Shown: piece by piece, positions 1 to 64,000 of the stretch
Numbering within the stretch: the stretch's first letter is position 1
Layout: each line of letters opens with the position of its first letter
Assembly: GCA_002314595.1 (NCBI GenBank)
Contig: DCGP01000017.1
Span: forward strand, 23,879-87,878
Length of the DNA stretch: 64,000 nucleotides
Source of the DNA: Clostridiales bacterium UBA1775
GTDB lineage: Bacteria; Bacillota; Clostridia; Monoglobales; Firm-18
Direction of reading: 5' to 3'
Notes under the pieces: generated by a model
Database searches by the model: none
Told to the model about the DNA's origin: nothing
Seen by the model: only the letters and a program-made list of their open reading frames with translations
Program-made: the position numbers and the translations under genes

Positions 1-1415
1 CTAATGACCTTGCAGAGGCTTGGATTGAAAAATGCTGGTATCCTTTTAGCGAATACGGCTATTTTATGAAAAACTTTATGAGAGGAATTAACCCTCCTTA
101 CAGTGGTATTATAAACAACTCATTTTACAAAGAGGGTATGGGTTGCCCAATCCGTTCGGAAATTTGGGGACTTATCAGTGTGGGTAATCCTAAATTAGCG
201 TCTGATTATGCTTACCTTGATGGTACATTAGACCATGCAGACAACTCTGTTTATGCCGAGCAATTTTTAGCAGTTGCAGAATCATTAGCATTCTTTGAAA
301 CAGATATGGAAAAGCTTTTGGACAAAGCAATGTCTTACGTTCCCACAGATTGCAAGCTTAAAAAATGCTATGATGATGTTGTAAAATACTATAAATCCGG
401 AATTTCTTGGATTGATGCAAGAAAAAAAGTATTGGACAAATATTCTCACCCTGACTTTACAAATGTTGTTCAAAACCTTGCATTTGTATTTATCTCTCTT
501 TTATATGGCAATGGGGACATCAGAAAGACAATTAACATCTCACTAAAATGTGGATATGACACAGACTGCACTTGTGCAAGTGCTGCATCAATCGTTGGTA
601 TTATGAAGGGATACAAGGGATTGGGAACAGAAATTACAGACCTTATCAAGGATTATTTTGTGTGTGGTGTTGATGTTGTAAGACCTTCCGACAGTATTAA
701 GGGTCTTGCAGAGGATACTGCAAAGATTGCACTTGCAATAGACAATGAATTTGTTAATATTACAGACATTCCTACTGAATTACAAGGTATTAAAAAGACA
801 AAGCCAAGCCTTGAAATTATCATACCAACTGAGGAAGGTATGAAAAAGGAAATTGCAAAAACAAGCCCTATTAAGTGGAAAATGTACGGCCCATACTTTG
901 AACAGCTTGACCTACCTATGAACCCCGATTACCCAAGCCCTCATGGTGAAGGTTGCGTATTGCCCGACTTGGTTTGTATGGTAAACAATCAAGTATTTTT
1001 GGACAAAAAGTACATTGATGAAACCAAACTTGAAATGCCAAAGGACGCATTTATTTGTAACATTGATGCTTATGAAGACCTTATTCCTATTGAAGAAAAT
1101 ATCAGTATGGAAGGTCAAATGTGTGTATATTTAAAGGCAAAAATTGTTTCCGATAAAGACCAACGTATTTGGGCAGTTATCGGTAATACTGATGGATTTA
1201 CGCTATGGGTAAACAAAAAAGAATTGCTTTCAAAAGATGAAATTCGTATGTATACTCCATACAACAACTTCTGCTTTGTTGACCTTAAAAAAGGTGAAAA
1301 TGAAGTAGTTATTAAATTACTCAGAAGAACTGATTTGCTTAAATTTGCTATTGGATTTAGAGAATATAACGGTGAGCATTGGCACAAAAACAAATGGTGC
1401 ACAGACTTAAAATAG
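1..1415 (+). CDS. ADP-ribosylglycohydrolase family protein, 5'-truncated by the window edge, with an extra C-terminal domain
   Basis: The frame of ORF 66..1415 stays open back to nt 3, so the gene starts upstream of the window. CGYDTDCTCASAASIVG matches the C-terminal G-x-D-T-D metal-binding block of the DraG/ARH fold. The last ~200 aa (KWKMYGPYF...VVIKLLRR) are an additional beta-sandwich-like region. Confidence 0.75.
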   Translation, partial: NDLAEAWIEKCWYPFSEYGYFMKNFMRGINPPYSGIINNSFYKEGMGCPIRSEIWGLISVGNPKLASDYAYLDGTLDHADNSVYAEQFLAVAESLAFFETDMEKLLDKAMSYVPTDCKLKKCYDDVVKYYKSGISWIDARKKVLDKYSHPDFTNVVQNLAFVFISLLYGNGDIRKTINISLKCGYDTDCTCASAASIVGIMKGYKGLGTEITDLIKDYFVCGVDVVRPSDSIKGLAEDTAKIALAIDNEFVNITDIPTELQGIKKTKPSLEIIIPTEEGMKKEIAKTSPIKWKMYGPYFEQLDLPMNPDYPSPHGEGCVLPDLVCMVNNQVFLDKKYIDETKLEMPKDAFICNIDAYEDLIPIEENISMEGQMCVYLKAKIVSDKDQRIWAVIGNTDGFTLWVNKKELLSKDEIRMYTPYNNFCFVDLKKGENEVVIKLLRRTDLLKFAIGFREYNGEHWHKNKWCTDLK

Positions 1416-1423
1416 CATTTAAT

Positions 1424-1449
1424 AAAGGGGTTGTAAATACAACCCCTTT
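1424..1449. terminator. Bidirectional intrinsic terminator between converging genes
   Basis: Perfect hairpin AAAGGGGTTGT-aaat-ACAACCCCTTT with A/T runs on both sides. It lies between the stop at 1415 (+) and the stop at 1474 (-). Confidence 0.6.
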
Positions 1450-1473
1450 AACTATGTTTTGAAGTATTGTAAA

Positions 1474-1626
1474 TTAGCAACCACAATCACAGTTGTCGCC
1501 TGCTACATTACCACAGCAACCTGTATTACTGAAAATAAGCAAGAACAAAATTATGAACCATAAAATTGTGTCATTTCCATTAAACACGCTACCACAGCTA
1601 TTACCACAACCACCGAATAAACTCAT
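1474..1626 (-). CDS. Small Cys/Gly-rich single-TM peptide (50 aa), tiny-TM/YjcZ-like by composition
   Basis: ORF below the track cut-off: MSLFGGCGNSCGSVFNGNDTILWFIILFLLIFSNTGCCGNVAGDNCDCGC. AGGAGGG Shine-Dalgarno (rev-comp of 1634-1640) sits 7 nt before the ATG at 1626. The terminator 1424-1449 follows the stop. Confidence 0.55.
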   Translation of the reverse strand: MSLFGGCGNSCGSVFNGNDTILWFIILFLLIFSNTGCCGNVAGDNCDCGC

Positions 1627-1688
1627 AAATACACCCTCCTTTTTTTAACTTCATTACATACTATGTTTAAACTAATTTTTTGTTACTG

Positions 1689-1717
1689 TTGTAAAAACCA
1701 CAAAAATAGTGTATTAT
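1689..1717 (+). promoter_or_regulatory. Putative sigma-A promoter of cca
   Basis: TTGTAA - 17 nt - TATTAT. This would put the transcript start after the GTG at 1709 and so supports the TTG 1742 start. Confidence 0.35.
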
Positions 1718-1741
1718 TATATTGATACGGAGGTGATTTTT

Positions 1742-2899
1742 TTGAAAATAAGCATTCCACAATATGTTAAAAGTGCAATTAAAACCTTAAATGACAACGG
1801 ATATGAGGCATTTGTTGTAGGTGGTGCTGTACGTGATGCAATTTTAGGCACTAATCCAAAAGATTGGGACATCACTACAAATGCAGATGTTACGGCTATC
1901 CAAAATTCCTTTGAAAAGCATTTTGACACAGGCATAAAACACGGTACAATTACTGTGCTTGTTGACAACAATCCCATAGAAATCACCACATATCGCATTG
2001 ACGGAGAATACAAGGACAATAGGCACCCAAAATCTGTGCAATTTACAAAAAATTTATCCGAAGATTTAAAACGCAGAGATTTTACCATAAATGCAATGGC
2101 TTACAACCACAAGGACGGCCTTGTTGACCTTGAAAATGGTATTGATGACCTTAAAAACGGTATAATTAGGTGTGTGGACAACCCAAATGTTAGATTTAAC
2201 GAAGATGCTCTTCGAATACTAAGAGCAATAAGATTTGCTTCAAGACTTAATTTTAAAATTGAAACAGCCACTTTTGATGCCATAAAAAAACACAAAGAAC
2301 TACTTAAAAACATTAGTGCAGAAAGAATAAGAGAGGAATTTTTAGGGATAATTATGACTGACTGTGGTGTTTCTATGCTATTTGAAACAGGCGTCGCAAA
2401 GGTTATAATGCCTAAAATTACGTTTGAAAGCAAGGCAGTTAAAAATGTTGATAATATCAAAATATTAAAGCTTGCCTCTATCTTAGCAGAATGCTCATTT
2501 AACGATGCAAAAGACTTTTTAACCACATATAAATTTGATAACAAAACTAAAAAAGATGTTTTAAAAATATTATCCGTCAAGGAGGAAAAGTTCCAAAACA
2601 GTGAATATTTTATAAGAAAACTAATTAGCAAATACGGCAAGGAGTCTGTAAATTATGGCATAAAATTAAGGCTTGCACTTGGTGAAAATACGAAGGAATA
2701 TCAAGACCTTTTTGATGTTGTAAAAGACCAGCCTTGCAGTATTAAATCACTTGATATTAACGGAAAAGACCTTGAAAGCTTAGGTATCACCGGTGTTAAA
2801 ACAGGAAATATTTTGAACAAATTATTGGAAGAAGTTTTAAAAAATCCAACCATTAACTGTAAAGAAACATTGACGCAATTAGCCAACAAGTTAAAATAA
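1742..2899 (+). CDS. cca: CCA tRNA nucleotidyltransferase (class II, poly(A) polymerase head domain)
   Basis: GGAVRD...DWD nucleotidyltransferase motif, RRDFTINAM and EDALRILRAIRF motifs. Start placed at TTG 1742, 6 nt after GGAGGTG (1729-1735), rather than the track's GTG at 1709. Confidence 0.85.
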   Translation: MKISIPQYVKSAIKTLNDNGYEAFVVGGAVRDAILGTNPKDWDITTNADVTAIQNSFEKHFDTGIKHGTITVLVDNNPIEITTYRIDGEYKDNRHPKSVQFTKNLSEDLKRRDFTINAMAYNHKDGLVDLENGIDDLKNGIIRCVDNPNVRFNEDALRILRAIRFASRLNFKIETATFDAIKKHKELLKNISAERIREEFLGIIMTDCGVSMLFETGVAKVIMPKITFESKAVKNVDNIKILKLASILAECSFNDAKDFLTTYKFDNKTKKDVLKILSVKEEKFQNSEYFIRKLISKYGKESVNYGIKLRLALGENTKEYQDLFDVVKDQPCSIKSLDINGKDLESLGITGVKTGNILNKLLEEVLKNPTINCKETLTQLANKLK

Positions 2900-2966
2900 T
2901 ATTGCATTTTTACAAAAATTATGATAAAATAAATAAGAGAATTAAAATAAAGAGAGGTGGCCGAAA

Positions 2967-3392
2967 ATGAATGGCGTTGCTTTCTTTTGGATTGTAGTTG
3001 CTGTAATATTAGGAATAATTGAGTGTGCTACACCACAACTTGTTTCAATTTGGTTTTGTGGTGGGGCGATTGTTTCAGCCCTTATTGCCTACTTTGTAAC
3101 AGATATGCTGTGGGTTTCGATAGTTGTTTTTATAATCGTTTCGACACTGCTACTTATCTTTACAAGACCTCTTGTAAAAAAGAAAATGTTGGTTAAGGCA
3201 GAGCCTACAAACGCTGACAGGATTTTAGGCAAAGAGGCTATTGTTATTGAAGACATTAACCCTATTGAAAATGTCGGTCAAATTAAGGTTGACGGTCAAA
3301 TATGGTCAGCCAAAAGCCAACAGCCGATTTTAAAAGGTGAAAAAGTTACTGTTTCCTCTATCGAGGGTGTAAAAGCAGTTGTTACAAAATAA
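2967..3392 (+). CDS. NfeD family membrane protein
   Basis: Three N-terminal TM helices plus a C-terminal OB-like segment (GQIKVDGQIWSAKS...GEKVTVSSIEG). It sits immediately upstream of an SPFH gene, the classic NfeD-SPFH pair. Confidence 0.8.
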   Translation: MNGVAFFWIVVAVILGIIECATPQLVSIWFCGGAIVSALIAYFVTDMLWVSIVVFIIVSTLLLIFTRPLVKKKMLVKAEPTNADRILGKEAIVIEDINPIENVGQIKVDGQIWSAKSQQPILKGEKVTVSSIEGVKAVVTK

Positions 3393-3410
3393 TATTTAGG
3401 AGGAATTTTT

Positions 3411-4325
3411 ATGATAATCTATATTATACTTGTTTTATTTCTTGTTCTAATAATTGCAAATATCAGGATTGTACCTCAGGCACAAGCGTATGTTGTTGAA
3501 AGGCTTGGCGCATATTATAAAACTTGGAATGTTGGTCTTAATGTCAAAATTCCGTTTATAGACAGAATTGAAAAAAAGGTTACTTTAAAAGAACAGGTTG
3601 TTGACTTTAAACCTCAACCGGTTATTACAAAAGATAATGTTACTATGCAAATTGATACTGTTGTGTATTTTCAAATTACAGACCCTAAACTTTACACATA
3701 CGGGGTTGACTACCCAATGAGTGCAATCGAAAACTTGACTGCCACTACACTTCGTAACATTGTCGGTGATTTAGAACTTGACCAAACACTTACTTCAAGG
3801 GATACAGTTAATACAAAAATGCGTTCAATTTTGGACGAAGCTACCGACCCTTGGGGCATTAAAATAAACAGAGTTGAGCTTAAAAACATCTTGCCTCCTC
3901 GTGAAATCCAAGATGCTATGGAAAAACAAATGAAGGCAGAGCGTGAACGACGTGAGTCCATCCTTAAAGCCGAAGGTGAAAAGAGGTCTGCAATACTTGT
4001 TGCAGAAGGTCAGAAGGAAGCTCAAATCCTTAATGCACAAGCAGACAAGGAAGCTGCAATTTTGCTTGCAGAAGCTAAAAAAGAAGCTCAAATTAGGGAA
4101 GCCGAAGGTCAAGCAGAAGCAATCTTGAAGGTTCAGGAGGCTACTGCAGAAGGTATTAAACGAATCAATGAAAGCAATCCGCAAAATGCGTATTTAACTA
4201 TAAAGGCACTTGAATCTTTAGAAAAAGTTGCAGATGGTAAATCTACTAAAATCGTTATTCCGTCGGAAATACAAGGTATTGCAGGTCTTGCGGCAGGCTT
4301 AAAAGAAATTATAAAAGAAGATTAG
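3411..4325 (+). CDS. SPFH/band-7 (stomatin-like) protein
   Basis: N-terminal TM helix, then SPFH core (VVERLGAYYKTWNVGLNVKIPFIDR...TKDNVTMQIDTVVYFQI) and a coiled-coil tail rich in AE/KEA repeats. Confidence 0.9.
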   Translation: MIIYIILVLFLVLIIANIRIVPQAQAYVVERLGAYYKTWNVGLNVKIPFIDRIEKKVTLKEQVVDFKPQPVITKDNVTMQIDTVVYFQITDPKLYTYGVDYPMSAIENLTATTLRNIVGDLELDQTLTSRDTVNTKMRSILDEATDPWGIKINRVELKNILPPREIQDAMEKQMKAERERRESILKAEGEKRSAILVAEGQKEAQILNAQADKEAAILLAEAKKEAQIREAEGQAEAILKVQEATAEGIKRINESNPQNAYLTIKALESLEKVADGKSTKIVIPSEIQGIAGLAAGLKEIIKED

Positions 4326-4341
4326 AAAAGGAAGTTGAAAC

Positions 4342-5082
4342 ATGTCAGGACATTCAAAATGGGCAACCATTAAAAGAAAAAAAGGTGCTAATGATGCACA
4401 AAGAGGTAAAATTTTTACAAAGTTAGGCAGAGAGCTTGCAGTTGCAGTTAAAACAGGCGGTGGCCCGGACCCTGCTTCAAATTCAAGACTTAAAGATGTT
4501 ATTGCAAAGTGTAAATCTAACAATATGCCTAATGATACAATTTCAAGAAGTATCAAAAAGGCTGCCGGTGAAGGTAGTGGAGATAACTACGAAGAAATCA
4601 CATACGAAGGCTACGGTCCAAATGGTGTTGCAGTTATCGTTGAAACTCTTACTGATAACAGAAACAGAACTGCTGCAGATATGCGCCATTATTTTGATAA
4701 ATTTGGTGGCAACTTGGGAACAAGCGGTTGCGTAATGTTTATGTTTGATAAAAAGGGTATCATCTTAATTGAAAACGATGGTTCATTAGATGAAGAACAG
4801 GTTATGATGGACGCATTAGACGCCGGTGCAGATGATGTTGAAACAAACGACGATGGGTTTGAAATCTCAACAGACCCAAATGGCGTTTCTAACGTAAGCG
4901 AAGCCTTAGAAGCAAAGGGATATTCAATCGCTCAGGCAGAAGCTCAATTTGTACCACAAACAGAAACTGCTCTTTCAGATGACCATGACATCTTGATGAT
5001 GAACAAGTTAATTGAACATTTAGAAGATAGCGACGACGTTCAAAACGTATGGCATAACTGGGAAAACCCAACAGAGGAATAA
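4342..5082 (+). CDS. yebC: YebC/PmpR family DNA-binding regulator
   Basis: Diagnostic N-terminus MSGHSKWATIKRKKG, plus YEGYGPNGVAVIVE and NRNRTAADMRH motifs. Confidence 0.95.
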   Translation: MSGHSKWATIKRKKGANDAQRGKIFTKLGRELAVAVKTGGGPDPASNSRLKDVIAKCKSNNMPNDTISRSIKKAAGEGSGDNYEEITYEGYGPNGVAVIVETLTDNRNRTAADMRHYFDKFGGNLGTSGCVMFMFDKKGIILIENDGSLDEEQVMMDALDAGADDVETNDDGFEISTDPNGVSNVSEALEAKGYSIAQAEAQFVPQTETALSDDHDILMMNKLIEHLEDSDDVQNVWHNWENPTEE

Positions 5083-5111
5083 TTTATTCTATTATTGTGT
5101 AGCAAAATGAT

Positions 5112-5148
5112 ATACACCTCCAAAAGTATCTAACTTTTGGAGGTGTAT
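5112..5148. terminator. Bidirectional intrinsic terminator (yebC / clpC convergence)
   Basis: 16-bp perfect hairpin ATACACCTCCAAAAGT-atcta-ACTTTTGGAGGTGTAT followed by a T-rich tract. Confidence 0.7.
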
Positions 5149-5175
5149 ATTTTATAAATTTATATTCTTTTAACT

Positions 5176-7578
5176 TTATACCTTTACTTTTTCTTTAATT
5201 ATAATTTCATTATTAAAATCTATTTCATATTCTTTAAATTTTAAAATATCGCCTTTTAAAACGGCGTCAGCAATTAAATCCTCCACCATACTTTGAATAT
5301 TTCTGCGAAGAAGTCTTGCTCCGTATTTTGAGTCATAGGACTTTCCGGCAATATACTCTTTTAAGTTATTTGAAAATTCCACGAAAATATCGTTTTCTTT
5401 TAATCTTTCGACAAGCTCTGAAAGCATAATTGATGAAATTTGTAAGATGTCATCTTTGGTTAATGAATTAAATACTATAATATCATCAACTCTGTTAATA
5501 AATTCAGGCTTTAATGACTTTTTTAGTTTGTCTAAAATAGTGTTTTTAATATCTTTTTGAACATTAGACTCACTAAATCCTAATGATTTCTGATTAAAAA
5601 TCTCTTCTGCACCTATGTTTGTAGTCATAATAATAATTGTGTTTTTAAAGTCCACCTTATGACCTAATGAATCCGTTAAAAATCCGTCTTCTAATATTTG
5701 AAGCAAAATATTTAACACATCAGGGTGCGCCTTTTCAATTTCATCTAAAAGCACAACAGAATAAGGCTTTCTGCGTACTAATTCTGTTAGCTTTCCACCA
5801 TCTTCGTGGCCTACGTATCCCGGAGGAGCACCAATAAGTTTGGCAACAGAATGTTTTTCCATAAGCTCACTCATATCCACACGAACAAGGGATTTATTAT
5901 CACCAAATACAGTTTCGGAAACAAGCTTGGCAAGTTCTGTTTTGCCTACGCCTGTTGCTCCTGCAAATATAAACGTACCAACCGGACGATTTGGATTTTT
6001 GATACCTACCCTGCCCCTGCGTATTGCCTTGGATACTGAGGAAACAGCATCTTTTTGACCAACTAATTTTTTAGAAATAGTTTCTTCCATATTAACAAGT
6101 GCCTTTTCGTCCCCTGACGATAGCTGTGTAACAGGTATCCCTGTCCATTGAGATAAAACCTCTGCAATATTTTCAGGCATAAGTTTTAAATTTTCATCAA
6201 TTATTTCTGCCTTACTTTCCTCATCTGCAAGTTGCTTTTTAACGTTAATAATATCCAATCTTTTTGCTGATGCTCCGTCAAAATCCGACTGATAAAGAAA
6301 GGAGTCCATTTGCTCCTCCAAGCTAACTATCATATTCTTTAAATCACTGATTTTTTTATTGTTATTTTGGGATTTTAATCTTAATTTTGAAGCAGATTCA
6401 TCAATTAAATCAATGGCCTTGTCCGGCAAAAATCTATCTTGTATATACCTTGATGATAATCTTACAGCTGTTTTTAGGCTATCGTCTGTTATTAAAATAT
6501 GGTGATGGTTTTCGTAATAAGGTTTTAGCCCCATTAAAATTTCAAAGGCTTCCTCCTCTGTTGGTTGGTCTACCATAACAGGTTGGAAACGGCGCTCTAA
6601 TGCAGTATCCTTTTCAATATGTTTTCTGTATTCGTTAATCGTAGTTGCACCAATAAGACGAATTTCTCCCCTTGCAAGCATTGGTTTTAGAATATTTGCA
6701 GCATCTATTGAACCCTCAGCCGAACCGGCGCCAATAATTGTGTGAACCTCATCAATAAACAAAATAATATTTCCTGCAAGGACAACTTCGTCTAAAATCT
6801 TTTTAAGACGCTCTTCAAATTCGCCTCTATACTTTGTACCTGCCACCATTGATGACATATCAAGTGCAACAAGTCGCTTTCCCTTAAATTCCGAATTAAC
6901 GCTTTCTTCTATTAGTTTAATGGCTATACCTTCTACAATCGCAGTTTTGCCAACACCCGGCTCACCAATTAGGCACGGATTATTTTTGGTACGTCTTGAA
7001 AGAATCTGTAACGTACGTTGGATTTCTTTATTTCTGCCAATGACATTATCTATCTTTCCGTCCTTGGCAAGCCTTGTTAAATCCTTTGAAAATTTATCAA
7101 GATTTGGAGTATTTTTATTAACGTTAGGTCTTTCTTTATCCTTTGTGCAAAATTCGGAAGTACGTTCTTTAATCCTATTGATATTTACATCTAACATTCC
7201 GAGTATTTCTAATGCCATATTATTTCCATCATCTAAAATTGCAAGTAAAATATGTTCTGTACCTATGGTATCAAGCTTTAAATTTTCGGCAATTTTATAT
7301 GCTTTTTCTATAATATCCCTAACCTTAGGTGTAATACCGATTGTGCCTAAATCATCAGGTTTATCTTGAACAATAAGCTCCTCTGCAAGTACATATAATT
7401 TTGACTCTGTTACTCCAAAGGAATTCAAAATTTTACCGGCAACACATTGGCTTACCTTTAACATTCCAAGTAAAATATGCTCTGTCGAAAGCACGTTTCT
7501 GCCAAGTTCTATTGCATATTCCTTTGCATATATAAGTGTCCTTTCGGAACTTTTTGTAAATTTTGTTTTAGGAAACAT
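5176..7578 (-). CDS. clpC: ATP-dependent Clp protease ATP-binding subunit ClpC
   Basis: Duplicated Clp_N repeats (TEHILLGML / TEHILLAIL). Two AAA+ modules (GEPGVGKTA, GATGVGKTE Walker A; DEVH / LDEIEKAH Walker B) and a short middle domain. Start moved to the ATG at 7578, preceded by AGGAGGTG. Confidence 0.9.
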   Translation of the reverse strand: MFPKTKFTKSSERTLIYAKEYAIELGRNVLSTEHILLGMLKVSQCVAGKILNSFGVTESKLYVLAEELIVQDKPDDLGTIGITPKVRDIIEKAYKIAENLKLDTIGTEHILLAILDDGNNMALEILGMLDVNINRIKERTSEFCTKDKERPNVNKNTPNLDKFSKDLTRLAKDGKIDNVIGRNKEIQRTLQILSRRTKNNPCLIGEPGVGKTAIVEGIAIKLIEESVNSEFKGKRLVALDMSSMVAGTKYRGEFEERLKKILDEVVLAGNIILFIDEVHTIIGAGSAEGSIDAANILKPMLARGEIRLIGATTINEYRKHIEKDTALERRFQPVMVDQPTEEEAFEILMGLKPYYENHHHILITDDSLKTAVRLSSRYIQDRFLPDKAIDLIDESASKLRLKSQNNNKKISDLKNMIVSLEEQMDSFLYQSDFDGASAKRLDIINVKKQLADEESKAEIIDENLKLMPENIAEVLSQWTGIPVTQLSSGDEKALVNMEETISKKLVGQKDAVSSVSKAIRRGRVGIKNPNRPVGTFIFAGATGVGKTELAKLVSETVFGDNKSLVRVDMSELMEKHSVAKLIGAPPGYVGHEDGGKLTELVRRKPYSVVLLDEIEKAHPDVLNILLQILEDGFLTDSLGHKVDFKNTIIIMTTNIGAEEIFNQKSLGFSESNVQKDIKNTILDKLKKSLKPEFINRVDDIIVFNSLTKDDILQISSIMLSELVERLKENDIFVEFSNNLKEYIAGKSYDSKYGARLLRRNIQSMVEDLIADAVLKGDILKFKEYEIDFNNEIIIKEKVKV

Positions 7579-7642
7579 ATTTTCACCTCCTAATAAATTA
7601 TATCCAAAAATTTCTGTCATAAAACTTTTATTTTGAAAAATC

Positions 7643-7669
7643 AACGCCAAAGGCTAACCCTTTGGCGTT
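7643..7669 (-). terminator. Intrinsic terminator after the cps triad
   Basis: Hairpin AACGCCAAAGG-ctaac-CCTTTGGCGTT, followed on the minus strand by GATTTTTCAAAAT. Confidence 0.55.
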
Positions 7670-7688
7670 TTGAATTACAAATATTATT

Positions 7689-8411
7689 TTAATAAATAAC
7701 CTCGTTATTAAGCATTTTTTCTGAATTTCTCATTAGTTCATCAAATTTGTCTTGACCCATACGTTTAATAATATAATCCTTAGCCTTGCCCATACACGGC
7801 TTTCTGCTGTCGGTATTATGACAATCCGAACCGATAAAATCTGCAATATCATACTTAATATACTTATGTTGCACAGATTTGCCGATAAATTGCTTGATAC
7901 AATCAACATTAACCTGAAACAGGTAATCCATTTCTTTTAATTTTAAAAGGCCAACATTGTCCAAAAACTTCTTGTTATATCTTTCAATGTGCGCCAAAAT
8001 AATATTAACATTATATTTTGAAGATATTCTAAATAATTCTTCAAAAACCCAATCATTTATTTTTGTAAGAGGAAGCTCTATAAGTATATAGTCTGTTCCA
8101 TCTATGCAAAGCTTGTCCATTTCAAGCTCTTGATGCATATTATATTCAAGCTGAACCTCTGCACCTAATACAATCTTAGGTAAATCAGTGGTATACAATT
8201 CTGAATTTATTAGCATTTCGTACGCATTTTGCCTACGCTTCAAAAAGCCCTCAACAGACATAGGGTGATAAAAATGAGGTGTTGCCAAAACCGTTGTTAC
8301 CCCTTGGTCCTTCATCATTTTTAACATCTCTATTGATTCTTCGATTGTTTTACTACCGTCATCCATTCCCGGTAATATATGAGAATGTAGGTCAATTATG
8401 GGAGATTTCAT
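7689..8411 (-). CDS. PHP-family protein-tyrosine phosphatase (CpsB/YwqE type)
   Basis: N-terminal IDLHSHILPGMDDGS motif and a later ATPH...H pattern typical of CpsB/YwqE Mn-dependent phosphatases. Confidence 0.85.
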   Translation of the reverse strand: MKSPIIDLHSHILPGMDDGSKTIEESIEMLKMMKDQGVTTVLATPHFYHPMSVEGFLKRRQNAYEMLINSELYTTDLPKIVLGAEVQLEYNMHQELEMDKLCIDGTDYILIELPLTKINDWVFEELFRISSKYNVNIILAHIERYNKKFLDNVGLLKLKEMDYLFQVNVDCIKQFIGKSVQHKYIKYDIADFIGSDCHNTDSRKPCMGKAKDYIIKRMGQDKFDELMRNSEKMLNNEVIY

Positions 8412-8416
8412 AATAA

Positions 8417-9214
8417 TTATCTTCCTGCTCTATAACTAATATATGTATCTGTATATTTGTATTTCTTTTTGTACTTATATGTATTTGTAACTTCTGCAAC
8501 ACCATTTAGAATAATGCCCAAAGGCTTAATGTTTGCAATTTCAAACTTTGCCATTGTCATATCAAGTGCTTGGAACTCTGTATAATTTGCCCTTACAACT
8601 AACAAATAGCCTGTAACAAATGAAGATAGTACCAATGAATCTGATACAACATTAACAGGTGGTGTATCTATAATGATAAAGTCATACTTGCTTTCATATT
8701 CCGAAACAAATGCTTCCATAGCATCTGAACTTAACAGTTCCATTGGGTTCGGTGGAATATGACCTGATGTAACAACATCTAAATTTTCACGAATATTTTT
8801 ATGAACAAATTCGTGGTTATCGTCATCAAACACGTTTGATAACACATTTGATAAACCTACTTTGTTTGATAGGTTAAACAATTTATGAATTTTTGGCTTA
8901 CGAAGGTCCCCGTCAACAAGCAAAACTTTTTTGCCTGTTTGTGCAAATGTGATAGCAATGTTTACAGAATTTGTAGTTTTGCCTTCACTTGGGAAAGAAC
9001 TTGTAACAACGAACTTTCTGCAACCTGTGCCTCTTGAAGTAAACAAGATGTTTGTACGTAAGTCCTTGTATGCTTCGATAATATTAAAGTTTGTACCTTC
9101 TGCTAAAATTGTGTTGTCAAAGCTTAATGTTTCAAATGACGACTTTCTTTTGCCAACGAAGCCAAGCTTTTTAACGGAGGTCTTGTTTGTTTTTTCTTTA
9201 CTTTTTTGGTTCAT
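8417..9214 (-). CDS. BY-kinase, cytoplasmic ATPase subunit (CpsD/CapB/YwqD type)
   Basis: Walker A SSFPSEGKTT, Walker A' VDGDLRKP and Walker B IIIDTPP. The C-terminal tail is Tyr-rich (YKYKKKYKYTDTYISY), which is the autophosphorylation cluster. Confidence 0.85.
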   Translation of the reverse strand: MNQKSKEKTNKTSVKKLGFVGKRKSSFETLSFDNTILAEGTNFNIIEAYKDLRTNILFTSRGTGCRKFVVTSSFPSEGKTTNSVNIAITFAQTGKKVLLVDGDLRKPKIHKLFNLSNKVGLSNVLSNVFDDDNHEFVHKNIRENLDVVTSGHIPPNPMELLSSDAMEAFVSEYESKYDFIIIDTPPVNVVSDSLVLSSFVTGYLLVVRANYTEFQALDMTMAKFEIANIKPLGIILNGVAEVTNTYKYKKKYKYTDTYISYRAGR

Positions 9215-9960
9215 TATTTTTTACCTCCTTTTTTTGCTGTGTTATAATCCATTTCATCAATGTCCGGAATAGTACCTATTACAGCAATATTCATTTTCTT
9301 TTCAACGTTGTATTTCTTTTCAATGTCCTCAACAGACTTAATTTTAACATCAAAGAAATTAACTAAGAATAGTCCTGCAATTGAAAGGAATGCGCCAAGC
9401 AACATACCGATAAATGTTGACTTTGTAACATTTGGGTATGAATGAGTAAGCGGTAATGTTGCATCGTCTATTGTCTTAACAGAACCAACCTCGGCTACGT
9501 CCATAATTGTGATATTAGCACACTCTAAAATAGCTTTACACAAGTCTTGCGCTTCCTTTGGAGATTGTGCTGTAACATTAACCTCGATAATAATTGAGTC
9601 TTCAACACTATTATATACAACCATATTCCTAAGTTGGTCTGTTGTATATGTAAAATCTGTATGCTTTCTAACTGTATTAAAGAAATTATTTGTTTTTAAG
9701 ATAGCAACATACGTTTCAACAAGCTTTTCAGATGTTGTTAAGTCCACAAGATTTGCAGTGTTATTTTGATCTTGGGGAGAAACAATTTGCTGAGCCTTAT
9801 TATTTACGTAAACAGAACCATAAGAAGTATATTTTTTAGGTACGAAATTATTATTATAAACAAAAAATGCAATGCCAAATGCAAAAACTGCAATTACTAT
9901 TACCCACCAGCTTCTTAGTATGTCTTCGATAAGTTCTTTAATATTTATTTCCTTTTCCAT
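9214..9960 (-). CDS. Wzz/CpsC-type chain-length determinant / BY-kinase membrane activator
   Basis: Two TM helices flank a periplasm-like loop. It overlaps the cpsD start by 1 nt (TAATG). Start set to the ATG at 9960, 5 nt after AGGTGG, rather than the GTG at 9969. Confidence 0.8.
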   Translation of the reverse strand: MEKEINIKELIEDILRSWWVIVIAVFAFGIAFFVYNNNFVPKKYTSYGSVYVNNKAQQIVSPQDQNNTANLVDLTTSEKLVETYVAILKTNNFFNTVRKHTDFTYTTDQLRNMVVYNSVEDSIIIEVNVTAQSPKEAQDLCKAILECANITIMDVAEVGSVKTIDDATLPLTHSYPNVTKSTFIGMLLGAFLSIAGLFLVNFFDVKIKSVEDIEKKYNVEKKMNIAVIGTIPDIDEMDYNTAKKGGKK

Positions 9961-9997
9961 AAGAGCCACCTACTTTTCATTAAAATTCGACCATATT

Positions 9998-10026
9998 ATT
10001 ATATCACACAAGTATTTTATTTGCAA
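9998..10026 (-). promoter_or_regulatory. Putative promoter of the cpsC-cpsD-cpsB operon
   Basis: On the minus strand: TTGCAA - 17 nt - TATAAT with an upstream TG (TGaTATAAT). Confidence 0.45.
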
Positions 10027-10046
10027 CAGTTTTTTGCATATTTTTG

Positions 10047-10075
10047 TTGACCTTAAAAAAATTATATACTATAAT
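10047..10075 (+). promoter_or_regulatory. Putative promoter of the phosphohexomutase gene
   Basis: TTGACC - 17 nt - TATAAT, 30 nt upstream of the ATG at 10106. Confidence 0.5.
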
Positions 10076-10105
10076 ATATATAAAGACTATTTTGGAGGCG
10101 AAAAA

Positions 10106-11830
10106 ATGAACTATATTAAAGAATATGAAAAATGGTTAAATTCAAACAAAATTGATGAAAACGAAAAAAAAATACTCGAAGCAATGAAAAATAACGAAAG
10201 TGAAATAAAAGAGTGCTTCTACCAAAGTCTTGCTTTTGGCACAGGCGGATTAAGAGGAGTTTTAGGTCTTGGCACTAATCGTATGAATAAATATATGGTA
10301 CGCCGAGCAACCCAGGGAATTGCAAACTACATTTTGGAACATGGTGATGAATTAAAATCAAGAGGTGTTGTAATTGCTTATGATTCAAGACATTACTCAC
10401 CTGAATTTGCACTTGAAACTGCACTTACAATGTGTGCTAACGGCATAAAGGCGTATCTTTTTGAATCCTTACGTCCTACGCCGGAGCTATCATTTGCTAT
10501 TAGACATTTACATGCAATTTCAGGTATTGTTATTACTGCTTCCCACAACCCTTCCGAATACAATGGCTACAAGGCTTATTGGGAAGATGGTGGACAGTTG
10601 CCCCCATCGGTTTCTGATGTTGTCTTGGCTGAAATCAATAATATTGATGTGTTTGACGCCAAAACTATGCCAAAGGACGATGCTGTAAAGTCCGGCTTGT
10701 TACAATACATCGGCAAAGAAGTTGACGATGCATACATTGATGCAGTTTATACACAGGCAATTAACCCTGACGTTGTTAAGGAAGTTGCTGATGAATTTAA
10801 GCTTGTATATACACCAATACACGGAAGTGGTAACATTCCGGTAAGGGCAATCCTTAAAAAGTCAGGCTTTAAGCACATTATTGTTGTAAAGGAGCAGGAG
10901 CAACCTGACGGAGCATTTCCCACGGTTAAATCCCCTAACCCTGAAAACAAGGAGTGCTTTACAAAGGCTATTGAGCTTGCAAAGGAAAATGACGTTAGCC
11001 TAATTATCGGCACAGACCCTGATGCTGACAGAATGGGTATAATGCTAAGAAACAAAGAAGGCGAATATGTACCAATGACCGGAAACCAAGTTGGCGCATT
11101 GCTTACAGACTATATTATATCTGCCAAAAAGGAACGTGGTACACTACCTGAAAACGGTGCTGTCATTTCCACAATTGTTTCAACAAAAATGACAAGAGTT
11201 ATGGCTGAAAGCTTTGGTATGAAATTTATCGAAACTCTAACAGGTTTTAAGTTTATTGGTGAGAAAATTCACGAATTTGAAACCACCGGTTGCAATGAAT
11301 TTTTGTTGGGCTTTGAAGAGAGCTACGGTTACCTTGTAGGCACTCACGCAAGGGATAAGGACTCTGTTGTTGCAAGTATGTTAATTGCCGAAATGGCTGC
11401 ATATTATTACAAAAAAGGCAAGACACTTTATGACGTTATGGAGGAGCTGTACGAAAGATTTGGTGGGTTTGCCGAAATAACCGAAAGCATTACTATGAAA
11501 GGTAGCGAAGGGTTAGCAAAAATCAAAGCTATAATGGACAATCTACGCAAGGACAAACCCACATCATTTGGTGATTTTAAAGTAAAAGCCATTAGAGATT
11601 ACAAGGTTGGTATAAGATATGACCTTGAAAATGGAACAGAAGAAAAGCTTGATTTACCAACATCTGACGTCCTTTACTTTGAAATGTCGGAGGGCGCAGA
11701 TTTTGTAGCCCGTCCCTCAGGCACAGAGCCAAAGATTAAAATGTATTATTTAGTACAATCCGACACTATAAAAAATGCTCATAAGACACTTGAAAAGGTA
11801 ACTGAGCAAGTTTCAAAATATTTTAATTAA
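10106..11830 (+). CDS. Phospho-sugar mutase (phosphoglucomutase/phosphomannomutase family)
   Basis: Active-site TASHNPSEYNGYK, Mg loop GTDPDADR and sugar-binding GFEESYGY. Start at ATG 10106 after GGAGG. The track's 9872 start is an N-terminal extension that overlaps cpsC on the opposite strand. Confidence 0.9.
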   Translation: MNYIKEYEKWLNSNKIDENEKKILEAMKNNESEIKECFYQSLAFGTGGLRGVLGLGTNRMNKYMVRRATQGIANYILEHGDELKSRGVVIAYDSRHYSPEFALETALTMCANGIKAYLFESLRPTPELSFAIRHLHAISGIVITASHNPSEYNGYKAYWEDGGQLPPSVSDVVLAEINNIDVFDAKTMPKDDAVKSGLLQYIGKEVDDAYIDAVYTQAINPDVVKEVADEFKLVYTPIHGSGNIPVRAILKKSGFKHIIVVKEQEQPDGAFPTVKSPNPENKECFTKAIELAKENDVSLIIGTDPDADRMGIMLRNKEGEYVPMTGNQVGALLTDYIISAKKERGTLPENGAVISTIVSTKMTRVMAESFGMKFIETLTGFKFIGEKIHEFETTGCNEFLLGFEESYGYLVGTHARDKDSVVASMLIAEMAAYYYKKGKTLYDVMEELYERFGGFAEITESITMKGSEGLAKIKAIMDNLRKDKPTSFGDFKVKAIRDYKVGIRYDLENGTEEKLDLPTSDVLYFEMSEGADFVARPSGTEPKIKMYYLVQSDTIKNAHKTLEKVTEQVSKYFN

Positions 11831-11835
11831 ATTAT

Positions 11836-11866
11836 AAAAGGAATTCGTTAGTAACGAATTCCTTTT
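11836..11866. terminator. Bidirectional intrinsic terminator (pgm / asnB convergence)
   Basis: 14-bp perfect hairpin AAAAGGAATTCGTT-agt-AACGAATTCCTTTT followed by GTTTTT. Confidence 0.7.
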
Positions 11867-11870
11867 GTTT

Positions 11871-13691
11871 TTATATACAAACATTGTATGTTTCAAGCCA
11901 AAAGTCAAACTGTATTAGCCAAGCCACCAGCTGTGGTCTACCCATTAGCTGACCGAACCAAGTTACGTTATCCTGCTTCATCATTTCGTTAAAGGTCTTT
12001 ACATTTAAAATTTCGCCAAGTTTACCTTTTTTAAGCCTTTTATTTAGAATTTCCGTTACATATTCTTCGTATTTTGGATTATGAGTTTTAGGATATGGGC
12101 TCTTTTTTCTGTTTATTATTTTATCAGGCAAAATGTCCTCCATTGCGTCCCTTAAAAGTGCTTTTTCCCTTCTGCCTTCAAACTTTATGCTCCATGGAAC
12201 ATTATAGACATATTCTAAAATCCGATGGTCTGCAAAGGGTACACGAACCTCTAAGCCGTGTGCCATACTCATTCTGTCCTTACGTTCTAAAAGCGAGGTC
12301 ATAAAGTAATTTACAGAAAGGACGGTAGCAATTCTTGAAATTTGCATTTCTTCGGTATCCGTATCCAACAAGGGTACATTTAAAATACTGTCTTTATAAA
12401 CCTGTGAAATGTATTCAAAGCCCTCTTTTACATTTACAACTTTTTCATTAAAAAGCTCTGCCCTTGCCATTGGCTTGTGTATCCATGGAAAAAAGCCGTT
12501 ATTTAACATTTCTTTTCTGTAAAACCAAGGGTAGCCACCGAATATTTCATCGGAGCATTCCCCTGACAGGGCTACTGTATGGTTGTTTTTTACCTCTCCA
12601 CAAAAATAGAGCAATGATGAATCTATGTCTGCTTGACCGGGAATATCCCTATAAACAGTTGCGGGAAACAAATTTTGAGCAACAGAAAAGGTTGGTGCTG
12701 TTAAAACCTTATGGTCTGTTCCTAACCACTTGCCTAAATCCTCTGCAAAATCCTCGTCCCCCTGTGGTTGAAACAGTGATTTTTTGAAATTTTGACGATT
12801 GTCCTCATATTCAAAGGAATATGTTGTAAGGGTTTTTCCTTGTTTTTTGTATTCTTCTGCCACTATTGCTGAAATTACCGAAGAATCTAACCCTCCTGAC
12901 AAAAATGTGCATAGTGGTACATCTGACTTGGTTTGCCTTGTAATTGCATCACAAACAAGGGTTTTGGTATGCTCTATTGCCTCCTCCCTTGTTTCCGTAA
13001 AGTCCTGTGCTGTAAGCTTCCAATAAGTATTAAGTTTTAACCCATCAGCATTATAATATCCGCACTGTGCCGGTTTAAGCTCATAGACGTCTTTGAAAAC
13101 CCCGCTGCCATTTATGGTTACAGGTGATAAAAACAATAACTCCCAAAGTCCGTATTTATCAAGCTTTGGCTCTACATTTGGGTGGGCAAGCAACGACTTA
13201 ATTTCCGACCCAAACAGTAATGAACTGCCTAAACGACAATAGAAAAATGGTTTGATACCAAACCTATCTCTTGCTAAAAATACTGCATCTTTACCTTCGT
13301 CATATACTGCAAAGGCAAAAATTCCGTTTAATTTAGACGGACAGCTATCACCAAAGATAATGTAAGAATAAAGCACAACTTCCGTATCACAATTTGTTTC
13401 ACACTCTATGCCGTAGGTTTTAAGCTCTGCCTTTAAATTATCTGTATTATATATTTCTCCATTATACACAATGGTGTAGCTATTGCCTTGATACAAAATT
13501 GTCATAGGTTGGTTGCCGTTTTGTATGTCCATTACCGACAATCTGTTATGCTGAAAAACAACATTTTTACCAACAAACACATTACTGTTGTCAGGGCCCC
13601 TATGCTTCATAGTCATTCCCATTTTGATTACTGTTTCTCTATCTAAATTTTTATTGTCCTTAAAATCAACAATTCCGCATATTGAACACAT
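11871..13691 (-). CDS. asnB: Asparagine synthase (glutamine-hydrolysing)
   Basis: Class-II amidotransferase N-terminus (MC..CGIVDF, HRGPD), SGGLDSS PP-loop, and a C-terminal synthetase domain. Start chosen at the ATG giving MCSICG (GAAAGGA upstream). The exact start and nucleophile Cys are ambiguous. Confidence 0.85.
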   Translation of the reverse strand: MCSICGIVDFKDNKNLDRETVIKMGMTMKHRGPDNSNVFVGKNVVFQHNRLSVMDIQNGNQPMTILYQGNSYTIVYNGEIYNTDNLKAELKTYGIECETNCDTEVVLYSYIIFGDSCPSKLNGIFAFAVYDEGKDAVFLARDRFGIKPFFYCRLGSSLLFGSEIKSLLAHPNVEPKLDKYGLWELLFLSPVTINGSGVFKDVYELKPAQCGYYNADGLKLNTYWKLTAQDFTETREEAIEHTKTLVCDAITRQTKSDVPLCTFLSGGLDSSVISAIVAEEYKKQGKTLTTYSFEYEDNRQNFKKSLFQPQGDEDFAEDLGKWLGTDHKVLTAPTFSVAQNLFPATVYRDIPGQADIDSSLLYFCGEVKNNHTVALSGECSDEIFGGYPWFYRKEMLNNGFFPWIHKPMARAELFNEKVVNVKEGFEYISQVYKDSILNVPLLDTDTEEMQISRIATVLSVNYFMTSLLERKDRMSMAHGLEVRVPFADHRILEYVYNVPWSIKFEGRREKALLRDAMEDILPDKIINRKKSPYPKTHNPKYEEYVTEILNKRLKKGKLGEILNVKTFNEMMKQDNVTWFGQLMGRPQLVAWLIQFDFWLETYNVCI

Positions 13692-13743
13692 ACTAATCAG
13701 TCCTTTCACCTATATTATATGCAATATGCGGAATACATTTACA

Positions 13744-14583
13744 CTATTTAATTTTGTACCCGTAGACAACTCGGTTTATGCCTGCAATATCCTTGCAAAA
13801 TCCAATATTTTTAAAATTATTATCTTCAAGAATTTCCTTGACAGCTTCACTTTGGTTATAGCCTACCTCATATGCAATAAAGCCACCATCATTTATTACA
13901 TCATAGCCAATCTTGGTGATATGTCTGTAAAAATCAAGCCCGTCCTTGCCACCTAAAAGGGCAATTTGTGGCTCGTAATCCTTAACATCTGTCATAAGTG
14001 TTGGCACAACATCGTCCTCTATATAGGGTGGGTTTGACACTATACCGTCTACCTTTATATTTGGAAAATCCTTAAAAACATCTCCGTTAATAAACTCTAT
14101 TCTATTACCTACACCGTTAGATTTGGCATTTTTTTCGGCAACAGAAATAGCATATTTAGATATGTCCATAGCAAAGGCTTTGGCGTTTTTACAAAAATGC
14201 AAAATGCTTATTGGAATACAACCACTGCCTGTACCAATTTCCAAAATGGTTTTTTTGCTGTCTGCTATTTCATCAATAACCTTTTCCACAAGGGCTTCCG
14301 TATCAGGGCGAGGTATTAAAACATTGCTGTCTACATAAAATTCCAACCCCATAAATTCTGCCTTACCTAAAATGTACTGCATTGGTTCGTGCATTTTCCT
14401 GCGATTAAGCAATTTTTCATATTCGCCATATTCTGCAATGTCATCGTCTTTGTTGGTAATCAAAAATATTTTATCCTTGTTAAATGCCTTGCAAAACAGC
14501 AATTTAGCATCTAACCTTGCAGACTCAATTTGTGCCTGTGCAAGGCTCTTTGTACCATACAAAATAAGTTCGTTAACCTTCAT
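13744..14583 (-). CDS. prmC: Release-factor glutamine N5-methyltransferase
   Basis: SAM motif ILEIGTGSG and catalytic NPPY (VSNPPYI). The length and N-terminal helical domain are typical of PrmC/HemK. Confidence 0.9.
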   Translation of the reverse strand: MKVNELILYGTKSLAQAQIESARLDAKLLFCKAFNKDKIFLITNKDDDIAEYGEYEKLLNRRKMHEPMQYILGKAEFMGLEFYVDSNVLIPRPDTEALVEKVIDEIADSKKTILEIGTGSGCIPISILHFCKNAKAFAMDISKYAISVAEKNAKSNGVGNRIEFINGDVFKDFPNIKVDGIVSNPPYIEDDVVPTLMTDVKDYEPQIALLGGKDGLDFYRHITKIGYDVINDGGFIAYEVGYNQSEAVKEILEDNNFKNIGFCKDIAGINRVVYGYKIK

Positions 14584-14584
14584 C

Positions 14585-15535
14585 TTACCACTTGTCGTCC
14601 TCTTTGTTATCTGTTAAAACTGCCTTTAATGAGGCAATGGCAACCTCTATTTGAGAGTCGTCCGGTTCACGTGTTGTAATGTATTGCAACCACATACCCG
14701 GCTGTGAAATCATATTTGTAAACCAATTATCATGCCTGCCTGCAAATTTGATAATTTCATAAGAAAGACCTGCCACAACAGGCAACAGCAATATTTTATA
14801 TATTGCCCTTGCATACCAAGTGATACCACCCGGAATTAGCAAAAATACAATAATACTTACAATCATTACAAAAATCAAGAAGCTTGTGCCACATCTTGGA
14901 TGAAGTCTTGGGTTCTTCCTTGCATTTTCAACTGTTAATTCTTCGCCATGCTCGTAAGTCCAAATAGTTTTGTGCTCTGCACCATGGTACATAAACACCC
15001 TTTGAATATCCTTCATTTTAGAAACTAAAACAAGATAGAAAATGAAAATACCCATTCTTATTGCACCTTCGATTAGTGTCCTGACTGTGCCTTCAACCTT
15101 AAACAAATTAAGCTTTGCAAGTAGCTCTGCAATAAAGTTTGGCAACAAGAAAAACAAACCTATTGAAAAAATGACTGATAAAATTACTGAAAAATAAATT
15201 ACAATATCCTTGATTTTATCACCAAATTTAGCATCTAACCACTTTTCAAACTTGGTTTGGCTTTCCTCCTCCCCTTCTATATCAAAAAATTCTGCCGAAA
15301 ACATTAACGCCTTTACCCCTGTTATTAAGCTTTCAAAAAAGGCTATGCAACCTCTGATAATAGGCAATTTTAAAACCTTATACTTTTGTAAAATTGACGA
15401 TATAGGCCTTTTCTCAACTATTATTTCATTATCCGGCTTTCTTACTGCCATAGCGATTTCCTTTGGGCCTCTCATCATAACGCCTTCCATTATGGCTTGA
15501 CCACCGATACTTGTTTTGTGTAATTTTTCTGCCAT
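14585..15535 (-). CDS. DUF1385 (YqhQ-like) membrane protein
   Basis: GGQAIMEGVMMRG N-terminal motif, GAEHKTI motif, multiple TM helices. It is tightly coupled to prmC, a common Firmicutes arrangement. Confidence 0.8.
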   Translation of the reverse strand: MAEKLHKTSIGGQAIMEGVMMRGPKEIAMAVRKPDNEIIVEKRPISSILQKYKVLKLPIIRGCIAFFESLITGVKALMFSAEFFDIEGEEESQTKFEKWLDAKFGDKIKDIVIYFSVILSVIFSIGLFFLLPNFIAELLAKLNLFKVEGTVRTLIEGAIRMGIFIFYLVLVSKMKDIQRVFMYHGAEHKTIWTYEHGEELTVENARKNPRLHPRCGTSFLIFVMIVSIIVFLLIPGGITWYARAIYKILLLPVVAGLSYEIIKFAGRHDNWFTNMISQPGMWLQYITTREPDDSQIEVAIASLKAVLTDNKEDDKW

Positions 15536-15537
15536 AT

Positions 15538-16206
15538 TTATACCTCCCTACGATAGGTTTTGCAAGATATGTACTTGTCATTGTTTACTATTATATGGTC
15601 TATAAGTTCAATGCCTATCTTTTCAAGCACTTCTTTAATATTTTGTGTTGTAATAACATCACTTTGGGACGGAACTAAAACTCCGGACGGGTGATTATGA
15701 CACAGAACAACCTTTGTTGTAGTTGTAAATGCCACAGCATCAACAATCTTTCGTGGGTCTATTATCAGCAGTCCCGGTACTCCCTCTGCAATCTTTTCTT
15801 CCTTGATAAGCTTATTATTTGAGTCCAAGCAAAGTACATACGCAGCTTCATTTGCAGTGCCTCTTAACAAGTCCATACACCTTTCACAAATTTCGTTCAT
15901 AGTCTTGTACTTTTTCTTGTTTTTATTGATGTTATAGGAATATCCTCTTGAAATATACGGCAACATCTTTATGTGAATTGCAACAGATTTGCCTACTCCA
16001 TCAATGGTCATAAGCTCCTCTATGGGTGCGTTACAGAGGTTTTCAAGAGTCTTAAATCTATTAAGCAAAGCATGAGCGATATCTGTTGTATTTCGACGTG
16101 CATAAACGCTGTACAAATACACTTCTAAAAATTCGTGCTCGTACAGTATATCAATCCCGTGTTTGAATATTTTTTCAAACATTCTTTGACGATGTCCCTC
16201 TGCCAT
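15538..16206 (-). CDS. radC: RadC-like JAB-domain protein
   Basis: HhH-type N-terminus (IDGVGKSVA) and JAMM-like HNHPSG...S..D motif. Confidence 0.85.
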   Translation of the reverse strand: MAEGHRQRMFEKIFKHGIDILYEHEFLEVYLYSVYARRNTTDIAHALLNRFKTLENLCNAPIEELMTIDGVGKSVAIHIKMLPYISRGYSYNINKNKKKYKTMNEICERCMDLLRGTANEAAYVLCLDSNNKLIKEEKIAEGVPGLLIIDPRKIVDAVAFTTTTKVVLCHNHPSGVLVPSQSDVITTQNIKEVLEKIGIELIDHIIVNNDKYISCKTYRREV

Positions 16207-16242
16207 TGATGTTGCTCCTTATCTAATAATACTTATCTTTAT

Positions 16243-16272
16243 ATTTTACTCCATTTCAAACACTATTGTCAA
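16243..16272 (-). promoter_or_regulatory. Putative promoter of radC-DUF1385-prmC-asnB
   Basis: On the minus strand: TTGACA - 18 nt - TAAAAT. Confidence 0.45.
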
Positions 16273-16308
16273 GGAATTTACAATAATTTTGGATTTTTGT
16301 ATTTATTC

Positions 16309-16337
16309 TTGACACTTATATTGTTTAGTGATATAAT
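16309..16337 (+). promoter_or_regulatory. Consensus sigma-A promoter of tRNA-Gln
   Basis: TTGACA - 17 nt - TATAAT, 12 nt upstream of the tRNA 5' end. Confidence 0.6.
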
Positions 16338-16349
16338 ATTTTCTGTTGA

Positions 16350-16423
16350 TGCCGGATTGTGTAAGGGTAGCACGACAGACTCTGACTCTGTTTGTCTGGG
16401 TTCGAATCCTAGTCCGGCAACCA
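16350..16423 (+). tRNA. tRNA-Gln (anticodon CUG), CCA encoded
   Basis: Hand-folded cloverleaf. Acceptor TGCCGGA/TCCGGCA (7 bp), D stem GTGT/GCAC, anticodon stem ACAGA/TCTGT with loop CTCTGAC (anticodon CTG), T arm CTGGG-TTCGAAT-CCTAG, discriminator A, then CCA. Total 74 nt. Confidence 0.9.
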
Positions 16424-16428
16424 AAGCG

Positions 16429-16458
16429 AAAATCCTGTCCGATTAGGGCAGGTTTTTT
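16429..16458 (+). terminator. Intrinsic terminator after tRNA-Gln
   Basis: AAAATCCTGTCC-gatta-GGGCAGGTTTTTT (one G-U pair). Confidence 0.6.
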
Positions 16459-16689
16459 GCTTTGTATTGTTCATTTTTCAATATTCATCATTCACTATTC
16501 ATTAAAGACGGATTTTCTAATTGAATAATGAATAAAAAGCATATTAATATCCTCCATAAACACCGCAAAATCAAATCAATCAAAATAAATCCTCGGTAGC
16601 CGGTTTAAATCCGATACGGAGGATTTTATTTATTTTATCTAAAATCATCTAATTCTTTTATGCAAATTAACATTTTTCTGCTTTTCATC

Positions 16690-16718
16690 TTTACTTTTTC
16701 CATAAATTATGTTACAAT
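16690..16718 (+). promoter_or_regulatory. Putative promoter driving the leader of the secreted amidase/lectin gene
   Basis: TTTACT - 17 nt - TACAAT. Confidence 0.4.
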
Positions 16719-16724
16719 GAGCTT

Positions 16725-16896
16725 GCTAAACGTAACTTAATAAGATTCCATGGGAGTAGTATATTCAAAGCATTATACTCTTTTTTCACTATGACACTTT
16801 TGAATTTGACAAAAATGCAAATTCCATTAAGTATCATGGTGAACTATTCCTGTATATTTAAGTTATGTTTAGCGACTATCGGAGTTTGCGTTTTTT
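16725..16896 (+). promoter_or_regulatory. Structured 5' leader (unclassified)
   Basis: A 16-bp long-range helix pairs GCTAAACGTAACTTAA (16725-16740) with TTAAGTTATGTTTAGC (16858-16873), with one G-U. It encloses 117 nt, including an internal hairpin plus T-run (about 16754-16786). Confidence 0.35.
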
Positions 16897-16925
16897 ATGC
16901 GTCTGCTTCGGTAGGCGCATTTTTT
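16897..16925 (+). terminator. Leader terminator/attenuator 20 nt before the start codon
   Basis: 10-bp stem ATGCGTCTGC/GGTAGGCGCAT capped by a C(UUCG)G tetraloop, followed by TTTTTT. There is no room for a promoter between it and the ATG at 16946. Confidence 0.5.
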
Positions 16926-16945
16926 AATTTATGGAGGATTTGAGG

Positions 16946-19900
16946 ATGAAAAAAATAGGATTATATGCAATAATCAGCGTTTTGTTTTTAATATCATTTA
17001 CTATTCAAGTTTTTGCGGAAGAAAACTGTCATAGTATGATTAACGAATGGTATGGAAATGAGACTATTGCAAACAGTATTCCAAAAACTGTAAAGGAATA
17101 CTTTGATGTAAGAAAAAATTCTTTAATTGATTCTTCTCTATTTACAAGTAATTATGCAAGTGAAAAAGTACAAAAAAATGAAAATGAGCGTCGTGTAAAA
17201 ATACTTGAAATGCAATGTAGAATGAATATTAATATAGTAGATGTAGATAAACATATACAAGTATTGGAAACAAAGGTGGAAAATTCAAACACAATATTAA
17301 CTATTAAGGAATGGTTTTTCTATGATTACGATGATTTAGATGTTGAAGGGTTTAAAATTAACACAGCCGGATTTGGTACAACTCACACTTTAATTATAGA
17401 TAAGAATGATACTATTATTGATGACTTATACGATGAATCAGAAACCACAGGTATAATTACAACAGAAAGTAAAAATACTAATTTAATTAGTAAAAATATG
17501 TCAAGTTCAATAGAAAATATAGAAGAATCAAATATAAGCTTAATGAGCACCAATTTTTATTCAAGTTATAATGTTGATGCTGTTGTCACATATGCTGATA
17601 AATATTGGCAAAATTATAATACTAACTTTGCAAACTATAATCCGTATGGTGGTGATTGCACAAATTTCACATCACAATGTATTCTTGCAGGAGGAATGCC
17701 ACAAGTGTTATGTAGTAGTGGTATGACAAATGGATGGTATTATAATTCAACAAATGACCGTAGCGGTACATGGACAGTTGCTGGATACCTTAGAAATTGG
17801 ATGGCAAACAACCGAGGTGTCTTAGTAAATAATCCATCACCTTCGCAAATATACAAAGGTAGTCCTGTATTTTATAGCAGTAATGGTGGTAGTACATGGG
17901 CTCATGCTACAATTTGTGTCGGAACAAATTCAGAAGGGACTCCAATAATTGATTCTCATAATAATGATTACTATCATACAAAATGGAATTACTGGGGGAG
18001 TTCTACAACATACAGTACTGTGCAGTTGACACCGAGTAATAATTATACCAATATTCCAGCTATACAACGTGTGGTATGCACTACCAACGACGCTTCAAAC
18101 ATAGGAAATCACTCAGCAACACTTTCCGGTCATTTTACAAATCCGGGCGGTGCAAAAATTGTAAAGAGAGGTTTTCAATGGAGTACAACAACCGATATGA
18201 CACATTATACTATGTTTGATTGCAATATTACATGGGAAGATGGATTGACACATAATCAAACAACATTTTCTCCAAATACCACTTATTATTATAAATTTGT
18301 TGTTCAAGGCGAAGATGGAACATATGTATATGGGAATATGAAAAGTCTCACAACAGGACCATTTGGAAATATGACAGTTACTACAAATGATGCATATAAT
18401 ATAAAAACCAACTCTGCAACATTTAGTGGTAGTTTTTCTAATCCAAATGGTTTTGATGTGAAAAAAAGAGGATTTGTAATAGGTACTTCTTCTAATAATT
18501 TAAATTGGGAAATTATTTTCGATTGTGATATCACATGGAGTGATGGATTGACACATACCCAACCAGGACTTAAAGCTGGTACTACATATTATTACAAATT
18601 TGTTATTGGTGACGGAAATGGAAATTATAAATATGGCGGTTTGAAGAGCTTCACAACAAGAACAGCATTAGACACCGTTACAGTTACAACAAAAGACGCT
18701 TATAATATAACATCAAATTCGGCCACTTTTCATGGAAGTTTTGAACCCGGTGATTATACAATTAAAAAACGAGGATATGTTATTGGGACGGATTCAAATA
18801 ATTTAAATTGGGAAATTATTTTCAATTGTGATATCACATGGAGTGATGGCTTAACTCATACACAGCCAGGTCTTCAACCAGGAACAACATACTACTACAG
18901 GATGGTTGTGGGAGATGGAAATGGGAATTATAAATATGGCGGATTGAAATCTTTTACTACAGCTTGTAATAATCTCTCCGGACTGTACGCTATTAGACAT
19001 GTTGCAACAGGGAAGTATATTACTATGGGAAATAATGATATTGAGGGGAATCCTACGACATTAGTTGAACCAAGGTATAGCGGAGCTTTAGACACCGATC
19101 AACAATTATATTTCGAGTTGTTGTCTAATGGCGCATATAAGATTACTTCAAAAAGAAATGGATACGCATTTGAGGTAGGAGGACTTAGTAAAGATAATGC
19201 TGCTGTAGTTCAACAATGGGGATATGGAGGGATTTCCAGTCAACAGTGGTACGTATTTCGAAGGAATGACGGATATTATAAACTTGTTAATGTTAATTCA
19301 AGAAAGGCATTAGATATTGGGTCTAAAGTTCAACAATATGAGGATAATAATGCAGATGCACAAAAGTTTGAAATTATTCCGTTAACGTACGAAATCATAT
19401 ATAATGCTAATGGTGGAACAGGTGCACCAGATACACAATATAAAGTTTATAACCAAAACTTAACTTTATGCAATTCTATTTTAACCCGTCCAGGATATGT
19501 TTTCTGGGGATGGGCGGACAATGTTCAAAATGCAGAAAATGCAACATATCCAGCAGGCGGAACATTTACCGGAAACTATAGCACTACATTATATGCTGTT
19601 TGGAAAAAAGCTACCTATACCAATCATGTTCAATATTGGACTTGGGGATACAAAAATGGTGAAGGTGACAATACAGATAAAAACGCATTTTTCGTTGGAG
19701 AATATTCGTGGAATGGTGCCTTTAGCGATAGCCAAACATTTACAGAAAATATGACGAAGGAAATTCGTGGATTTAATTATCAAAAGAAATTGGTTTCTCC
19801 AACATTTACAGGTGAGTGGATTTCGTATTCTTTACCTTATACTTTTAGTCAACCAGCACAAGATGTATGGGCAAATATTGACTATGTTCCTACAGCGTAT

Positions 19901-20434
19901 GAAATAAGGTATGAATTAGATGGTGGAGTTAACAATAATGATAATCCAACTGAATATAATATTCTTTATGGAGTGAAATTCAAAGAACCGACAAAAGAAG
20001 GCTATGTTTTTAAAGGTTGGAAGGATAAAAATGGAAACGATATTGCTGGAGTTAACGAAAACTGTAATGCTTCATTTACAAGTGTTGATGATTTTTATAA
20101 TGCAGTAAATTCGAGAACTATTGGTGAAATAACTGTAAAGGCAGATTGGGAACCCATAACACCTTATACGGAATCCGTAGTTTCAGAAGCTAATAACACC
20201 TATGCTATATCAACCGATTTTATCAACATCACATCAGGCAAAATCATTGTTGCCGGATATAAAGATAATAAATTAGTTAACTTTGTTATAAGAGATTATT
20301 CACAGGAAAATGAAAGCTTTGAACTAAGTGGCGATATTGACACCATCAAGGTTATGGTATGGGATGGGCTTAACACCTTAGTGCATCTTACATCAGCGGA
20401 AGTTATTCCACAAAGTAGCTGGGCGACTGAGTAA
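16946..20434 (+). CDS. Secreted multidomain protein: amidase-like domain, 3 tandem Ig/Fn3-like modules, ricin-type lectin, Listeria-Bacteroides repeats
   Basis: Signal peptide MKKIGLYAIISVLFLISFTIQVFAEE. YADKYW...NYNPYGGDCTNFTSQCILAGG resembles the 'putative amidase domain' (Amidase_6) Cys motif. Three ~97-aa repeats. QQW/QKF beta-trefoil motifs (SQQWYVFRR, AQKFEI). Two Flg_new-type repeats (YNANGGTGAP...GYVFWGW; YELDGG...GYVFKGW). Start set to ATG 16946 after GGAGG. Confidence 0.85.
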   Translation: MKKIGLYAIISVLFLISFTIQVFAEENCHSMINEWYGNETIANSIPKTVKEYFDVRKNSLIDSSLFTSNYASEKVQKNENERRVKILEMQCRMNINIVDVDKHIQVLETKVENSNTILTIKEWFFYDYDDLDVEGFKINTAGFGTTHTLIIDKNDTIIDDLYDESETTGIITTESKNTNLISKNMSSSIENIEESNISLMSTNFYSSYNVDAVVTYADKYWQNYNTNFANYNPYGGDCTNFTSQCILAGGMPQVLCSSGMTNGWYYNSTNDRSGTWTVAGYLRNWMANNRGVLVNNPSPSQIYKGSPVFYSSNGGSTWAHATICVGTNSEGTPIIDSHNNDYYHTKWNYWGSSTTYSTVQLTPSNNYTNIPAIQRVVCTTNDASNIGNHSATLSGHFTNPGGAKIVKRGFQWSTTTDMTHYTMFDCNITWEDGLTHNQTTFSPNTTYYYKFVVQGEDGTYVYGNMKSLTTGPFGNMTVTTNDAYNIKTNSATFSGSFSNPNGFDVKKRGFVIGTSSNNLNWEIIFDCDITWSDGLTHTQPGLKAGTTYYYKFVIGDGNGNYKYGGLKSFTTRTALDTVTVTTKDAYNITSNSATFHGSFEPGDYTIKKRGYVIGTDSNNLNWEIIFNCDITWSDGLTHTQPGLQPGTTYYYRMVVGDGNGNYKYGGLKSFTTACNNLSGLYAIRHVATGKYITMGNNDIEGNPTTLVEPRYSGALDTDQQLYFELLSNGAYKITSKRNGYAFEVGGLSKDNAAVVQQWGYGGISSQQWYVFRRNDGYYKLVNVNSRKALDIGSKVQQYEDNNADAQKFEIIPLTYEIIYNANGGTGAPDTQYKVYNQNLTLCNSILTRPGYVFWGWADNVQNAENATYPAGGTFTGNYSTTLYAVWKKATYTNHVQYWTWGYKNGEGDNTDKNAFFVGEYSWNGAFSDSQTFTENMTKEIRGFNYQKKLVSPTFTGEWISYSLPYTFSQPAQDVWANIDYVPTAYEIRYELDGGVNNNDNPTEYNILYGVKFKEPTKEGYVFKGWKDKNGNDIAGVNENCNASFTSVDDFYNAVNSRTIGEITVKADWEPITPYTESVVSEANNTYAISTDFINITSGKIIVAGYKDNKLVNFVIRDYSQENESFELSGDIDTIKVMVWDGLNTLVHLTSAEVIPQSSWATE
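18071..18963 (+). repeat. Three tandem ~97-codon intragenic repeats (units 2 and 3 spaced exactly 300 nt apart)
   Basis: Units begin VVCTTNDASNI / MTVTTNDAYNI / VTVTTKDAYNI and end KSLTT / KSFTT / KSFTT. Units 2 and 3 share long identical DNA stretches (for example aataatttaaattgggaaattattttc at 18494 and 18794). Confidence 0.75.
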
Positions 20435-20454
20435 AGCTTAATAAATCAAAAAAA

Positions 20455-20493
20455 GAGCAATAGGACAAATGAGCCTATTGTTCTTTCTTTTTG
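20455..20493 (+). terminator. Intrinsic terminator of the secreted-protein gene
   Basis: 11-bp hairpin AGAGCAATAGG-acaaatga-CCTATTGTTCT (one G-U), then TTCTTTTT. Confidence 0.65.
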
Positions 20494-20560
20494 CACCCCT
20501 TTTTAATAGGTTTTGCACCCCCTAAATCAATTCCATCAAAATATAGTTATCTACACAAAT

Positions 20561-20603
20561 AAGGACAAGTGTTTTGATACCAAAATGCTTGTCCTTTTTT
20601 TAT
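20561..20603 (+). terminator. Second, stronger orphan terminator
   Basis: 16-bp stem AAGGACAAGTGTTTTG-atac-CAAAATGCTTGTCCTT (two G-U) followed by TTTTTTT. There is no ORF between it and the previous terminator. Confidence 0.55.
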
Positions 20604-20735
20604 GCTCAATACACTTGTGAAGAGTCATTTTACAGATTTGTTAGTTTCAGAGGTACTGTCTTAAATGGGTTTATTGTGTTTTTGAACAAAGAAAACTGAG
20701 AAAAATATGGAAAAGGGAGAATTTTGTAAAGTCCA

Positions 20736-20764
20736 TTTACTTTTTTTATGAAATATGATATAAT
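20736..20764 (+). promoter_or_regulatory. Putative promoter of the NRPS operon
   Basis: TTTACT - 17 nt - TATAAT with extended TG (TGaTATAAT), 54 nt upstream of the ATG at 20818 (SD AAGGAG). Confidence 0.45.
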
Positions 20765-20817
20765 AAATGTGGAATATTAGAGTTTTTTAATATTATTTTG
20801 TTATAAGGAGCAAAGGA

Positions 20818-23800
20818 ATGGATAGATTTAAAGATACAAAAAAAGAGTCTATGTTAACAGACAGTCAATTTGGCATTTACCTTGAATGTATTGATGAAAA
20901 TAATTGTGCAGACTACTTATTGCCTATTTCTTTTGTTTTTCAAAAGGGAAAAATTGATGCAGTAAAATTGTCCGACGCATTTGATAAAGTGGCAAATACT
21001 TATTCGGCTTTTTCGACTGTTATCAAAACGGTTAATTCCGAGCCTATTATGACCATTTATGATAAGGAATTGCCAAAACTAAAAGTTAGAAAAATCTCTG
21101 AAAACGATGTCAAAACAAGAAAGATGGAGCTATTTAAGCCATTTTCCTTTAACGGAGAGCTTTTGTGGAGAGGCGAAATCCTTGAAACCGAAAACGATAT
21201 TATATTTTTGCTGATTATCCATCACAATATCTTTGACGGAACATCAATGGCAGTATTAAATAATGCCCTTGCACTTGCCTATGAGGGAAAGGACTTGTCG
21301 GAGGAAGGCACAGTTTTTGATGCAAAAAAAGCAGAAGATGATATGGTTGACAACGGAATTTCAAAAGAATCAATGGATTTTTATGACGAATATTTAGACG
21401 GTATTGAAACCGACTCAAACATAATTCCCGATATGCCACAGGTCAATACCTCAAAAATGGCAGTTGTTGATGTTGCTTGTGAAATACCAATGGATAAAAT
21501 CACAGCCTTTGCAAAGGAAAATTCAGTAACTGAGAATATTGTATTTTTAAGTGCATTTGCCTATACTCTTTGCAAGGTAAATGGTCAAAAAGATGCGCTT
21601 TTCTCCTCAGTTGAAAGTGGACGATTTGGTGGAGGATACAATAATTCGATAGGTATGTTTGTAAAGTCTTTTCCAATCCGAATAAATTATGACGAGGAAA
21701 TTGCGTCCTTTGATTTCGTTAAGGGAGTTAAAACAAACTTTTTTAATACGCTATCACATAATCACATAAAATTTTCTGATTTAATTCAAAATTATTCAGG
21801 AATTGCAGATGTTAGATACATATACCAAGGCGAAATGTTTAAGGGCATTGCAGTTGGTGGTGTTGCTCCTCGCATAGATGTGCTTGATACCTATGAGCCT
21901 GTGTCCAATTTTGACTTTATGGTATACAAAATTGACAACACATTCAGAATATGGTTGGGATATAAATGCACAATGTATACAAGGGAACTAATTGAGCATT
22001 TTGCAGATATGTTTTTTTGTGTTTTAAACGGAATGTTAGACGGCAAAAAACTTGGGGATATTTCCTTTGTATCACAAAAGGGTATGGAGGAATTAGACAA
22101 AATCAATAATACAAAGTTTACCTATGACGAGGGGTTGACGGTAAACAGTATTTTTGAAGAAGCAACCGAGAAATATCCCAATAACATCGCTGTTTTATAC
22201 AAGGATAAAAAGCTGACATACAGTGAGCTTAATACTCAAATCAACAAAGTGGCAACATATGTTTCACAAAAAGGAATAGGCAAAAATGAATTTGTATCGG
22301 TTTTAATTCCAAGAAACGAATTTATGCCAATAACAGCAATGGGAATAATTAAGGCAGGTGCAGGTTATCAGCCTCTTGACCCCACATATCCAAAGGACAG
22401 GCTTGACTTTATGGTATCGGACAGCAAGTCAAAACTTTTGATTGCCGACCGAAGCTTAATAGGATTGTTGTCAGAGTACAAGGGCGATATACTATATACC
22501 GATGAAATTGATAATATTTCCGAAATGCCTTTTAAAACAGACGTAAAACCTGACAACGCATTTGTTTTGATATATACATCGGGCACAACAGGTACGCCAA
22601 AGGGGTGTATTATTGAAAACAAAAATATAGTAGCGCTGTATTTTAATCATAAAAAATTAGTTGAATTGTCGCCTAATTCAAAAGTTGCAACCATTGCAAG
22701 TTTTGGATTTGACGCAGCAGTTATGGATATTTTTACAACGCTTATGGTAGGCGCAACTCTTTATATTATTCCGGATGAAATCAAATTGGATATTCCCGAA
22801 GTAGAAAAAATATACATAGAAAACGGCATAACAAATGGTTTTATGACAACGCAACTGGGACGAATGTTTTTGGAACAAACAAAATGCAAGACACTAAAAC
22901 ATTTCGTTTTAGGGGGAGAAAAGCTTGTGCCATTCACACCACCTGCTTGGGTTCAATGTCATAACTGCTATGGCCCAAGCGAAACAATAGCCTACGTTAC
23001 AGGCTATACCATAAAAGATGACAGTTCGATGCAGCCTATAGGAAAATTAAGCATAAATACAAAGGCATATATTGTAGATTCTACAAACAGGTTGCTTCCT
23101 ATCGGTGCTTGCGGTGAACTTTGTATTGCAGGCTTGCAAGTGGGTAGGGGTTATTTTGAACGCCCTGAAAAGACTGCAGAAGTGTTTGTTAAAAATCCAT
23201 TTTCTAACGAATGTGGTTATGACAGAATATATAAAACAGGCGATGTAGTAAGATTATTGCCCGATGGAAATTTAGACTTTATCGGTCGTCGAGACGGACA
23301 GGTGAAAATTCGTGGATTTAGAATTGAGCTAACAGAGGTTGAACAGGTTATAAGAAGTTTTGACGGCATTAAAAATGCTACTGTTCAAACCTATGATGAT
23401 GCAGTTTCGGGTAAATTTATTGCTGCCTTTATTGTGGCTGACAGCAAGATTGACATTGACAAATTAAACAAATATATTATGAGTCAAAAGCCTGCATATA
23501 TGGTGCCGGCAGTTACCATGCAGATAGATAACATTCCGGTCAATGCAAACGCAAAGGTTGATAAGAAAAAATTGCCAAAGCCGGAGTATAGTTTTGGTGA
23601 AATTGTCGCACCTCAAAACAACACGCAACAAGATATTTTTGATATAGTTACATCAGTTATCGGAACAACTGCAATAAGCATTGATACCGATTTGTATCTT
23701 GCAGGTCTTTCTTCGATAGGTAGTATTAAACTATGTTCACTTTTAGCAGAGAAATTTAATATAACTATTCAAATGAAGGATTTAAAGCAAAACAATACCA

Positions 23801-26800
23801 TAGTAAAACTCGAGACGTTTGTGGATACAGCCGGACAAAATGCTGAGTTTGAACGTACAATACTTGACGATTATCCATTAACTAAAACACAAGAGGGTAT
23901 TTTTGTTGAATGTATATCAAAGCCTGAAAGTACAGTCTACAATATCCCAATTTTGTTAAAACTTTCGGATAAGCTTGATATAAATAAGTTAAAATCGGCA
24001 ATAGTTAGTGCAGTTTCAGCTCATCCCTACATTAAAACAGAGCTATTTACCGATGAAAACGGAACTGTTCGTCAAAAGAAAATGGACGATGCTCATTTTG
24101 ATGTTGACAGTATTGACAATATAAACGAAGAAATAGACAGCATAAAAGAAACATTGATACAACCCTTTGAGCTGTTAAATTCAAGACTGTTTAGGGTAAA
24201 GATAATTAAAGATTCCTATTTGTTCTTGGAATTTCATCACATTATTCTTGACGGAACGAGCATTAACCTATTTCTACGTGATATTGAAAAGGCATATTGT
24301 GGTGAGGAGCTCCAAGAAGAACGTTATAATAGTTTTGACTTGTCATATAACGAGGAGCAAAAAAGAAAAACATCAGCACTTGATGAGGCTAAAAAACACT
24401 ACGACAATATTTTAGATGGACTTGATATGAACTTCTTGCCTGAGCCGGACAGACTTATGTCGGCAAAAAAGGATAGTGGAAGCCTTTTGATGAGTCAAAT
24501 GTTACCTTCTGTTGATAAGGTTTTGGAATATTGTAACAAGAACAATATAGGTATAAACGGCTTTTTGTCCGGTGTATTTGGGTTTGTGCTTGCAAAATAT
24601 GCAGGAACTGAATACTCTGTTTTCAACACAATTTATAATGGTCGAAACGATTCCAGGGCAATGACAACTATCGGTATGCTTGTAAAAACAATTCCTGTTG
24701 TTTGCAATATCGAAAAGGAAAATTCAGCAGATATAGCAAAGGCTGTTTCATCACAAATTATAGACAGTATGACAAATGACCTATATTCCTTTGCAGAAAT
24801 CTGTAATGAGTATGGCGTTAGAAACGATATTGTTTTTGTATACCAAGGAGACGACTTTGAGTTTAATACCTTCTGTGGTGAAACGGTTAGCGAGGTACAT
24901 CTTGAATTATCCGAATCAAAGGCACCCATTGCCTTTGAGGTTTCAATCGTAAATGGTAAATTTAATTATAAGGTTGACTATAATGCCGAAATATTTACCG
25001 AAAAACTAATACAGACCTTAGTATGTGCTTTTGATAAAGCTATTTATTCCTTTGTTAATGGCGAAAAGGTAAGTGAAATTTCCCTTTTGACTGATGAAAT
25101 CACTAAGGAACTTGATAAATATAACGAAACCGAATTCGTATATGATACATCTAAAACTATTATTGACCACTATATAGAGCAAGTGAAGTTGAACCCTGAT
25201 AGGAAATGTGTTGTATACAAAGATAAAACATACACCTACAAAGAGGCCAATGATTTATCACGAAAGGTTTCATCCCATTTGATTTCAAGTGGAATAAACA
25301 AGGGTGATATTGTCGCAATTTTAATAAACCGTGATGAAAATATGATTCTTGCGTCCTATGGTGTTATTATGTCAGGATGTGCTTATGTAGGACTTGACCC
25401 AACATATCCAAAGGATAGGCTTGACCTTATGATTACCGATAGTGGAGCAAAGGCGTTGATTGCCGACCGAAGCCTAATGGGACTTATAAGTAAACCTGAC
25501 TGTAAAATCATATATACCGATGAATTTGAAGCCTTGCCAACCAACGATGATGTTGTAGACCAAAGAATCAGCGAAATAACACCGAATGACAGATGTTTGG
25601 TAATATATTCATCAGGAACGACAGGAGTGCCAAAGGGTGCAGTTTTGTGCCATAAAAACGTTGTTAGTTTCTATTACAATTATACAAATGATATGGATAT
25701 TAAGGTAGGCTCTTGTGTTGCAACCTATGCAAGCTTTGGGTTTGACGGAGGTGCACAAGATGTGTTCTGTTGCCCTATGTCAGGGGCAAGTTTGTACGTT
25801 ATTCCTGATGATATTAGGCTTGATATGGACAAGCTTGAACAATTCTATATCCAAAACAAAATAACAAGTGGATTTATGACAACACAAGTTGGTGCAATGT
25901 TTGTAAACAATACAAAGTGCCGTACACTACGCAACTTCTTAGTTGGTGGAGAAAAGCTTATTCCTGCAATTCCACCTGCTTGGACAAACTTTATGAATGG
26001 TTACGGTCCCAGCGAAACTATGTGTTATGTAAACAAATACCATGTTGCAGATACAGGAAATCTTCAACCAATCGGAAAGACAAGCAAGAATGTTAAAGAA
26101 TACATAATTGATAAGTACGGAAACAGACTTCCCTTTGGTGCTTGTGGTGAGCTTTGTATTTCAGGTGGTCAAACAGGTATGGGTTATCTGAACAGACCTG
26201 AAAAAACAGCACAATCATTTGTAAAAAATCCGTTCTGCAACCTTGAACCTTATGACAGAATGTATAAAACCGGCGATATTGCAAGGATAATGCCTGACGG
26301 AAATTATGTATTTGTAGGCAGACGGGACGGCCAGGTTAAGATTCGAGGATTTAGAGTTGAACTTTCGGAAATCGAACAACAAATAAGAAAATTTGACGGA
26401 ATAACAAATGCCACTGTTGAAGCATTTGATAGTAGCACAGGTGGAAAATTCCTTGCTGCTTACATTGTAGCAAATAAAGAAATTGACATTGCAAAATTAA
26501 ATGAATTTATAGCATCGGAAAAGCCTGACTATATGGTGCCTGCCGTAACAATGCGACTTGACGAAATACCACTTACTTCAAATGGTAAGGTAGACAAGAA
26601 AAAACTTCCTAAGCCGACCCCAACAACAAGAAAGGGAATTGAGCCTGCAAACGAAACGGAAGAAACTATTTGCGATATTTTTGAAGAGGTTTTAGGACTT
26701 GAAAAAGTATATGCCGATGATGATTTCTTTGCAATAGGTGGTTCATCTATCTCGGCAATCCAAGTTGTTGTAAAATGTAATAACGCAGGGTATAGCATAG

Positions 26801-28077
26801 TATTTAAAAATCTATTTTCAAACCCTACACCTCACGGATTATGTGAGTTTATTCACGGAGGACGTGATACAAAAGTATTTGCTCCTGATGATAAAGAAGC
26901 AGACAAATATGATTACAGTGCTTTAAAATACAACACAGTGGACTATGTAAACGAAATTACCTCAGGAGAAATAGGCGATGTTCTTTTGACAGGCGTTACA
27001 GGATTTTTAGGTAGCCATATTTTAAAGGAATTGATTGAAAACACAAGTGGAAACGTCATTTGTTTGGTTAGAGCAAAGGGCGATATGAGTGGTGAAACAA
27101 GATTCCAAATGATGATGACCTACTATTTTGAAGATTGGTTTACCGATGAAATGAAAAAACGTGTTACTGTGATTGAAGGCGAGCTGGGCGACGAAGGTAT
27201 TTTGGAAAAAGTTAAGGATTGCCATTTTGACACTATTATCAACAGTGCTGCAAATGTAAAGCATTTCGCAGCAGGCGATGAATTATTAAAGGATAACTTT
27301 ACGGGTGTTGGGAATATGGTTGCTCTTGCAGAAGAAAAGAATGCGTTATTTGTGCAAATTTCTTCAACAAGTGTCAGTGGTGAAGCCGTTGAGGGTGGAG
27401 TTTCAGACGATTTCTTGTTTAGAGAATGCGACCTAAACATTGGTCAATCCCTTGAAAATAAGTATATTTTTTCAAAATATCAAGCAGAACAACTTGTTAT
27501 TGATGCAATTTCAAAGGGGAAAATTAGGGGCAAGGTAATTCGTTTAGGCAACCTTATGGCAAGAGAGAATGACAGCGAATTCCAAATAAATGCCGGTTCA
27601 AACGGATTCTTAAAACAATTTTCCGGTTATAAAAAACTTGCAATGTTCCCTGTTGATTTGATGGATAAGCATATTGAATTTTCTCCCATAGATTCGACGG
27701 CAAAGGCAATAGTGTTGTTATCGGGAACTCCTGACAAGTTTACCGTATTCCACGCAAAAAACTGCAACTCTATACATTACGGATACTTTATTAACGCAAT
27801 GATTAGCAAGGGAATAAATATAAATATTGTGCCTAATGAGGTTTTTACAAAGCGATATAAGCAAGCACTAAATGAGGAAACGGACATTTCGGATTTTACA
27901 TCATTTATTGCATATATGAGCAATGCAAACAGCGATAAAGTTATGCACCAAATTGAATCAAGTGCAGATTTTACCACAAAGGCGTTATACAGACTTGGCT
28001 TTGCTTGGCCGTTAATAAGTAGCAAATATTTAGAGGAAATGGTTAAAACACTAATTGATTTAAGCTTTTTCTCATAA
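20818..28077 (+). CDS. Dimodular non-ribosomal peptide synthetase, C-A-T-C-A-T-R (terminal thioester reductase)
   Basis: Motifs read directly. C1 HHNIFDG (nt ~21220). A1 LIYTSGTTGTPKG / NCYGPSE / GRRDGQVKIRGFRIEL / NAKVDKKKLP. T1 LAGLSSIGS (~23700). C2 HHIILDG (~24235). A2 VIYSSGTTGVPKG / NGYGPSE / GRRDGQVKIRGFRVEL / NGKVDKKKLP. T2 FAIGGSSIS (~26740). Reductase Rossmann LLTGVTGFLGSHIL (~26985) and Y-x3-K (YIFSK). No TE domain. Confidence 0.95.
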   Translation: MDRFKDTKKESMLTDSQFGIYLECIDENNCADYLLPISFVFQKGKIDAVKLSDAFDKVANTYSAFSTVIKTVNSEPIMTIYDKELPKLKVRKISENDVKTRKMELFKPFSFNGELLWRGEILETENDIIFLLIIHHNIFDGTSMAVLNNALALAYEGKDLSEEGTVFDAKKAEDDMVDNGISKESMDFYDEYLDGIETDSNIIPDMPQVNTSKMAVVDVACEIPMDKITAFAKENSVTENIVFLSAFAYTLCKVNGQKDALFSSVESGRFGGGYNNSIGMFVKSFPIRINYDEEIASFDFVKGVKTNFFNTLSHNHIKFSDLIQNYSGIADVRYIYQGEMFKGIAVGGVAPRIDVLDTYEPVSNFDFMVYKIDNTFRIWLGYKCTMYTRELIEHFADMFFCVLNGMLDGKKLGDISFVSQKGMEELDKINNTKFTYDEGLTVNSIFEEATEKYPNNIAVLYKDKKLTYSELNTQINKVATYVSQKGIGKNEFVSVLIPRNEFMPITAMGIIKAGAGYQPLDPTYPKDRLDFMVSDSKSKLLIADRSLIGLLSEYKGDILYTDEIDNISEMPFKTDVKPDNAFVLIYTSGTTGTPKGCIIENKNIVALYFNHKKLVELSPNSKVATIASFGFDAAVMDIFTTLMVGATLYIIPDEIKLDIPEVEKIYIENGITNGFMTTQLGRMFLEQTKCKTLKHFVLGGEKLVPFTPPAWVQCHNCYGPSETIAYVTGYTIKDDSSMQPIGKLSINTKAYIVDSTNRLLPIGACGELCIAGLQVGRGYFERPEKTAEVFVKNPFSNECGYDRIYKTGDVVRLLPDGNLDFIGRRDGQVKIRGFRIELTEVEQVIRSFDGIKNATVQTYDDAVSGKFIAAFIVADSKIDIDKLNKYIMSQKPAYMVPAVTMQIDNIPVNANAKVDKKKLPKPEYSFGEIVAPQNNTQQDIFDIVTSVIGTTAISIDTDLYLAGLSSIGSIKLCSLLAEKFNITIQMKDLKQNNTIVKLETFVDTAGQNAEFERTILDDYPLTKTQEGIFVECISKPESTVYNIPILLKLSDKLDINKLKSAIVSAVSAHPYIKTELFTDENGTVRQKKMDDAHFDVDSIDNINEEIDSIKETLIQPFELLNSRLFRVKIIKDSYLFLEFHHIILDGTSINLFLRDIEKAYCGEELQEERYNSFDLSYNEEQKRKTSALDEAKKHYDNILDGLDMNFLPEPDRLMSAKKDSGSLLMSQMLPSVDKVLEYCNKNNIGINGFLSGVFGFVLAKYAGTEYSVFNTIYNGRNDSRAMTTIGMLVKTIPVVCNIEKENSADIAKAVSSQIIDSMTNDLYSFAEICNEYGVRNDIVFVYQGDDFEFNTFCGETVSEVHLELSESKAPIAFEVSIVNGKFNYKVDYNAEIFTEKLIQTLVCAFDKAIYSFVNGEKVSEISLLTDEITKELDKYNETEFVYDTSKTIIDHYIEQVKLNPDRKCVVYKDKTYTYKEANDLSRKVSSHLISSGINKGDIVAILINRDENMILASYGVIMSGCAYVGLDPTYPKDRLDLMITDSGAKALIADRSLMGLISKPDCKIIYTDEFEALPTNDDVVDQRISEITPNDRCLVIYSSGTTGVPKGAVLCHKNVVSFYYNYTNDMDIKVGSCVATYASFGFDGGAQDVFCCPMSGASLYVIPDDIRLDMDKLEQFYIQNKITSGFMTTQVGAMFVNNTKCRTLRNFLVGGEKLIPAIPPAWTNFMNGYGPSETMCYVNKYHVADTGNLQPIGKTSKNVKEYIIDKYGNRLPFGACGELCISGGQTGMGYLNRPEKTAQSFVKNPFCNLEPYDRMYKTGDIARIMPDGNYVFVGRRDGQVKIRGFRVELSEIEQQIRKFDGITNATVEAFDSSTGGKFLAAYIVANKEIDIAKLNEFIASEKPDYMVPAVTMRLDEIPLTSNGKVDKKKLPKPTPTTRKGIEPANETEETICDIFEEVLGLEKVYADDDFFAIGGSSISAIQVVVKCNNAGYSIVFKNLFSNPTPHGLCEFIHGGRDTKVFAPDDKEADKYDYSALKYNTVDYVNEITSGEIGDVLLTGVTGFLGSHILKELIENTSGNVICLVRAKGDMSGETRFQMMMTYYFEDWFTDEMKKRVTVIEGELGDEGILEKVKDCHFDTIINSAANVKHFAAGDELLKDNFTGVGNMVALAEEKNALFVQISSTSVSGEAVEGGVSDDFLFRECDLNIGQSLENKYIFSKYQAEQLVIDAISKGKIRGKVIRLGNLMARENDSEFQINAGSNGFLKQFSGYKKLAMFPVDLMDKHIEFSPIDSTAKAIVLLSGTPDKFTVFHAKNCNSIHYGYFINAMISKGININIVPNEVFTKRYKQALNEETDISDFTSFIAYMSNANSDKVMHQIESSADFTTKALYRLGFAWPLISSKYLEEMVKTLIDLSFFS

Positions 28078-28093
28078 AAAGGAAGGTATAAAA

Positions 28094-28390
28094 ATGAATA
28101 TTGAAGTAAAAAAAGAAAACGGAAACACTGTGATTTGCCTAAACACAAGGCTTGACTCGACCACTGCCGGTGAATTAGATGAAGTAATTCAAAAAGAAGT
28201 GCAGGCTGTTGAAAACAATATGATAGTTGACTTGAAAAATGTTGATTTTGTATCATCTATCGGACTTCGTGTGCTTGTTTCTGCTTACAAGTCACTAGAC
28301 GGAAAGCAGATGATAATAAAAAATGCAAACAGTTCGATAATAGAGGTGTTAAAGCTATCCGGATTGTTATCTCTGTTTACAGTTGAGTAG
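28094..28390 (+). CDS. STAS-domain protein (anti-sigma-factor antagonist, SpoIIAA/RsbV type)
   Basis: 98 aa. DLKNVDFVSSIGLRVLV aligns with SpoIIAA LEDLSFMDSSGLGVIL, so the phospho-acceptor Ser (S54/S55, nt 28253-28258) is present. C-terminal LKLSGL motif. SD AGGAAGG, 16 nt after the NRPS stop. Confidence 0.85.
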   Translation: MNIEVKKENGNTVICLNTRLDSTTAGELDEVIQKEVQAVENNMIVDLKNVDFVSSIGLRVLVSAYKSLDGKQMIIKNANSSIIEVLKLSGLLSLFTVE

Positions 28391-28399
28391 GGTAACGTT

Positions 28400-30169
28400 A
28401 TGGAAAACAAAAAGAAAAGTATCGAATATACGAGAAATGAACGAACAACAAATAAAGTAGTAGCATTCTTTTTGCTTCTCTTCGTTGCAATGACTATCGT
28501 AAACGAGTTTATTCTAACAGTTGACTATGCAACAAACTTGGATTATGCAAACAAGTATGTATATTTTCCAATAAGCATTGTCTTAGTCTGCATTTTTGCG
28601 ATTGCATGGATATATAATTTTGAGGCATATTGGCTAAAACACGTACTGATGGGTGGACTTATTTTAGTGTCCATTATTGTGTTCTTTGTGTTTACAACCT
28701 ACGCATTGTATTCTGTCTTTATACCACTAATTATTGCAACACGATATTTTAATAAAAAAATGATTTACACAGTCTCTATAATTACCGGGGTGTTGTTTGT
28801 TGTTGCATGTATATTAAATGTCACACTGGAATCTGTTTCGGAAACAATTCAAATATTTCACCAAAATGTTGTATATAACATTTGGCAAAGTTATCTTGAC
28901 GCCATTGTTTATATAGCAATTCCTTGCCTTTTGGTTATGGTATTCATGTTAATTTTCGGAATAAATTTAACCAAAAGTGGAAGAAATTTGCTAATGGAAC
29001 AAATAGATAATAATAAAAAGATTGCATCAGTTGACGCCGAGCTTGAAATGGCAGCCAAAATACAAAAAAGCGTTCTTCCAAAGCCATATTTTCAAACGGA
29101 AAATAAAAACTTTACTTTGTCGGCATTTGAAACTCCGGCAAAGGAGGTTTGTGGAGATTTTTTTGACTATTTCATGGCAGGGGAAAACAGCATGGCGATA
29201 TTGGTTGCAGATGTGTCCGACAAAGGTGTTCCTGCAGCAATGTTTATGATGTCTGCCAAAAAGGTAATGCAATGCGCGATTGAAAGCTGCGATACATTAG
29301 ACGATGCCATTGAGCTTGCTAACAAACTAATATGCAACGACAACCAATACGGAATGTTCTTGACATTGTGGATGGGTGTAATAAATGTCAAAAGTGGTGT
29401 AGGAAAATATGTAAATGCAGGTCATCCATACCCCATTATAAAACACGCAGATGGCAGTGTTGAGTTTATTGAAAATGAACCCGATTTATTTCTTGGCAAT
29501 TTCCCAAAAAAGAACCCGAAAGTCAATACCTTTGTTATGAAGCCTGATGACGTGCTTTTTATTTACACTGATGGTTTGACTGACTCAATGAATCAGAAAA
29601 GGGAATGTTTTGGTATTAAAAGAGTTATTAACCAAATAGAGCAAAGTGAAAATGATGCTGAAAAGCTGGCCAAGTCTGTAATCGAGTCAGTAAAAGAGTT
29701 TTCAAAGGAAAGTGTTCAATTTGACGATATAACAACGCTTTGTCTAAAATGCAACAAAATTGATGAGCCGGATTTTGCAAGTTGTAAGATTACTAGTGGA
29801 ACAGAAGGCACTAAAATAATCAATGACAAAATTCAAGAGATGTTAATAAATGCAAAATGTCCTGATGAAAAGCGTCGCAATATTGGTGTAGTAGTTGATG
29901 AAATTTGCGCAAACATCAACGAACACGGCTATCACGAAAACGGAGAAATTGAAGTTAACGCACTTGTTGGAGATAATTATGCTAAAATCCAATTTTTAGA
30001 CAACGGCAAAGCCTTTAATCCTCTTGAAAAAACCGACCCGATTATAACCGACGAACCACAAATAGGTGGGTTGGGAATTTATTTTGTAAAGCAACTTTCC
30101 GACAACTTTTCCTATGAATATGTTGACGGAAAAAACAAACAGACAGTGTTATTTATATGGAATATGTAA
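28400..30169 (+). CDS. Membrane-anchored PP2C (SpoIIE/RsbU-type) phosphatase fused to an RsbW/SpoIIAB-type HATPase kinase domain
   Basis: About 5-6 TM helices (aa ~20-195). PPM motifs VCGDFFDYF, ILVADVSDKGVPAAMFM, IYTDGLTDS, FDDITTLCL. C-terminal GHKL ATPase N-box VVVDEICANINEHGY, G1 FLDNGKAFNP and G2 GGLGIYFVKQL. Starts 9 nt after the STAS stop. Confidence 0.85.
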   Translation: MENKKKSIEYTRNERTTNKVVAFFLLLFVAMTIVNEFILTVDYATNLDYANKYVYFPISIVLVCIFAIAWIYNFEAYWLKHVLMGGLILVSIIVFFVFTTYALYSVFIPLIIATRYFNKKMIYTVSIITGVLFVVACILNVTLESVSETIQIFHQNVVYNIWQSYLDAIVYIAIPCLLVMVFMLIFGINLTKSGRNLLMEQIDNNKKIASVDAELEMAAKIQKSVLPKPYFQTENKNFTLSAFETPAKEVCGDFFDYFMAGENSMAILVADVSDKGVPAAMFMMSAKKVMQCAIESCDTLDDAIELANKLICNDNQYGMFLTLWMGVINVKSGVGKYVNAGHPYPIIKHADGSVEFIENEPDLFLGNFPKKNPKVNTFVMKPDDVLFIYTDGLTDSMNQKRECFGIKRVINQIEQSENDAEKLAKSVIESVKEFSKESVQFDDITTLCLKCNKIDEPDFASCKITSGTEGTKIINDKIQEMLINAKCPDEKRRNIGVVVDEICANINEHGYHENGEIEVNALVGDNYAKIQFLDNGKAFNPLEKTDPIITDEPQIGGLGIYFVKQLSDNFSYEYVDGKNKQTVLFIWNM

Positions 30170-30214
30170 TACAGTCTCTATAAAAAAGAAAAATAGCATA
30201 AAATACAACTTTTT

Positions 30215-30260
30215 AAAAACGACTAACATTTAGTTAGTCGTTTTGTAGTTTATTTAAAAT
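30215..30260 (+). repeat. 46-bp direct repeat, copy A (contains terminator hairpin 30216-30244)
   Basis: AAAAACGACTAACATTTAGTTAGTCGTTTTGTAGTTTATTTAAAAT is identical to 33209-33254. The hairpin AAAACGACTAAC-attta-GTTAGTCGTTTT ends the NRPS operon. Confidence 0.9.
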
Positions 30261-30320
30261 AAAGCGTGAAAACAAAAAGCAGGTTGAAGAAAGACTTATT
30301 GAAAAATATATAGGCGAAAT

Positions 30321-31073
30321 CTAAATTGTCATATTCTTTCTCATTTTTAAAGGTGCAATTTTATATTTCTTTTCAAATTCTTTTCTAAAATATGAATAAG
30401 AACTAAATCCCAAATCGTCACTGATTTGGGATATTTTTTTATCTGTTGAAACTATCATATCCTTTGCTTTTTCAAGAATTATTTCTTTTCTCATAGAATT
30501 CAAGGTTGTATTTGATGATTTTCTGAAAGCAAAATAAATCCCTGACGGGCTAATATCAAATTTTTCGGAAATTTCGTAAATTGTGGCTTTGGGATTTTTA
30601 TACAAGTAATTGTTTATTTTTTCAACAAGCTTTATGGATTTATTAACCTTAATGCTTTTCATATTTTCCATTAAATGCCCAACCAAAAAATAAAATCTTC
30701 CTATATCTTTCGGAGAAAGCTTTCTTACATCTTTCAACTCGTCAAAGATTTTAATATTTTCTTTATCACACTCAACAACTTGAACAGGATAACTTTTACT
30801 GTCAACATTAGGCAAAAATTCAAAACCCAAGGAAACGAATTTAATCTTTGGAGTTCCGTACCAATATGATCTATACCCTTGCTTATTGGGAATATAAAAC
30901 ACATCGCCTTTATTTATTTCAACATAATAATCCTTTGTTACAATTTTACATCTTCCCTCTTCCATATATGCAAAATAATGAGCACCTATCCCCTTTTGAT
31001 TATCTGTGTAATGATATGAATCAAATGAAAAATAATTAAAATTAAAACTATTAGCGAAAATTATGTCATTCAT
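30321..31073 (-). CDS. AraC family transcriptional regulator (cupin + HTH)
   Basis: N-terminal cupin-like sensor (GDVFYIP) and C-terminal double HTH (ISQISDDLGFSSYSYFRKEFEKKYKIAPLKMR). Confidence 0.85.
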   Translation of the reverse strand: MNDIIFANSFNFNYFSFDSYHYTDNQKGIGAHYFAYMEEGRCKIVTKDYYVEINKGDVFYIPNKQGYRSYWYGTPKIKFVSLGFEFLPNVDSKSYPVQVVECDKENIKIFDELKDVRKLSPKDIGRFYFLVGHLMENMKSIKVNKSIKLVEKINNYLYKNPKATIYEISEKFDISPSGIYFAFRKSSNTTLNSMRKEIILEKAKDMIVSTDKKISQISDDLGFSSYSYFRKEFEKKYKIAPLKMRKNMTI

Positions 31074-31180
31074 ACCAAATCTCCCTAAAATACTTGAATA
31101 AAATTACCTGTTTTTTAAATTATATCATCTTTTTTTTATTCTGTCAATTTGCTATAATTAGGTTTAGAGGTGATGATTTT

Positions 31181-32203
31181 ATGAAAAACAAAAGAATAGT
31201 ATTTACAAAACCGTATACAGCAGAGCTTCTAGATGTTGAGATGAATCAGCTTAATGACAACGATGTTAAGGTTAAAACTATGTTTAGTACAATAAGCTGT
31301 GGAACGGAAAAAGCAAATTATATAGGCGACCCAAACTGCTCCGTATCAAGTAACGCAAAAACTACTTTCCCAAGGTCTGTTGGTTACAGCAGTTCAGGTG
31401 TTGTTGTAGAAGTAGGCAAAAACGTTAAAGACCTTAAGGTCGGTGACAGAGTTGTAACTTTTTGGGGAGTTCATACAAAATACAATATTTTAAATGAAGG
31501 CAGAGTTGTAAAAATCGAATATGACGACGTAGATTTTCAATCTGCAGCAATGACATTTATTTCAACATTTCCTCTTGCAGCAATCAGAAAAACAAAAATT
31601 GAAATTGGTGAAAGTGCTATGGTTATGGGACTTGGAATTCTTGGAATTTTTGCCGTTAAATATTTAAGACTTGCAGGAGCAACACCAATTATTGCAGTAG
31701 ATTTTAACAAAGAAAGACGAGAAATTGCTTTAAAAAACGGAGCAGATTTTGCCTTTGACCCGTCTAATGAAAACTTTTCCGAAAAGGTTAAACAGGTTAC
31801 AAACGGGGGAGTTAACGTTGCAATTGAGGTTACGGGTGTCGGAGAAGGACTTAATGAAGCCCTTGACTGTATGAAGAAAATGGGAAGAGTCGCTCTTCTC
31901 GGTTGCACAAGAAATTCCAATTTCACCGTTGATTACTATAAAAAAGTTCACGCACCGGGAATTTCTTTAATTGGCGCTCACACTAATGCAAGGCCCGGTA
32001 ATGAATCTTATCCTAATCATTTTACACATAGAGATGACATAAAAGTTGCTTTAAATTTGTTACATTCAAAAAGGGTTGAGTTTATTTCTTTAATTCAGGA
32101 ATTTCACTCACCAAAGGATTGCACAAAGGTTTATGATCGTCTTGTTAACGACAAAAGTTTCCCTATTGTTTCTCAATTTGATTGGAGGGACATTGATGAT
32201 TAA
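31181..32203 (+). CDS. Medium-chain (Zn-type) dehydrogenase/reductase family oxidoreductase
   Basis: GroES-like N-domain (SCGTE, GDRV) and Rossmann GLGILGIFAV. Start at ATG 31181. The track's extension to 31094 is AT-rich non-coding. Confidence 0.8.
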   Translation: MKNKRIVFTKPYTAELLDVEMNQLNDNDVKVKTMFSTISCGTEKANYIGDPNCSVSSNAKTTFPRSVGYSSSGVVVEVGKNVKDLKVGDRVVTFWGVHTKYNILNEGRVVKIEYDDVDFQSAAMTFISTFPLAAIRKTKIEIGESAMVMGLGILGIFAVKYLRLAGATPIIAVDFNKERREIALKNGADFAFDPSNENFSEKVKQVTNGGVNVAIEVTGVGEGLNEALDCMKKMGRVALLGCTRNSNFTVDYYKKVHAPGISLIGAHTNARPGNESYPNHFTHRDDIKVALNLLHSKRVEFISLIQEFHSPKDCTKVYDRLVNDKSFPIVSQFDWRDIDD

Positions 32204-33227
32204 AATTGCCCAAATCGGCATAGGTCATGACCATGCTGTTTGTATGATAAACTCACTTAAAAATCTTCCGGAAATTTTCGAAATTGTGGGGTACTGCATT
32301 GTTCCTGAAGAATACGAAACAGCCAAAGACAAGTTTGATGAAAAAACAAGAAAAAGTTATGACGATATTAAAGAAATGACCGTTGAAGAAATTTTGAATT
32401 TTGAAGGGCTTCAAGCAGTTACAATTGAAACAGAGGACAGAAGCTTAACCAAATATGCAATTCTTGCAGCAGAAAAAGGCCTTGCAATTCAAATGGACAA
32501 ACCGGGAAGTGCCTCTGATGAAGATTTTGACAAATTGATTGACCTTGTTAAAGAAAACAATCTTGTTTTTTCAACAGGTTATATGTATCGCTTTAACCCT
32601 GCAGTTATTGAACTTAAAGAAAAAATAAAAAAAGGTGACTTTGGAGAAATTTATTCCATTGATGCTACTATGAATTGTACTCACAACGTTCTAAAAAGAG
32701 AGTGGCTAAAAAATTATCCGTCAGGAATGTTATATTTTTTAGGTTGCCACTTAATTGATTTGGTTTACAGTATTTTAGGTGAGCCTAAAAATGTTATCCC
32801 TTTAAGCAGACACACAGGAATTGACAATGTTGATGCAGATGACTTCGGTATGGCAATTTTCGAATACGAAAACGGGGTTTCAACCGTTAAAAGTACCTCA
32901 GTTGAATGTGGTGGCTATTTGCAAAGGAGGTTAACTCTTTGTGGTTCAAAGGGAACCTTTGAAATTCAACCTCTCGAAAGCCATGCAGAAGAAAATTTGC
33001 CTTTTGCCTACGGATTGACAACATCAACAAAGGAAAATCATGATAATAATTGGGGGTCATCACCAATAATTAAGGATTATAAGCCATTCCCAAGATATAA
33101 CAATATGCTTTGTGCCTTTGCCGATTACATTTTAGGCAAAAAAGAAAATCCATACTCTTATGAGTATGAAAGAAATTTACATAAGCTTATATTAAAGGCT
33201 TGTACTAAAAAAACGACTAACATTTAG
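32196..33227 (+). CDS. Gfo/Idh/MocA family oxidoreductase
   Basis: N-terminal Rossmann MIKIAQIGIGHDHA. GGAGGG SD 5 nt before ATG 32196. It overlaps the upstream gene by 8 nt. The last six codons (KKTTNI) and the stop lie inside repeat copy B. Confidence 0.8.
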   Translation: MIKIAQIGIGHDHAVCMINSLKNLPEIFEIVGYCIVPEEYETAKDKFDEKTRKSYDDIKEMTVEEILNFEGLQAVTIETEDRSLTKYAILAAEKGLAIQMDKPGSASDEDFDKLIDLVKENNLVFSTGYMYRFNPAVIELKEKIKKGDFGEIYSIDATMNCTHNVLKREWLKNYPSGMLYFLGCHLIDLVYSILGEPKNVIPLSRHTGIDNVDADDFGMAIFEYENGVSTVKSTSVECGGYLQRRLTLCGSKGTFEIQPLESHAEENLPFAYGLTTSTKENHDNNWGSSPIIKDYKPFPRYNNMLCAFADYILGKKENPYSYEYERNLHKLILKACTKKTTNI

Positions 33228-33254
33228 TTAGTCGTTTTGTAGTTTATTTAAAAT
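33209..33254 (+). repeat. 46-bp direct repeat, copy B (bidirectional terminator 33210-33238)
   Basis: Perfect copy of 30215-30260. It spans the 3' ends of both converging genes (oxidoreductase stop 33225-33227, uxaC stop 33248-33250). Confidence 0.9.
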
Positions 33255-34615
33255 TCAAAATATTCTTTTGCGTTATAATAGCATATACCTTGTATTATTT
33301 TTTTAAGGTGCTTTTGGTCGTTTGGATATTCGCCTTTTTCTACCCATTCACCTATCATATTACATAGTATTCGTCTAAAATATTCGTGGCGTGGATAGGA
33401 TACAAAGCTACGAGAGTCTGTAAGCATACCAATAAAATTACCAAGTGTGCCAAGGTTTGCAAGGGCTTTTAGCTGTGCTTCCATACCATCTCTGTTATCA
33501 TTAAACCACCAGCCTGATCCAAACTGTATCTTACCCTTATAGGGTGCCTTTTGGAAGTTACCTAACATAGTGCCAAGCACATAGTTGTCCTTTGGATTTA
33601 ATGTGTAAAGTATTGTTTTTGGCAACACGTCGTTAAGTTCAAGATAGTTCATAAATGCAGAAAGCTTTTCGGCAATATTTAGGTCATTTATAGAGTCAAA
33701 GCCGGTATCTGCACCAAGTTTATTATACATTTTACTGTTGTTGTTTCTCAACGCACCAATGTGAAGCTGCATTGCCCAGTTGCGTTTGGAATATTCAGTA
33801 GCACATATTTTGAGCATAGCTGTCTTAAACGAGTCTATTTCCTCAATGGTAAGTGCTTCACCCTTCATCTTTTTGTTAAATGCTTTTCTTGCATCTCCTA
33901 TGGCAAATGGTACATATTCCATAGCGTGGTCGGATAGTTTGCAACCATTTTGCTCAAAATAATCTATCCTGTCTACAATCCACTTGGTTAGTTCTTCGTA
34001 TGTGCTGACGCCAATTTCTTTAAGATAAGGTACAAATGTTTCTTTGTCTATGTTTGTGGCATTGTCAGGTCTGAACGTAGGCAATACTTTTGTCCTAAAT
34101 CCATCTTTTTTTAGCTTAATGTGATATTCAAGATTGCTTGCCGGGTCATCTGTGGTGCATATTACCTCTACATTTGATTTTTCTATCAGGCTTTTACATG
34201 AAAACTCTTTTGATTTAAGCAGTACATTGCACCTATCCCAAATTTCCTTTGCATTATCCTCAGAAAGTGCATGGTCAATATCAAAATATCTCTTTAATTC
34301 AAGTGATGTCCAATGATAAAGTGGGTTGCCTATAAGAAGTGGCATAGTCTTTGCAAAGCAAAGCCATTTTTCATATTCGTCCTTATCGCCTGTGATATAT
34401 TCTTCATCAATGCCGTTACTGCGAATTTGACGCCATTTGTAGTGGTCGCCACCTAAAAATAATTCCTGAGCATTTTTAAACGTAGCGTCATTTGCTATCA
34501 TTTCCGGAACCAAATGGCAATGATAGTCTATTATAGGCAAGTTTTTTGCATATTCTTCATAGAGCTTTTTTCCTGTTTCGTTATATAACATAAAGTTCTT
34601 ATTTATTATTCCCAT
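33248..34615 (-). CDS. uxaC: Glucuronate/galacturonate isomerase
   Basis: N-terminal LPIIDYHCHL motif, DHYKWR, and ~455 aa length typical of UxaC. Confidence 0.9.
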   Translation of the reverse strand: MGIINKNFMLYNETGKKLYEEYAKNLPIIDYHCHLVPEMIANDATFKNAQELFLGGDHYKWRQIRSNGIDEEYITGDKDEYEKWLCFAKTMPLLIGNPLYHWTSLELKRYFDIDHALSEDNAKEIWDRCNVLLKSKEFSCKSLIEKSNVEVICTTDDPASNLEYHIKLKKDGFRTKVLPTFRPDNATNIDKETFVPYLKEIGVSTYEELTKWIVDRIDYFEQNGCKLSDHAMEYVPFAIGDARKAFNKKMKGEALTIEEIDSFKTAMLKICATEYSKRNWAMQLHIGALRNNNSKMYNKLGADTGFDSINDLNIAEKLSAFMNYLELNDVLPKTILYTLNPKDNYVLGTMLGNFQKAPYKGKIQFGSGWWFNDNRDGMEAQLKALANLGTLGNFIGMLTDSRSFVSYPRHEYFRRILCNMIGEWVEKGEYPNDQKHLKKIIQGICYYNAKEYFEF

Positions 34616-34652
34616 AATGTAAATCCCTTTTTATTTTATAATTATTTATCGG

Positions 34653-36031
34653 TTATAGTGTTACTCCGTCTTTAAATATAGATATTTCTTCAAAACCGTT
34701 TATTTCATTTTTTGTCTTTTTGCCCGATGCAATATCTATAATAAAATCTAATAAATTATCTGCTAAATCATCTAATGAAATTCCGTCTAATATAGGTGAT
34801 GAGTCAAAATCTATCCAATGTGCTTTTTTGGTAGCAAGAGCTTTGTTGGTAGATATTTTAACCGTAGGCACTGTACTGCCAAGAGGCGTACCTCTGCCTG
34901 TGGTAAACAATATTATATGTACCCCTGATGCCATAAGGTTGGTTACGGCAACCATGTCATTGCCGGGCCCGTTAAGCAAGGATAATCCGTTTTTTGATAC
35001 AGTATCACCATAGTTAAGCACATCTACAACATTAGCAAGTCCTCCCTTTTGCACACATCCTAAGGACTTTTCTTCCAATGTGGTAATTCCTCCTTTTTTG
35101 TTGCCGGGCGATGGGTTTTCATATATTACCTGATTATGAAGTCTGTAATAATCTTTGAAGTTGTTAATAAGGTCAACTGTTTTGTCAAAAACCTTTTTGT
35201 TTTTGCATCTTTCCATTAAAAGATGCTCTGCGCCAAACATTTCCGGTACCTCGGTTAGAACACAGCTTCCTCCAAAGGATATAACCTTATCTGAAAGCTT
35301 GCCAACCAACGGATTGGCGCTAATACCACTAAACCCATCACTGCCACCACATTTCAAGCCAATACGCAAATGTGAGATATTTATAGGCTTTCTTTCAAAT
35401 GTGCTTGCGTATGCTTTTAGTTCATTTATTAGCTCTATACCCTTTGCAATTTCATCTTCCTCATCTTGGCAATTTAGAAACTTAACTCTTTTTTCTTGGT
35501 AATCACCAAGTATTTTTTAAATTCATCAATATTATTATTTTCACAGCCAAGGCCAAGTACAAGCACACCACCGGCGTTAGGGTGGTTAACCATACCCTTT
35601 AATATCAGTTGTGTTGTGGTTTGGTCGTCCCCAAGCTGTGAGCAACCAAATGGGTGAGGAAAACACTTTGCCCCTGTCTCTTGGGCAAGCTTTTGTGCAA
35701 CCTTATTTACACAGCCCACAGTATTTACTATCCATACGTCATTGCGAATACCAACATCCCCATTTTCTCTCACATATCCCATAAATGTTCTGTCGCTTTT
35801 ACAATACTCTATTCCATAATCCTTATAGTTGTATGTATATTGCAAATTATCCGATAAATTAGTTTTAATATTGTGGGTGTGAACGTGTTCACCTTTTTTT
35901 ATATCGCATATTGCATGGCCTATGGGGTAGCCGTATTTTATAATATTTTCACCACGTTTGATGTTACATACGGCATACTTGTGTCCGTTATCAAGGTTAA
36001 CCTCTACATTATCTCTTTCACTAATCAACAT
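34653..36031 (-). pseudogene. uxaA: Altronate dehydratase interrupted by a -1 nt frameshift near 35506-35509
   Basis: ORF 35474..36031 gives the SAF domain plus ...GLGCENNNIDEFKKYL and then stops. Shifting one base continues GDYQEKRVKFLNCQDEEDEIAKGIELINELKAYASTFERKPINISHLRIGLKCGGSDGFSG into ORF 34653..35369. TACTTGGTGAT would read TAC TTN GGT GAT with one extra base. Confidence 0.75.
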
Positions 36032-37316
36032 ATTTTATGACCTCATCATATAAAAATGTTAAATCCGTATCCCAAAAATTTTTGTTTGCCAAAATTTCTT
36101 TTACAGATTTTTCTTTCATAAAGTCTATTACATCTTGTGCGTCATTGGGTGTACCCTTTTTATAGAACTCGATAAGCTTTGCCAAAGAAAAGATTAAATT
36201 TTCAGGCATTTTATCCATTCTCTTAATATATTCCAAAAGTGAAGGCAATACCCTTACTTTAAATTTGCTTACAGAGTTTAGAGATATTGATGCACAAAGG
36301 TGCTTAATATACGGGTTGTTAAACCTTTCAAGTACGTTGTTGGCGTAGTCCACAAGCTCTTCCTTGGGCAAATCAATGGTAGGTATTATCTCATCAAACA
36401 CACATTTTTTTACAAAGGAAAGCATCTTTTCATCTTCCATACAATCTTTTACGGTTTCTATACCACATAGCATTGCATAGGGTATCATAGATGTATGCGC
36501 TCCGTTTAATATTCTTACTTTCCTTGTACGATACATATCAAGGTTGTCCGTTAGTATGATATTGAGCCCTGTTTTGTCAAAGGGTATTTCTTTTAAAATA
36601 TCATTAGCGCCTTCTATTACCCATAGGTGAAACAACTCACTTGTATTTAGCATATTGTCCTCATAACCAAGGTCAATTTTTTCATCTCTTGGATAGCCTG
36701 TTACAATACGGTCAACAAGAGTGTTGCAAAATATATTTTCTTTTTTTACCCAATTTTCAAAATCGGAGCCAAGGTTCCAATCCTTTGCATATTGCAAAAC
36801 AATTTTCTTTAAGGTTTCGCCGTTTTTATCTATCAATTCACAAGGCAAAAAGATAAATCCTTTTAAACCAAGTTGGTACCTTTTATACAAAAGTACAGTT
36901 ACCTTTGCCGGAAAGGATTTTGGTGGAGTATCTTGAAGTCTATCATCTTTATCATAAGAAATACCTGATTCTGTTGTGTTTGAAAACACAAAACGAATGT
37001 CTTTATTTTCAGCCAATTTTATATATTCTTCCCATTGGTCGTAGGGCTTTACTGTGTTGTTAATAACATCAACAACCTTGGTGTCCACAGTAGGCTTACC
37101 ATTTTGCATACCTCTCATAATGTGAGTGTATACACAATTTTGTTCTTCAAGCCTATCACACATACCTTGTGGTATTGGTTGCACCACGGTAACACTTCCG
37201 TTAAAGGCAGTTTTTTCATTGATTATTTGCAATATCCAATCTACAAAGCCTCTTAAAAACCCTCCTTCGCCAAATTGTATTGCTTTTACCGGTCTAACTG
37301 TTTTATTTTTTATCAT
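36021..37316 (-). CDS. uxaB: Tagaturonate reductase (altronate oxidoreductase), mannitol dehydrogenase family
   Basis: N-terminal Rossmann (VKAIQFGEGGFLRGF) and the mannitol-DH C-terminal helical domain. Located between GH4 and uxaA. Confidence 0.8.
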   Translation of the reverse strand: MIKNKTVRPVKAIQFGEGGFLRGFVDWILQIINEKTAFNGSVTVVQPIPQGMCDRLEEQNCVYTHIMRGMQNGKPTVDTKVVDVINNTVKPYDQWEEYIKLAENKDIRFVFSNTTESGISYDKDDRLQDTPPKSFPAKVTVLLYKRYQLGLKGFIFLPCELIDKNGETLKKIVLQYAKDWNLGSDFENWVKKENIFCNTLVDRIVTGYPRDEKIDLGYEDNMLNTSELFHLWVIEGANDILKEIPFDKTGLNIILTDNLDMYRTRKVRILNGAHTSMIPYAMLCGIETVKDCMEDEKMLSFVKKCVFDEIIPTIDLPKEELVDYANNVLERFNNPYIKHLCASISLNSVSKFKVRVLPSLLEYIKRMDKMPENLIFSLAKLIEFYKKGTPNDAQDVIDFMKEKSVKEILANKNFWDTDLTFLYDEVIKYVD

Positions 37317-37331
37317 TTTTATCTCCTATTT

Positions 37332-38732
37332 TTACTTTAATAAGGAAAGGTCATAAGATGTTAGATATTTTTCCGTATTAAAGACCATTTCTGTAAATAA
37401 TTTTTTGGCATCATCAAGAGAACAAGTAACAAGTGGGTCATTGCAAAATGCAATAAATATCTTGTCAATGTCTCTTTTGGCAATAGCGTCTGACAGCATC
37501 TCTTGTTCCCCACATATTCTTGATACAAGAGGATATATGCTTTGTGGTATTTCCCCTGCAAACACAGGTGTAACCGTTCCTGCACGAAATACTGCATTTG
37601 TTTCCACTACTGCCCCCTTAGGCAAGTTAGGTATCTGCCCTTGGTTTGGTATGTTTACATTTGTTACAAGGTCGCATAAACCTAACAATGCTCGTATCTG
37701 GTTTACTCCTTCCTCCCCTGTGCCCTTTATTTCTACCTTCTTTGTTCCGTTTCTAAAATCTTCACTTTTTTGAAGTTTTTCTTTAAGGTAATTTTTTCTC
37801 CATGAAACAGGTGTTAAACCAAAGCCCCACTCCTTTGCAGTTTCCGGGCTTTTTAAATACCAACCTCCCTCGCAAAATTCGGCCAAGTGTCTGTCCCCTG
37901 CAGCTGCAATATATCCATACTTGTTAAACAAGTCAAATTTTAATTTGTTTGAGCATGAAAAGAAGTTGTTCATCCAATTATCATCAAGGTTTTTAGTATA
38001 TCCGTCTTTATATTTTAAAGAGAATGATTTATAAACAGGGAATAAGTCAATATTTTTATACTTTGCACTTGTTAGCCATGTAAAGTGATTTACAGCCACC
38101 GGATTTACTTTAATTTCACTTCTGTCAACATTTTCTATACCAAGCTCGGATTTTATTGCTTCCACTAATAATTTTTGTGTTCCAAACACCTCATGGCAGC
38201 ATCCGAATGCCTTTATTTCCGGAAATACTCTGTAAAGAGTCTTTACGCACAATGTCATAGGATTTGTGTAGTTAATAACCCAAGCATTTGGGCAATATTT
38301 TTTTATATTCTCGGCGATTTCTTCGTACATCGGTATGGTTCTCATTGCCCTTATAATGCCTCCCGGGCCTGATGTATCCCCAACAGATTGGTATATGCCG
38401 TATTTCTCAGGTGTATGAACATCGGATTCCATTTCGTCAAATGTGCCCGGAAGTATGGACAACACTACAAAGTCAGCATCGGTCATTGCTTCCTTTGGAG
38501 TTTTGCAAGCGTGATAGTTCCATTTTGACTTTGCATTTTCACAATCCTTGTATAGGTTGCCTATAACCTCGTTATGCTGTGCCGCCTCATAGTCTATATC
38601 ATATAGGTACATATCTCCGGATATGTCATCACAGGACGCCAAATCACTCATTAGCCCCCATGCCCAACCTTTTGAGCCCCCGCCTACATAAGCTATTTTA
38701 ATATTCTCTGCCTTGTTGTTTTTGTAATTCAT
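37332..38732 (-). CDS. Glycoside hydrolase family 4 (NAD/Mn-dependent), alpha-galacturonidase-like by context
   Basis: IKIAYVGGGSKGWA NAD-binding start, NYTNPM and CHEV motifs typical of GH4. Start moved to ATG 38732 (GGAGAG SD). The track's upstream extension is leader sequence. Confidence 0.8.
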   Translation of the reverse strand: MNYKNNKAENIKIAYVGGGSKGWAWGLMSDLASCDDISGDMYLYDIDYEAAQHNEVIGNLYKDCENAKSKWNYHACKTPKEAMTDADFVVLSILPGTFDEMESDVHTPEKYGIYQSVGDTSGPGGIIRAMRTIPMYEEIAENIKKYCPNAWVINYTNPMTLCVKTLYRVFPEIKAFGCCHEVFGTQKLLVEAIKSELGIENVDRSEIKVNPVAVNHFTWLTSAKYKNIDLFPVYKSFSLKYKDGYTKNLDDNWMNNFFSCSNKLKFDLFNKYGYIAAAGDRHLAEFCEGGWYLKSPETAKEWGFGLTPVSWRKNYLKEKLQKSEDFRNGTKKVEIKGTGEEGVNQIRALLGLCDLVTNVNIPNQGQIPNLPKGAVVETNAVFRAGTVTPVFAGEIPQSIYPLVSRICGEQEMLSDAIAKRDIDKIFIAFCNDPLVTCSLDDAKKLFTEMVFNTEKYLTSYDLSLLK

Positions 38733-38774
38733 AAACTCTCCATTCCGCCGCTGTGCGTCGGCACAATAGTATTT

Positions 38775-38820
38775 AAAAATTTCTCTTATCTGCACAGCAA
38801 GGAATGATAAGAGATTTTTT
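38775..38820 (-). promoter_or_regulatory. Terminator-like hairpin in the GH4-uxa leader
   Basis: 9-bp stem TCTCTTATC / GATAAGAGA with a 15-nt loop, flanked by A- and T-runs, about 45 nt upstream of the GH4 start. Confidence 0.3.
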
Positions 38821-39050
38821 GCACATGTGCGTTTCAAACCAAAGGTCTGAAAATTTCGCAGGTGCAATTAAATCCACCGGAGGCATAACAAAAAAGGAAC
38901 TTTCACGTTATCACTCCTGAATATTTATTATGATCATATTATATTACAAAAGTATCGTGTTTTCTATAAAAAAATAGATAATTTTTAAAAAAACATTAAA
39001 AATTGGTTGTAATTATGAAAGTTTATGATATAATATAATTGGTGATGTAA

Positions 39051-39863
39051 ATGAAAAATATAGTAGATGAAAAAATAAATTTTTTACAAAGACAGGTTAG
39101 AAACAAGGATTATGCTCTTAAAAAGCCTCACGCTCACGAGAAAAATGAAATGTATTATCTTGAAAAGGGCAGTACAGAGTATTTTATCGGAAATGAAATT
39201 TATATATTGGACGAGGGGGATTTCATCTTTGTGCCTAAAAGGGTATATCATAAAAATATCTATCATTCGGACTTTGCAGAAAGGCTACTCTTTGTATTTG
39301 ATGATGATTTTGTAGGGGAGGATTACAGTCATATATTAGGAGATTTATGCAAGGACAAGCTTGTAAAAATTCCTCAAAATCAACAGTACAGGATAAAAAA
39401 TATTCTAAATGCCATAGAGCATGAGAATAAACAAAAGTGTAGCAATTATGAAAAGATGATGAAGCTTTATTTTAAGCAACTGTTAATTGAAATTGACAGA
39501 TTAAGAATAAGGAAAAAGGTTACCAAATTTACCGAGTCTCAAATAATAGTGCAAAATTGTGCAAAATTTATCAGTCAAAATTACGGGTCGGAATTATCTC
39601 TTGATATTCTTGCCAAAAGGTTTGCAGTAAGCTCCGGATACTTGTCAAAGCTATTTAAAAAGAATACAGGGCTGGGTATCAATGAGTATATCAATATATC
39701 AAGGGTAAGTGAGGCAGAAAAAAAGCTTGAACAAGGTGGTAAATCTATTACAGAAATTGCCTCGGAATGTGGTTTCAATGACAGCAATTACTTTGCTTCT
39801 GTATTTAAAAAAATAAAAGGTATAACTCCAAAGAAATATTCATTACAAAATAAAAACGGCTGA
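39051..39863 (+). CDS. AraC family transcriptional regulator (cupin + HTH), divergent from the GH4-uxa operon
   Basis: Cupin N-domain (GDFIFVP) and C-terminal HTH pair (ITEIASECGFNDSNYFASVFKKIKGITPKKY). Confidence 0.85.
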   Translation: MKNIVDEKINFLQRQVRNKDYALKKPHAHEKNEMYYLEKGSTEYFIGNEIYILDEGDFIFVPKRVYHKNIYHSDFAERLLFVFDDDFVGEDYSHILGDLCKDKLVKIPQNQQYRIKNILNAIEHENKQKCSNYEKMMKLYFKQLLIEIDRLRIRKKVTKFTESQIIVQNCAKFISQNYGSELSLDILAKRFAVSSGYLSKLFKKNTGLGINEYINISRVSEAEKKLEQGGKSITEIASECGFNDSNYFASVFKKIKGITPKKYSLQNKNG

Positions 39864-39979
39864 GAACTATTAAAAACAGCAAAACACGAAGGATTTAGCG
39901 TTGTTTTGTAAAAATATTTATGATATACTTACTGTGTTAATAATTGATTGTGAAAATACAAAATAGGAGGAAATATTAA

Positions 39980-40618
39980 ATGAACCTTGGGAATGTTTTT
40001 ATTTTAGGTGATAGTTATTCAACATACAAAGGTTATATACCAAATGAAAATTCACCATATTACAGTGATGACGGAAAGGATTCACTTGATGTTACAAACG
40101 TTAACCTTACTTGGTGGAAAAAATTGATTGATGAAACAGGGTCTAACCTTGTTTTAAATGAAAGTTATTCTGGCTCTACATACTGTTATACCGGATATAA
40201 CGGAGATTATGTTCCCAAAACTTCATTTGTTGGAAGGCTTAGACGATGTGTTGAAAGTGGTGTTTTTAAAACGAAAATTGACACGGTCTTAGTTATGGGA
40301 GGCACTAATGACACTTGGGCAAAATCCCCTGTCGGCAAGCTGATGTATGAAAATCGTACTGAGGAAGATTTAAAAGAAGCTCTTCCTGCATTTTGTGAAG
40401 TAATGGAAATATTAAAGGCAAATGTTAAAGATGCAAGAATAATTATAATATTAAACAAGGAATTAAGCAACGAAATCACAGAGGGTTATAAAGCTGCCTG
40501 CAAGCACTATTCCGTTGAATATATGGAGCTTTTGCCGTTGTCATTAAAAGTAGGCCACCCAACAAAAGCAGGTATGGAAGAAATCAAAGACCAAATTATT
40601 AAATATATTGAAAAATAA
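39980..40618 (+). CDS. SGNH/GDSL hydrolase family protein (possible carbohydrate esterase)
   Basis: Block I FILGDSYS, block III GGTND, and a C-terminal H (GHPT). Confidence 0.7.
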   Translation: MNLGNVFILGDSYSTYKGYIPNENSPYYSDDGKDSLDVTNVNLTWWKKLIDETGSNLVLNESYSGSTYCYTGYNGDYVPKTSFVGRLRRCVESGVFKTKIDTVLVMGGTNDTWAKSPVGKLMYENRTEEDLKEALPAFCEVMEILKANVKDARIIIILNKELSNEITEGYKAACKHYSVEYMELLPLSLKVGHPTKAGMEEIKDQIIKYIEK

Positions 40619-40654
40619 AAAAGGATTGCAGTTTAAATTAACTGCAATCCTTTT
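40619..40654. terminator. Bidirectional intrinsic terminator
   Basis: 15-bp perfect hairpin AAAAGGATTGCAGTT-taaatt-AACTGCAATCCTTTT. Confidence 0.7.
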
Positions 40655-40661
40655 GATTTAC

Positions 40662-40892
40662 TTATTTACAAATAAATTCTGAAAGTTCCTTTTCTAATGC
40701 GTCTGCATCTACGCCGTGGGCGTCAACCCTAATAGGCTTTGAAAGGTCTAATGAAAAGATACCCATAATTGACTTGCCGTCAACAACATATCTGCCTGAT
40801 GTAAGGTCAACATCAAAGTCATACTTGCCAACAATGTTAACAAATTTTTTAACACTAATAATTGAGTCTAACATAATATCAAATGATTTCAT
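40662..40892 (-). CDS. HPr-family (Crh-like) protein lacking the His15 phosphorylation site
   Basis: Aligns with B. subtilis HPr. DSGIHARPA corresponds to DSIISVKKF (His15 replaced by Ser), while the Ser46 region KSIMGV is conserved as GKSIMGI. Start set to the second ATG, 9 nt after GGAGG. Confidence 0.65.
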   Translation of the reverse strand: MKSFDIMLDSIISVKKFVNIVGKYDFDVDLTSGRYVVDGKSIMGIFSLDLSKPIRVDAHGVDADALEKELSEFICK

Positions 40893-40963
40893 ATACATAT
40901 ACCTCCATATATTATTTATACTATAATAATATACTATTTTTTTCCATTTGTCAAATTTTATTA

Positions 40964-40992
40964 TTGAGAATTGCTAACAAATGTGTTACAAT
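40964..40992 (+). promoter_or_regulatory. Putative promoter of mtaB-rlmD
   Basis: TTGAGA - 17 nt - TACAAT with extended TG. Confidence 0.45.
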
Positions 40993-41023
40993 AGAATATA
41001 GGAAAAATAATGAGGTTAATATT

Positions 41024-42298
41024 ATGAAAAAAGTAAGGTTTTATACTCTTGGTTGCAAGGTGAATTTATACGAAACAGAAGCATTGAAGGGCTTATTTGA
41101 AAAGTCAAACTATAAAGTAGTTGATAATGGGTTTGCAGATGTTTTTGTTGTAAACACTTGCACCGTTACGGCAGTTAGCGATAAAAAGTCCAGACAGATG
41201 ATTAGAAGAATGAAAAAGCTAAACCCTAAAAGCATTGTTGTGGTTTTAGGCTGTTATTCCCAAATTGCACCTGAGGACGTTAAAAATATTAAAGATGTTG
41301 ATATTATTTTAGGTACAACAGACCGAACAAAAATAGTTGAATTTGTTGAAAATTATGATGGCAATCAGGTGTGCTATGTTAAAAAGGACATACCTTGTGA
41401 ATTTGAAAATTTAAAGTCTGTTCATCAATCCCGTACGAGAGCAACCTTAAAAATTCAAGATGGGTGCAGGAATTTCTGCTCATACTGCATTATTCCATTT
41501 GCAAGAGGGCCTCTACGCTCCAAGCCTATTTTGGACACAGTAAATGAGGTTAAGGAGCTTGCAAAAAACGGATACAAGGAAATTGTTTTGGTAGGTATAA
41601 ACCTTGCAATGTACGGTGTCGACATAAAAAGCAGTCTAACAGAAATAATTGAGGAAGTATGCAAGGTTGAGGGTATTGAAAGGGTAAGGCTTGGCTCAAT
41701 AGAACCAAACCTTATAACAGACGAGTTTATAAGCAGAATTTCAAAGCTTGATAATTTTTGCCATCAGTTTCATTTGGCATTGCAAAGTGGCTCTTCCTCT
41801 GTTTTAAAGCGTATGAACAGACGATATAATACAGAAGAGTATTTAGATGCAGTAAAAAGACTAAACTGTGCATTTTCGGACTGTGCTATGACTACCGATG
41901 TTATGGTAGGCTTTCCCGGTGAAACAGATGAGGAATTTGCAGAAAGTATGAAAACTGTTGAGGAAAGTGGATTTAGTGCTATTCACGTTTTCCCATACTC
42001 TCGCAGAAGGGGAACGGTTGCAGACAAAATGGAAAACCAAGTACCGGAAAACGTCAAGACACAGCGTTCCGAAAAAATGATTGCCTTAGGCAAAAAATTA
42101 AAGCAAAAATACTATGAAAAATATGTTGGTAAAACAGTTTCTGTACTGTTTGAAAGGGAAATTTCCACTAATGTCTTTGAAGGGCATACTATGAACTTTA
42201 TTCAAGTAATTGCTAACGGAAATGGTACTGAGGGGAAATGCCAAAATGTTGTTTTAAAAGGCTACAAAGAGGATTGTATGACAGGTGAAATAATATGA
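41024..42298 (+). CDS. mtaB: tRNA t6A37 methylthiotransferase (MiaB-like, MtaB type)
   Basis: UPF0004 N-domain (FYTLGCKVNLYE...NTCTVT), radical-SAM CRNFCSYC, and a C-terminal TRAM-like region. Start at ATG 41024. Confidence 0.85.
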   Translation: MKKVRFYTLGCKVNLYETEALKGLFEKSNYKVVDNGFADVFVVNTCTVTAVSDKKSRQMIRRMKKLNPKSIVVVLGCYSQIAPEDVKNIKDVDIILGTTDRTKIVEFVENYDGNQVCYVKKDIPCEFENLKSVHQSRTRATLKIQDGCRNFCSYCIIPFARGPLRSKPILDTVNEVKELAKNGYKEIVLVGINLAMYGVDIKSSLTEIIEEVCKVEGIERVRLGSIEPNLITDEFISRISKLDNFCHQFHLALQSGSSSVLKRMNRRYNTEEYLDAVKRLNCAFSDCAMTTDVMVGFPGETDEEFAESMKTVEESGFSAIHVFPYSRRRGTVADKMENQVPENVKTQRSEKMIALGKKLKQKYYEKYVGKTVSVLFEREISTNVFEGHTMNFIQVIANGNGTEGKCQNVVLKGYKEDCMTGEII

Positions 42299-43614
42299 TT
42301 GAAAAAAATCAAACATACCAAGTTACAATAACAGGAATGGGCGAAAAAGGTGAAGGGGTTGCCAAAATTGACAACTTTGCCGTATTTATTCCTTATGCCT
42401 TAATTGGTGAAACTATTGAGGTTTTAATTGTAAAAGTCCTTAAAAGCTATGCTTATGGTAAGATGTTAAACATTATTAAACCGTCAAGGGAAAGGATTGA
42501 GCCAAAGTGCCCTGTCTTTTACAAGTGTGGTGGGTGCGATTTGCAGCATTGCACCTATAATCAAGAATTAGAATTTAAAACCAACAAGGTAAAGGACTGC
42601 ATAAAACGAATTGGCAGTTTAAACATAAAGGTAAATAATACGTTAGGATATGAACAAAATTATTACAGAAACAAATCACAATTTCCGGTTTCTCCTGACG
42701 GAATAGGGTTTTACTCACCAAGAAGTCATCGTGTTGTGCCTATTGAAAACTGCTTAACTCAAAATGAAAATTCCAACAAAGCAATGAACATTGTAAAGGA
42801 ATTTATGGAGCTTTTTCACATTAAGCCATACGATGAGTCTACCAAAAAAGGTGTTATTCGTCATATTTTTACACGCTGTGCACTTACAAACCAAGTTATG
42901 GTTTGCATTGTTACTGCTACTGAAAATCTAAAATCTGCCGATTCTTTGGTAAGTATGCTTAAAAATGAATTTGGTGAAGATGTTTCGGTAATTCAAAACA
43001 TCAACACAAAAAATACTAATATTATTTTAGGCGATAAAAATAAAATCTTAAACGGAAACGGTGTAATTATTGACAAAATCGGTGATAAATTCTTTGAAAT
43101 ATCGCCTCATTCATTCTTTCAAATTAACCCCCATCAAACAAAGGCTTTGTATGACAAGGTTTTGGAGGTTGCACAATTTGAGGGTAATGAAAGGGTACTT
43201 GATTTATACTGTGGAATTGGTACAATAAGCCTTTATGTTGCACCATATGTAGAGTCTGTAATCGGTGTTGAATGTGTGCCACAAGCAATTGAAAATGCCA
43301 AGAAAAACTCAATGCTTAACAACATTAAAAATGCTGAATTTTACGTTGGAAATGCAGAGGATATGGCAGAAAAATTCCCAGACAACGATGTTATCATCGT
43401 AGACCCTCCACGCAAGGGCTGTGATGAGAAATTACTTAATACAATTAAGGATTTGGCACCAAAAAAGATTATTTATGTTTCTTGCAACCCGGCAACACTT
43501 GCAAGGGATTTGAAAATATTAACAGGATATGGCTACACTGCCCACGAAGTTTGGCCGGTGGATATGTTTCCAAGAACGGCACATGTGGAAAATGTAGTGT
43601 TGTTGACGAAATAA
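42295..43614 (+). CDS. 23S rRNA (uracil-C5)-methyltransferase, RlmD/RumA family
   Basis: TRAM domain (GEKGEGVAKI), Fe-S Cys cluster CPVFYKCGGCDLQHC, SAM motif DLYCGIGT, and catalytic VSCNP. Confidence 0.85.
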   Translation: MIEKNQTYQVTITGMGEKGEGVAKIDNFAVFIPYALIGETIEVLIVKVLKSYAYGKMLNIIKPSRERIEPKCPVFYKCGGCDLQHCTYNQELEFKTNKVKDCIKRIGSLNIKVNNTLGYEQNYYRNKSQFPVSPDGIGFYSPRSHRVVPIENCLTQNENSNKAMNIVKEFMELFHIKPYDESTKKGVIRHIFTRCALTNQVMVCIVTATENLKSADSLVSMLKNEFGEDVSVIQNINTKNTNIILGDKNKILNGNGVIIDKIGDKFFEISPHSFFQINPHQTKALYDKVLEVAQFEGNERVLDLYCGIGTISLYVAPYVESVIGVECVPQAIENAKKNSMLNNIKNAEFYVGNAEDMAEKFPDNDVIIVDPPRKGCDEKLLNTIKDLAPKKIIYVSCNPATLARDLKILTGYGYTAHEVWPVDMFPRTAHVENVVLLTK

Positions 43615-43703
43615 TTGCAACAGCAAGAATGTCCCTTTTTCTTCTATTATGTGTAATTTAAAAAACCAACTTATTTTATAATAAATTTAATATATAAATG
43701 TTA

Positions 43704-43732
43704 TTGAAACATCTGCAAACATATGGTAAAAT
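43704..43732 (+). promoter_or_regulatory. Putative promoter
   Basis: TTGAAA - 17 nt - TAAAAT with extended TG (TGgTAAAAT). Confidence 0.45.
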
Positions 43733-43763
43733 ATAATAAATACATAAAAAGGATAATTAAATT

Positions 43764-44201
43764 ATGCTTACTGACCACGGAATAAAGTACAAATATTTAA
43801 GAATACACGGCAGAGTTCTTGCTGAAAATACAATGTACCCAAAGGGCTTTTTTGCTATGATTGAGAAAATAGCCAATGACGGAACTATGGACGAAGAGGA
43901 CAGAGGTCTGTTTGAGGAGCTGGATAAATGGTTTGCAGAAATACTTCCCTTTCCTCCACCTTGTCAAAGAGGGGAAAAGGTTGTTTGCTTTTTCAAAACC
44001 GAAAATACAGAGGAAATGATGAAGTTAGTTAGACCACTTTTATGGCTTTTGGACAGATACAAGCAACCATATTATTTAGTATATACCAACTATCCCGGCG
44101 AAATTGTATATGAAGATGAATACCAGGTAGTTGTAAAAGTATCTGACACAGAAATTGAAAAGGTTGTTAAAAAAACAACCGGAATAAGTGATAATAAATA
44201 G
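43764..44201 (+). CDS. Hypothetical protein (145 aa)
   Basis: ORF with an AAAGGA SD. I recognise no motif. Confidence 0.5.
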   Translation: MLTDHGIKYKYLRIHGRVLAENTMYPKGFFAMIEKIANDGTMDEEDRGLFEELDKWFAEILPFPPPCQRGEKVVCFFKTENTEEMMKLVRPLLWLLDRYKQPYYLVYTNYPGEIVYEDEYQVVVKVSDTEIEKVVKKTTGISDNK

Positions 44202-44212
44202 GGGGTTATTTT

Positions 44213-44980
44213 ATGAATAAAATTATTAAATCATTATTACCATTAACATTAGCAACCTTTATGCTTACAGGCTGTGGAAACAAAATTTCCTTTGAAAAGC
44301 ACGTTATTCCATACCCAACAAATATGGAGACAACAAAGGACGAATTAGGTGCTGACTATGCAGATTCACGACTTGACCACCCTGATACAAAATACTATTC
44401 TGCAAATAATTATTACAGTATGAAGCCAAACGAAACATTACATATTGTTAGAAATTTTAAAACATATCAACAAACAACGGAATACACAGCCGGTCCGGCA
44501 TCAACATTGATGATTTTACACCATTATGGTGTTGATGACTACACAGAAATGGACATTGCCGAAAGGACAAAAACAGATAATACAACAGGCACAACCGTTG
44601 AAAACATTTGTGCTTTTTTAGGCGATATTGGCTTAAAATGTAATTCACACGCAGACACAAATGCACAATTTGAAACAATCGAAGAGGCAGAAAAGTTCTT
44701 TATTAACCTAATTGATGCTGATATGCCTATTATGGTTAATTGGGAGGACTGGGGCGGACATTGGCAGGTTCTTATTGGTATTGATACCTGTGGCACAGAG
44801 TCTTGCCTTGACGATGTTATGATTTTTGCAGACCCTTATGATATTACCGACCACTATCAAGACGGATATTATACATATTCATTAGGCAGATTCTTCTACC
44901 AATGGAAAGAGGGCGCGATGTTGCAAAAAGAAAACCCCTATGTTCAACCGTTTATTGTAATCTATAAAGATTTTACTTAA
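44213..44980 (+). CDS. Lipoprotein with a peptidase-C39-like (papain-fold) domain, Ala at the expected nucleophile position
   Basis: Lipobox LTGC (signal MNKIIKSLLPLTLATFMLTGC). QQTTEYTAGPASTLMILHHYG resembles the C39_2 Q...CGPAS...G block with Cys replaced by Ala. GGHWQVLIGID and ADPYD resemble the His and Asp blocks. Confidence 0.55.
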   Translation: MNKIIKSLLPLTLATFMLTGCGNKISFEKHVIPYPTNMETTKDELGADYADSRLDHPDTKYYSANNYYSMKPNETLHIVRNFKTYQQTTEYTAGPASTLMILHHYGVDDYTEMDIAERTKTDNTTGTTVENICAFLGDIGLKCNSHADTNAQFETIEEAEKFFINLIDADMPIMVNWEDWGGHWQVLIGIDTCGTESCLDDVMIFADPYDITDHYQDGYYTYSLGRFFYQWKEGAMLQKENPYVQPFIVIYKDFT

Positions 44981-44991
44981 TACTTATTTAT

Positions 44992-45669
44992 ATGGGACTG
45001 GTTAAATTGAAAAAAATATTATCTCCGTCTATTATTTCATATTTATTGCTTGCATTATCCGGTGGATGTATGGATGCCTACTCATACATTTGCAGGTCAA
45101 AGGTTTTTGCAAATGCGCAAACAGGAAATGTCTTGCTTTTTGGCATTAACCTTTCGGAAGGTAATTGGAATATGGCTTTCAAATATTTATTGCCAATAGT
45201 TGCTTTTATTTTGGGAGTTGTGATTTTAGATATTTTAAAAAGATTATCAAAACATAATAATTGTTGGGAAAGGTATGCAATAATTATTCAGTTAATCGCA
45301 CTTTCCATTGTTTGTTTTATTCCAAACACCTATGACAAATTTGCAAATATGATAATATCATTTACCTGTGGAATTCAGGTAGAAGCATTTAAATCGGTTA
45401 ATAACACAGATGTTGCCACAACAATGTGCATTGGTAATTTAAGTAAGGGAACACATCAATTAGTTGAATATATAAAAACAAAAAATACGGTAAATTTAAA
45501 ACGATTTTCAATTTATTTTTTGATTATTATTTTCTTTACCATAGGTGCTGTTATTGAAAATATCATTATTTATTATTGGGGCAATTTGGCAATACTATTA
45601 TCGGTTTTATTACTATCAATCGTGCTATTACTTTCAATTTTAAAAAATCAAAAAAAGGAGATACAATGA
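44992..45669 (+). CDS. DUF1275 (YoaK-like) membrane protein
   Basis: LSGGCMDAYSY and ANAQTGN motifs plus six predicted TM helices. Confidence 0.75.
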   Translation: MGLVKLKKILSPSIISYLLLALSGGCMDAYSYICRSKVFANAQTGNVLLFGINLSEGNWNMAFKYLLPIVAFILGVVILDILKRLSKHNNCWERYAIIIQLIALSIVCFIPNTYDKFANMIISFTCGIQVEAFKSVNNTDVATTMCIGNLSKGTHQLVEYIKTKNTVNLKRFSIYFLIIIFFTIGAVIENIIIYYWGNLAILLSVLLLSIVLLLSILKNQKKEIQ

Positions 45670-47084
45670 AAGCGTACATATTACAGCCTCAATATTCAAA
45701 CGATTTGCAAAAATCCGATGAGTTGTTTTACAAAAAAATAGAGATGCTAAATGATATTGGCAATGATGCTGACATAGTTGTGTTACCTGAGTACAGTGAT
45801 GTGCCCTGTGCAGTTAAAACAAAGGAAGAGCTATCACTATTTCACGAAAAATATATGGATATACTTGTAACCGAATGTATTAAAACAGCTAAAAAAAATC
45901 AATGTGTTGTATTTTTTAATGCTCTTGACAAGGTAAATAACAGGTACAGAAACACAACATTTGCTGTTAATAAAAATGGTGAAATAGTTGGAAAATACTA
46001 CAAAACCCATATTCCACCCGGTGAAAAGGCACTTGATATTGATGACAAATATACAATAGAAAGTTCTGAACCATACATATTAGAAATTGATGGTATAAGA
46101 TACGGCTTTTTGACATGCTATGATTTTTACTTTTATGAAGCATTCCCAAGGATTGCAAGATACAATGTTGATATAATTATCGGTTGTTCATTACAACGAA
46201 GCGACAGCCACTATGCACTTGAAACTATGTGCAGATTTTTGGCATATAACACAAACGCCTATGTTTTGCGCTCTTCGGTAAGCTATGACGAAAATGCAAC
46301 CATTTGTGGTGCAAGTATGGCAGTTACACCTGAGGGCAGGTTACTAATGAATATGGAGGGCAAATTTGGATATGGCACCTGTGAATTTGACCCACATTCA
46401 AAATACTTAAAGCCTGCCGGATTTGGCAGACCATTAGCACCACACTACGAATATATTGAAGAGGGCAGAAACCCTTGGCAATACAGAAATTGTGGAAGTG
46501 CAATATGTCCAACTGATAAATTGATGAAATTTCCAAGGATATGCGCTGAAAGCAACCTTTTAGGTAATGATAATATTAACATTATGGCATCAATTGGTAG
46601 TTTAGTTGGCATAGGAGTAAATGAAATTAAGTTAAACGTATCCTCAATCAATAATGAACCGATTACAAAATGTGGTATCGGATATGTTAATTTGGAAAAA
46701 ATCTTACAAAAGTTTGCTTGTCATTCCATTCTTAATTTACAAATAGAAGATATTAGTTTAATTGAAAAGGTTGCACCTCTTATTAAAAAATATGACTGCA
46801 TTTATCATACATATTTTACATCAAGTAATGTTGAAGTGCTGAATAAAGTTAAAAACCTATTGGCTGAATGTAAAACTTGTTCTGTTGGCAGTACAGAAAA
46901 TCAAGTGGATAAAATTCAGCTAAATGCAAGTGAAATTAGTGAAGAAATCATTAAAAAATTGCACTCTAAAAGTATTGTCTGTAATGTTGTTTGCAATGAT
47001 ATTAAAGAAGTAAACAACGCTTTAAAATCAGGTGCAGACACTATAATTTACAACAAGTGTATAGATGTAATAGATTTATTTTAA
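45666..47084 (+). CDS. Carbon-nitrogen hydrolase (nitrilase superfamily) with a C-terminal degenerate GDPD-like region
   Basis: E-K-C triad candidates VLPEYS, YYKTH, FLTCYD. The last ~170 aa weakly resemble a glycerophosphodiesterase TIM barrel (LNLQIEDIS, GADTIIYNK) without the catalytic His residues. ATG 45666 overlaps the upstream stop (ATGA). Confidence 0.65.
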   Translation: MKAYILQPQYSNDLQKSDELFYKKIEMLNDIGNDADIVVLPEYSDVPCAVKTKEELSLFHEKYMDILVTECIKTAKKNQCVVFFNALDKVNNRYRNTTFAVNKNGEIVGKYYKTHIPPGEKALDIDDKYTIESSEPYILEIDGIRYGFLTCYDFYFYEAFPRIARYNVDIIIGCSLQRSDSHYALETMCRFLAYNTNAYVLRSSVSYDENATICGASMAVTPEGRLLMNMEGKFGYGTCEFDPHSKYLKPAGFGRPLAPHYEYIEEGRNPWQYRNCGSAICPTDKLMKFPRICAESNLLGNDNINIMASIGSLVGIGVNEIKLNVSSINNEPITKCGIGYVNLEKILQKFACHSILNLQIEDISLIEKVAPLIKKYDCIYHTYFTSSNVEVLNKVKNLLAECKTCSVGSTENQVDKIQLNASEISEEIIKKLHSKSIVCNVVCNDIKEVNNALKSGADTIIYNKCIDVIDLF

Positions 47085-47089
47085 AACAG

Positions 47090-47110
47090 TAATAGTAATT
47101 ATTACTATTA
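47090..47110. promoter_or_regulatory. 21-nt AT-rich perfect palindrome upstream of luxS
   Basis: TAATAGTAAT-T-ATTACTATTA, centred at 47100, 6 nt before the luxS SD (GGAGG). Confidence 0.25.
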
Positions 47111-47126
47111 TATACGGAGGAATAAA

Positions 47127-47642
47127 ATGGATTTAATACCAAGTTTTCAAGTAGACCACACAAAGATTGTGGCAGGAATTTATGAATCAAGGGTAGATAC
47201 ATTGGGTACAGAATACGCCACTACATTTGACATTAGAATGAAAGTGCCAAACAAAGAGCCTGCAATTCACTCCAACGCTATGCACACAATAGAGCATATT
47301 GTTGCAACATTCCTGCGCAACGATAAAGAGTGGAAGGATAAAATTATCTATTGGGGACCAATGGGTTGCCTAACAGGTTGCTATTTAATTGTTAAAGGTC
47401 GTCCTACACCAAAGGAAATATTGCCTCTTATGATTAGAGCCTTTGAATACTGTGCAAAATATGACGATGTTGTGCCCGGTGCAAACGCCGTAAACTGTGG
47501 CAACTACATTTTGCACGACCTTAATATGGCAAAATATGAGGCCCGAAAATACTGTGAAATACTAAAAAATAATCCTTGCTTTGAATATCCGACAGAGCAA
47601 AGAATTAAAACAGAAAAAGGACAAATATTTTACGATTCCTAA
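47127..47642 (+). CDS. luxS: S-ribosylhomocysteine lyase
   Basis: HTIEHIVATFLRN (H-x-x-E-H metal site) and the GC.TGCY Cys motif. 171 aa. Confidence 0.95.
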   Translation: MDLIPSFQVDHTKIVAGIYESRVDTLGTEYATTFDIRMKVPNKEPAIHSNAMHTIEHIVATFLRNDKEWKDKIIYWGPMGCLTGCYLIVKGRPTPKEILPLMIRAFEYCAKYDDVVPGANAVNCGNYILHDLNMAKYEARKYCEILKNNPCFEYPTEQRIKTEKGQIFYDS

Positions 47643-47645
47643 ATT

Positions 47646-47681
47646 AAAAATACAGTTGCATTATTTTGCAACTGTATTTTT
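47646..47681. terminator. Bidirectional terminator overlapping the 3' end of the minus-strand SGNH-like gene
   Basis: 15-bp perfect hairpin AAAAATACAGTTGCA-ttattt-TGCAACTGTATTTTT. Confidence 0.6.
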
Positions 47682-48311
47682 AAATATATCTATTTTTTCT
47701 TGTGTTAAGTTTAATGAAGCTGTGTTCTTTGGAAATTCTCCAAAAATCGTGTAATAGTGTGTCAATGCAGAAAGGCAACTTCCCTTGTATGATGGGTGCT
47801 TGCAGTCCTCGTGATAAAGTTCAATATCACTATTTTCAAAAACTTCTAAAAAGTTTTTACCAACGGGAGAAACCTTAAAACCAAGTTCTTTTCCTATTTT
47901 ATCGTATGCCTTTTTTATTATTTCAAACATACTTTTTGTTGTTAAGTTGTTTTCTAAAATAAATTTATGATTAGAATGGCTACCCCAAGTTTGATATAAT
48001 ATAACCTTATCTACCGAACCCTTGACCATATCATATACTTCTTTAACACCCTTTTCAAACAAGTCGGGGCTTGTTATAGTTATTGTACTGTAATCTTGCA
48101 AAATGCAGTAATCATAACGGTTTCCCTCCACTGCATCATACACGTTTTTAGTATATTCATCGTTAGCCTCTGCATATTCAATTAACTTATGTCCACCCTT
48201 AGTTACAGCAATTGTTTGCACATCTTTGTCATTATCAATAGCTAATTTTTCAAAGATTTTAGGCATATCATTATAAAAAGTATAACTATTGCCGATAAAC
48301 AATGTTTTCAA
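47661..48311 (-). CDS. SGNH-hydrolase-like protein
   Basis: LFIGNSYT N-terminal block and a late D..H pair (HEDCKHP). Weak family call. Confidence 0.5.
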   Translation of the reverse strand: MKTLFIGNSYTFYNDMPKIFEKLAIDNDKDVQTIAVTKGGHKLIEYAEANDEYTKNVYDAVEGNRYDYCILQDYSTITITSPDLFEKGVKEVYDMVKGSVDKVILYQTWGSHSNHKFILENNLTTKSMFEIIKKAYDKIGKELGFKVSPVGKNFLEVFENSDIELYHEDCKHPSYKGSCLSALTHYYTIFGEFPKNTASLNLTQEKIDIFKNTVAK

Positions 48312-48324
48312 TCAAAGCACCTCT

Positions 48325-49413
48325 CTATTTTAGTAATTTATTTACCTCTTCATATATTATTTCTGCTGAATTTTTTATGCCTAATTTTGCAGAATTTTCT
48401 GCCATTGTTTTTAATTTGTTGCTATCATCTAATAGCTCCATAACCAGCTTATTAAACAATTCATTTGACAGGTCTTTTTCTTCAATTAGCATTGCACAGC
48501 CATTGTCTGCAAGTGCCTTTGCATTAAAATATTGATGATTGTCCGTAACATTTGGCGACGGAATTAGCACAGACGGCTTGCCAAGAGCATTAAGCTCGCT
48601 GACTGTAATTGCTCCTGCCCTACATACAAGCAGGTCTGCTCCGTTCATAGCCTCATCCATATTATAAATATATTTTACTACCGAAATTCCTTCTTTTTCT
48701 ATGCCCTTTAGCTGTTTTGAAACTGTTTCATATTCTCTTTCGCCGGTAGCAAACAAAATATTATACTTTCCCTTTGGAACTTGCTTAATAAAGTCTATCA
48801 TACAATCGTTAATTCTCTTTGCACCCAAGCTGCCACCAAAGGACACTATAAAAGGTCTGTTATCCACTCCCAAGCTCTTTCGTGCCTCTTCCTTGGTTGT
48901 TTTAAACAGTTCTGTCCTTAATGGATTGCCGGTAAGCACCACATTTTTTGCACCGGTAAATTTTGCTCTGCTTTTTTCAAAGCTAATACATACTGTATCC
49001 ACAGATTTTGAAAGCATCTTGCTTGTCATTCCTGCAAATACATTTTGCTCGTGAATAAGTGTAGGAATACCCATAGACGACGCTGTTTTCAAAAGAGGCC
49101 CTGATACATAACCACCTGTGCCGATTACAATATCAGGATTGAAATCTTTTATTATCCCTCTGCACCTTACACAAGCAACACACGCCTTTAATACAGAAAC
49201 CATATTTTTAATTGTTATGGCTCGTTTAATGCCATTAACATCAATAAATTTAATATTATAGCCACTTTTGGGTACTAATGTACTTTCCATACCTTTTTTT
49301 GTACCTACAAAGAGAAATTCGCTTTCCGGCTGATGTTCTTTAATTGTATTTGCAATAGTAAGTGCAGGGTTAATATGCCCTGCTGTTCCTCCACCTGAAA
49401 GTAACACTCTCAT
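48325..49413 (-). CDS. murG: UDP-GlcNAc:lipid I N-acetylglucosaminyltransferase
   Basis: SGGGTAGHINPAL N-terminus, GGSLGA, and the ITVSEL motif in the C-terminal region. Confidence 0.95.
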   Translation of the reverse strand: MRVLLSGGGTAGHINPALTIANTIKEHQPESEFLFVGTKKGMESTLVPKSGYNIKFIDVNGIKRAITIKNMVSVLKACVACVRCRGIIKDFNPDIVIGTGGYVSGPLLKTASSMGIPTLIHEQNVFAGMTSKMLSKSVDTVCISFEKSRAKFTGAKNVVLTGNPLRTELFKTTKEEARKSLGVDNRPFIVSFGGSLGAKRINDCMIDFIKQVPKGKYNILFATGEREYETVSKQLKGIEKEGISVVKYIYNMDEAMNGADLLVCRAGAITVSELNALGKPSVLIPSPNVTDNHQYFNAKALADNGCAMLIEEKDLSNELFNKLVMELLDDSNKLKTMAENSAKLGIKNSAEIIYEEVNKLLK

Positions 49414-49426
49414 AACCTAAACTCCT

Positions 49427-50488
49427 TTATTTTGAGCCTTGCCTTGAAATATTTAACACTATTCCCATACTTGCCATAATAATAGAAAGTGCTGTACCAC
49501 CGTATGAGAAGAATGGTAGTGAAATACCTGTTACCGGAATTGATGATGTTACAACGGCAATGTTCATTATAACCTCAAGACCTATAAGTGATGTTATACC
49601 AATAGCCATTAAACAACCTAATTTATCCTTTGCCTTTAACCCAATTCTAATACCTCGATAAACTAAAAATCCAAACAGTACCAACACAACAAGAGCACCT
49701 ACAAAGCCCGTTTCTTCGCATAATATTGCAAAGATAAAGTCGTTGTGAGGCTCCGGAATATACAAGAACTTCTGCCTGCTTTGACCTATGCCCAAACCAA
49801 ATAATCCCCCACTGCCTATGGCGTAAAGTGATTGAATAACTTGGTAGCCATCGCCTAATGGGTCTGCAAAGGGATCCATAAAAGAAAATAGTCTGGCTCG
49901 TCTGTATGAAGATGTAAGTACCAAAATCACTGCAAGAATTCCACCACCGACACCCAAAGGTACCAATTTTTTAAGGTCTGCATCACCAACAACAAGCATA
50001 ATTATGCCAACTGCGGCAATAATCAATGTAGCACTAAGATGTGGTTCTAAAACTATCAATCCACATACCAAGCCGATTGCAATAAGGTTTGGCAACAAGC
50101 CTCTTTTAAAGGTTTTTATGTATTTCTTATTTTTGGATATTGATTCACTTAAAAATATAATCAACCCTATTTTTGCAACCTCTGAAGGTTGGAAACCAAA
50201 AAGCCATCTTTTTCCACCCTTTGCCTCTGTTCCAATTGCAAGGACTAAAATAAGCAATAGCACTGTTAAAGCAAATATATATCCTGACATCTTTGCAAGC
50301 TTGTGGTAATCAAAGTTTGCGAAGAAAAGCAAAAGCACTACCGAAACCAGCGCCCAAATAGATTGTCTTTTAATAAAATAATATGCGTCCCCCATTGTAC
50401 TTCTTGCAGACTCTGAACTTGATGACATTACCATTATAAGCCCAAAAGCCAAAAGAACAAATACGGTTATTAGAAAATAAAAATCCAT
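49427..50488 (-). CDS. ftsW: FtsW/SpoVE (SEDS family) peptidoglycan polymerase
   Basis: Ten-TM SEDS protein with QPSE.AK, PEPHNDFIF and GTALS motifs. ATG 50488 is preferred (AAAGGA SD) over the TTG at 50506. Confidence 0.9.
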   Translation of the reverse strand: MDFYFLITVFVLLAFGLIMVMSSSSESARSTMGDAYYFIKRQSIWALVSVVLLLFFANFDYHKLAKMSGYIFALTVLLLILVLAIGTEAKGGKRWLFGFQPSEVAKIGLIIFLSESISKNKKYIKTFKRGLLPNLIAIGLVCGLIVLEPHLSATLIIAAVGIIMLVVGDADLKKLVPLGVGGGILAVILVLTSSYRRARLFSFMDPFADPLGDGYQVIQSLYAIGSGGLFGLGIGQSRQKFLYIPEPHNDFIFAILCEETGFVGALVVLVLFGFLVYRGIRIGLKAKDKLGCLMAIGITSLIGLEVIMNIAVVTSSIPVTGISLPFFSYGGTALSIIMASMGIVLNISRQGSK

Positions 50489-50506
50489 TTGTCCTTTTTT
50501 ATTCAA

Positions 50507-51469
50507 CTAAATCACCCCAATACCTAATAAACCGATTATACAAAATACTATTGTAACACTTGTAAACACTAACACTATTTTGCGTTCGCTCCAACCACTC
50601 ATTTCAAAATGATGATGAATAGGACTCATTTTAAACACTCTTTTGCCGGTTAACTTAAAAGATGTTACCTGAATAATTACTGATAATGTTTCAATAAAGT
50701 AGATAATTCCAACTAAAATTACGATAAACGGGCTTTGAATCATTAGTGCAAAGGCACCAACTGTACCACCTAACATTAGAGAACCTGTATCGCCCATAAA
50801 CACCTTTGCCGGATTTTTGTTGAACATTAAAAACCCCAACAAAGCACCGATAAGCCCAACTGCAAACAGGGATAATGACGAGTAATTCATAAATACAGAC
50901 GCTATTGCAAAGAACATCATTACAACAGTTGTAACCGATGTTGCAAGGCCGTCAATACCGTCCGTTAAATTAACCCCATTTGTTGTTGCAAGTAATACAA
51001 AAATTGCAAACGGAATATATAGCCAGCCCATATTCCAACAAATATCGGTAAACGGAATATTTATTGAAAATGAAAGTATACCTTTTTCTATACCTACAAG
51101 CACAAATACTACTGAAACAATTATTTGAAGTGCCAATTTCTGCCATGCCTTTAAGCCTAAATTTCTCTTTAAAACAACCTTGATAAAGTCATCTAAAAAT
51201 CCGATTAAACCAAAGCCTAATGAACAGAACAAAAGCAACAGAACATTTGCATCAATTCGTCTAAAATTAGCCAAAACTGCAACAATTAGTGCCAAAATAA
51301 ATATTATGCCACCCATTGTAGGAGTACCACTCTTTTTTTGGTGCCATTTTGGACCTATTTCCCTAATACTTTGACCAAATTTTAACTTTATTAGCAATGG
51401 AATAAATATAGGGCCAAAAAGCATAGAAGCTATTAGACCTATTACCATTGTAACAGCAAATATACTCAT
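50507..51469 (-). CDS. mraY: Phospho-N-acetylmuramoyl-pentapeptide transferase
   Basis: KKSGTPTMGG, NLTDGIDGLA, MGDTGSL and PIHHHFE motifs. Confidence 0.95.
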   Translation of the reverse strand: MSIFAVTMVIGLIASMLFGPIFIPLLIKLKFGQSIREIGPKWHQKKSGTPTMGGIIFILALIVAVLANFRRIDANVLLLLFCSLGFGLIGFLDDFIKVVLKRNLGLKAWQKLALQIIVSVVFVLVGIEKGILSFSINIPFTDICWNMGWLYIPFAIFVLLATTNGVNLTDGIDGLATSVTTVVMMFFAIASVFMNYSSLSLFAVGLIGALLGFLMFNKNPAKVFMGDTGSLMLGGTVGAFALMIQSPFIVILVGIIYFIETLSVIIQVTSFKLTGKRVFKMSPIHHHFEMSGWSERKIVLVFTSVTIVFCIIGLLGIGVI

Positions 51470-51470
51470 T

Positions 51471-52859
51471 TTAATTTCTTCCTTTCAAAAGTTCCTGTAA
51501 TTTTGATGAAATCTCTTCAAACTTCATACCTCTTGAAGCTTTGAAAAGCACCACATCGTCATCTAAAATATAGTTACCTAAAAATTCTGCGGCAGAATTA
51601 TTATTTTCAAATTCATATACATTATTGTTACCGTTTTTTCTAACCTCATCTGCAATATATTTTGCATCATTGCCGACGGTAACGAGTGTGTTTATTTTGT
51701 GATTTATTGCATATTCCCCAACCTTGCGATGGTTTTCTTCTGCAAAGTTTCCCTGTTCTAAAATATCCCCTAAAACTGCAATTGTACGCCTTTTATTTGC
51801 CATTGCACTTAGCATACAAAGTGAAGAATCCATTGAAGATGTGCTTGCATTGTAGCAATCCTCAACCAGTGTTACCCTTCCAACTTTAATTTCCTTTTGC
51901 CTCATACCTGACGGAGCAAAATTCGAAACCCCTTTTATAATGTCTTTAACTTCCATTCCAAGCTCTATACCACAAGCTATTGCTGACAAAGCATTATAAA
52001 TGTGATGCTTGCCCACAACATTTATTTTAAATTCATATTCCTTATTTTTAATCTTTACCTTAAAGCTACTGCCATTGGCATCTGTTAAAATATCATATGC
52101 AACATAGTCTGCATCTGCTTTTTCTATGGCTACATAAACTATTTTGCAGTTTAGCTTATCCTTAACCGTAACAAGCATATCATCATCTGCGTTTGTAATT
52201 AAAGTGCCGTTAGGTTGCAGGCCCTCTAAAATTTCAAGCTTTGCCTTTAAAATATTTTCTCTGCTTCCCAAATTACCAATATGAGCTGTACCTATATTTG
52301 TTATAACAGCAATTTTAGGCTTGGCAATTTTAGTTAGTACGGATATTTCCCCAAGACTGCTCATACCCATTTCTATTATTGCCTTTTCTACTGTACTGTC
52401 AAGCTCAAATACAGTTAACGGAACACCGATTTCGTTATTAAAATTCCCCTTTGTGGCAAAGGTTTTAAAGCCACAACCAATTACAGAATTTAGCATATCC
52501 TTGGTACTTGTTTTGCCTACACTACCTGTAACGCCGATTACATCTAATCCTAATTTAACTCTATAATATTCTGCAATGTCCCTTAATGCCTTTTTGGTAT
52601 CATCTACAAAGATGGCAGCTTTACCGTTAGGAACTTCAAAGTCTTTTTCCGAAACTGCACAGGTTCCACCATTTTCCAAGAAGCTTTTTGCAAAATCATT
52701 TCCGTCAAATCTATCCCCTTTTATACCTACAAACAGAACTTGACCATCTGTTATTCGGCTGTCTGTTGTTATTTTATTTATTATTTTATCATCGCCCACT
52801 AAATTACCACCGATGAAATCCGATATTGATTTTAGGGATAAATTATCCAAAATATTCAC
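51471..52859 (-). CDS. murF: UDP-MurNAc-tripeptide--D-Ala-D-Ala ligase
   Basis: GVTGSVGKTSTK P-loop, Mur ligase central and C-terminal domains, and its position after murE. Confidence 0.9.
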   Translation of the reverse strand: MNILDNLSLKSISDFIGGNLVGDDKIINKITTDSRITDGQVLFVGIKGDRFDGNDFAKSFLENGGTCAVSEKDFEVPNGKAAIFVDDTKKALRDIAEYYRVKLGLDVIGVTGSVGKTSTKDMLNSVIGCGFKTFATKGNFNNEIGVPLTVFELDSTVEKAIIEMGMSSLGEISVLTKIAKPKIAVITNIGTAHIGNLGSRENILKAKLEILEGLQPNGTLITNADDDMLVTVKDKLNCKIVYVAIEKADADYVAYDILTDANGSSFKVKIKNKEYEFKINVVGKHHIYNALSAIACGIELGMEVKDIIKGVSNFAPSGMRQKEIKVGRVTLVEDCYNASTSSMDSSLCMLSAMANKRRTIAVLGDILEQGNFAEENHRKVGEYAINHKINTLVTVGNDAKYIADEVRKNGNNNVYEFENNNSAAEFLGNYILDDDVVLFKASRGMKFEEISSKLQELLKGRN

Positions 52860-52863
52860 CTAC

Positions 52864-54270
52864 TTACAGCTTATTTAAAACGTCCTTAATTACTTCTCTC
52901 TCATCAAAATGAATTGTCTTGTCCTTTAAAATTTGATAGTCCTCGTGTCCCTTTCCTGCAAAGACAATTACATCGTCTGTTTTTGCGTGTTTTATAGCAT
53001 ATTCTATGGCATCTCGCCTATTTTCAATTACCACATATTCTGCCATTGCATCGTCCATACCATCTAAAATATCTCTTATAATTTCTGACGGTTCTTCGCT
53101 ACGTGGATTGTCGGACGTTACTATGCACAAATCTGCAAGTTTACCTGCAATTTTACCCATTTTTGGTCGCTTTGTCTTGTCCCTGTCTCCTCCACAACCA
53201 AACACTGCAACCACTCTGCCCTTTGCAAAGCCTCTAACGCTTTTTAGTATGTTTTCAAGTCCGTCAGGAGTGTGTGCATAATCAATCAACAAGGTGTAAT
53301 CTTTATCACAGTCTACAACCTCTGCTCTGCCTTTTACCCCTTTTGCCTTGCCAAGAGCCGATGCAATAACATCATTAGAAATACCACATTGCTTACAAAT
53401 TGAAATGGCAGTAAGAGCATTGTAAACAGAAAATTCACCGGGTATAGCAAGATTTATTTTCATATTATCACAGTCAAACCTTACACCATTTGACAAATAC
53501 TCAATATTTTCTGCCTTTAATTTACCATCATTGATACCAAAGGTTAAAACATCGCACTTTGCATTTTCTAATATTTTAAACCCGTATTCATCGTCAACGT
53601 TAATTACGCCCTTTTTGCAAACATCAAACAACTTTGACTTTGCCTTCATATAATTTTCCATTGTACCATGGAAATCTAAATGGTCCTGGGTTAAATTTGT
53701 AAAAGCCCCTACCTGATAGTTGCAACCATCTACTCTATGCAAGCATAAGGAATGAGATGAAACCTCCATAATTGCATAAGTGCAGTTTGCCTTTACCATT
53801 TCGCTAAATAATTCCATTAGCTCCAAGGATTCCGGAGTTGTTCTTTCTGTATGGAACTCCTCATTGCCTATCATATTTTTATTTGTACCGATTAGCCCAA
53901 CTTTTTCACCATTTTCCTCTAAAATGCTCTTTACAAGATATGTAACAGTTGTTTTGCCATTTGTGCCTGTTACGCCAATTAGTTTTAGCTTGCTTGTTGG
54001 GTCATTATAATAATTTTTAGCCATTTGAGCTAATGCTTTACGGCTGTTATCCACTATGATACAAGGAATTTTAACACCTTCAATTTGGTGCTCACACACT
54101 ATACAAGATGCCCCTAATTCTTCTGCTTTTTTACCATAAATATGCCCATCTGTTGCAAAGCCTGTTATTGCAACAAACACATTTCCTTCCTTTACAAGTC
54201 GGGAATCATAAGCTATCCCTGTAACATCTATATCTAAATTTGTATTGCATAAAATGTCATTTAGTTTCAT
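52864..54270 (-). CDS. murE: UDP-MurNAc-L-Ala-D-Glu--2,6-diaminopimelate ligase
   Basis: GVTGTNGKTT P-loop. The DNPR motif (SDNPRSE) is associated with meso-DAP specificity. Confidence 0.9.
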   Translation of the reverse strand: MKLNDILCNTNLDIDVTGIAYDSRLVKEGNVFVAITGFATDGHIYGKKAEELGASCIVCEHQIEGVKIPCIIVDNSRKALAQMAKNYYNDPTSKLKLIGVTGTNGKTTVTYLVKSILEENGEKVGLIGTNKNMIGNEEFHTERTTPESLELMELFSEMVKANCTYAIMEVSSHSLCLHRVDGCNYQVGAFTNLTQDHLDFHGTMENYMKAKSKLFDVCKKGVINVDDEYGFKILENAKCDVLTFGINDGKLKAENIEYLSNGVRFDCDNMKINLAIPGEFSVYNALTAISICKQCGISNDVIASALGKAKGVKGRAEVVDCDKDYTLLIDYAHTPDGLENILKSVRGFAKGRVVAVFGCGGDRDKTKRPKMGKIAGKLADLCIVTSDNPRSEEPSEIIRDILDGMDDAMAEYVVIENRRDAIEYAIKHAKTDDVIVFAGKGHEDYQILKDKTIHFDEREVIKDVLNKL

Positions 54271-54291
54271 ATTCCCATCCCTTCGCCTTGA

Positions 54292-56499
54292 CTATTCTCC
54301 TGCCTCTACACGCCTAAATTCAACTGTTATAGTCGTGCCTATTTCAATTACGGACCCTGCTGGTACTGATTGTTGGTATGACAGCACTGCTTCGTTTGAA
54401 ACTGTTGAGCCTGCACCTTGAATTTTTAGGTTCAGCCTTGCATTTGACACTGCCGTTGCAACATCGTTAACTGTCATATTTAACAAATTAGGCACGGTTG
54501 TTGTGGTTGTTTTCATTGTTTCCTCTGTATACGCCATTACTGTTGAGCCTCGATTTACCTTAACTCCTGCCTTTGGCAACTGATTAAGTACCTTTTCCCC
54601 TGCACCCTCAATTGAAGGATTTAGATTTGCCCTTGCAAGTGCGTCCTTGGCGTTTTGAGTAGGCATACCAATTACGTTCGGAACTGTTGTTTCCATCGTT
54701 GCAAGCTCTTCTGCCGTGTACGAGGGCTCTACCTTTAAGTAATTTAGAACCTCTTCCATAATATTTCTTGCAATAGGTGTTGCAATTACACCACCAAAAT
54801 GAGAGTCGCCGTTTGGTTCGTCAAGCATTACCAAGCAGATAACCTCAGGGTCATCACAAGGTGCCATACATACAAATGACGCAACATACTTACCGTTACC
54901 ACGAGGTATTTTTTCCGATGTACCTGTTTTACCTCCTACACGGAAGCCTTTGATATATGCTCCGGAGCCTGAACCCTCCGATACAACAGATTCTAAAACT
55001 TCTTTAATTTTTTTACTTGTTGACTCGGAAACTATTTGTCTAACGTTTTCTGCACCAAATTCCTTTACAACATTACCCTTTTGGTCTTCAAGACGTTTGA
55101 TAATATGTGGCTTAATCATCATACCATTGTTTGCAATAGCGTTAACAGCTGTAACCATTTGGATAGGCGTTATTGTAAAGCCCTGACCAAATGATGATGT
55201 TGCAAGCTCAACTTCATTAAAATTCTCGTACGCAGGAATAAGGCCAATTGTTTCGCCCGGCAAATCAATACCTGTCTTTTCACGGAAGCCTAAGCCTGAC
55301 ATATATGTATAAAATTTTTCTCTGCCAACCCTTGCTCCAATTTCAATAAATGCCGGATTACAAGAATTTTGAACTGCCTTTTTAAAGTTTTGTTGACCAT
55401 GTCCTCCTGCTTTCCAACAGTGAATATCATAATTTTCTACATGCTTTGAACCACCACAGTAAAACGTATCATTATCAGACACTACATTTTCTTCTACTGC
55501 CATTGATGCTGTAAAAATTTTAAAGGTTGAGCCGGGTTCGTATGAATCAACAACTGCCTTGTTTCTCCAAAGCTTTTGTAATGCGTCAGAGTATTTTTGA
55601 TTACGTTCCTTTCCCTCAGGATACGCCTTTACTGCTTCTAACGTTTCCGGGTCTGTGATAGTAAACGGGTCATTTAAGTTAAAGTCAGGCTTTGTTGTCA
55701 TTGCCAAGATACCACCTGATTTAACGTCCATAATTATACAGCATACACCGTTATTGATTTTATTATCAATTAACGCCTGTTCCAAGTACTTTTCTGCAAT
55801 ACGTTGTATATTTTCATCAATTGTAAGGACTACATTAAGACCGTCTTCCGGGTCAATAAGTTTTTCATAGTCAAATGGCATATCACCACCGGCTGCGTCC
55901 TTGGCACTAACAAGCCTACCTGATGAGCCTTTTAAATATTTATCATATTGCAGCTCCACACCTGCAAGACCTTGTTTATCCGTTCCGGTAAAGCCTATTA
56001 CATGGGCTGCCAAATTATCAAATGGGTAGTATCTTTTTGTATCGGAAACTAATGTAAATCCTGAAATTTTCTTATCACTTAAAAACTTCCTTACATTATC
56101 AGCAACTTTTTTGTCAACCTTTTTCTTAACAACTACATATGCTGTATCTTGGTCTAATTTTTTATAAATATCATCATATTTTTCATCTATAATTGGAGAT
56201 AATCCTTGTGCAATTTCCGAAATAGACATATGGTTCTTCTTTACATCTCTTGGCGAAGCTGTTATTGTTTCAACCGATATTGATGCAGCAAGTACATTGC
56301 CGTTTCTGTCAAGTATTGAACCCCTTTTTGAGTTAATTGTTTTATCTCTTGTCTGTTGTTGAACTGCAGCCTCTGAAAGCTCAGCTCCTTTAATAATCTG
56401 CCAATATCCTACACGAAGTATTAAAGCTATGAAAAATATTGCAAATAATATTATTATAACAGTTATTTTTTTCTTCATATTTAAAGTTGTGCGTTCCAT
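54292..56499 (-). CDS. Class B penicillin-binding protein (FtsI/SpoVD/PBP2B type) with two C-terminal PASTA domains
   Basis: N-terminal TM, STFK active site, SCN, KTGT, and two VPN...-type PASTA repeats at the C-terminus. GGGGGTG SD 5 nt before the ATG. Confidence 0.9.
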   Translation of the reverse strand: MERTTLNMKKKITVIIILFAIFFIALILRVGYWQIIKGAELSEAAVQQQTRDKTINSKRGSILDRNGNVLAASISVETITASPRDVKKNHMSISEIAQGLSPIIDEKYDDIYKKLDQDTAYVVVKKKVDKKVADNVRKFLSDKKISGFTLVSDTKRYYPFDNLAAHVIGFTGTDKQGLAGVELQYDKYLKGSSGRLVSAKDAAGGDMPFDYEKLIDPEDGLNVVLTIDENIQRIAEKYLEQALIDNKINNGVCCIIMDVKSGGILAMTTKPDFNLNDPFTITDPETLEAVKAYPEGKERNQKYSDALQKLWRNKAVVDSYEPGSTFKIFTASMAVEENVVSDNDTFYCGGSKHVENYDIHCWKAGGHGQQNFKKAVQNSCNPAFIEIGARVGREKFYTYMSGLGFREKTGIDLPGETIGLIPAYENFNEVELATSSFGQGFTITPIQMVTAVNAIANNGMMIKPHIIKRLEDQKGNVVKEFGAENVRQIVSESTSKKIKEVLESVVSEGSGSGAYIKGFRVGGKTGTSEKIPRGNGKYVASFVCMAPCDDPEVICLVMLDEPNGDSHFGGVIATPIARNIMEEVLNYLKVEPSYTAEELATMETTVPNVIGMPTQNAKDALARANLNPSIEGAGEKVLNQLPKAGVKVNRGSTVMAYTEETMKTTTTTVPNLLNMTVNDVATAVSNARLNLKIQGAGSTVSNEAVLSYQQSVPAGSVIEIGTTITVEFRRVEAGE

Positions 56500-56593
56500 T
56501 ACTGCACCCCCTATACAATAAAATCTATATATTTTATGCCTTTAAAGATGACTATAAGAGGAGCCATACGACTCCTCTTATTCTATTTATGTT

Positions 56594-57052
56594 TTATTTA
56601 AAATATTCCAAAATACCCGCAAAAAAGCCCTTGATTCCCCCTGATGAAGAACCACTGTTTGATACATTTTTCATAACATTCTGATTTTGTGGTGTTAGGT
56701 AAACAACTTGTGCTGAGGTTGTCTTTTTTAGACCTAATGTATTTTCTGCGTATGCTGATATTTTGCTTTTATCAGTCATACTTTCTATATCAAGCTTTGC
56801 TTGTTCATTTTTAGCAACAATTTCGTTTAACATTGCTGTCTTTTCGTTGATAGTATTATGAAGGTCGTAAATATGCACACTTCTAAGCACAATAACAGCA
56901 ACTATCGCAAATGTAATTGCCAAAACCTTGGTAAGCTTTTTCTTGAACCTTTTGACTTTAATTTGTCTTTTACGTTCAAGCTCTGCCTTTTTATCAACCT
57001 TGGTTTCAATATATCTATCAAGCTGATAAGCACTGCTATTTTGCACGTACAT
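56594..57052 (-). CDS. ftsL: FtsL-like cell division protein (single-TM plus coiled coil)
   Basis: Position between rsmH and the PBP gene. Basic N-terminus, one TM (VLAITFAIVAVIVL) and a coiled-coil segment. The call rests mainly on synteny. Confidence 0.6.
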   Translation of the reverse strand: MYVQNSSAYQLDRYIETKVDKKAELERKRQIKVKRFKKKLTKVLAITFAIVAVIVLRSVHIYDLHNTINEKTAMLNEIVAKNEQAKLDIESMTDKSKISAYAENTLGLKKTTSAQVVYLTPQNQNVMKNVSNSGSSSGGIKGFFAGILEYFK

Positions 57053-57068
57053 ATTGGTCTTCCTTTCT

Positions 57069-57992
57069 TTATATTTTTTCTGCTACCCTAAGCTTAGCAC
57101 TTGCTGAGCGTGAATTATACACAAGCTCTTCCTTAGATGGAAGTATTGGTTTTTTTGAAATAATTTTTACTTTTGGCTTGTTGTTACAAACACAAACCGG
57201 AAATTCCTTTGGGCAAATACAACCTTTTGCAAGGTCTGCAAATGCTGTTTTAATAATTCTGTCTTCAAGTGAATGAAACGTAATTACTGCAATTCGTCCA
57301 CCGGGATTTAAAACCTCTGAAATATCCTTTATTGTTTGAGCTAATTTTGAAAGTTCATCATTAACAGCAATTCTAATTCCTTGAAAAACTCTTTTTTCAG
57401 GGTTTTTTTCGTTTTTTCTTGTCTTAAAGGGTATGCATTCCTTAACGATTTCGGCAAGCTCAAATGTGGTTTTTATTGGGCTTTCTTGCCTTTTTTCTAT
57501 AATTCTTCGAACAATTGGTTTTGTAAACTTTTCCTCACCATATTCAAATAATATCTTTTCTAATTGTTCCTTAGAATAATTATTAACAACATCATATGCG
57601 CTGATTGGGTCGTTAACATTCATTCTCATATCAAGAGGTGCGTCGTATCTGTAACTAAATCCTCTTTCCGGAGTATCAAGCTGATGAGAAGAAACCCCTA
57701 AATCCAACAACACTCCATCAATTTTTTCTATATTTTTATCAATTAGTATCTGTTTAATATTATTAAAATTGTCATTAACAAATGTTACGTCATAGCCTGA
57801 CAAACGTTCCTTGGCAGTGTTTATTGCCGTCATATCTCGGTCTATGCCAATAAGCCTTCCGTCATTTTTGACAATATATGAAGAATGCCCTGCGCCACCC
57901 AATGTGCCGTCAACATATATTCCGCCTTTTTTAATATTAAGAGCATCTATACATTCGTTAAGCATTACCGGGATATGGGAAAATTCTGTCAT
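57069..57992 (-). CDS. rsmH: 16S rRNA (cytosine1402-N4)-methyltransferase
   Basis: HIPVML, DGTLGGAGHS, DLGVSSHQLD and ITFHSLEDR motifs. Confidence 0.95.
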   Translation of the reverse strand: MTEFSHIPVMLNECIDALNIKKGGIYVDGTLGGAGHSSYIVKNDGRLIGIDRDMTAINTAKERLSGYDVTFVNDNFNNIKQILIDKNIEKIDGVLLDLGVSSHQLDTPERGFSYRYDAPLDMRMNVNDPISAYDVVNNYSKEQLEKILFEYGEEKFTKPIVRRIIEKRQESPIKTTFELAEIVKECIPFKTRKNEKNPEKRVFQGIRIAVNDELSKLAQTIKDISEVLNPGGRIAVITFHSLEDRIIKTAFADLAKGCICPKEFPVCVCNNKPKVKIISKKPILPSKEELVYNSRSASAKLRVAEKI

Positions 57993-58414
57993 ATTCCAAG
58001 CTCCTCCATTTGAAGTGCAACATCTTCGGCATCTTCAATAAAGTCTGCATTTTGTTTGCTCCACTCTTCCTTGCTCCATAGTTCGGCACGTTTTGAAAGG
58101 CCAACAAACACAACGTCCTTTAATAATTCAGAATAATCTCTCAAAGCCTGTGGGACTAAAATACGTCCTTGCTTATCGATTTCACATTCTGTCATACCAC
58201 CATAGAAAAATCTTTGAATCTTTCTACCCTTTGAAAGTGATAATTCCGAAAGTTCCTTTTCAAGCTTATCCCATTCTGCTTTCGGAAACACAAATAAGCA
58301 CTTGTCAAGGCCCTTTGTGATAACTATTGTATCCCCAAGCTCATCACGAAATTTAGCAGGTACGATTACTCTGCCTTTTGAATCAATATTATGTTGAAAT
58401 TCTCCTGCTAACAT
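57989..58414 (-). CDS. mraZ: Transcriptional regulator MraZ
   Basis: Duplicated SpoVT/AbrB-like halves with D.KGR motifs (IDSKGRVIVP, IDKQGRILVP). Start at ATG 58414 after AAGAGGGTG. Confidence 0.95.
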   Translation of the reverse strand: MLAGEFQHNIDSKGRVIVPAKFRDELGDTIVITKGLDKCLFVFPKAEWDKLEKELSELSLSKGRKIQRFFYGGMTECEIDKQGRILVPQALRDYSELLKDVVFVGLSKRAELWSKEEWSKQNADFIEDAEDVALQMEELGI

Positions 58415-58446
58415 TCCGTCACCCTCTTTCTGTTTTGGGAATTGTA

Positions 58447-58472
58447 ACCACAATTTACCACCTTTTTACCAC
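58447..58472 (-). promoter_or_regulatory. Three direct GTGGT repeats (candidate MraZ operator)
   Basis: On the minus strand: GTGGT-aaaaag-GTGGT-aaatt-GTGGT, periodicity 11 and 10 nt, immediately downstream of the -10 element. Confidence 0.5.
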
Positions 58473-58480
58473 TTTATTAT

Positions 58481-58509
58481 ATTATATAGCAAATTTACAT
58501 AAAAATCAA
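58481..58509 (-). promoter_or_regulatory. Putative dcw (Pmra) promoter
   Basis: On the minus strand: TTGATT - 17 nt - TATAAT. Confidence 0.5.
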
Positions 58510-58532
58510 GGGGTTTTTAACAATTTTATTAC

Positions 58533-58570
58533 AAAAAAATGACCATACACAATATATTGTGTATGGTCAT
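58533..58570 (-). terminator. Intrinsic terminator of the upstream membrane-protein gene
   Basis: 15-bp perfect hairpin ATGACCATACACAAT-at-ATTGTGTATGGTCAT, followed on the minus strand by TTTTTTT. Confidence 0.7.
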
Positions 58571-58613
58571 TGCCATTATACTATATCTTGAAAAAATTGT
58601 TATAAAATCGTAA

Positions 58614-59456
58614 TTATTCTTCTGTTTTTTCTTCTTTCGGTTCTTCTACAACTTCTTCAATATTTTCTTCGATAACTTCATTATTTTCTTCTTCTAAAAT
58701 CTTTTCAATTTCTTCGTTTGAAATGGTTTCTTCTGCCTTTGGTTCTTCTACAACATCACCGTTAGCTTTGCCTTGCTTTTTCTTAACTACAAGGATTACA
58801 ACGATTAAAATAATAACAATTAGAAGCATAATTGCAATTAGTGTGTTAATCCAGTTGATTTTAAATGTTGTAAACATAAATGAATTATTTTCGCCGGCTT
58901 TAACTTCTTTAATAACACCATCTTTGTTTGCAACTGCTTGTGTGCATGAGCATGGTCTTGAACCTAAATCAAATACATAAGTTTGCAATACCTTACCTGG
59001 TGTTGTTTCCCCTGAATTTTTTGATGGGTCTCCAATTGGATAAACATAAGTTGTTTTTGTACCAAATAAGCCCTTTTCTTCAAATGTTGCTAAACCAACA
59101 TCGATTAGCCCGTCCTTTGTAAGTGGAAGTTCCTGAACAATAAGAGCTTTTTTGCCCATATATTCGCCGTCTTTAACATCGCTGCTACCGTATTGAGCAT
59201 ACATATTTTTGTAGTAACTAATTACTGCATCATTACCTGTCATATAAACAGTTGCCTTTAATGACTCAGGGTCTTTAAAATCAAATACGATGTAGTGCAT
59301 TAAAGTTTCTTGGTCTTTTTCTGATGGTTCTGCAACTGCAGGTGTTTCCTCTGCAACAGCAGGTTCTTCTGTTGGTTCATCTGCTAATGCAGTAAAACCT
59401 GCTACAACTGAGAAAATCATAACTGTTGCCATTAACATTGCTAATAATTTCTTCAT
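58614..59456 (-). CDS. Type-I membrane protein with acidic cytoplasmic tail (hypothetical)
   Basis: Signal peptide MKKLLAMLMATVMIFSVVAGFTALA, a ~180-aa ectodomain, a TM helix (LIAIMLLIVIILIVVILVV) and a Glu-rich C-terminus. Confidence 0.6.
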   Translation of the reverse strand: MKKLLAMLMATVMIFSVVAGFTALADEPTEEPAVAEETPAVAEPSEKDQETLMHYIVFDFKDPESLKATVYMTGNDAVISYYKNMYAQYGSSDVKDGEYMGKKALIVQELPLTKDGLIDVGLATFEEKGLFGTKTTYVYPIGDPSKNSGETTPGKVLQTYVFDLGSRPCSCTQAVANKDGVIKEVKAGENNSFMFTTFKINWINTLIAIMLLIVIILIVVILVVKKKQGKANGDVVEEPKAEETISNEEIEKILEEENNEVIEENIEEVVEEPKEEKTEE

Positions 59457-59519
59457 TTTTATCTCTCCTATATAAATATATTTTTAACACTAAAATTCAT
59501 TATACAACTAATAAACCTA

Positions 59520-60752
59520 TTAGTCAACAATTTTTTCTTTTCTTATCATACTATTTTCATCAACCTTACATGGTAATTTGATTTTAACCAACATTTTGCC
59601 ATGTGGTGCGCAATCTATTTCCCTATCTCTTTCGTCCTTCATATTGTCAATTTTATAGGACAATGTTTTGCCAAATGGTTGCATTATTTCAACGGTTTCG
59701 CCTACTGAAAATTTGTTTTTTTGCAAAATGATAGCATTTCCGTCATCATCACATTCCTTGACAACGCCTACCACCTCGTAGTCCCTAATATATGCACTGC
59801 TGTTATAAATTTGACCGTCATTTGTAGGTGCTCCGTGCCAAAATCCGTATGAATAAACTCTGTGGCTGACCTTGCCAAGCTCTTCAAGCTGGCTTTTGTC
59901 AAACACATATTTATCAGGATTTTCAAAGTATCTGTCAAGCTCTTGCCTGTATGCCTTAACTGTATTTGCCACATAGTATTCACTTTTTACCCTACCCTCA
60001 ATTTTCAAACTTGACACACCTGCATCAACAATTTCAGGTAAAAATTCAATTAAGCACAAGTCCTTTGAATTAAAAAAGTAACTGCCACTGTCATTTTCAA
60101 ACACCGGCATATATTCACCAGGTCGCTTTTCTTCCATTAAGTAGTATTTCCATCTGCAAGGCTGAGCACAAGCACCTCTGTTTGCCTCCCTGCCTGTCAT
60201 AAAGCTACTTAAAAGGCATCTGCCTGAATATGAGACACACATTGCACCGTGAACAAACAGTTCAAGTTCAAGGTCTTTATCTGTTTTTTCTCTAACTTTT
60301 TTTACCTCATCGTATGTCATTTCACGAGAAAGCACAACCCTTGAAGCACCAAGCTTGTGCCACATATTTGCGCTTGCATAATTATTTGTGTTTGCCTGAG
60401 TGCTAATATGAATATCAAGATTTGGAACATTACGCTTAATTACGTCAAATGCCCCAATATCAGATACAATTACTGCATCTGCACCATAATTGTAGATTTT
60501 ATTTGCAAAATCGGCAATAATATCTATATTTTCATTTTTCATAATTACATTTGCTGCAATATATATCTTTCTGCCGTTTTCCTTAGCAAAATCTATGCCT
60601 TTTTTTAGCTGGTCATCACTAAAATTATCACAAGCCACCCTCATAGAAAATTCCTCTCCACCAAGGTATACTGCATCTGCACCATATTGAATTGCCGCAA
60701 CTAATTTGTCATAATCTCCCGCAGGAGCAAGTATTTCCGGCTTTGTGTTCAA
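59520..60752 (-). CDS. Peptidase U32 family protein (YrrO/TrhP-like)
   Basis: U32 signature region E.F.HGA.C.SYSGRC..S plus synteny with mltG and the yrrM-type methyltransferase. Confidence 0.85.
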   Translation of the reverse strand: MNTKPEILAPAGDYDKLVAAIQYGADAVYLGGEEFSMRVACDNFSDDQLKKGIDFAKENGRKIYIAANVIMKNENIDIIADFANKIYNYGADAVIVSDIGAFDVIKRNVPNLDIHISTQANTNNYASANMWHKLGASRVVLSREMTYDEVKKVREKTDKDLELELFVHGAMCVSYSGRCLLSSFMTGREANRGACAQPCRWKYYLMEEKRPGEYMPVFENDSGSYFFNSKDLCLIEFLPEIVDAGVSSLKIEGRVKSEYYVANTVKAYRQELDRYFENPDKYVFDKSQLEELGKVSHRVYSYGFWHGAPTNDGQIYNSSAYIRDYEVVGVVKECDDDGNAIILQKNKFSVGETVEIMQPFGKTLSYKIDNMKDERDREIDCAPHGKMLVKIKLPCKVDENSMIRKEKIVD

Positions 60753-60765
60753 ATTATCGTCCCCT

Positions 60766-61419
60766 TTATTTTAGTCTGTAACTAATGGTTGCACCATCGC
60801 CGATTGGCACTATAACCGTGTTAAGCTCGTCCATATTGCAAATAGTATCTAAATACTTACGTAAACGCCTAATGATAGTTATTTTTCTGCGTTTGTAAAG
60901 CTCATCTGTTGCAACCATACCCTTATATAGAATGTTGTCGGAAAACAGTATTCCCCCAACCTTTAACATTCTCATACAATGTGGTAAAAATTCAGAATAC
61001 TGCCCTTTTGCAGCATCTACAAATATAAAGTCAAAGGTATCATCTACGCCCTCTAAAATTTCAAGTGCATCACCTTTTAAAAGCTTGATTTTATCACCAT
61101 AGCCGGACTTTGAAATATTGCTTTCCAGCACATCAAATATTTCTTCGTTACGCTCTATGGTTGTAACCTCTGCCCCTGCCCCTGCCATAATAATTGATGA
61201 ATAGCCAATGGCAGAGCCAATTTCCAGCACTTTTTTAGCCCCTGACATAAGTATGATATTCTCAATCAATTTTGCAGTTTCAGGCTGTGCGATAGGAACT
61301 TCATTTTCCTTAGCATAGGCTTCCATTTCTGCAAGCAGGCCTGTGCTTTTCTTCATAGTACGCCTTATGTACCTTGAAATATATTCATAATTGATATTAT
61401 ATTCTTCGTTATTTTCCAT
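60766..61419 (-). CDS. trmR: Class I SAM-dependent O-methyltransferase (YrrM/TrmR-like)
   Basis: O-MTase family 3 motifs (VLEIGSAIGYS, FIFVDAAK). The position between mltG and the U32 gene matches B. subtilis yrrL-yrrM-yrrN-yrrO. The symbol is assigned by synteny only. Confidence 0.7.
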   Translation of the reverse strand: MENNEEYNINYEYISRYIRRTMKKSTGLLAEMEAYAKENEVPIAQPETAKLIENIILMSGAKKVLEIGSAIGYSSIIMAGAGAEVTTIERNEEIFDVLESNISKSGYGDKIKLLKGDALEILEGVDDTFDFIFVDAAKGQYSEFLPHCMRMLKVGGILFSDNILYKGMVATDELYKRRKITIIRRLRKYLDTICNMDELNTVIVPIGDGATISYRLK

Positions 61420-61428
61420 AGTTTTCCT

Positions 61429-62442
61429 CTATTTTTGATTTTCACTCATTGCCTTTTGATGCTCTTCAAAGGTTTTTGAAAAGACATTACCACTTCCATC
61501 TGCCTTGGCAACAAAGTAGTAATAATCACTTTTTTCAGGATACAAGGCTGCCTCTATTGACGATTTACCCGGTGAGGCAATAGGACCAATAGGCAAGCCG
61601 GAATTTTTATATGTATTATATGGCGAATCGATTTTGGTATCCTTAATCGAAAGCACTAATTTTCTATCCTCTAAAACATATTGAACAGTTGCGCAAGATT
61701 GCAAAGCCATTCCCTTGTTAAGCCTGTTGTGGAACACTCCTGAAACCTTTTTTTGCTCTGCTACCGTGCCTGCCTCACGCTCTATTACCGACGCCAATGT
61801 AATAACCTCATAATCTGTTAAGCCAAGCTCCTTGGCACGGCTTGAATATTTTTTAGTATACGCATTTTCAAAGGCTTTTAGCATAGTGTCAATAATTTCG
61901 TGTGGGTCTGTATTATAGTCAAACTCATAGGTTGCAGGGTATAAAAAGCCTTCAAGTTTATGTTTTACACCACTTATATTCTCAATAAAAGGGTAGTCAA
62001 AGCTGTCATTATCGGCAGACTTAATAACTGCATCTGCCTTGGCAATTCCTAACCTTTCACACTCCCCAGCAATAAGGGAAAGCTCATAGCCCTCAGGAAT
62101 AGCAAGTGAAACCTTTTTGGAAACACCAACTTGACTTAAACTATCGCATATTTCACCATAGGACATAGAAGTGTTAAAAATATGCCCTCCATACTGAAAT
62201 GACGGATATTTACCCTTTGCATAAATGTGAAATGCTAATTTAATATTTATAATATCCTTTTGCACTAACAAGTCTTCAATTTGTGATAAGCTTGCACTTT
62301 GAGGAATTTCTACATATATTGCATTGTCGTCCCCACCTATGCCGGCAAAATCCCTAATGCCGATAACACCAAAGACAACTATTACAATAATCAGCAAAAT
62401 TCCTATTATTTTAAACCTTGTGCGATTTTTTAAAACGCCCAT
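61429..62442 (-). CDS. mltG: Endolytic murein transglycosylase MltG (YceG family)
   Basis: N-terminal TM, and the YceG catalytic region ASVIEREA...VFHNRL...LQSCATVQY...SPYNTY. Confidence 0.9.
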   Translation of the reverse strand: MGVLKNRTRFKIIGILLIIVIVVFGVIGIRDFAGIGGDDNAIYVEIPQSASLSQIEDLLVQKDIINIKLAFHIYAKGKYPSFQYGGHIFNTSMSYGEICDSLSQVGVSKKVSLAIPEGYELSLIAGECERLGIAKADAVIKSADNDSFDYPFIENISGVKHKLEGFLYPATYEFDYNTDPHEIIDTMLKAFENAYTKKYSSRAKELGLTDYEVITLASVIEREAGTVAEQKKVSGVFHNRLNKGMALQSCATVQYVLEDRKLVLSIKDTKIDSPYNTYKNSGLPIGPIASPGKSSIEAALYPEKSDYYYFVAKADGSGNVFSKTFEEHQKAMSENQK

Positions 62443-62459
62443 TTACTTCACCTTTACTG

Positions 62460-63002
62460 CTATTTGTACTGTGTAGTTGATGCAATATTATCAGCAGTTT
62501 CTTTGTCCTTAATGTATTCTACTATTGCAAGAGCAAAGTCCATAGCAGTACCCATACCCTTTGATGTAATAAACCTGCCATCAACCTCAACCTTGCTATT
62601 TGTATATTCTGCACCCTTTAAATGTTCCTCACACCCCGGGAAGCAAGTAGCATTTTTGCCTCTTAAATATCCTAACTTGCCATAGATTGTAGGTGCTGCA
62701 CAAATTGCACACATTAGCTTGTTGCTATCGTACATATACTCTAAAAGATGCTTTACATCTCTACACCCTTCAAGGTTTTCAGTTCCCTTTAATCCACCGG
62801 GTAATATTACTGCCTCTACCTCTTCGTAGTCAATATTATCAATGAAGTCGTCTGCGTCCACCATAATGTTATGAGCCCCATATACTGATTGTTCCTTACC
62901 TATTGCAAAGGTTACAACCTCTATACCTGCCCTGCGTAATATATCCACAGGTGTAATTGCTTCTACTTCTTCAAATCCGTCTGCCAATAATAGTGCTACC
63001 AT
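62460..63002 (-). CDS. DJ-1/PfpI family protein
   Basis: Nucleophile-elbow motif AICAAP and GGLKG. Start at ATG 63002 (GGAGA SD). The longer track ORF would overlap the upstream gene. Confidence 0.8.
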   Translation of the reverse strand: MVALLLADGFEEVEAITPVDILRRAGIEVVTFAIGKEQSVYGAHNIMVDADDFIDNIDYEEVEAVILPGGLKGTENLEGCRDVKHLLEYMYDSNKLMCAICAAPTIYGKLGYLRGKNATCFPGCEEHLKGAEYTNSKVEVDGRFITSKGMGTAMDFALAIVEYIKDKETADNIASTTQYK

Positions 63003-63006
63003 AAAA

Positions 63007-63873
63007 TTATCTCCTAACTGCTCTGTATTTTTCAACCATAAATATTGGTTGATATGACTGCTTGGCTTTTTTCAAGCCCTCTATTCCACAGTCGTCTTCC
63101 CTGTTTATGTACTTATAATCCTTCCATCTGTTTTCTGCAAACATTTGGTTTATTGCCGTATAGGCTCCCTTGATGTTTGGGTCTGCCTTTTCAATATGTA
63201 TAACGGCTGTATCCTTGTTAAGTTCCTCACCAAGCGTAAATGCAACTATATTACCGTCAACTTTAAGCATTGCCCCGCTAATATCCAAAGCATACATATT
63301 TGTTAAAACATCTGAAATAGAGTCCCTTTCGGCTTCTAAATACTTGTCGGTAACCTTGCCCCAACCTTCGTACGCCTTTAATATTTCGTCCTTATCATTT
63401 GGAGTAATGGGACAATATTGATAATTATATGTATTCTTAAATTGATTTAAGTGATTTTTCTTAGAGTGTAGCTTCTTACCGGAAAGGCTGATAAGCTTTT
63501 CTGTTTCGTAAACATAGTCGGAATATATGCTCATTTCACCAATTTCAAAATCCTCTGAAATATCATTTGCAATCCGGTTGGTTACTCCAAGAAACTGTGG
63601 TTTTTCCCCTATGCTTTCCATATAGTCGCACGCCTTATGGGCAACAGAAATCTTGTTGCCGTTACCTATTGGAAAACGCAAGCCGGCAGGGTTGTTGCCG
63701 TCCTTGGACATAATAACCAAGCAATCGTCTAAAATTGCATATTGGTAGTTATACACATTTCTCCAAATATATAAGGTACCAAACGAAGCTTCACAGCTCA
63801 TAGAGTATTCACTTTTTAAAAACCCTTTAATAACCTTAATGTCTTTAAGTTCAATAGGCTTAAATGATATCAT
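63007..63873 (-). CDS. DUF2156-like protein (GNAT-fold, lysyl-PG synthase C-terminal-like)
   Basis: Size and N-terminal pattern (FKPIELKD...SCEASFGTLYIWR) recall DUF2156. Call made by eye only. Confidence 0.55.
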   Translation of the reverse strand: MISFKPIELKDIKVIKGFLKSEYSMSCEASFGTLYIWRNVYNYQYAILDDCLVIMSKDGNNPAGLRFPIGNGNKISVAHKACDYMESIGEKPQFLGVTNRIANDISEDFEIGEMSIYSDYVYETEKLISLSGKKLHSKKNHLNQFKNTYNYQYCPITPNDKDEILKAYEGWGKVTDKYLEAERDSISDVLTNMYALDISGAMLKVDGNIVAFTLGEELNKDTAVIHIEKADPNIKGAYTAINQMFAENRWKDYKYINREDDCGIEGLKKAKQSYQPIFMVEKYRAVRR

Positions 63874-64000
63874 TTACCAATCACCAAGTTATATACTTCC
63901 TCGCCAATGTCATCTATACTGCGAATATTACCGTCCTTAACACAATTAACAACGCTCCACCCACATTTTTTTGCAACGTAAAGTGCATTTTCATAAGAGT
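63870..64000 (-). CDS. 3' end of an unidentified gene (5' part outside the window)
   Basis: Open frame ...SYENALYVAKKCGWSVVNCVKDGNIRSIDDIGEEVYNLVIGK*. Its stop overlaps the next ATG (ATGA at 63870-63873). Confidence 0.4.
   Translation of the reverse strand, partial: SYENALYVAKKCGWSVVNCVKDGNIRSIDDIGEEVYNLVIGK

Follow-up and report, generated by a model that had tools for sequence, protein, structure and literature searches.

Inserted DNA bracketed by direct repeats is known from several systems. Transposons and insertion sequences (IS) leave their target directly duplicated on both sides of the inserted DNA, usually over 2-15 bp; for IS1634-type elements, unusually long and variable ones have been reported. 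A length of 46 bp lies well beyond the usual range, and we know of no well-established mechanism that routinely yields a target duplication of this length. Att-flanked genomic islets and islands, together with CIMEs, their integrase-less cis-mobilizable remnants, are accessory blocks with a perfect direct repeat of some tens of bp at either end; the repeats take in the 3' end of a conserved gene, the block itself being absent from relatives. Xer-dependent IMEX and the pdif modules of Acinetobacter are small recombinase-less modules between short, partly palindromic sites, the dif layout being an 11-nt XerC arm, a 6-nt spacer and an 11-nt XerD arm (28 bp). Integron gene cassettes are promoterless and have an integrase nearby and an attC site of 57-141 nt with R''/L''/L'/R' boxes, and at the minimal mobile elements of Neisseria and at chromosomal hotspots of gene exchange between conserved flanking genes, whole-gene cassettes vary beside a conserved operon, presumably exchanged by recombination with no dedicated mobility genes. 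Bidirectional Rho-independent terminators between convergent genes consist of a stem-loop preceded by an A-run and followed by a T-run, predicted on both strands, and palindromic intergenic repeats doubling as terminators are known in many bacteria. On terminator duplication or terminator-flanked islets nothing relevant was found in the literature. Here we describe a three-gene cassette that lies between two identical copies of a predicted terminator.

The 46-mer AAAAACGACTAACATTTAGTTAGTCGTTTTGTAGTTTATTTAAAAT (repeat R) was found at 30215-30260 (R-A) and 33209-33254 (R-B) and at no other position of the window, the whole 64-kb stretch of DNA analysed, with up to three mismatches allowed. Both copies are on the + strand, without mismatch to each other and 2994 bp apart from start to start, in agreement with the original prediction, and as 100 dinucleotide shuffles of the window gave no match, none is expected by chance. 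The same prediction had named a multi-copy intergenic repeat as the outcome that would speak against it; a blastn-short search with word size 7 detected no further copy in the 64-kb window, not even a diverged one, the next-best matches being AT-rich stretches of 12-14 nt. Outside the 46 nt the surroundings of the two copies showed no likeness within the ±200-nt flanks. R is composed of a hairpin with a 12-bp stem, A- and T-runs and a 16-nt tail; on the left it begins with an A5 run, which is lengthened to A7 at copy B, and on the right it ends in AT-rich TTAAAAT, 8-9-mers of which are present at many places in the window. The hairpin pattern AAAACGACTAAC-N5-GTTAGTCGTTTT had no match in 185,579 GTDB species genomes or in viral contigs and a single one among JGI metagenome contigs (L008), which has the identical 12-bp stem. 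As its loop, its tail and everything else outside the stem differ, it was judged a chance-convergent terminator; its neighbours, a fatty-acid hydroxylase gene on one side and an SPFH gene on the other, are unrelated to those of the R locus. No Rfam RNA family covers R.

The terminator scan and RNA folding placed the hairpin of R-A at 30216-30244, with AAAACGACTAAC and GTTAGTCGTTTT as the two sides of the stem, a 5-nt loop and 4 G-C pairs among the 12 bp. It is followed by T-rich sequence on the + strand, on which the scan lists R, and the - strand reads a T5 run at copy A and a T7 run at copy B. RNA folding gave -15.3 to -15.8 kcal/mol for R-A (z = -3.4 to -3.9) and -17.2 kcal/mol for R-B (z about -5), so that values across both copies and strands range from -15 to -17 kcal/mol and z from -3.4 to -5.1. 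The presence of a terminator in the repeat, as originally predicted, is thus borne out in silico by a stem-loop with a U-run on both strands, and R is predicted to be a bidirectional intrinsic terminator. As expected for such an element, each copy lies where two transcription units converge with their 3' ends, and the genes converging on either copy are without any other hairpin.

On the left, an NRPS gene (20818-28077, + strand) and a STAS gene (28094-28390, +) are followed by a gene for a SpoIIE-type phosphatase fused to an RsbW-like HATPase_c_2 domain (28400-30169, +; Pfam SpoIIE 1.3e-43, HATPase_c_2 5.3e-17), the last gene of this NRPS-STAS-SpoIIE block. Copy A had been described as following the NRPS operon, which is correct in that it is downstream of the block, but it begins 45 nt after the SpoIIE-type phosphatase/kinase gene and not directly after the NRPS gene; in these 45 nt no hairpin belonging to the SpoIIE-type gene was found. 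R-A, both ends of which are non-coding, separates this gene from the converging gene of an AraC-family regulator of 250 aa (30321-31073, -; Pfam HTH_18 8.8e-14). The region 31119-31158 appears to hold divergent promoters for the AraC gene and the following operon: the promoter scan gave 12/12 matches on the - strand for a perfect TTGACA-17-TATAAT with TG (31147 to 31119), the candidate promoter of the AraC gene, and back to back with it an extended -10 element, TGCTATAAT (31150-31158, +), was read from the sequence as candidate promoter of the operon. The latter encodes an MDR (zinc-ADH-like) dehydrogenase of 340 aa (31181-32203, +; Pfam ADH_zinc_N 1.6e-23), for which all NCBIfam matches were far under the cut-off, and a Gfo/Idh/MocA oxidoreductase of 343 aa (32196-33227, +; Pfam), whose start overlaps the MDR stop by 8 nt (32196 versus 32203), as had been noted before. 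To the right follows uxaC, the glucuronate isomerase gene (33248-34615, -; Pfam UxaC 4e-193). The segment between the repeats, the putative insert (30261-33208; 2948 bp), is unique to the space between the R copies, extends from 60 nt beyond the AraC stop to the inside of codon 338 of the Gfo gene and is without a terminator of its own according to the terminator scan.

R-B, located between the converging Gfo gene and uxaC and assigned by exact match and folding, does span the ends of both genes including the uxaC stop, as predicted, but its share of the Gfo gene amounts to five full codons (KTTNI) and not six (KKTTNI), preceded by the third base of a Lys codon and followed by the TAG stop, which occupies R positions 17-19 in the hairpin loop. 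Its share of uxaC, on the opposite strand, is the TAA stop (R positions 40-42), the last Phe codon and one base of a Glu codon; the hairpin begins 9 nt past this stop and is followed by the T7 run. The conserved core of Gfo ends with ...LHKLILKAC seven residues before the stop, and in the alignment the tails of its homologs are variable, with 1-15 aa. A stop codon in the hairpin loop together with short, variable homolog tails is awkward for a native terminator of the Gfo gene and fits a secondary fusion.

R positions 40-46 (TTAAAAT) match the native 3' end of uxaC, i.e. the stop, the invariant final Phe codon and 1 nt, and nearly all of 120 UxaC homologs are 455 aa long with an essentially invariant C-terminus ...YFxF. 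R-A carries the same 7-nt uxaC 3' end with no uxaC beside it. Because the right end of R is genuine uxaC sequence, copy A would be the duplicate of a uxaC-adjacent terminator, and judging from the sequence R-A must carry a displaced fragment of uxaC. Another kind of event may also have used the 7-nt match and the A-run opposite it as microhomologies, in which case the argument for the original copy falls away. In relatives, uxaC has its own, different terminator at the same distance from the stop.

The genes between the repeats form a conserved trio (AraC, MDR and Gfo/Idh/MocA), which is co-inherited in other Clostridia in three unrelated contexts, with an AraC protein of 250 aa, an MDR protein of 338-340 aa and an overlapping Gfo of 335-343 aa at 48-64% identity (48-51% for AraC against its counterparts in L017, L019 and L021, 61-64% for the MDR orthologs). 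As the trio recurs in unrelated contexts, the segment delimited by R is exactly a recognisable portable unit. No direct repeats longer than 9 nt were detected around the other four loci with the trio or its variant, and the L025 contig, which carries the closest Gfo homolog, has no bounding repeat either. All three cassette genes are within the host range for GC, GC3 and codon usage, a host-like composition with no mark of recent foreign origin. A plasmid origin was discarded with a best plasmid Gfo match of <25% identity.

An empty site with the SpoIIE gene, one R and uxaC was absent from the collections searched (GTDB genomes, JGI contigs and viral contigs), so the comparison proposed with the original prediction yielded no relative with a single 46-mer. 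The closest sampled relatives share 70-78% protein identity with the flanks, and in the nearest ones (70% and 53% for SpoIIE, 78% for UxaC) the two flanks are not adjacent; relatives this distant do not bear on the empty site. The 70% SpoIIE homolog is followed by another terminator and then 380 nt of non-coding DNA, and the 53% homolog in UBA1734, the only one in the GTDB genomes, has an unrelated gene for 2607 aa as right flank. In the 78% UxaC relatives the operon is conserved and the downstream neighbours are URO-D-like, or peptidase S8 plus SpoIIID; each relative examined has a different neighbour downstream of uxaC. The cassette is absent both beside the SpoIIE homologs and downstream of uxaC in these relatives, and the opposing outcome considered in the original prediction, relatives sharing the cassette with diverged repeats, was not seen.

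The same R-cassette-R arrangement is present on the 24.6-kb JGI contig Ga0207380_11877329, and this contig and the 127-kb NCBI contig both read straight through both R copies. Logan contigs, built with k=31, break inside R at the very point expected for a repeat of 31 nt or more: L003 stops at R position 30, and the cassette contig L005 corresponds to 30231-33238 of the window. Over 16 kb, only 0-1 nt distinguish the three assemblies with the locus, which thus represent one population, not independent strains, and give no polymorphism data. A UxaC variant, I125F, was seen on a 5.5-kb Logan contig.

As had been predicted for the cassette, no recombinase gene is present, and the Pfam search extended this to integrase, recombinase, transposase and phage genes in the whole 64-kb window. 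Terminal inverted repeats at the insert ends are likewise absent, the sole inverted repeat joining the regions of 30261 and 33208 being the R hairpin itself, and the end sequences AAAGCGTG... and ...GTACTAA are unrelated. These absences argue against a transposon or IS with target-site duplication, and the lack of tyrosine or serine recombinase domains in cassette and window argues against an integrase-mediated genomic island. As to a Xer-dependent element (IMEX or pdif), the AT-rich 11-mer TTATTTAAAAT (R positions 36-46) is the only part of R resembling a XerD arm (9/11 by eye, against the consensus), and the would-be XerC arm GTTAGTCGTTT is without the complementary ...ATAA by the same comparison; a dif site was rejected for its architecture, likewise by eye. 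An integron gene cassette was dismissed from a palindrome of only 29 nt, three genes with their own divergent promoters and the absence of an integrase.

From the uxaC end in R, the portable unit between the copies and the lack of the cassette in relatives, we would put at about one half the probability that a single insertion into the uxaC terminator duplicated this terminator and left the cassette deletable by homologous recombination. Originally, R would have stood once behind uxaC, as a bidirectional intrinsic terminator shared with a converging gene, most simply today's left-hand neighbour, the SpoIIE-type gene. In one recombination event this terminator would then have received a compact catabolic module with its own regulator, AraC being divergent from the MDR/Gfo operon, and the full 46 bp would have come to lie on both sides of it. 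The module presumably brought no terminators; the Gfo gene, its own stop lost, would since have run five codons into R-B, and a copy of R now stands at the end of each of the four transcription units. Illegitimate or only partly homology-guided recombination is the probable route, probably with no dedicated recombinase; a donor fragment may have been anchored by homology in uxaC and R and joined illegitimately at its other end, or a staggered break may have been repaired. The 46-bp direct repeats should make the cassette precisely deletable by homologous recombination, restoring a single working terminator, and one may speculate that excision still takes place today. We infer from the locus how the genes were originally arranged, in which direction and by what mechanism the event took place, and that the cassette can be deleted. 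The claim of one ancestral terminator thus gains from the right end of R, which derives from uxaC, but the order NRPS block, one R and uxaC was seen nowhere, and the adjacency of SpoIIE and uxaC is deduced only from the repeat itself. Overall, the R-flanked cassette looks like a one-off insertion scar and not like a new kind of mobile element.

Alternatively, the cassette may already have been located between the SpoIIE-type gene and uxaC, and one terminator was later copied over the other site 3 kb away. The copying, whether by two template switches at microhomologies or by a short tract of gene conversion, would have begun at the A-run and stopped at TTAAAAT, and the cassette itself would never have moved at R. 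Both ends of R do coincide with plausible microhomologies (the A5/A7 run and TTAAAAT), terminators naturally flank transcription units, so that bracketing copies need not mean a moved module, and the composition of the cassette is host-like. We nevertheless regard this as unlikely, as two precise template jumps over 3 kb are rare, the sampled relatives are without the cassette at this place, and it is left unexplained why neither end of the module keeps a trace of its own terminator or stop codon.

Quite improbable is R as the attachment site of a non-autonomous element whose recombinase is encoded elsewhere, as for CIMEs, IMEX or pdif modules, with the terminator hairpin as target. Perfect direct repeats of att length around a discrete module without recombinase, the many different contexts of the trio in Clostridia and a palindrome whose two 12-nt arms and 5-nt spacer bear a superficial likeness to the core site of a recombinase would fit such an element. 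The palindrome is, however, fully explained as a terminator, R reads as a sequence without dif-like arms or attC architecture, the other four loci of the trio or its variant are without such flanking repeats, and R is absent from the reference genomes, JGI metagenome contigs and viral contigs apart from the one unrelated hairpin. Just as improbable is that R belongs to a family of terminator repeats dispersed through this genome in the manner of REPs or MITEs, two of which flank the cassette by chance or after independent insertion. The existence of such palindromes in other bacteria, the coverage of 64 kb of the genome by the copy search and the identical 12-bp stem of L008 count for it; against it, the window holds no third copy even in diverged form, the genome and viral collections gave no matches, the L008 hairpin differs in the loop and beyond the stem in an unrelated context, and the right end of R is coding sequence conserved among uxaC homologs, which is unexpected for an inserted element. 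That the true state is an empty site plus a cassette elsewhere or on a circle, with an assembler threading a de Bruijn loop through R, is very improbable: an integrated cassette and a 2994-bp circle beside an empty site look alike in a k=31 graph, and the Logan contigs break at R, but two different assemblies traverse both copies, reads longer than 46 nt would resolve R, the Gfo gene takes its stop codon and the AraC gene its only terminator from R, the cassette has host composition, and a 3-kb circle without a replication gene is implausible.

Should the insertion into the uxaC terminator be the correct reading, the locus would be a clean natural case of a small self-regulated metabolic module placed in a chromosome without any mobility gene, in which the duplicated terminator spared each neighbouring operon the loss of its transcription stop and the 46-bp repeats make the step reversible; conserved operon ends, here that of uxaC, can then serve as landing pads for accessory genes. 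Much further goes the idea that an enzyme acting in trans integrates the recombinase-less trio specifically into bidirectional terminator hairpins and duplicates the whole terminator. It would insulate every unit, keep the insertion reversible and represent a new way of moving small catabolic modules among genomes of Clostridia, and we consider it very improbable. As a single instance from one uncultured population the R-cassette supports no general mechanism; its value is that of a well-delimited case from which to look for long terminator duplications around inserted modules.

Compared with the described systems, the locus resembles a transposon or IS insertion in its directly duplicated target but has neither transposase nor terminal inverted repeats, and its duplication is 46 bp long. 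With att-flanked islands and CIMEs it has in common that perfect repeats of tens of bp bracket the block, that these include a conserved gene's 3' end and that relatives are without the block. It differs from them in that the window holds no integrase or remnant of one, the block has 2.9 kb with three intact genes, the repeat is a terminator and not a tRNA or tmRNA end, and the same module occurs elsewhere without flanking repeats. Like IMEX and pdif modules it is small, recombinase-less and enclosed by short, partly palindromic sequences, whereas its R copies are direct and not alternating, have no dif layout and were not found in the reference and viral collections. The variation of whole-gene cassettes beside a conserved operon without dedicated mobility genes recalls the minimal mobile elements of Neisseria; there, alternative cassettes lie between the same two flanks in several strains, whereas here one state is known and the flanks are nowhere adjacent in relatives. 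R itself has the stem-loop, the upstream A-run and the downstream T-run on both strands that characterize bidirectional Rho-independent terminators between convergent genes, and is distinguished from them by its two identical 46-bp copies 3 kb apart, one of which overlaps two coding ends.

The 46-mer AAAAACGACTAACATTTAGTTAGTCGTTTTGTAGTTTATTTAAAAT (R) occurs as a direct repeat at 30215-30260 (copy A) and 33209-33254 (copy B), and the genes around both copies proved to be those of the original prediction, including the 8-nt overlap of the two oxidoreductase genes. To the left, an NRPS gene (20818-28077, +) is followed by genes for a STAS protein (28094-28390, +) and a SpoIIE-phosphatase/HATPase fusion (28400-30169, +); copy A, previously placed after the NRPS operon, does not lie directly behind the NRPS gene but 45 nt past the SpoIIE-type gene. 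Between the copies are an AraC regulator gene (30321-31073, -), an MDR dehydrogenase gene (31181-32203, +) and a Gfo/Idh/MocA oxidoreductase gene (32196-33227, +). Copy B had been expected to supply the stop and the last six codons of the latter; it supplies the stop, preceded by five codons. As predicted, it also holds the end of uxaC (glucuronate isomerase; 33248-34615, -), with R positions 40-46 corresponding to the stop, the final Phe codon and one further base, and beyond uxaC follow the remaining hexuronate operon genes and that operon's own AraC regulator. In this operon adjoining the cassette, uxaA (altronate dehydratase; 34653-36031, -) is split into ORFs of 185 and 238 aa, where relatives have one intact protein of 459 aa; the frame changes at an A6 run (35513-35518, TTTAAAAAATAC), an A7 run would restore it, and the split may reflect a sequencing error in the homopolymer or mark a true pseudogene. 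On the other side of the cassette, the C-A-T-C-A-T-reductase NRPS, the STAS protein and the SpoIIE-phosphatase/RsbW-like kinase fusion occupy 20818-30169; the gene order of NRPS and fusion is the same in a 53% relative, Ruminococcaceae UBA1734 (contig L009, 2229-11764), and a 70% relative (contig L010, 205-2280) retains the STAS-fusion pair, a conservation that hints at a functional link between the NRPS and a partner-switching module. The ORF at 16931-20434 encodes a 1167-aa protein with amidase, ricin-lectin and Listeria-Bacteroides repeat domains and includes, at 18158-18961, three tandem units of ~303 nt that are 62-80% identical over 198 nt.

Positions 2-30 of R make up a hairpin with a perfect stem of 12 bp and a loop of 5 nt, with an A-run before and T-rich sequence after it, and R scored as an intrinsic terminator in a terminator scan, its folding energy of -15 to -17 kcal/mol on both strands being well under that of shuffled controls. 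A T-run, T5 at copy A and T7 at copy B, comes after the stem on the minus strand. No Rfam family matched at the site. As both copies sit between converging genes, and no other 3'-end hairpin was found for any of the four genes converging on them, R is best described as a predicted bidirectional terminator, on whose two copies four transcription units would now rely. A search with the hairpin pattern gave 0 matches in GTDB species genomes, 0 in viral contigs and 1 in the JGI contig collection, an unrelated terminator. This hairpin (contig L008, 7143-7171), between a fatty-acid hydroxylase gene and an SPFH-domain gene of an unrelated metagenome contig, has the identical 12-bp stem and an upstream A7 run, with loop and downstream sequence unlike R, and the stem identity is probably convergence.

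Nearly all of 120 UxaC homologues are 455 aa long and end in ...YFxF, and this near-invariant length and C-terminus identify the seven uxaC nucleotides of R as native uxaC sequence. The same seven nucleotides are found, non-coding, in copy A, 3 kb away from uxaC; because of this displaced native 3' end, copy A must, as far as the sequence speaks, be a derivative of the uxaC-adjacent terminator. Relatives have a terminator at an equal distance past the uxaC stop, but of different sequence, and this placement fits the view that R belongs to uxaC as its terminator. In the Gfo protein the conserved core ends at ...LHKLILKAC; homologue tails beyond this point are short and variable, and R contributes only such a variable-type tail and the stop. 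This stop codon falls in the hairpin loop of copy B, which looks like a secondary fusion and not the native arrangement.

The enclosed genes form a unit of a 250-aa AraC regulator divergent from an MDR protein of 338-340 aa, whose stop overlaps the start of a Gfo/Idh/MocA protein of 335-343 aa. This trio recurs in three Clostridia contigs with 48-64% protein identity and wholly different neighbours, between a BlaR-type peptidase and LarA (L017), between a melibiase and a metallo-beta-lactamase-fold protein (L019) and beside a type I dehydroquinase (L021), and a rearranged variant with an extra SDR and dehydroquinase was detected in contig L023. Its recurrence as a unit means that the R-delimited segment is exactly one recognisable self-regulated module. 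In a promoter scan the module showed its own back-to-back pair, that of the regulator being a perfect consensus, and no terminators of its own were found. At 31119-31158, TTGACA-17-TATAAT with TG for the AraC gene adjoins, in the opposite orientation, the extended -10 TGCTATAAT of the dehydrogenase operon, and the former would be unusually strong for a regulator gene. No flanking direct repeats longer than 9 nt were found at the other trio or variant loci, and R therefore belongs to this insertion site rather than to the module. All NCBIfam matches of the window trio proteins were far below cut-off. The type I 3-dehydroquinase beside the trio (L021, 2173-2943) or, with the SDR, part of the module (L023, 3438-7061) hints at a quinate-, shikimate- or cyclitol-like substrate.

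There is barely any sampling of the window species. A 127-kb NCBI contig, a 24.6-kb JGI contig and Logan contigs of read set SRR5323895 carry the locus, with 0-1 nt differences to the window over up to 16 kb, and these assemblies therefore represent one population. The JGI contig breaks off 45 nt upstream from where uxaC starts (about 34660) and a 5.5-kb Logan contig encodes the UxaC variant I125F (protein P0361), observations that suggest microdiversity among strains, or else low coverage, in the right flank. The closest left-flank relatives share 70% (L010) and 53% (L009) protein identity; in the former, a different terminator and then non-coding DNA follow the left-flank homologue, and in the latter an unrelated convergent gene takes the corresponding place. 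The closest UxaC relatives (78%) keep the AraC/GH4/uxaB/uxaA/uxaC operon with varied downstream neighbours, and the cassette is absent downstream of their uxaC, which makes it lineage-specific here and the uxaC end a variable junction. In contigs L011-L016 the gene past uxaC is URO-D-like, or peptidase S8 plus SpoIIID, and rearrangements appear to have a recurrent boundary at the uxaC 3' end. Neither the left-flank (70% and 53%) nor the UxaC (78%) relatives, nor any collection scanned, yielded an empty site, and the SpoIIE-type gene and uxaC, neighbours in the assumed ancestral arrangement, are not adjacent in any of these relatives.

The findings are most simply explained if the module entered the uxaC terminator in one insertion event that duplicated 46 bp of target, a class of accounts to which we assign a probability of about 0.5. 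One-ended homologous recombination would be consistent with every junction: a donor fragment anchored in uxaC plus R may have been joined illegitimately at its other end, immediately rightward of R in the recipient. Alternatively, a staggered break may have been repaired. Whatever the origin, we infer that perfect 46-bp direct repeats permit a precise RecA-type deletion leaving one intact terminator. It is rather doubtful that the cassette was already resident and the terminator was later copied to its other end via microhomologies, for which the A-run and TTAAAAT are candidates. That R is the att site of a recombinase encoded elsewhere is clearly improbable. Domain searches of the whole 64-kb window bore out the claimed absence of a recombinase gene and revealed no integrase, transposase, phage or plasmid genes, the window being ordinary chromosome with the dcw cell-wall cluster. 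No terminal inverted repeats bound the insert; in GC, GC3 and codon usage it stays inside the host range, and plasmid databases contained no close relative. Membership of R in a dispersed repeat family has an equally small chance; the identity of the 46-mer at its two sites was confirmed, these being the sole copies in the window with up to 3 mismatches allowed (0 matches in shuffled-sequence controls), a sensitive blastn-short search of the window gave no diverged third copy, and the copies share no similarity outside the 46 nt within +/-200 nt of flank. Least probable of all is that the R-cassette-R arrangement is an assembly loop. The breaks of the Logan k=31 contigs fall at R positions 30 and 17, exactly as a 46-nt exact repeat predicts, and are uninformative on alternative arrangements.

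Compared with known systems, the cassette is similar in structure to an att-flanked islet but comes without the associated recombinase that defines one. The R pair likewise resembles a target-site duplication but has neither a transposase nor inverted repeats to go with it and does not fit in length, in agreement with the earlier view that 46 bp is too long for a normal transposon target-site duplication. R resembles neither dif nor attC sites, and in its behaviour the cassette is comparable to the variable cassettes that recombination hotspots carry between conserved flanks. The structure, a single instance, is thus filed as an unusual insertion scar whose target duplication is long, rather than as a class of its own.
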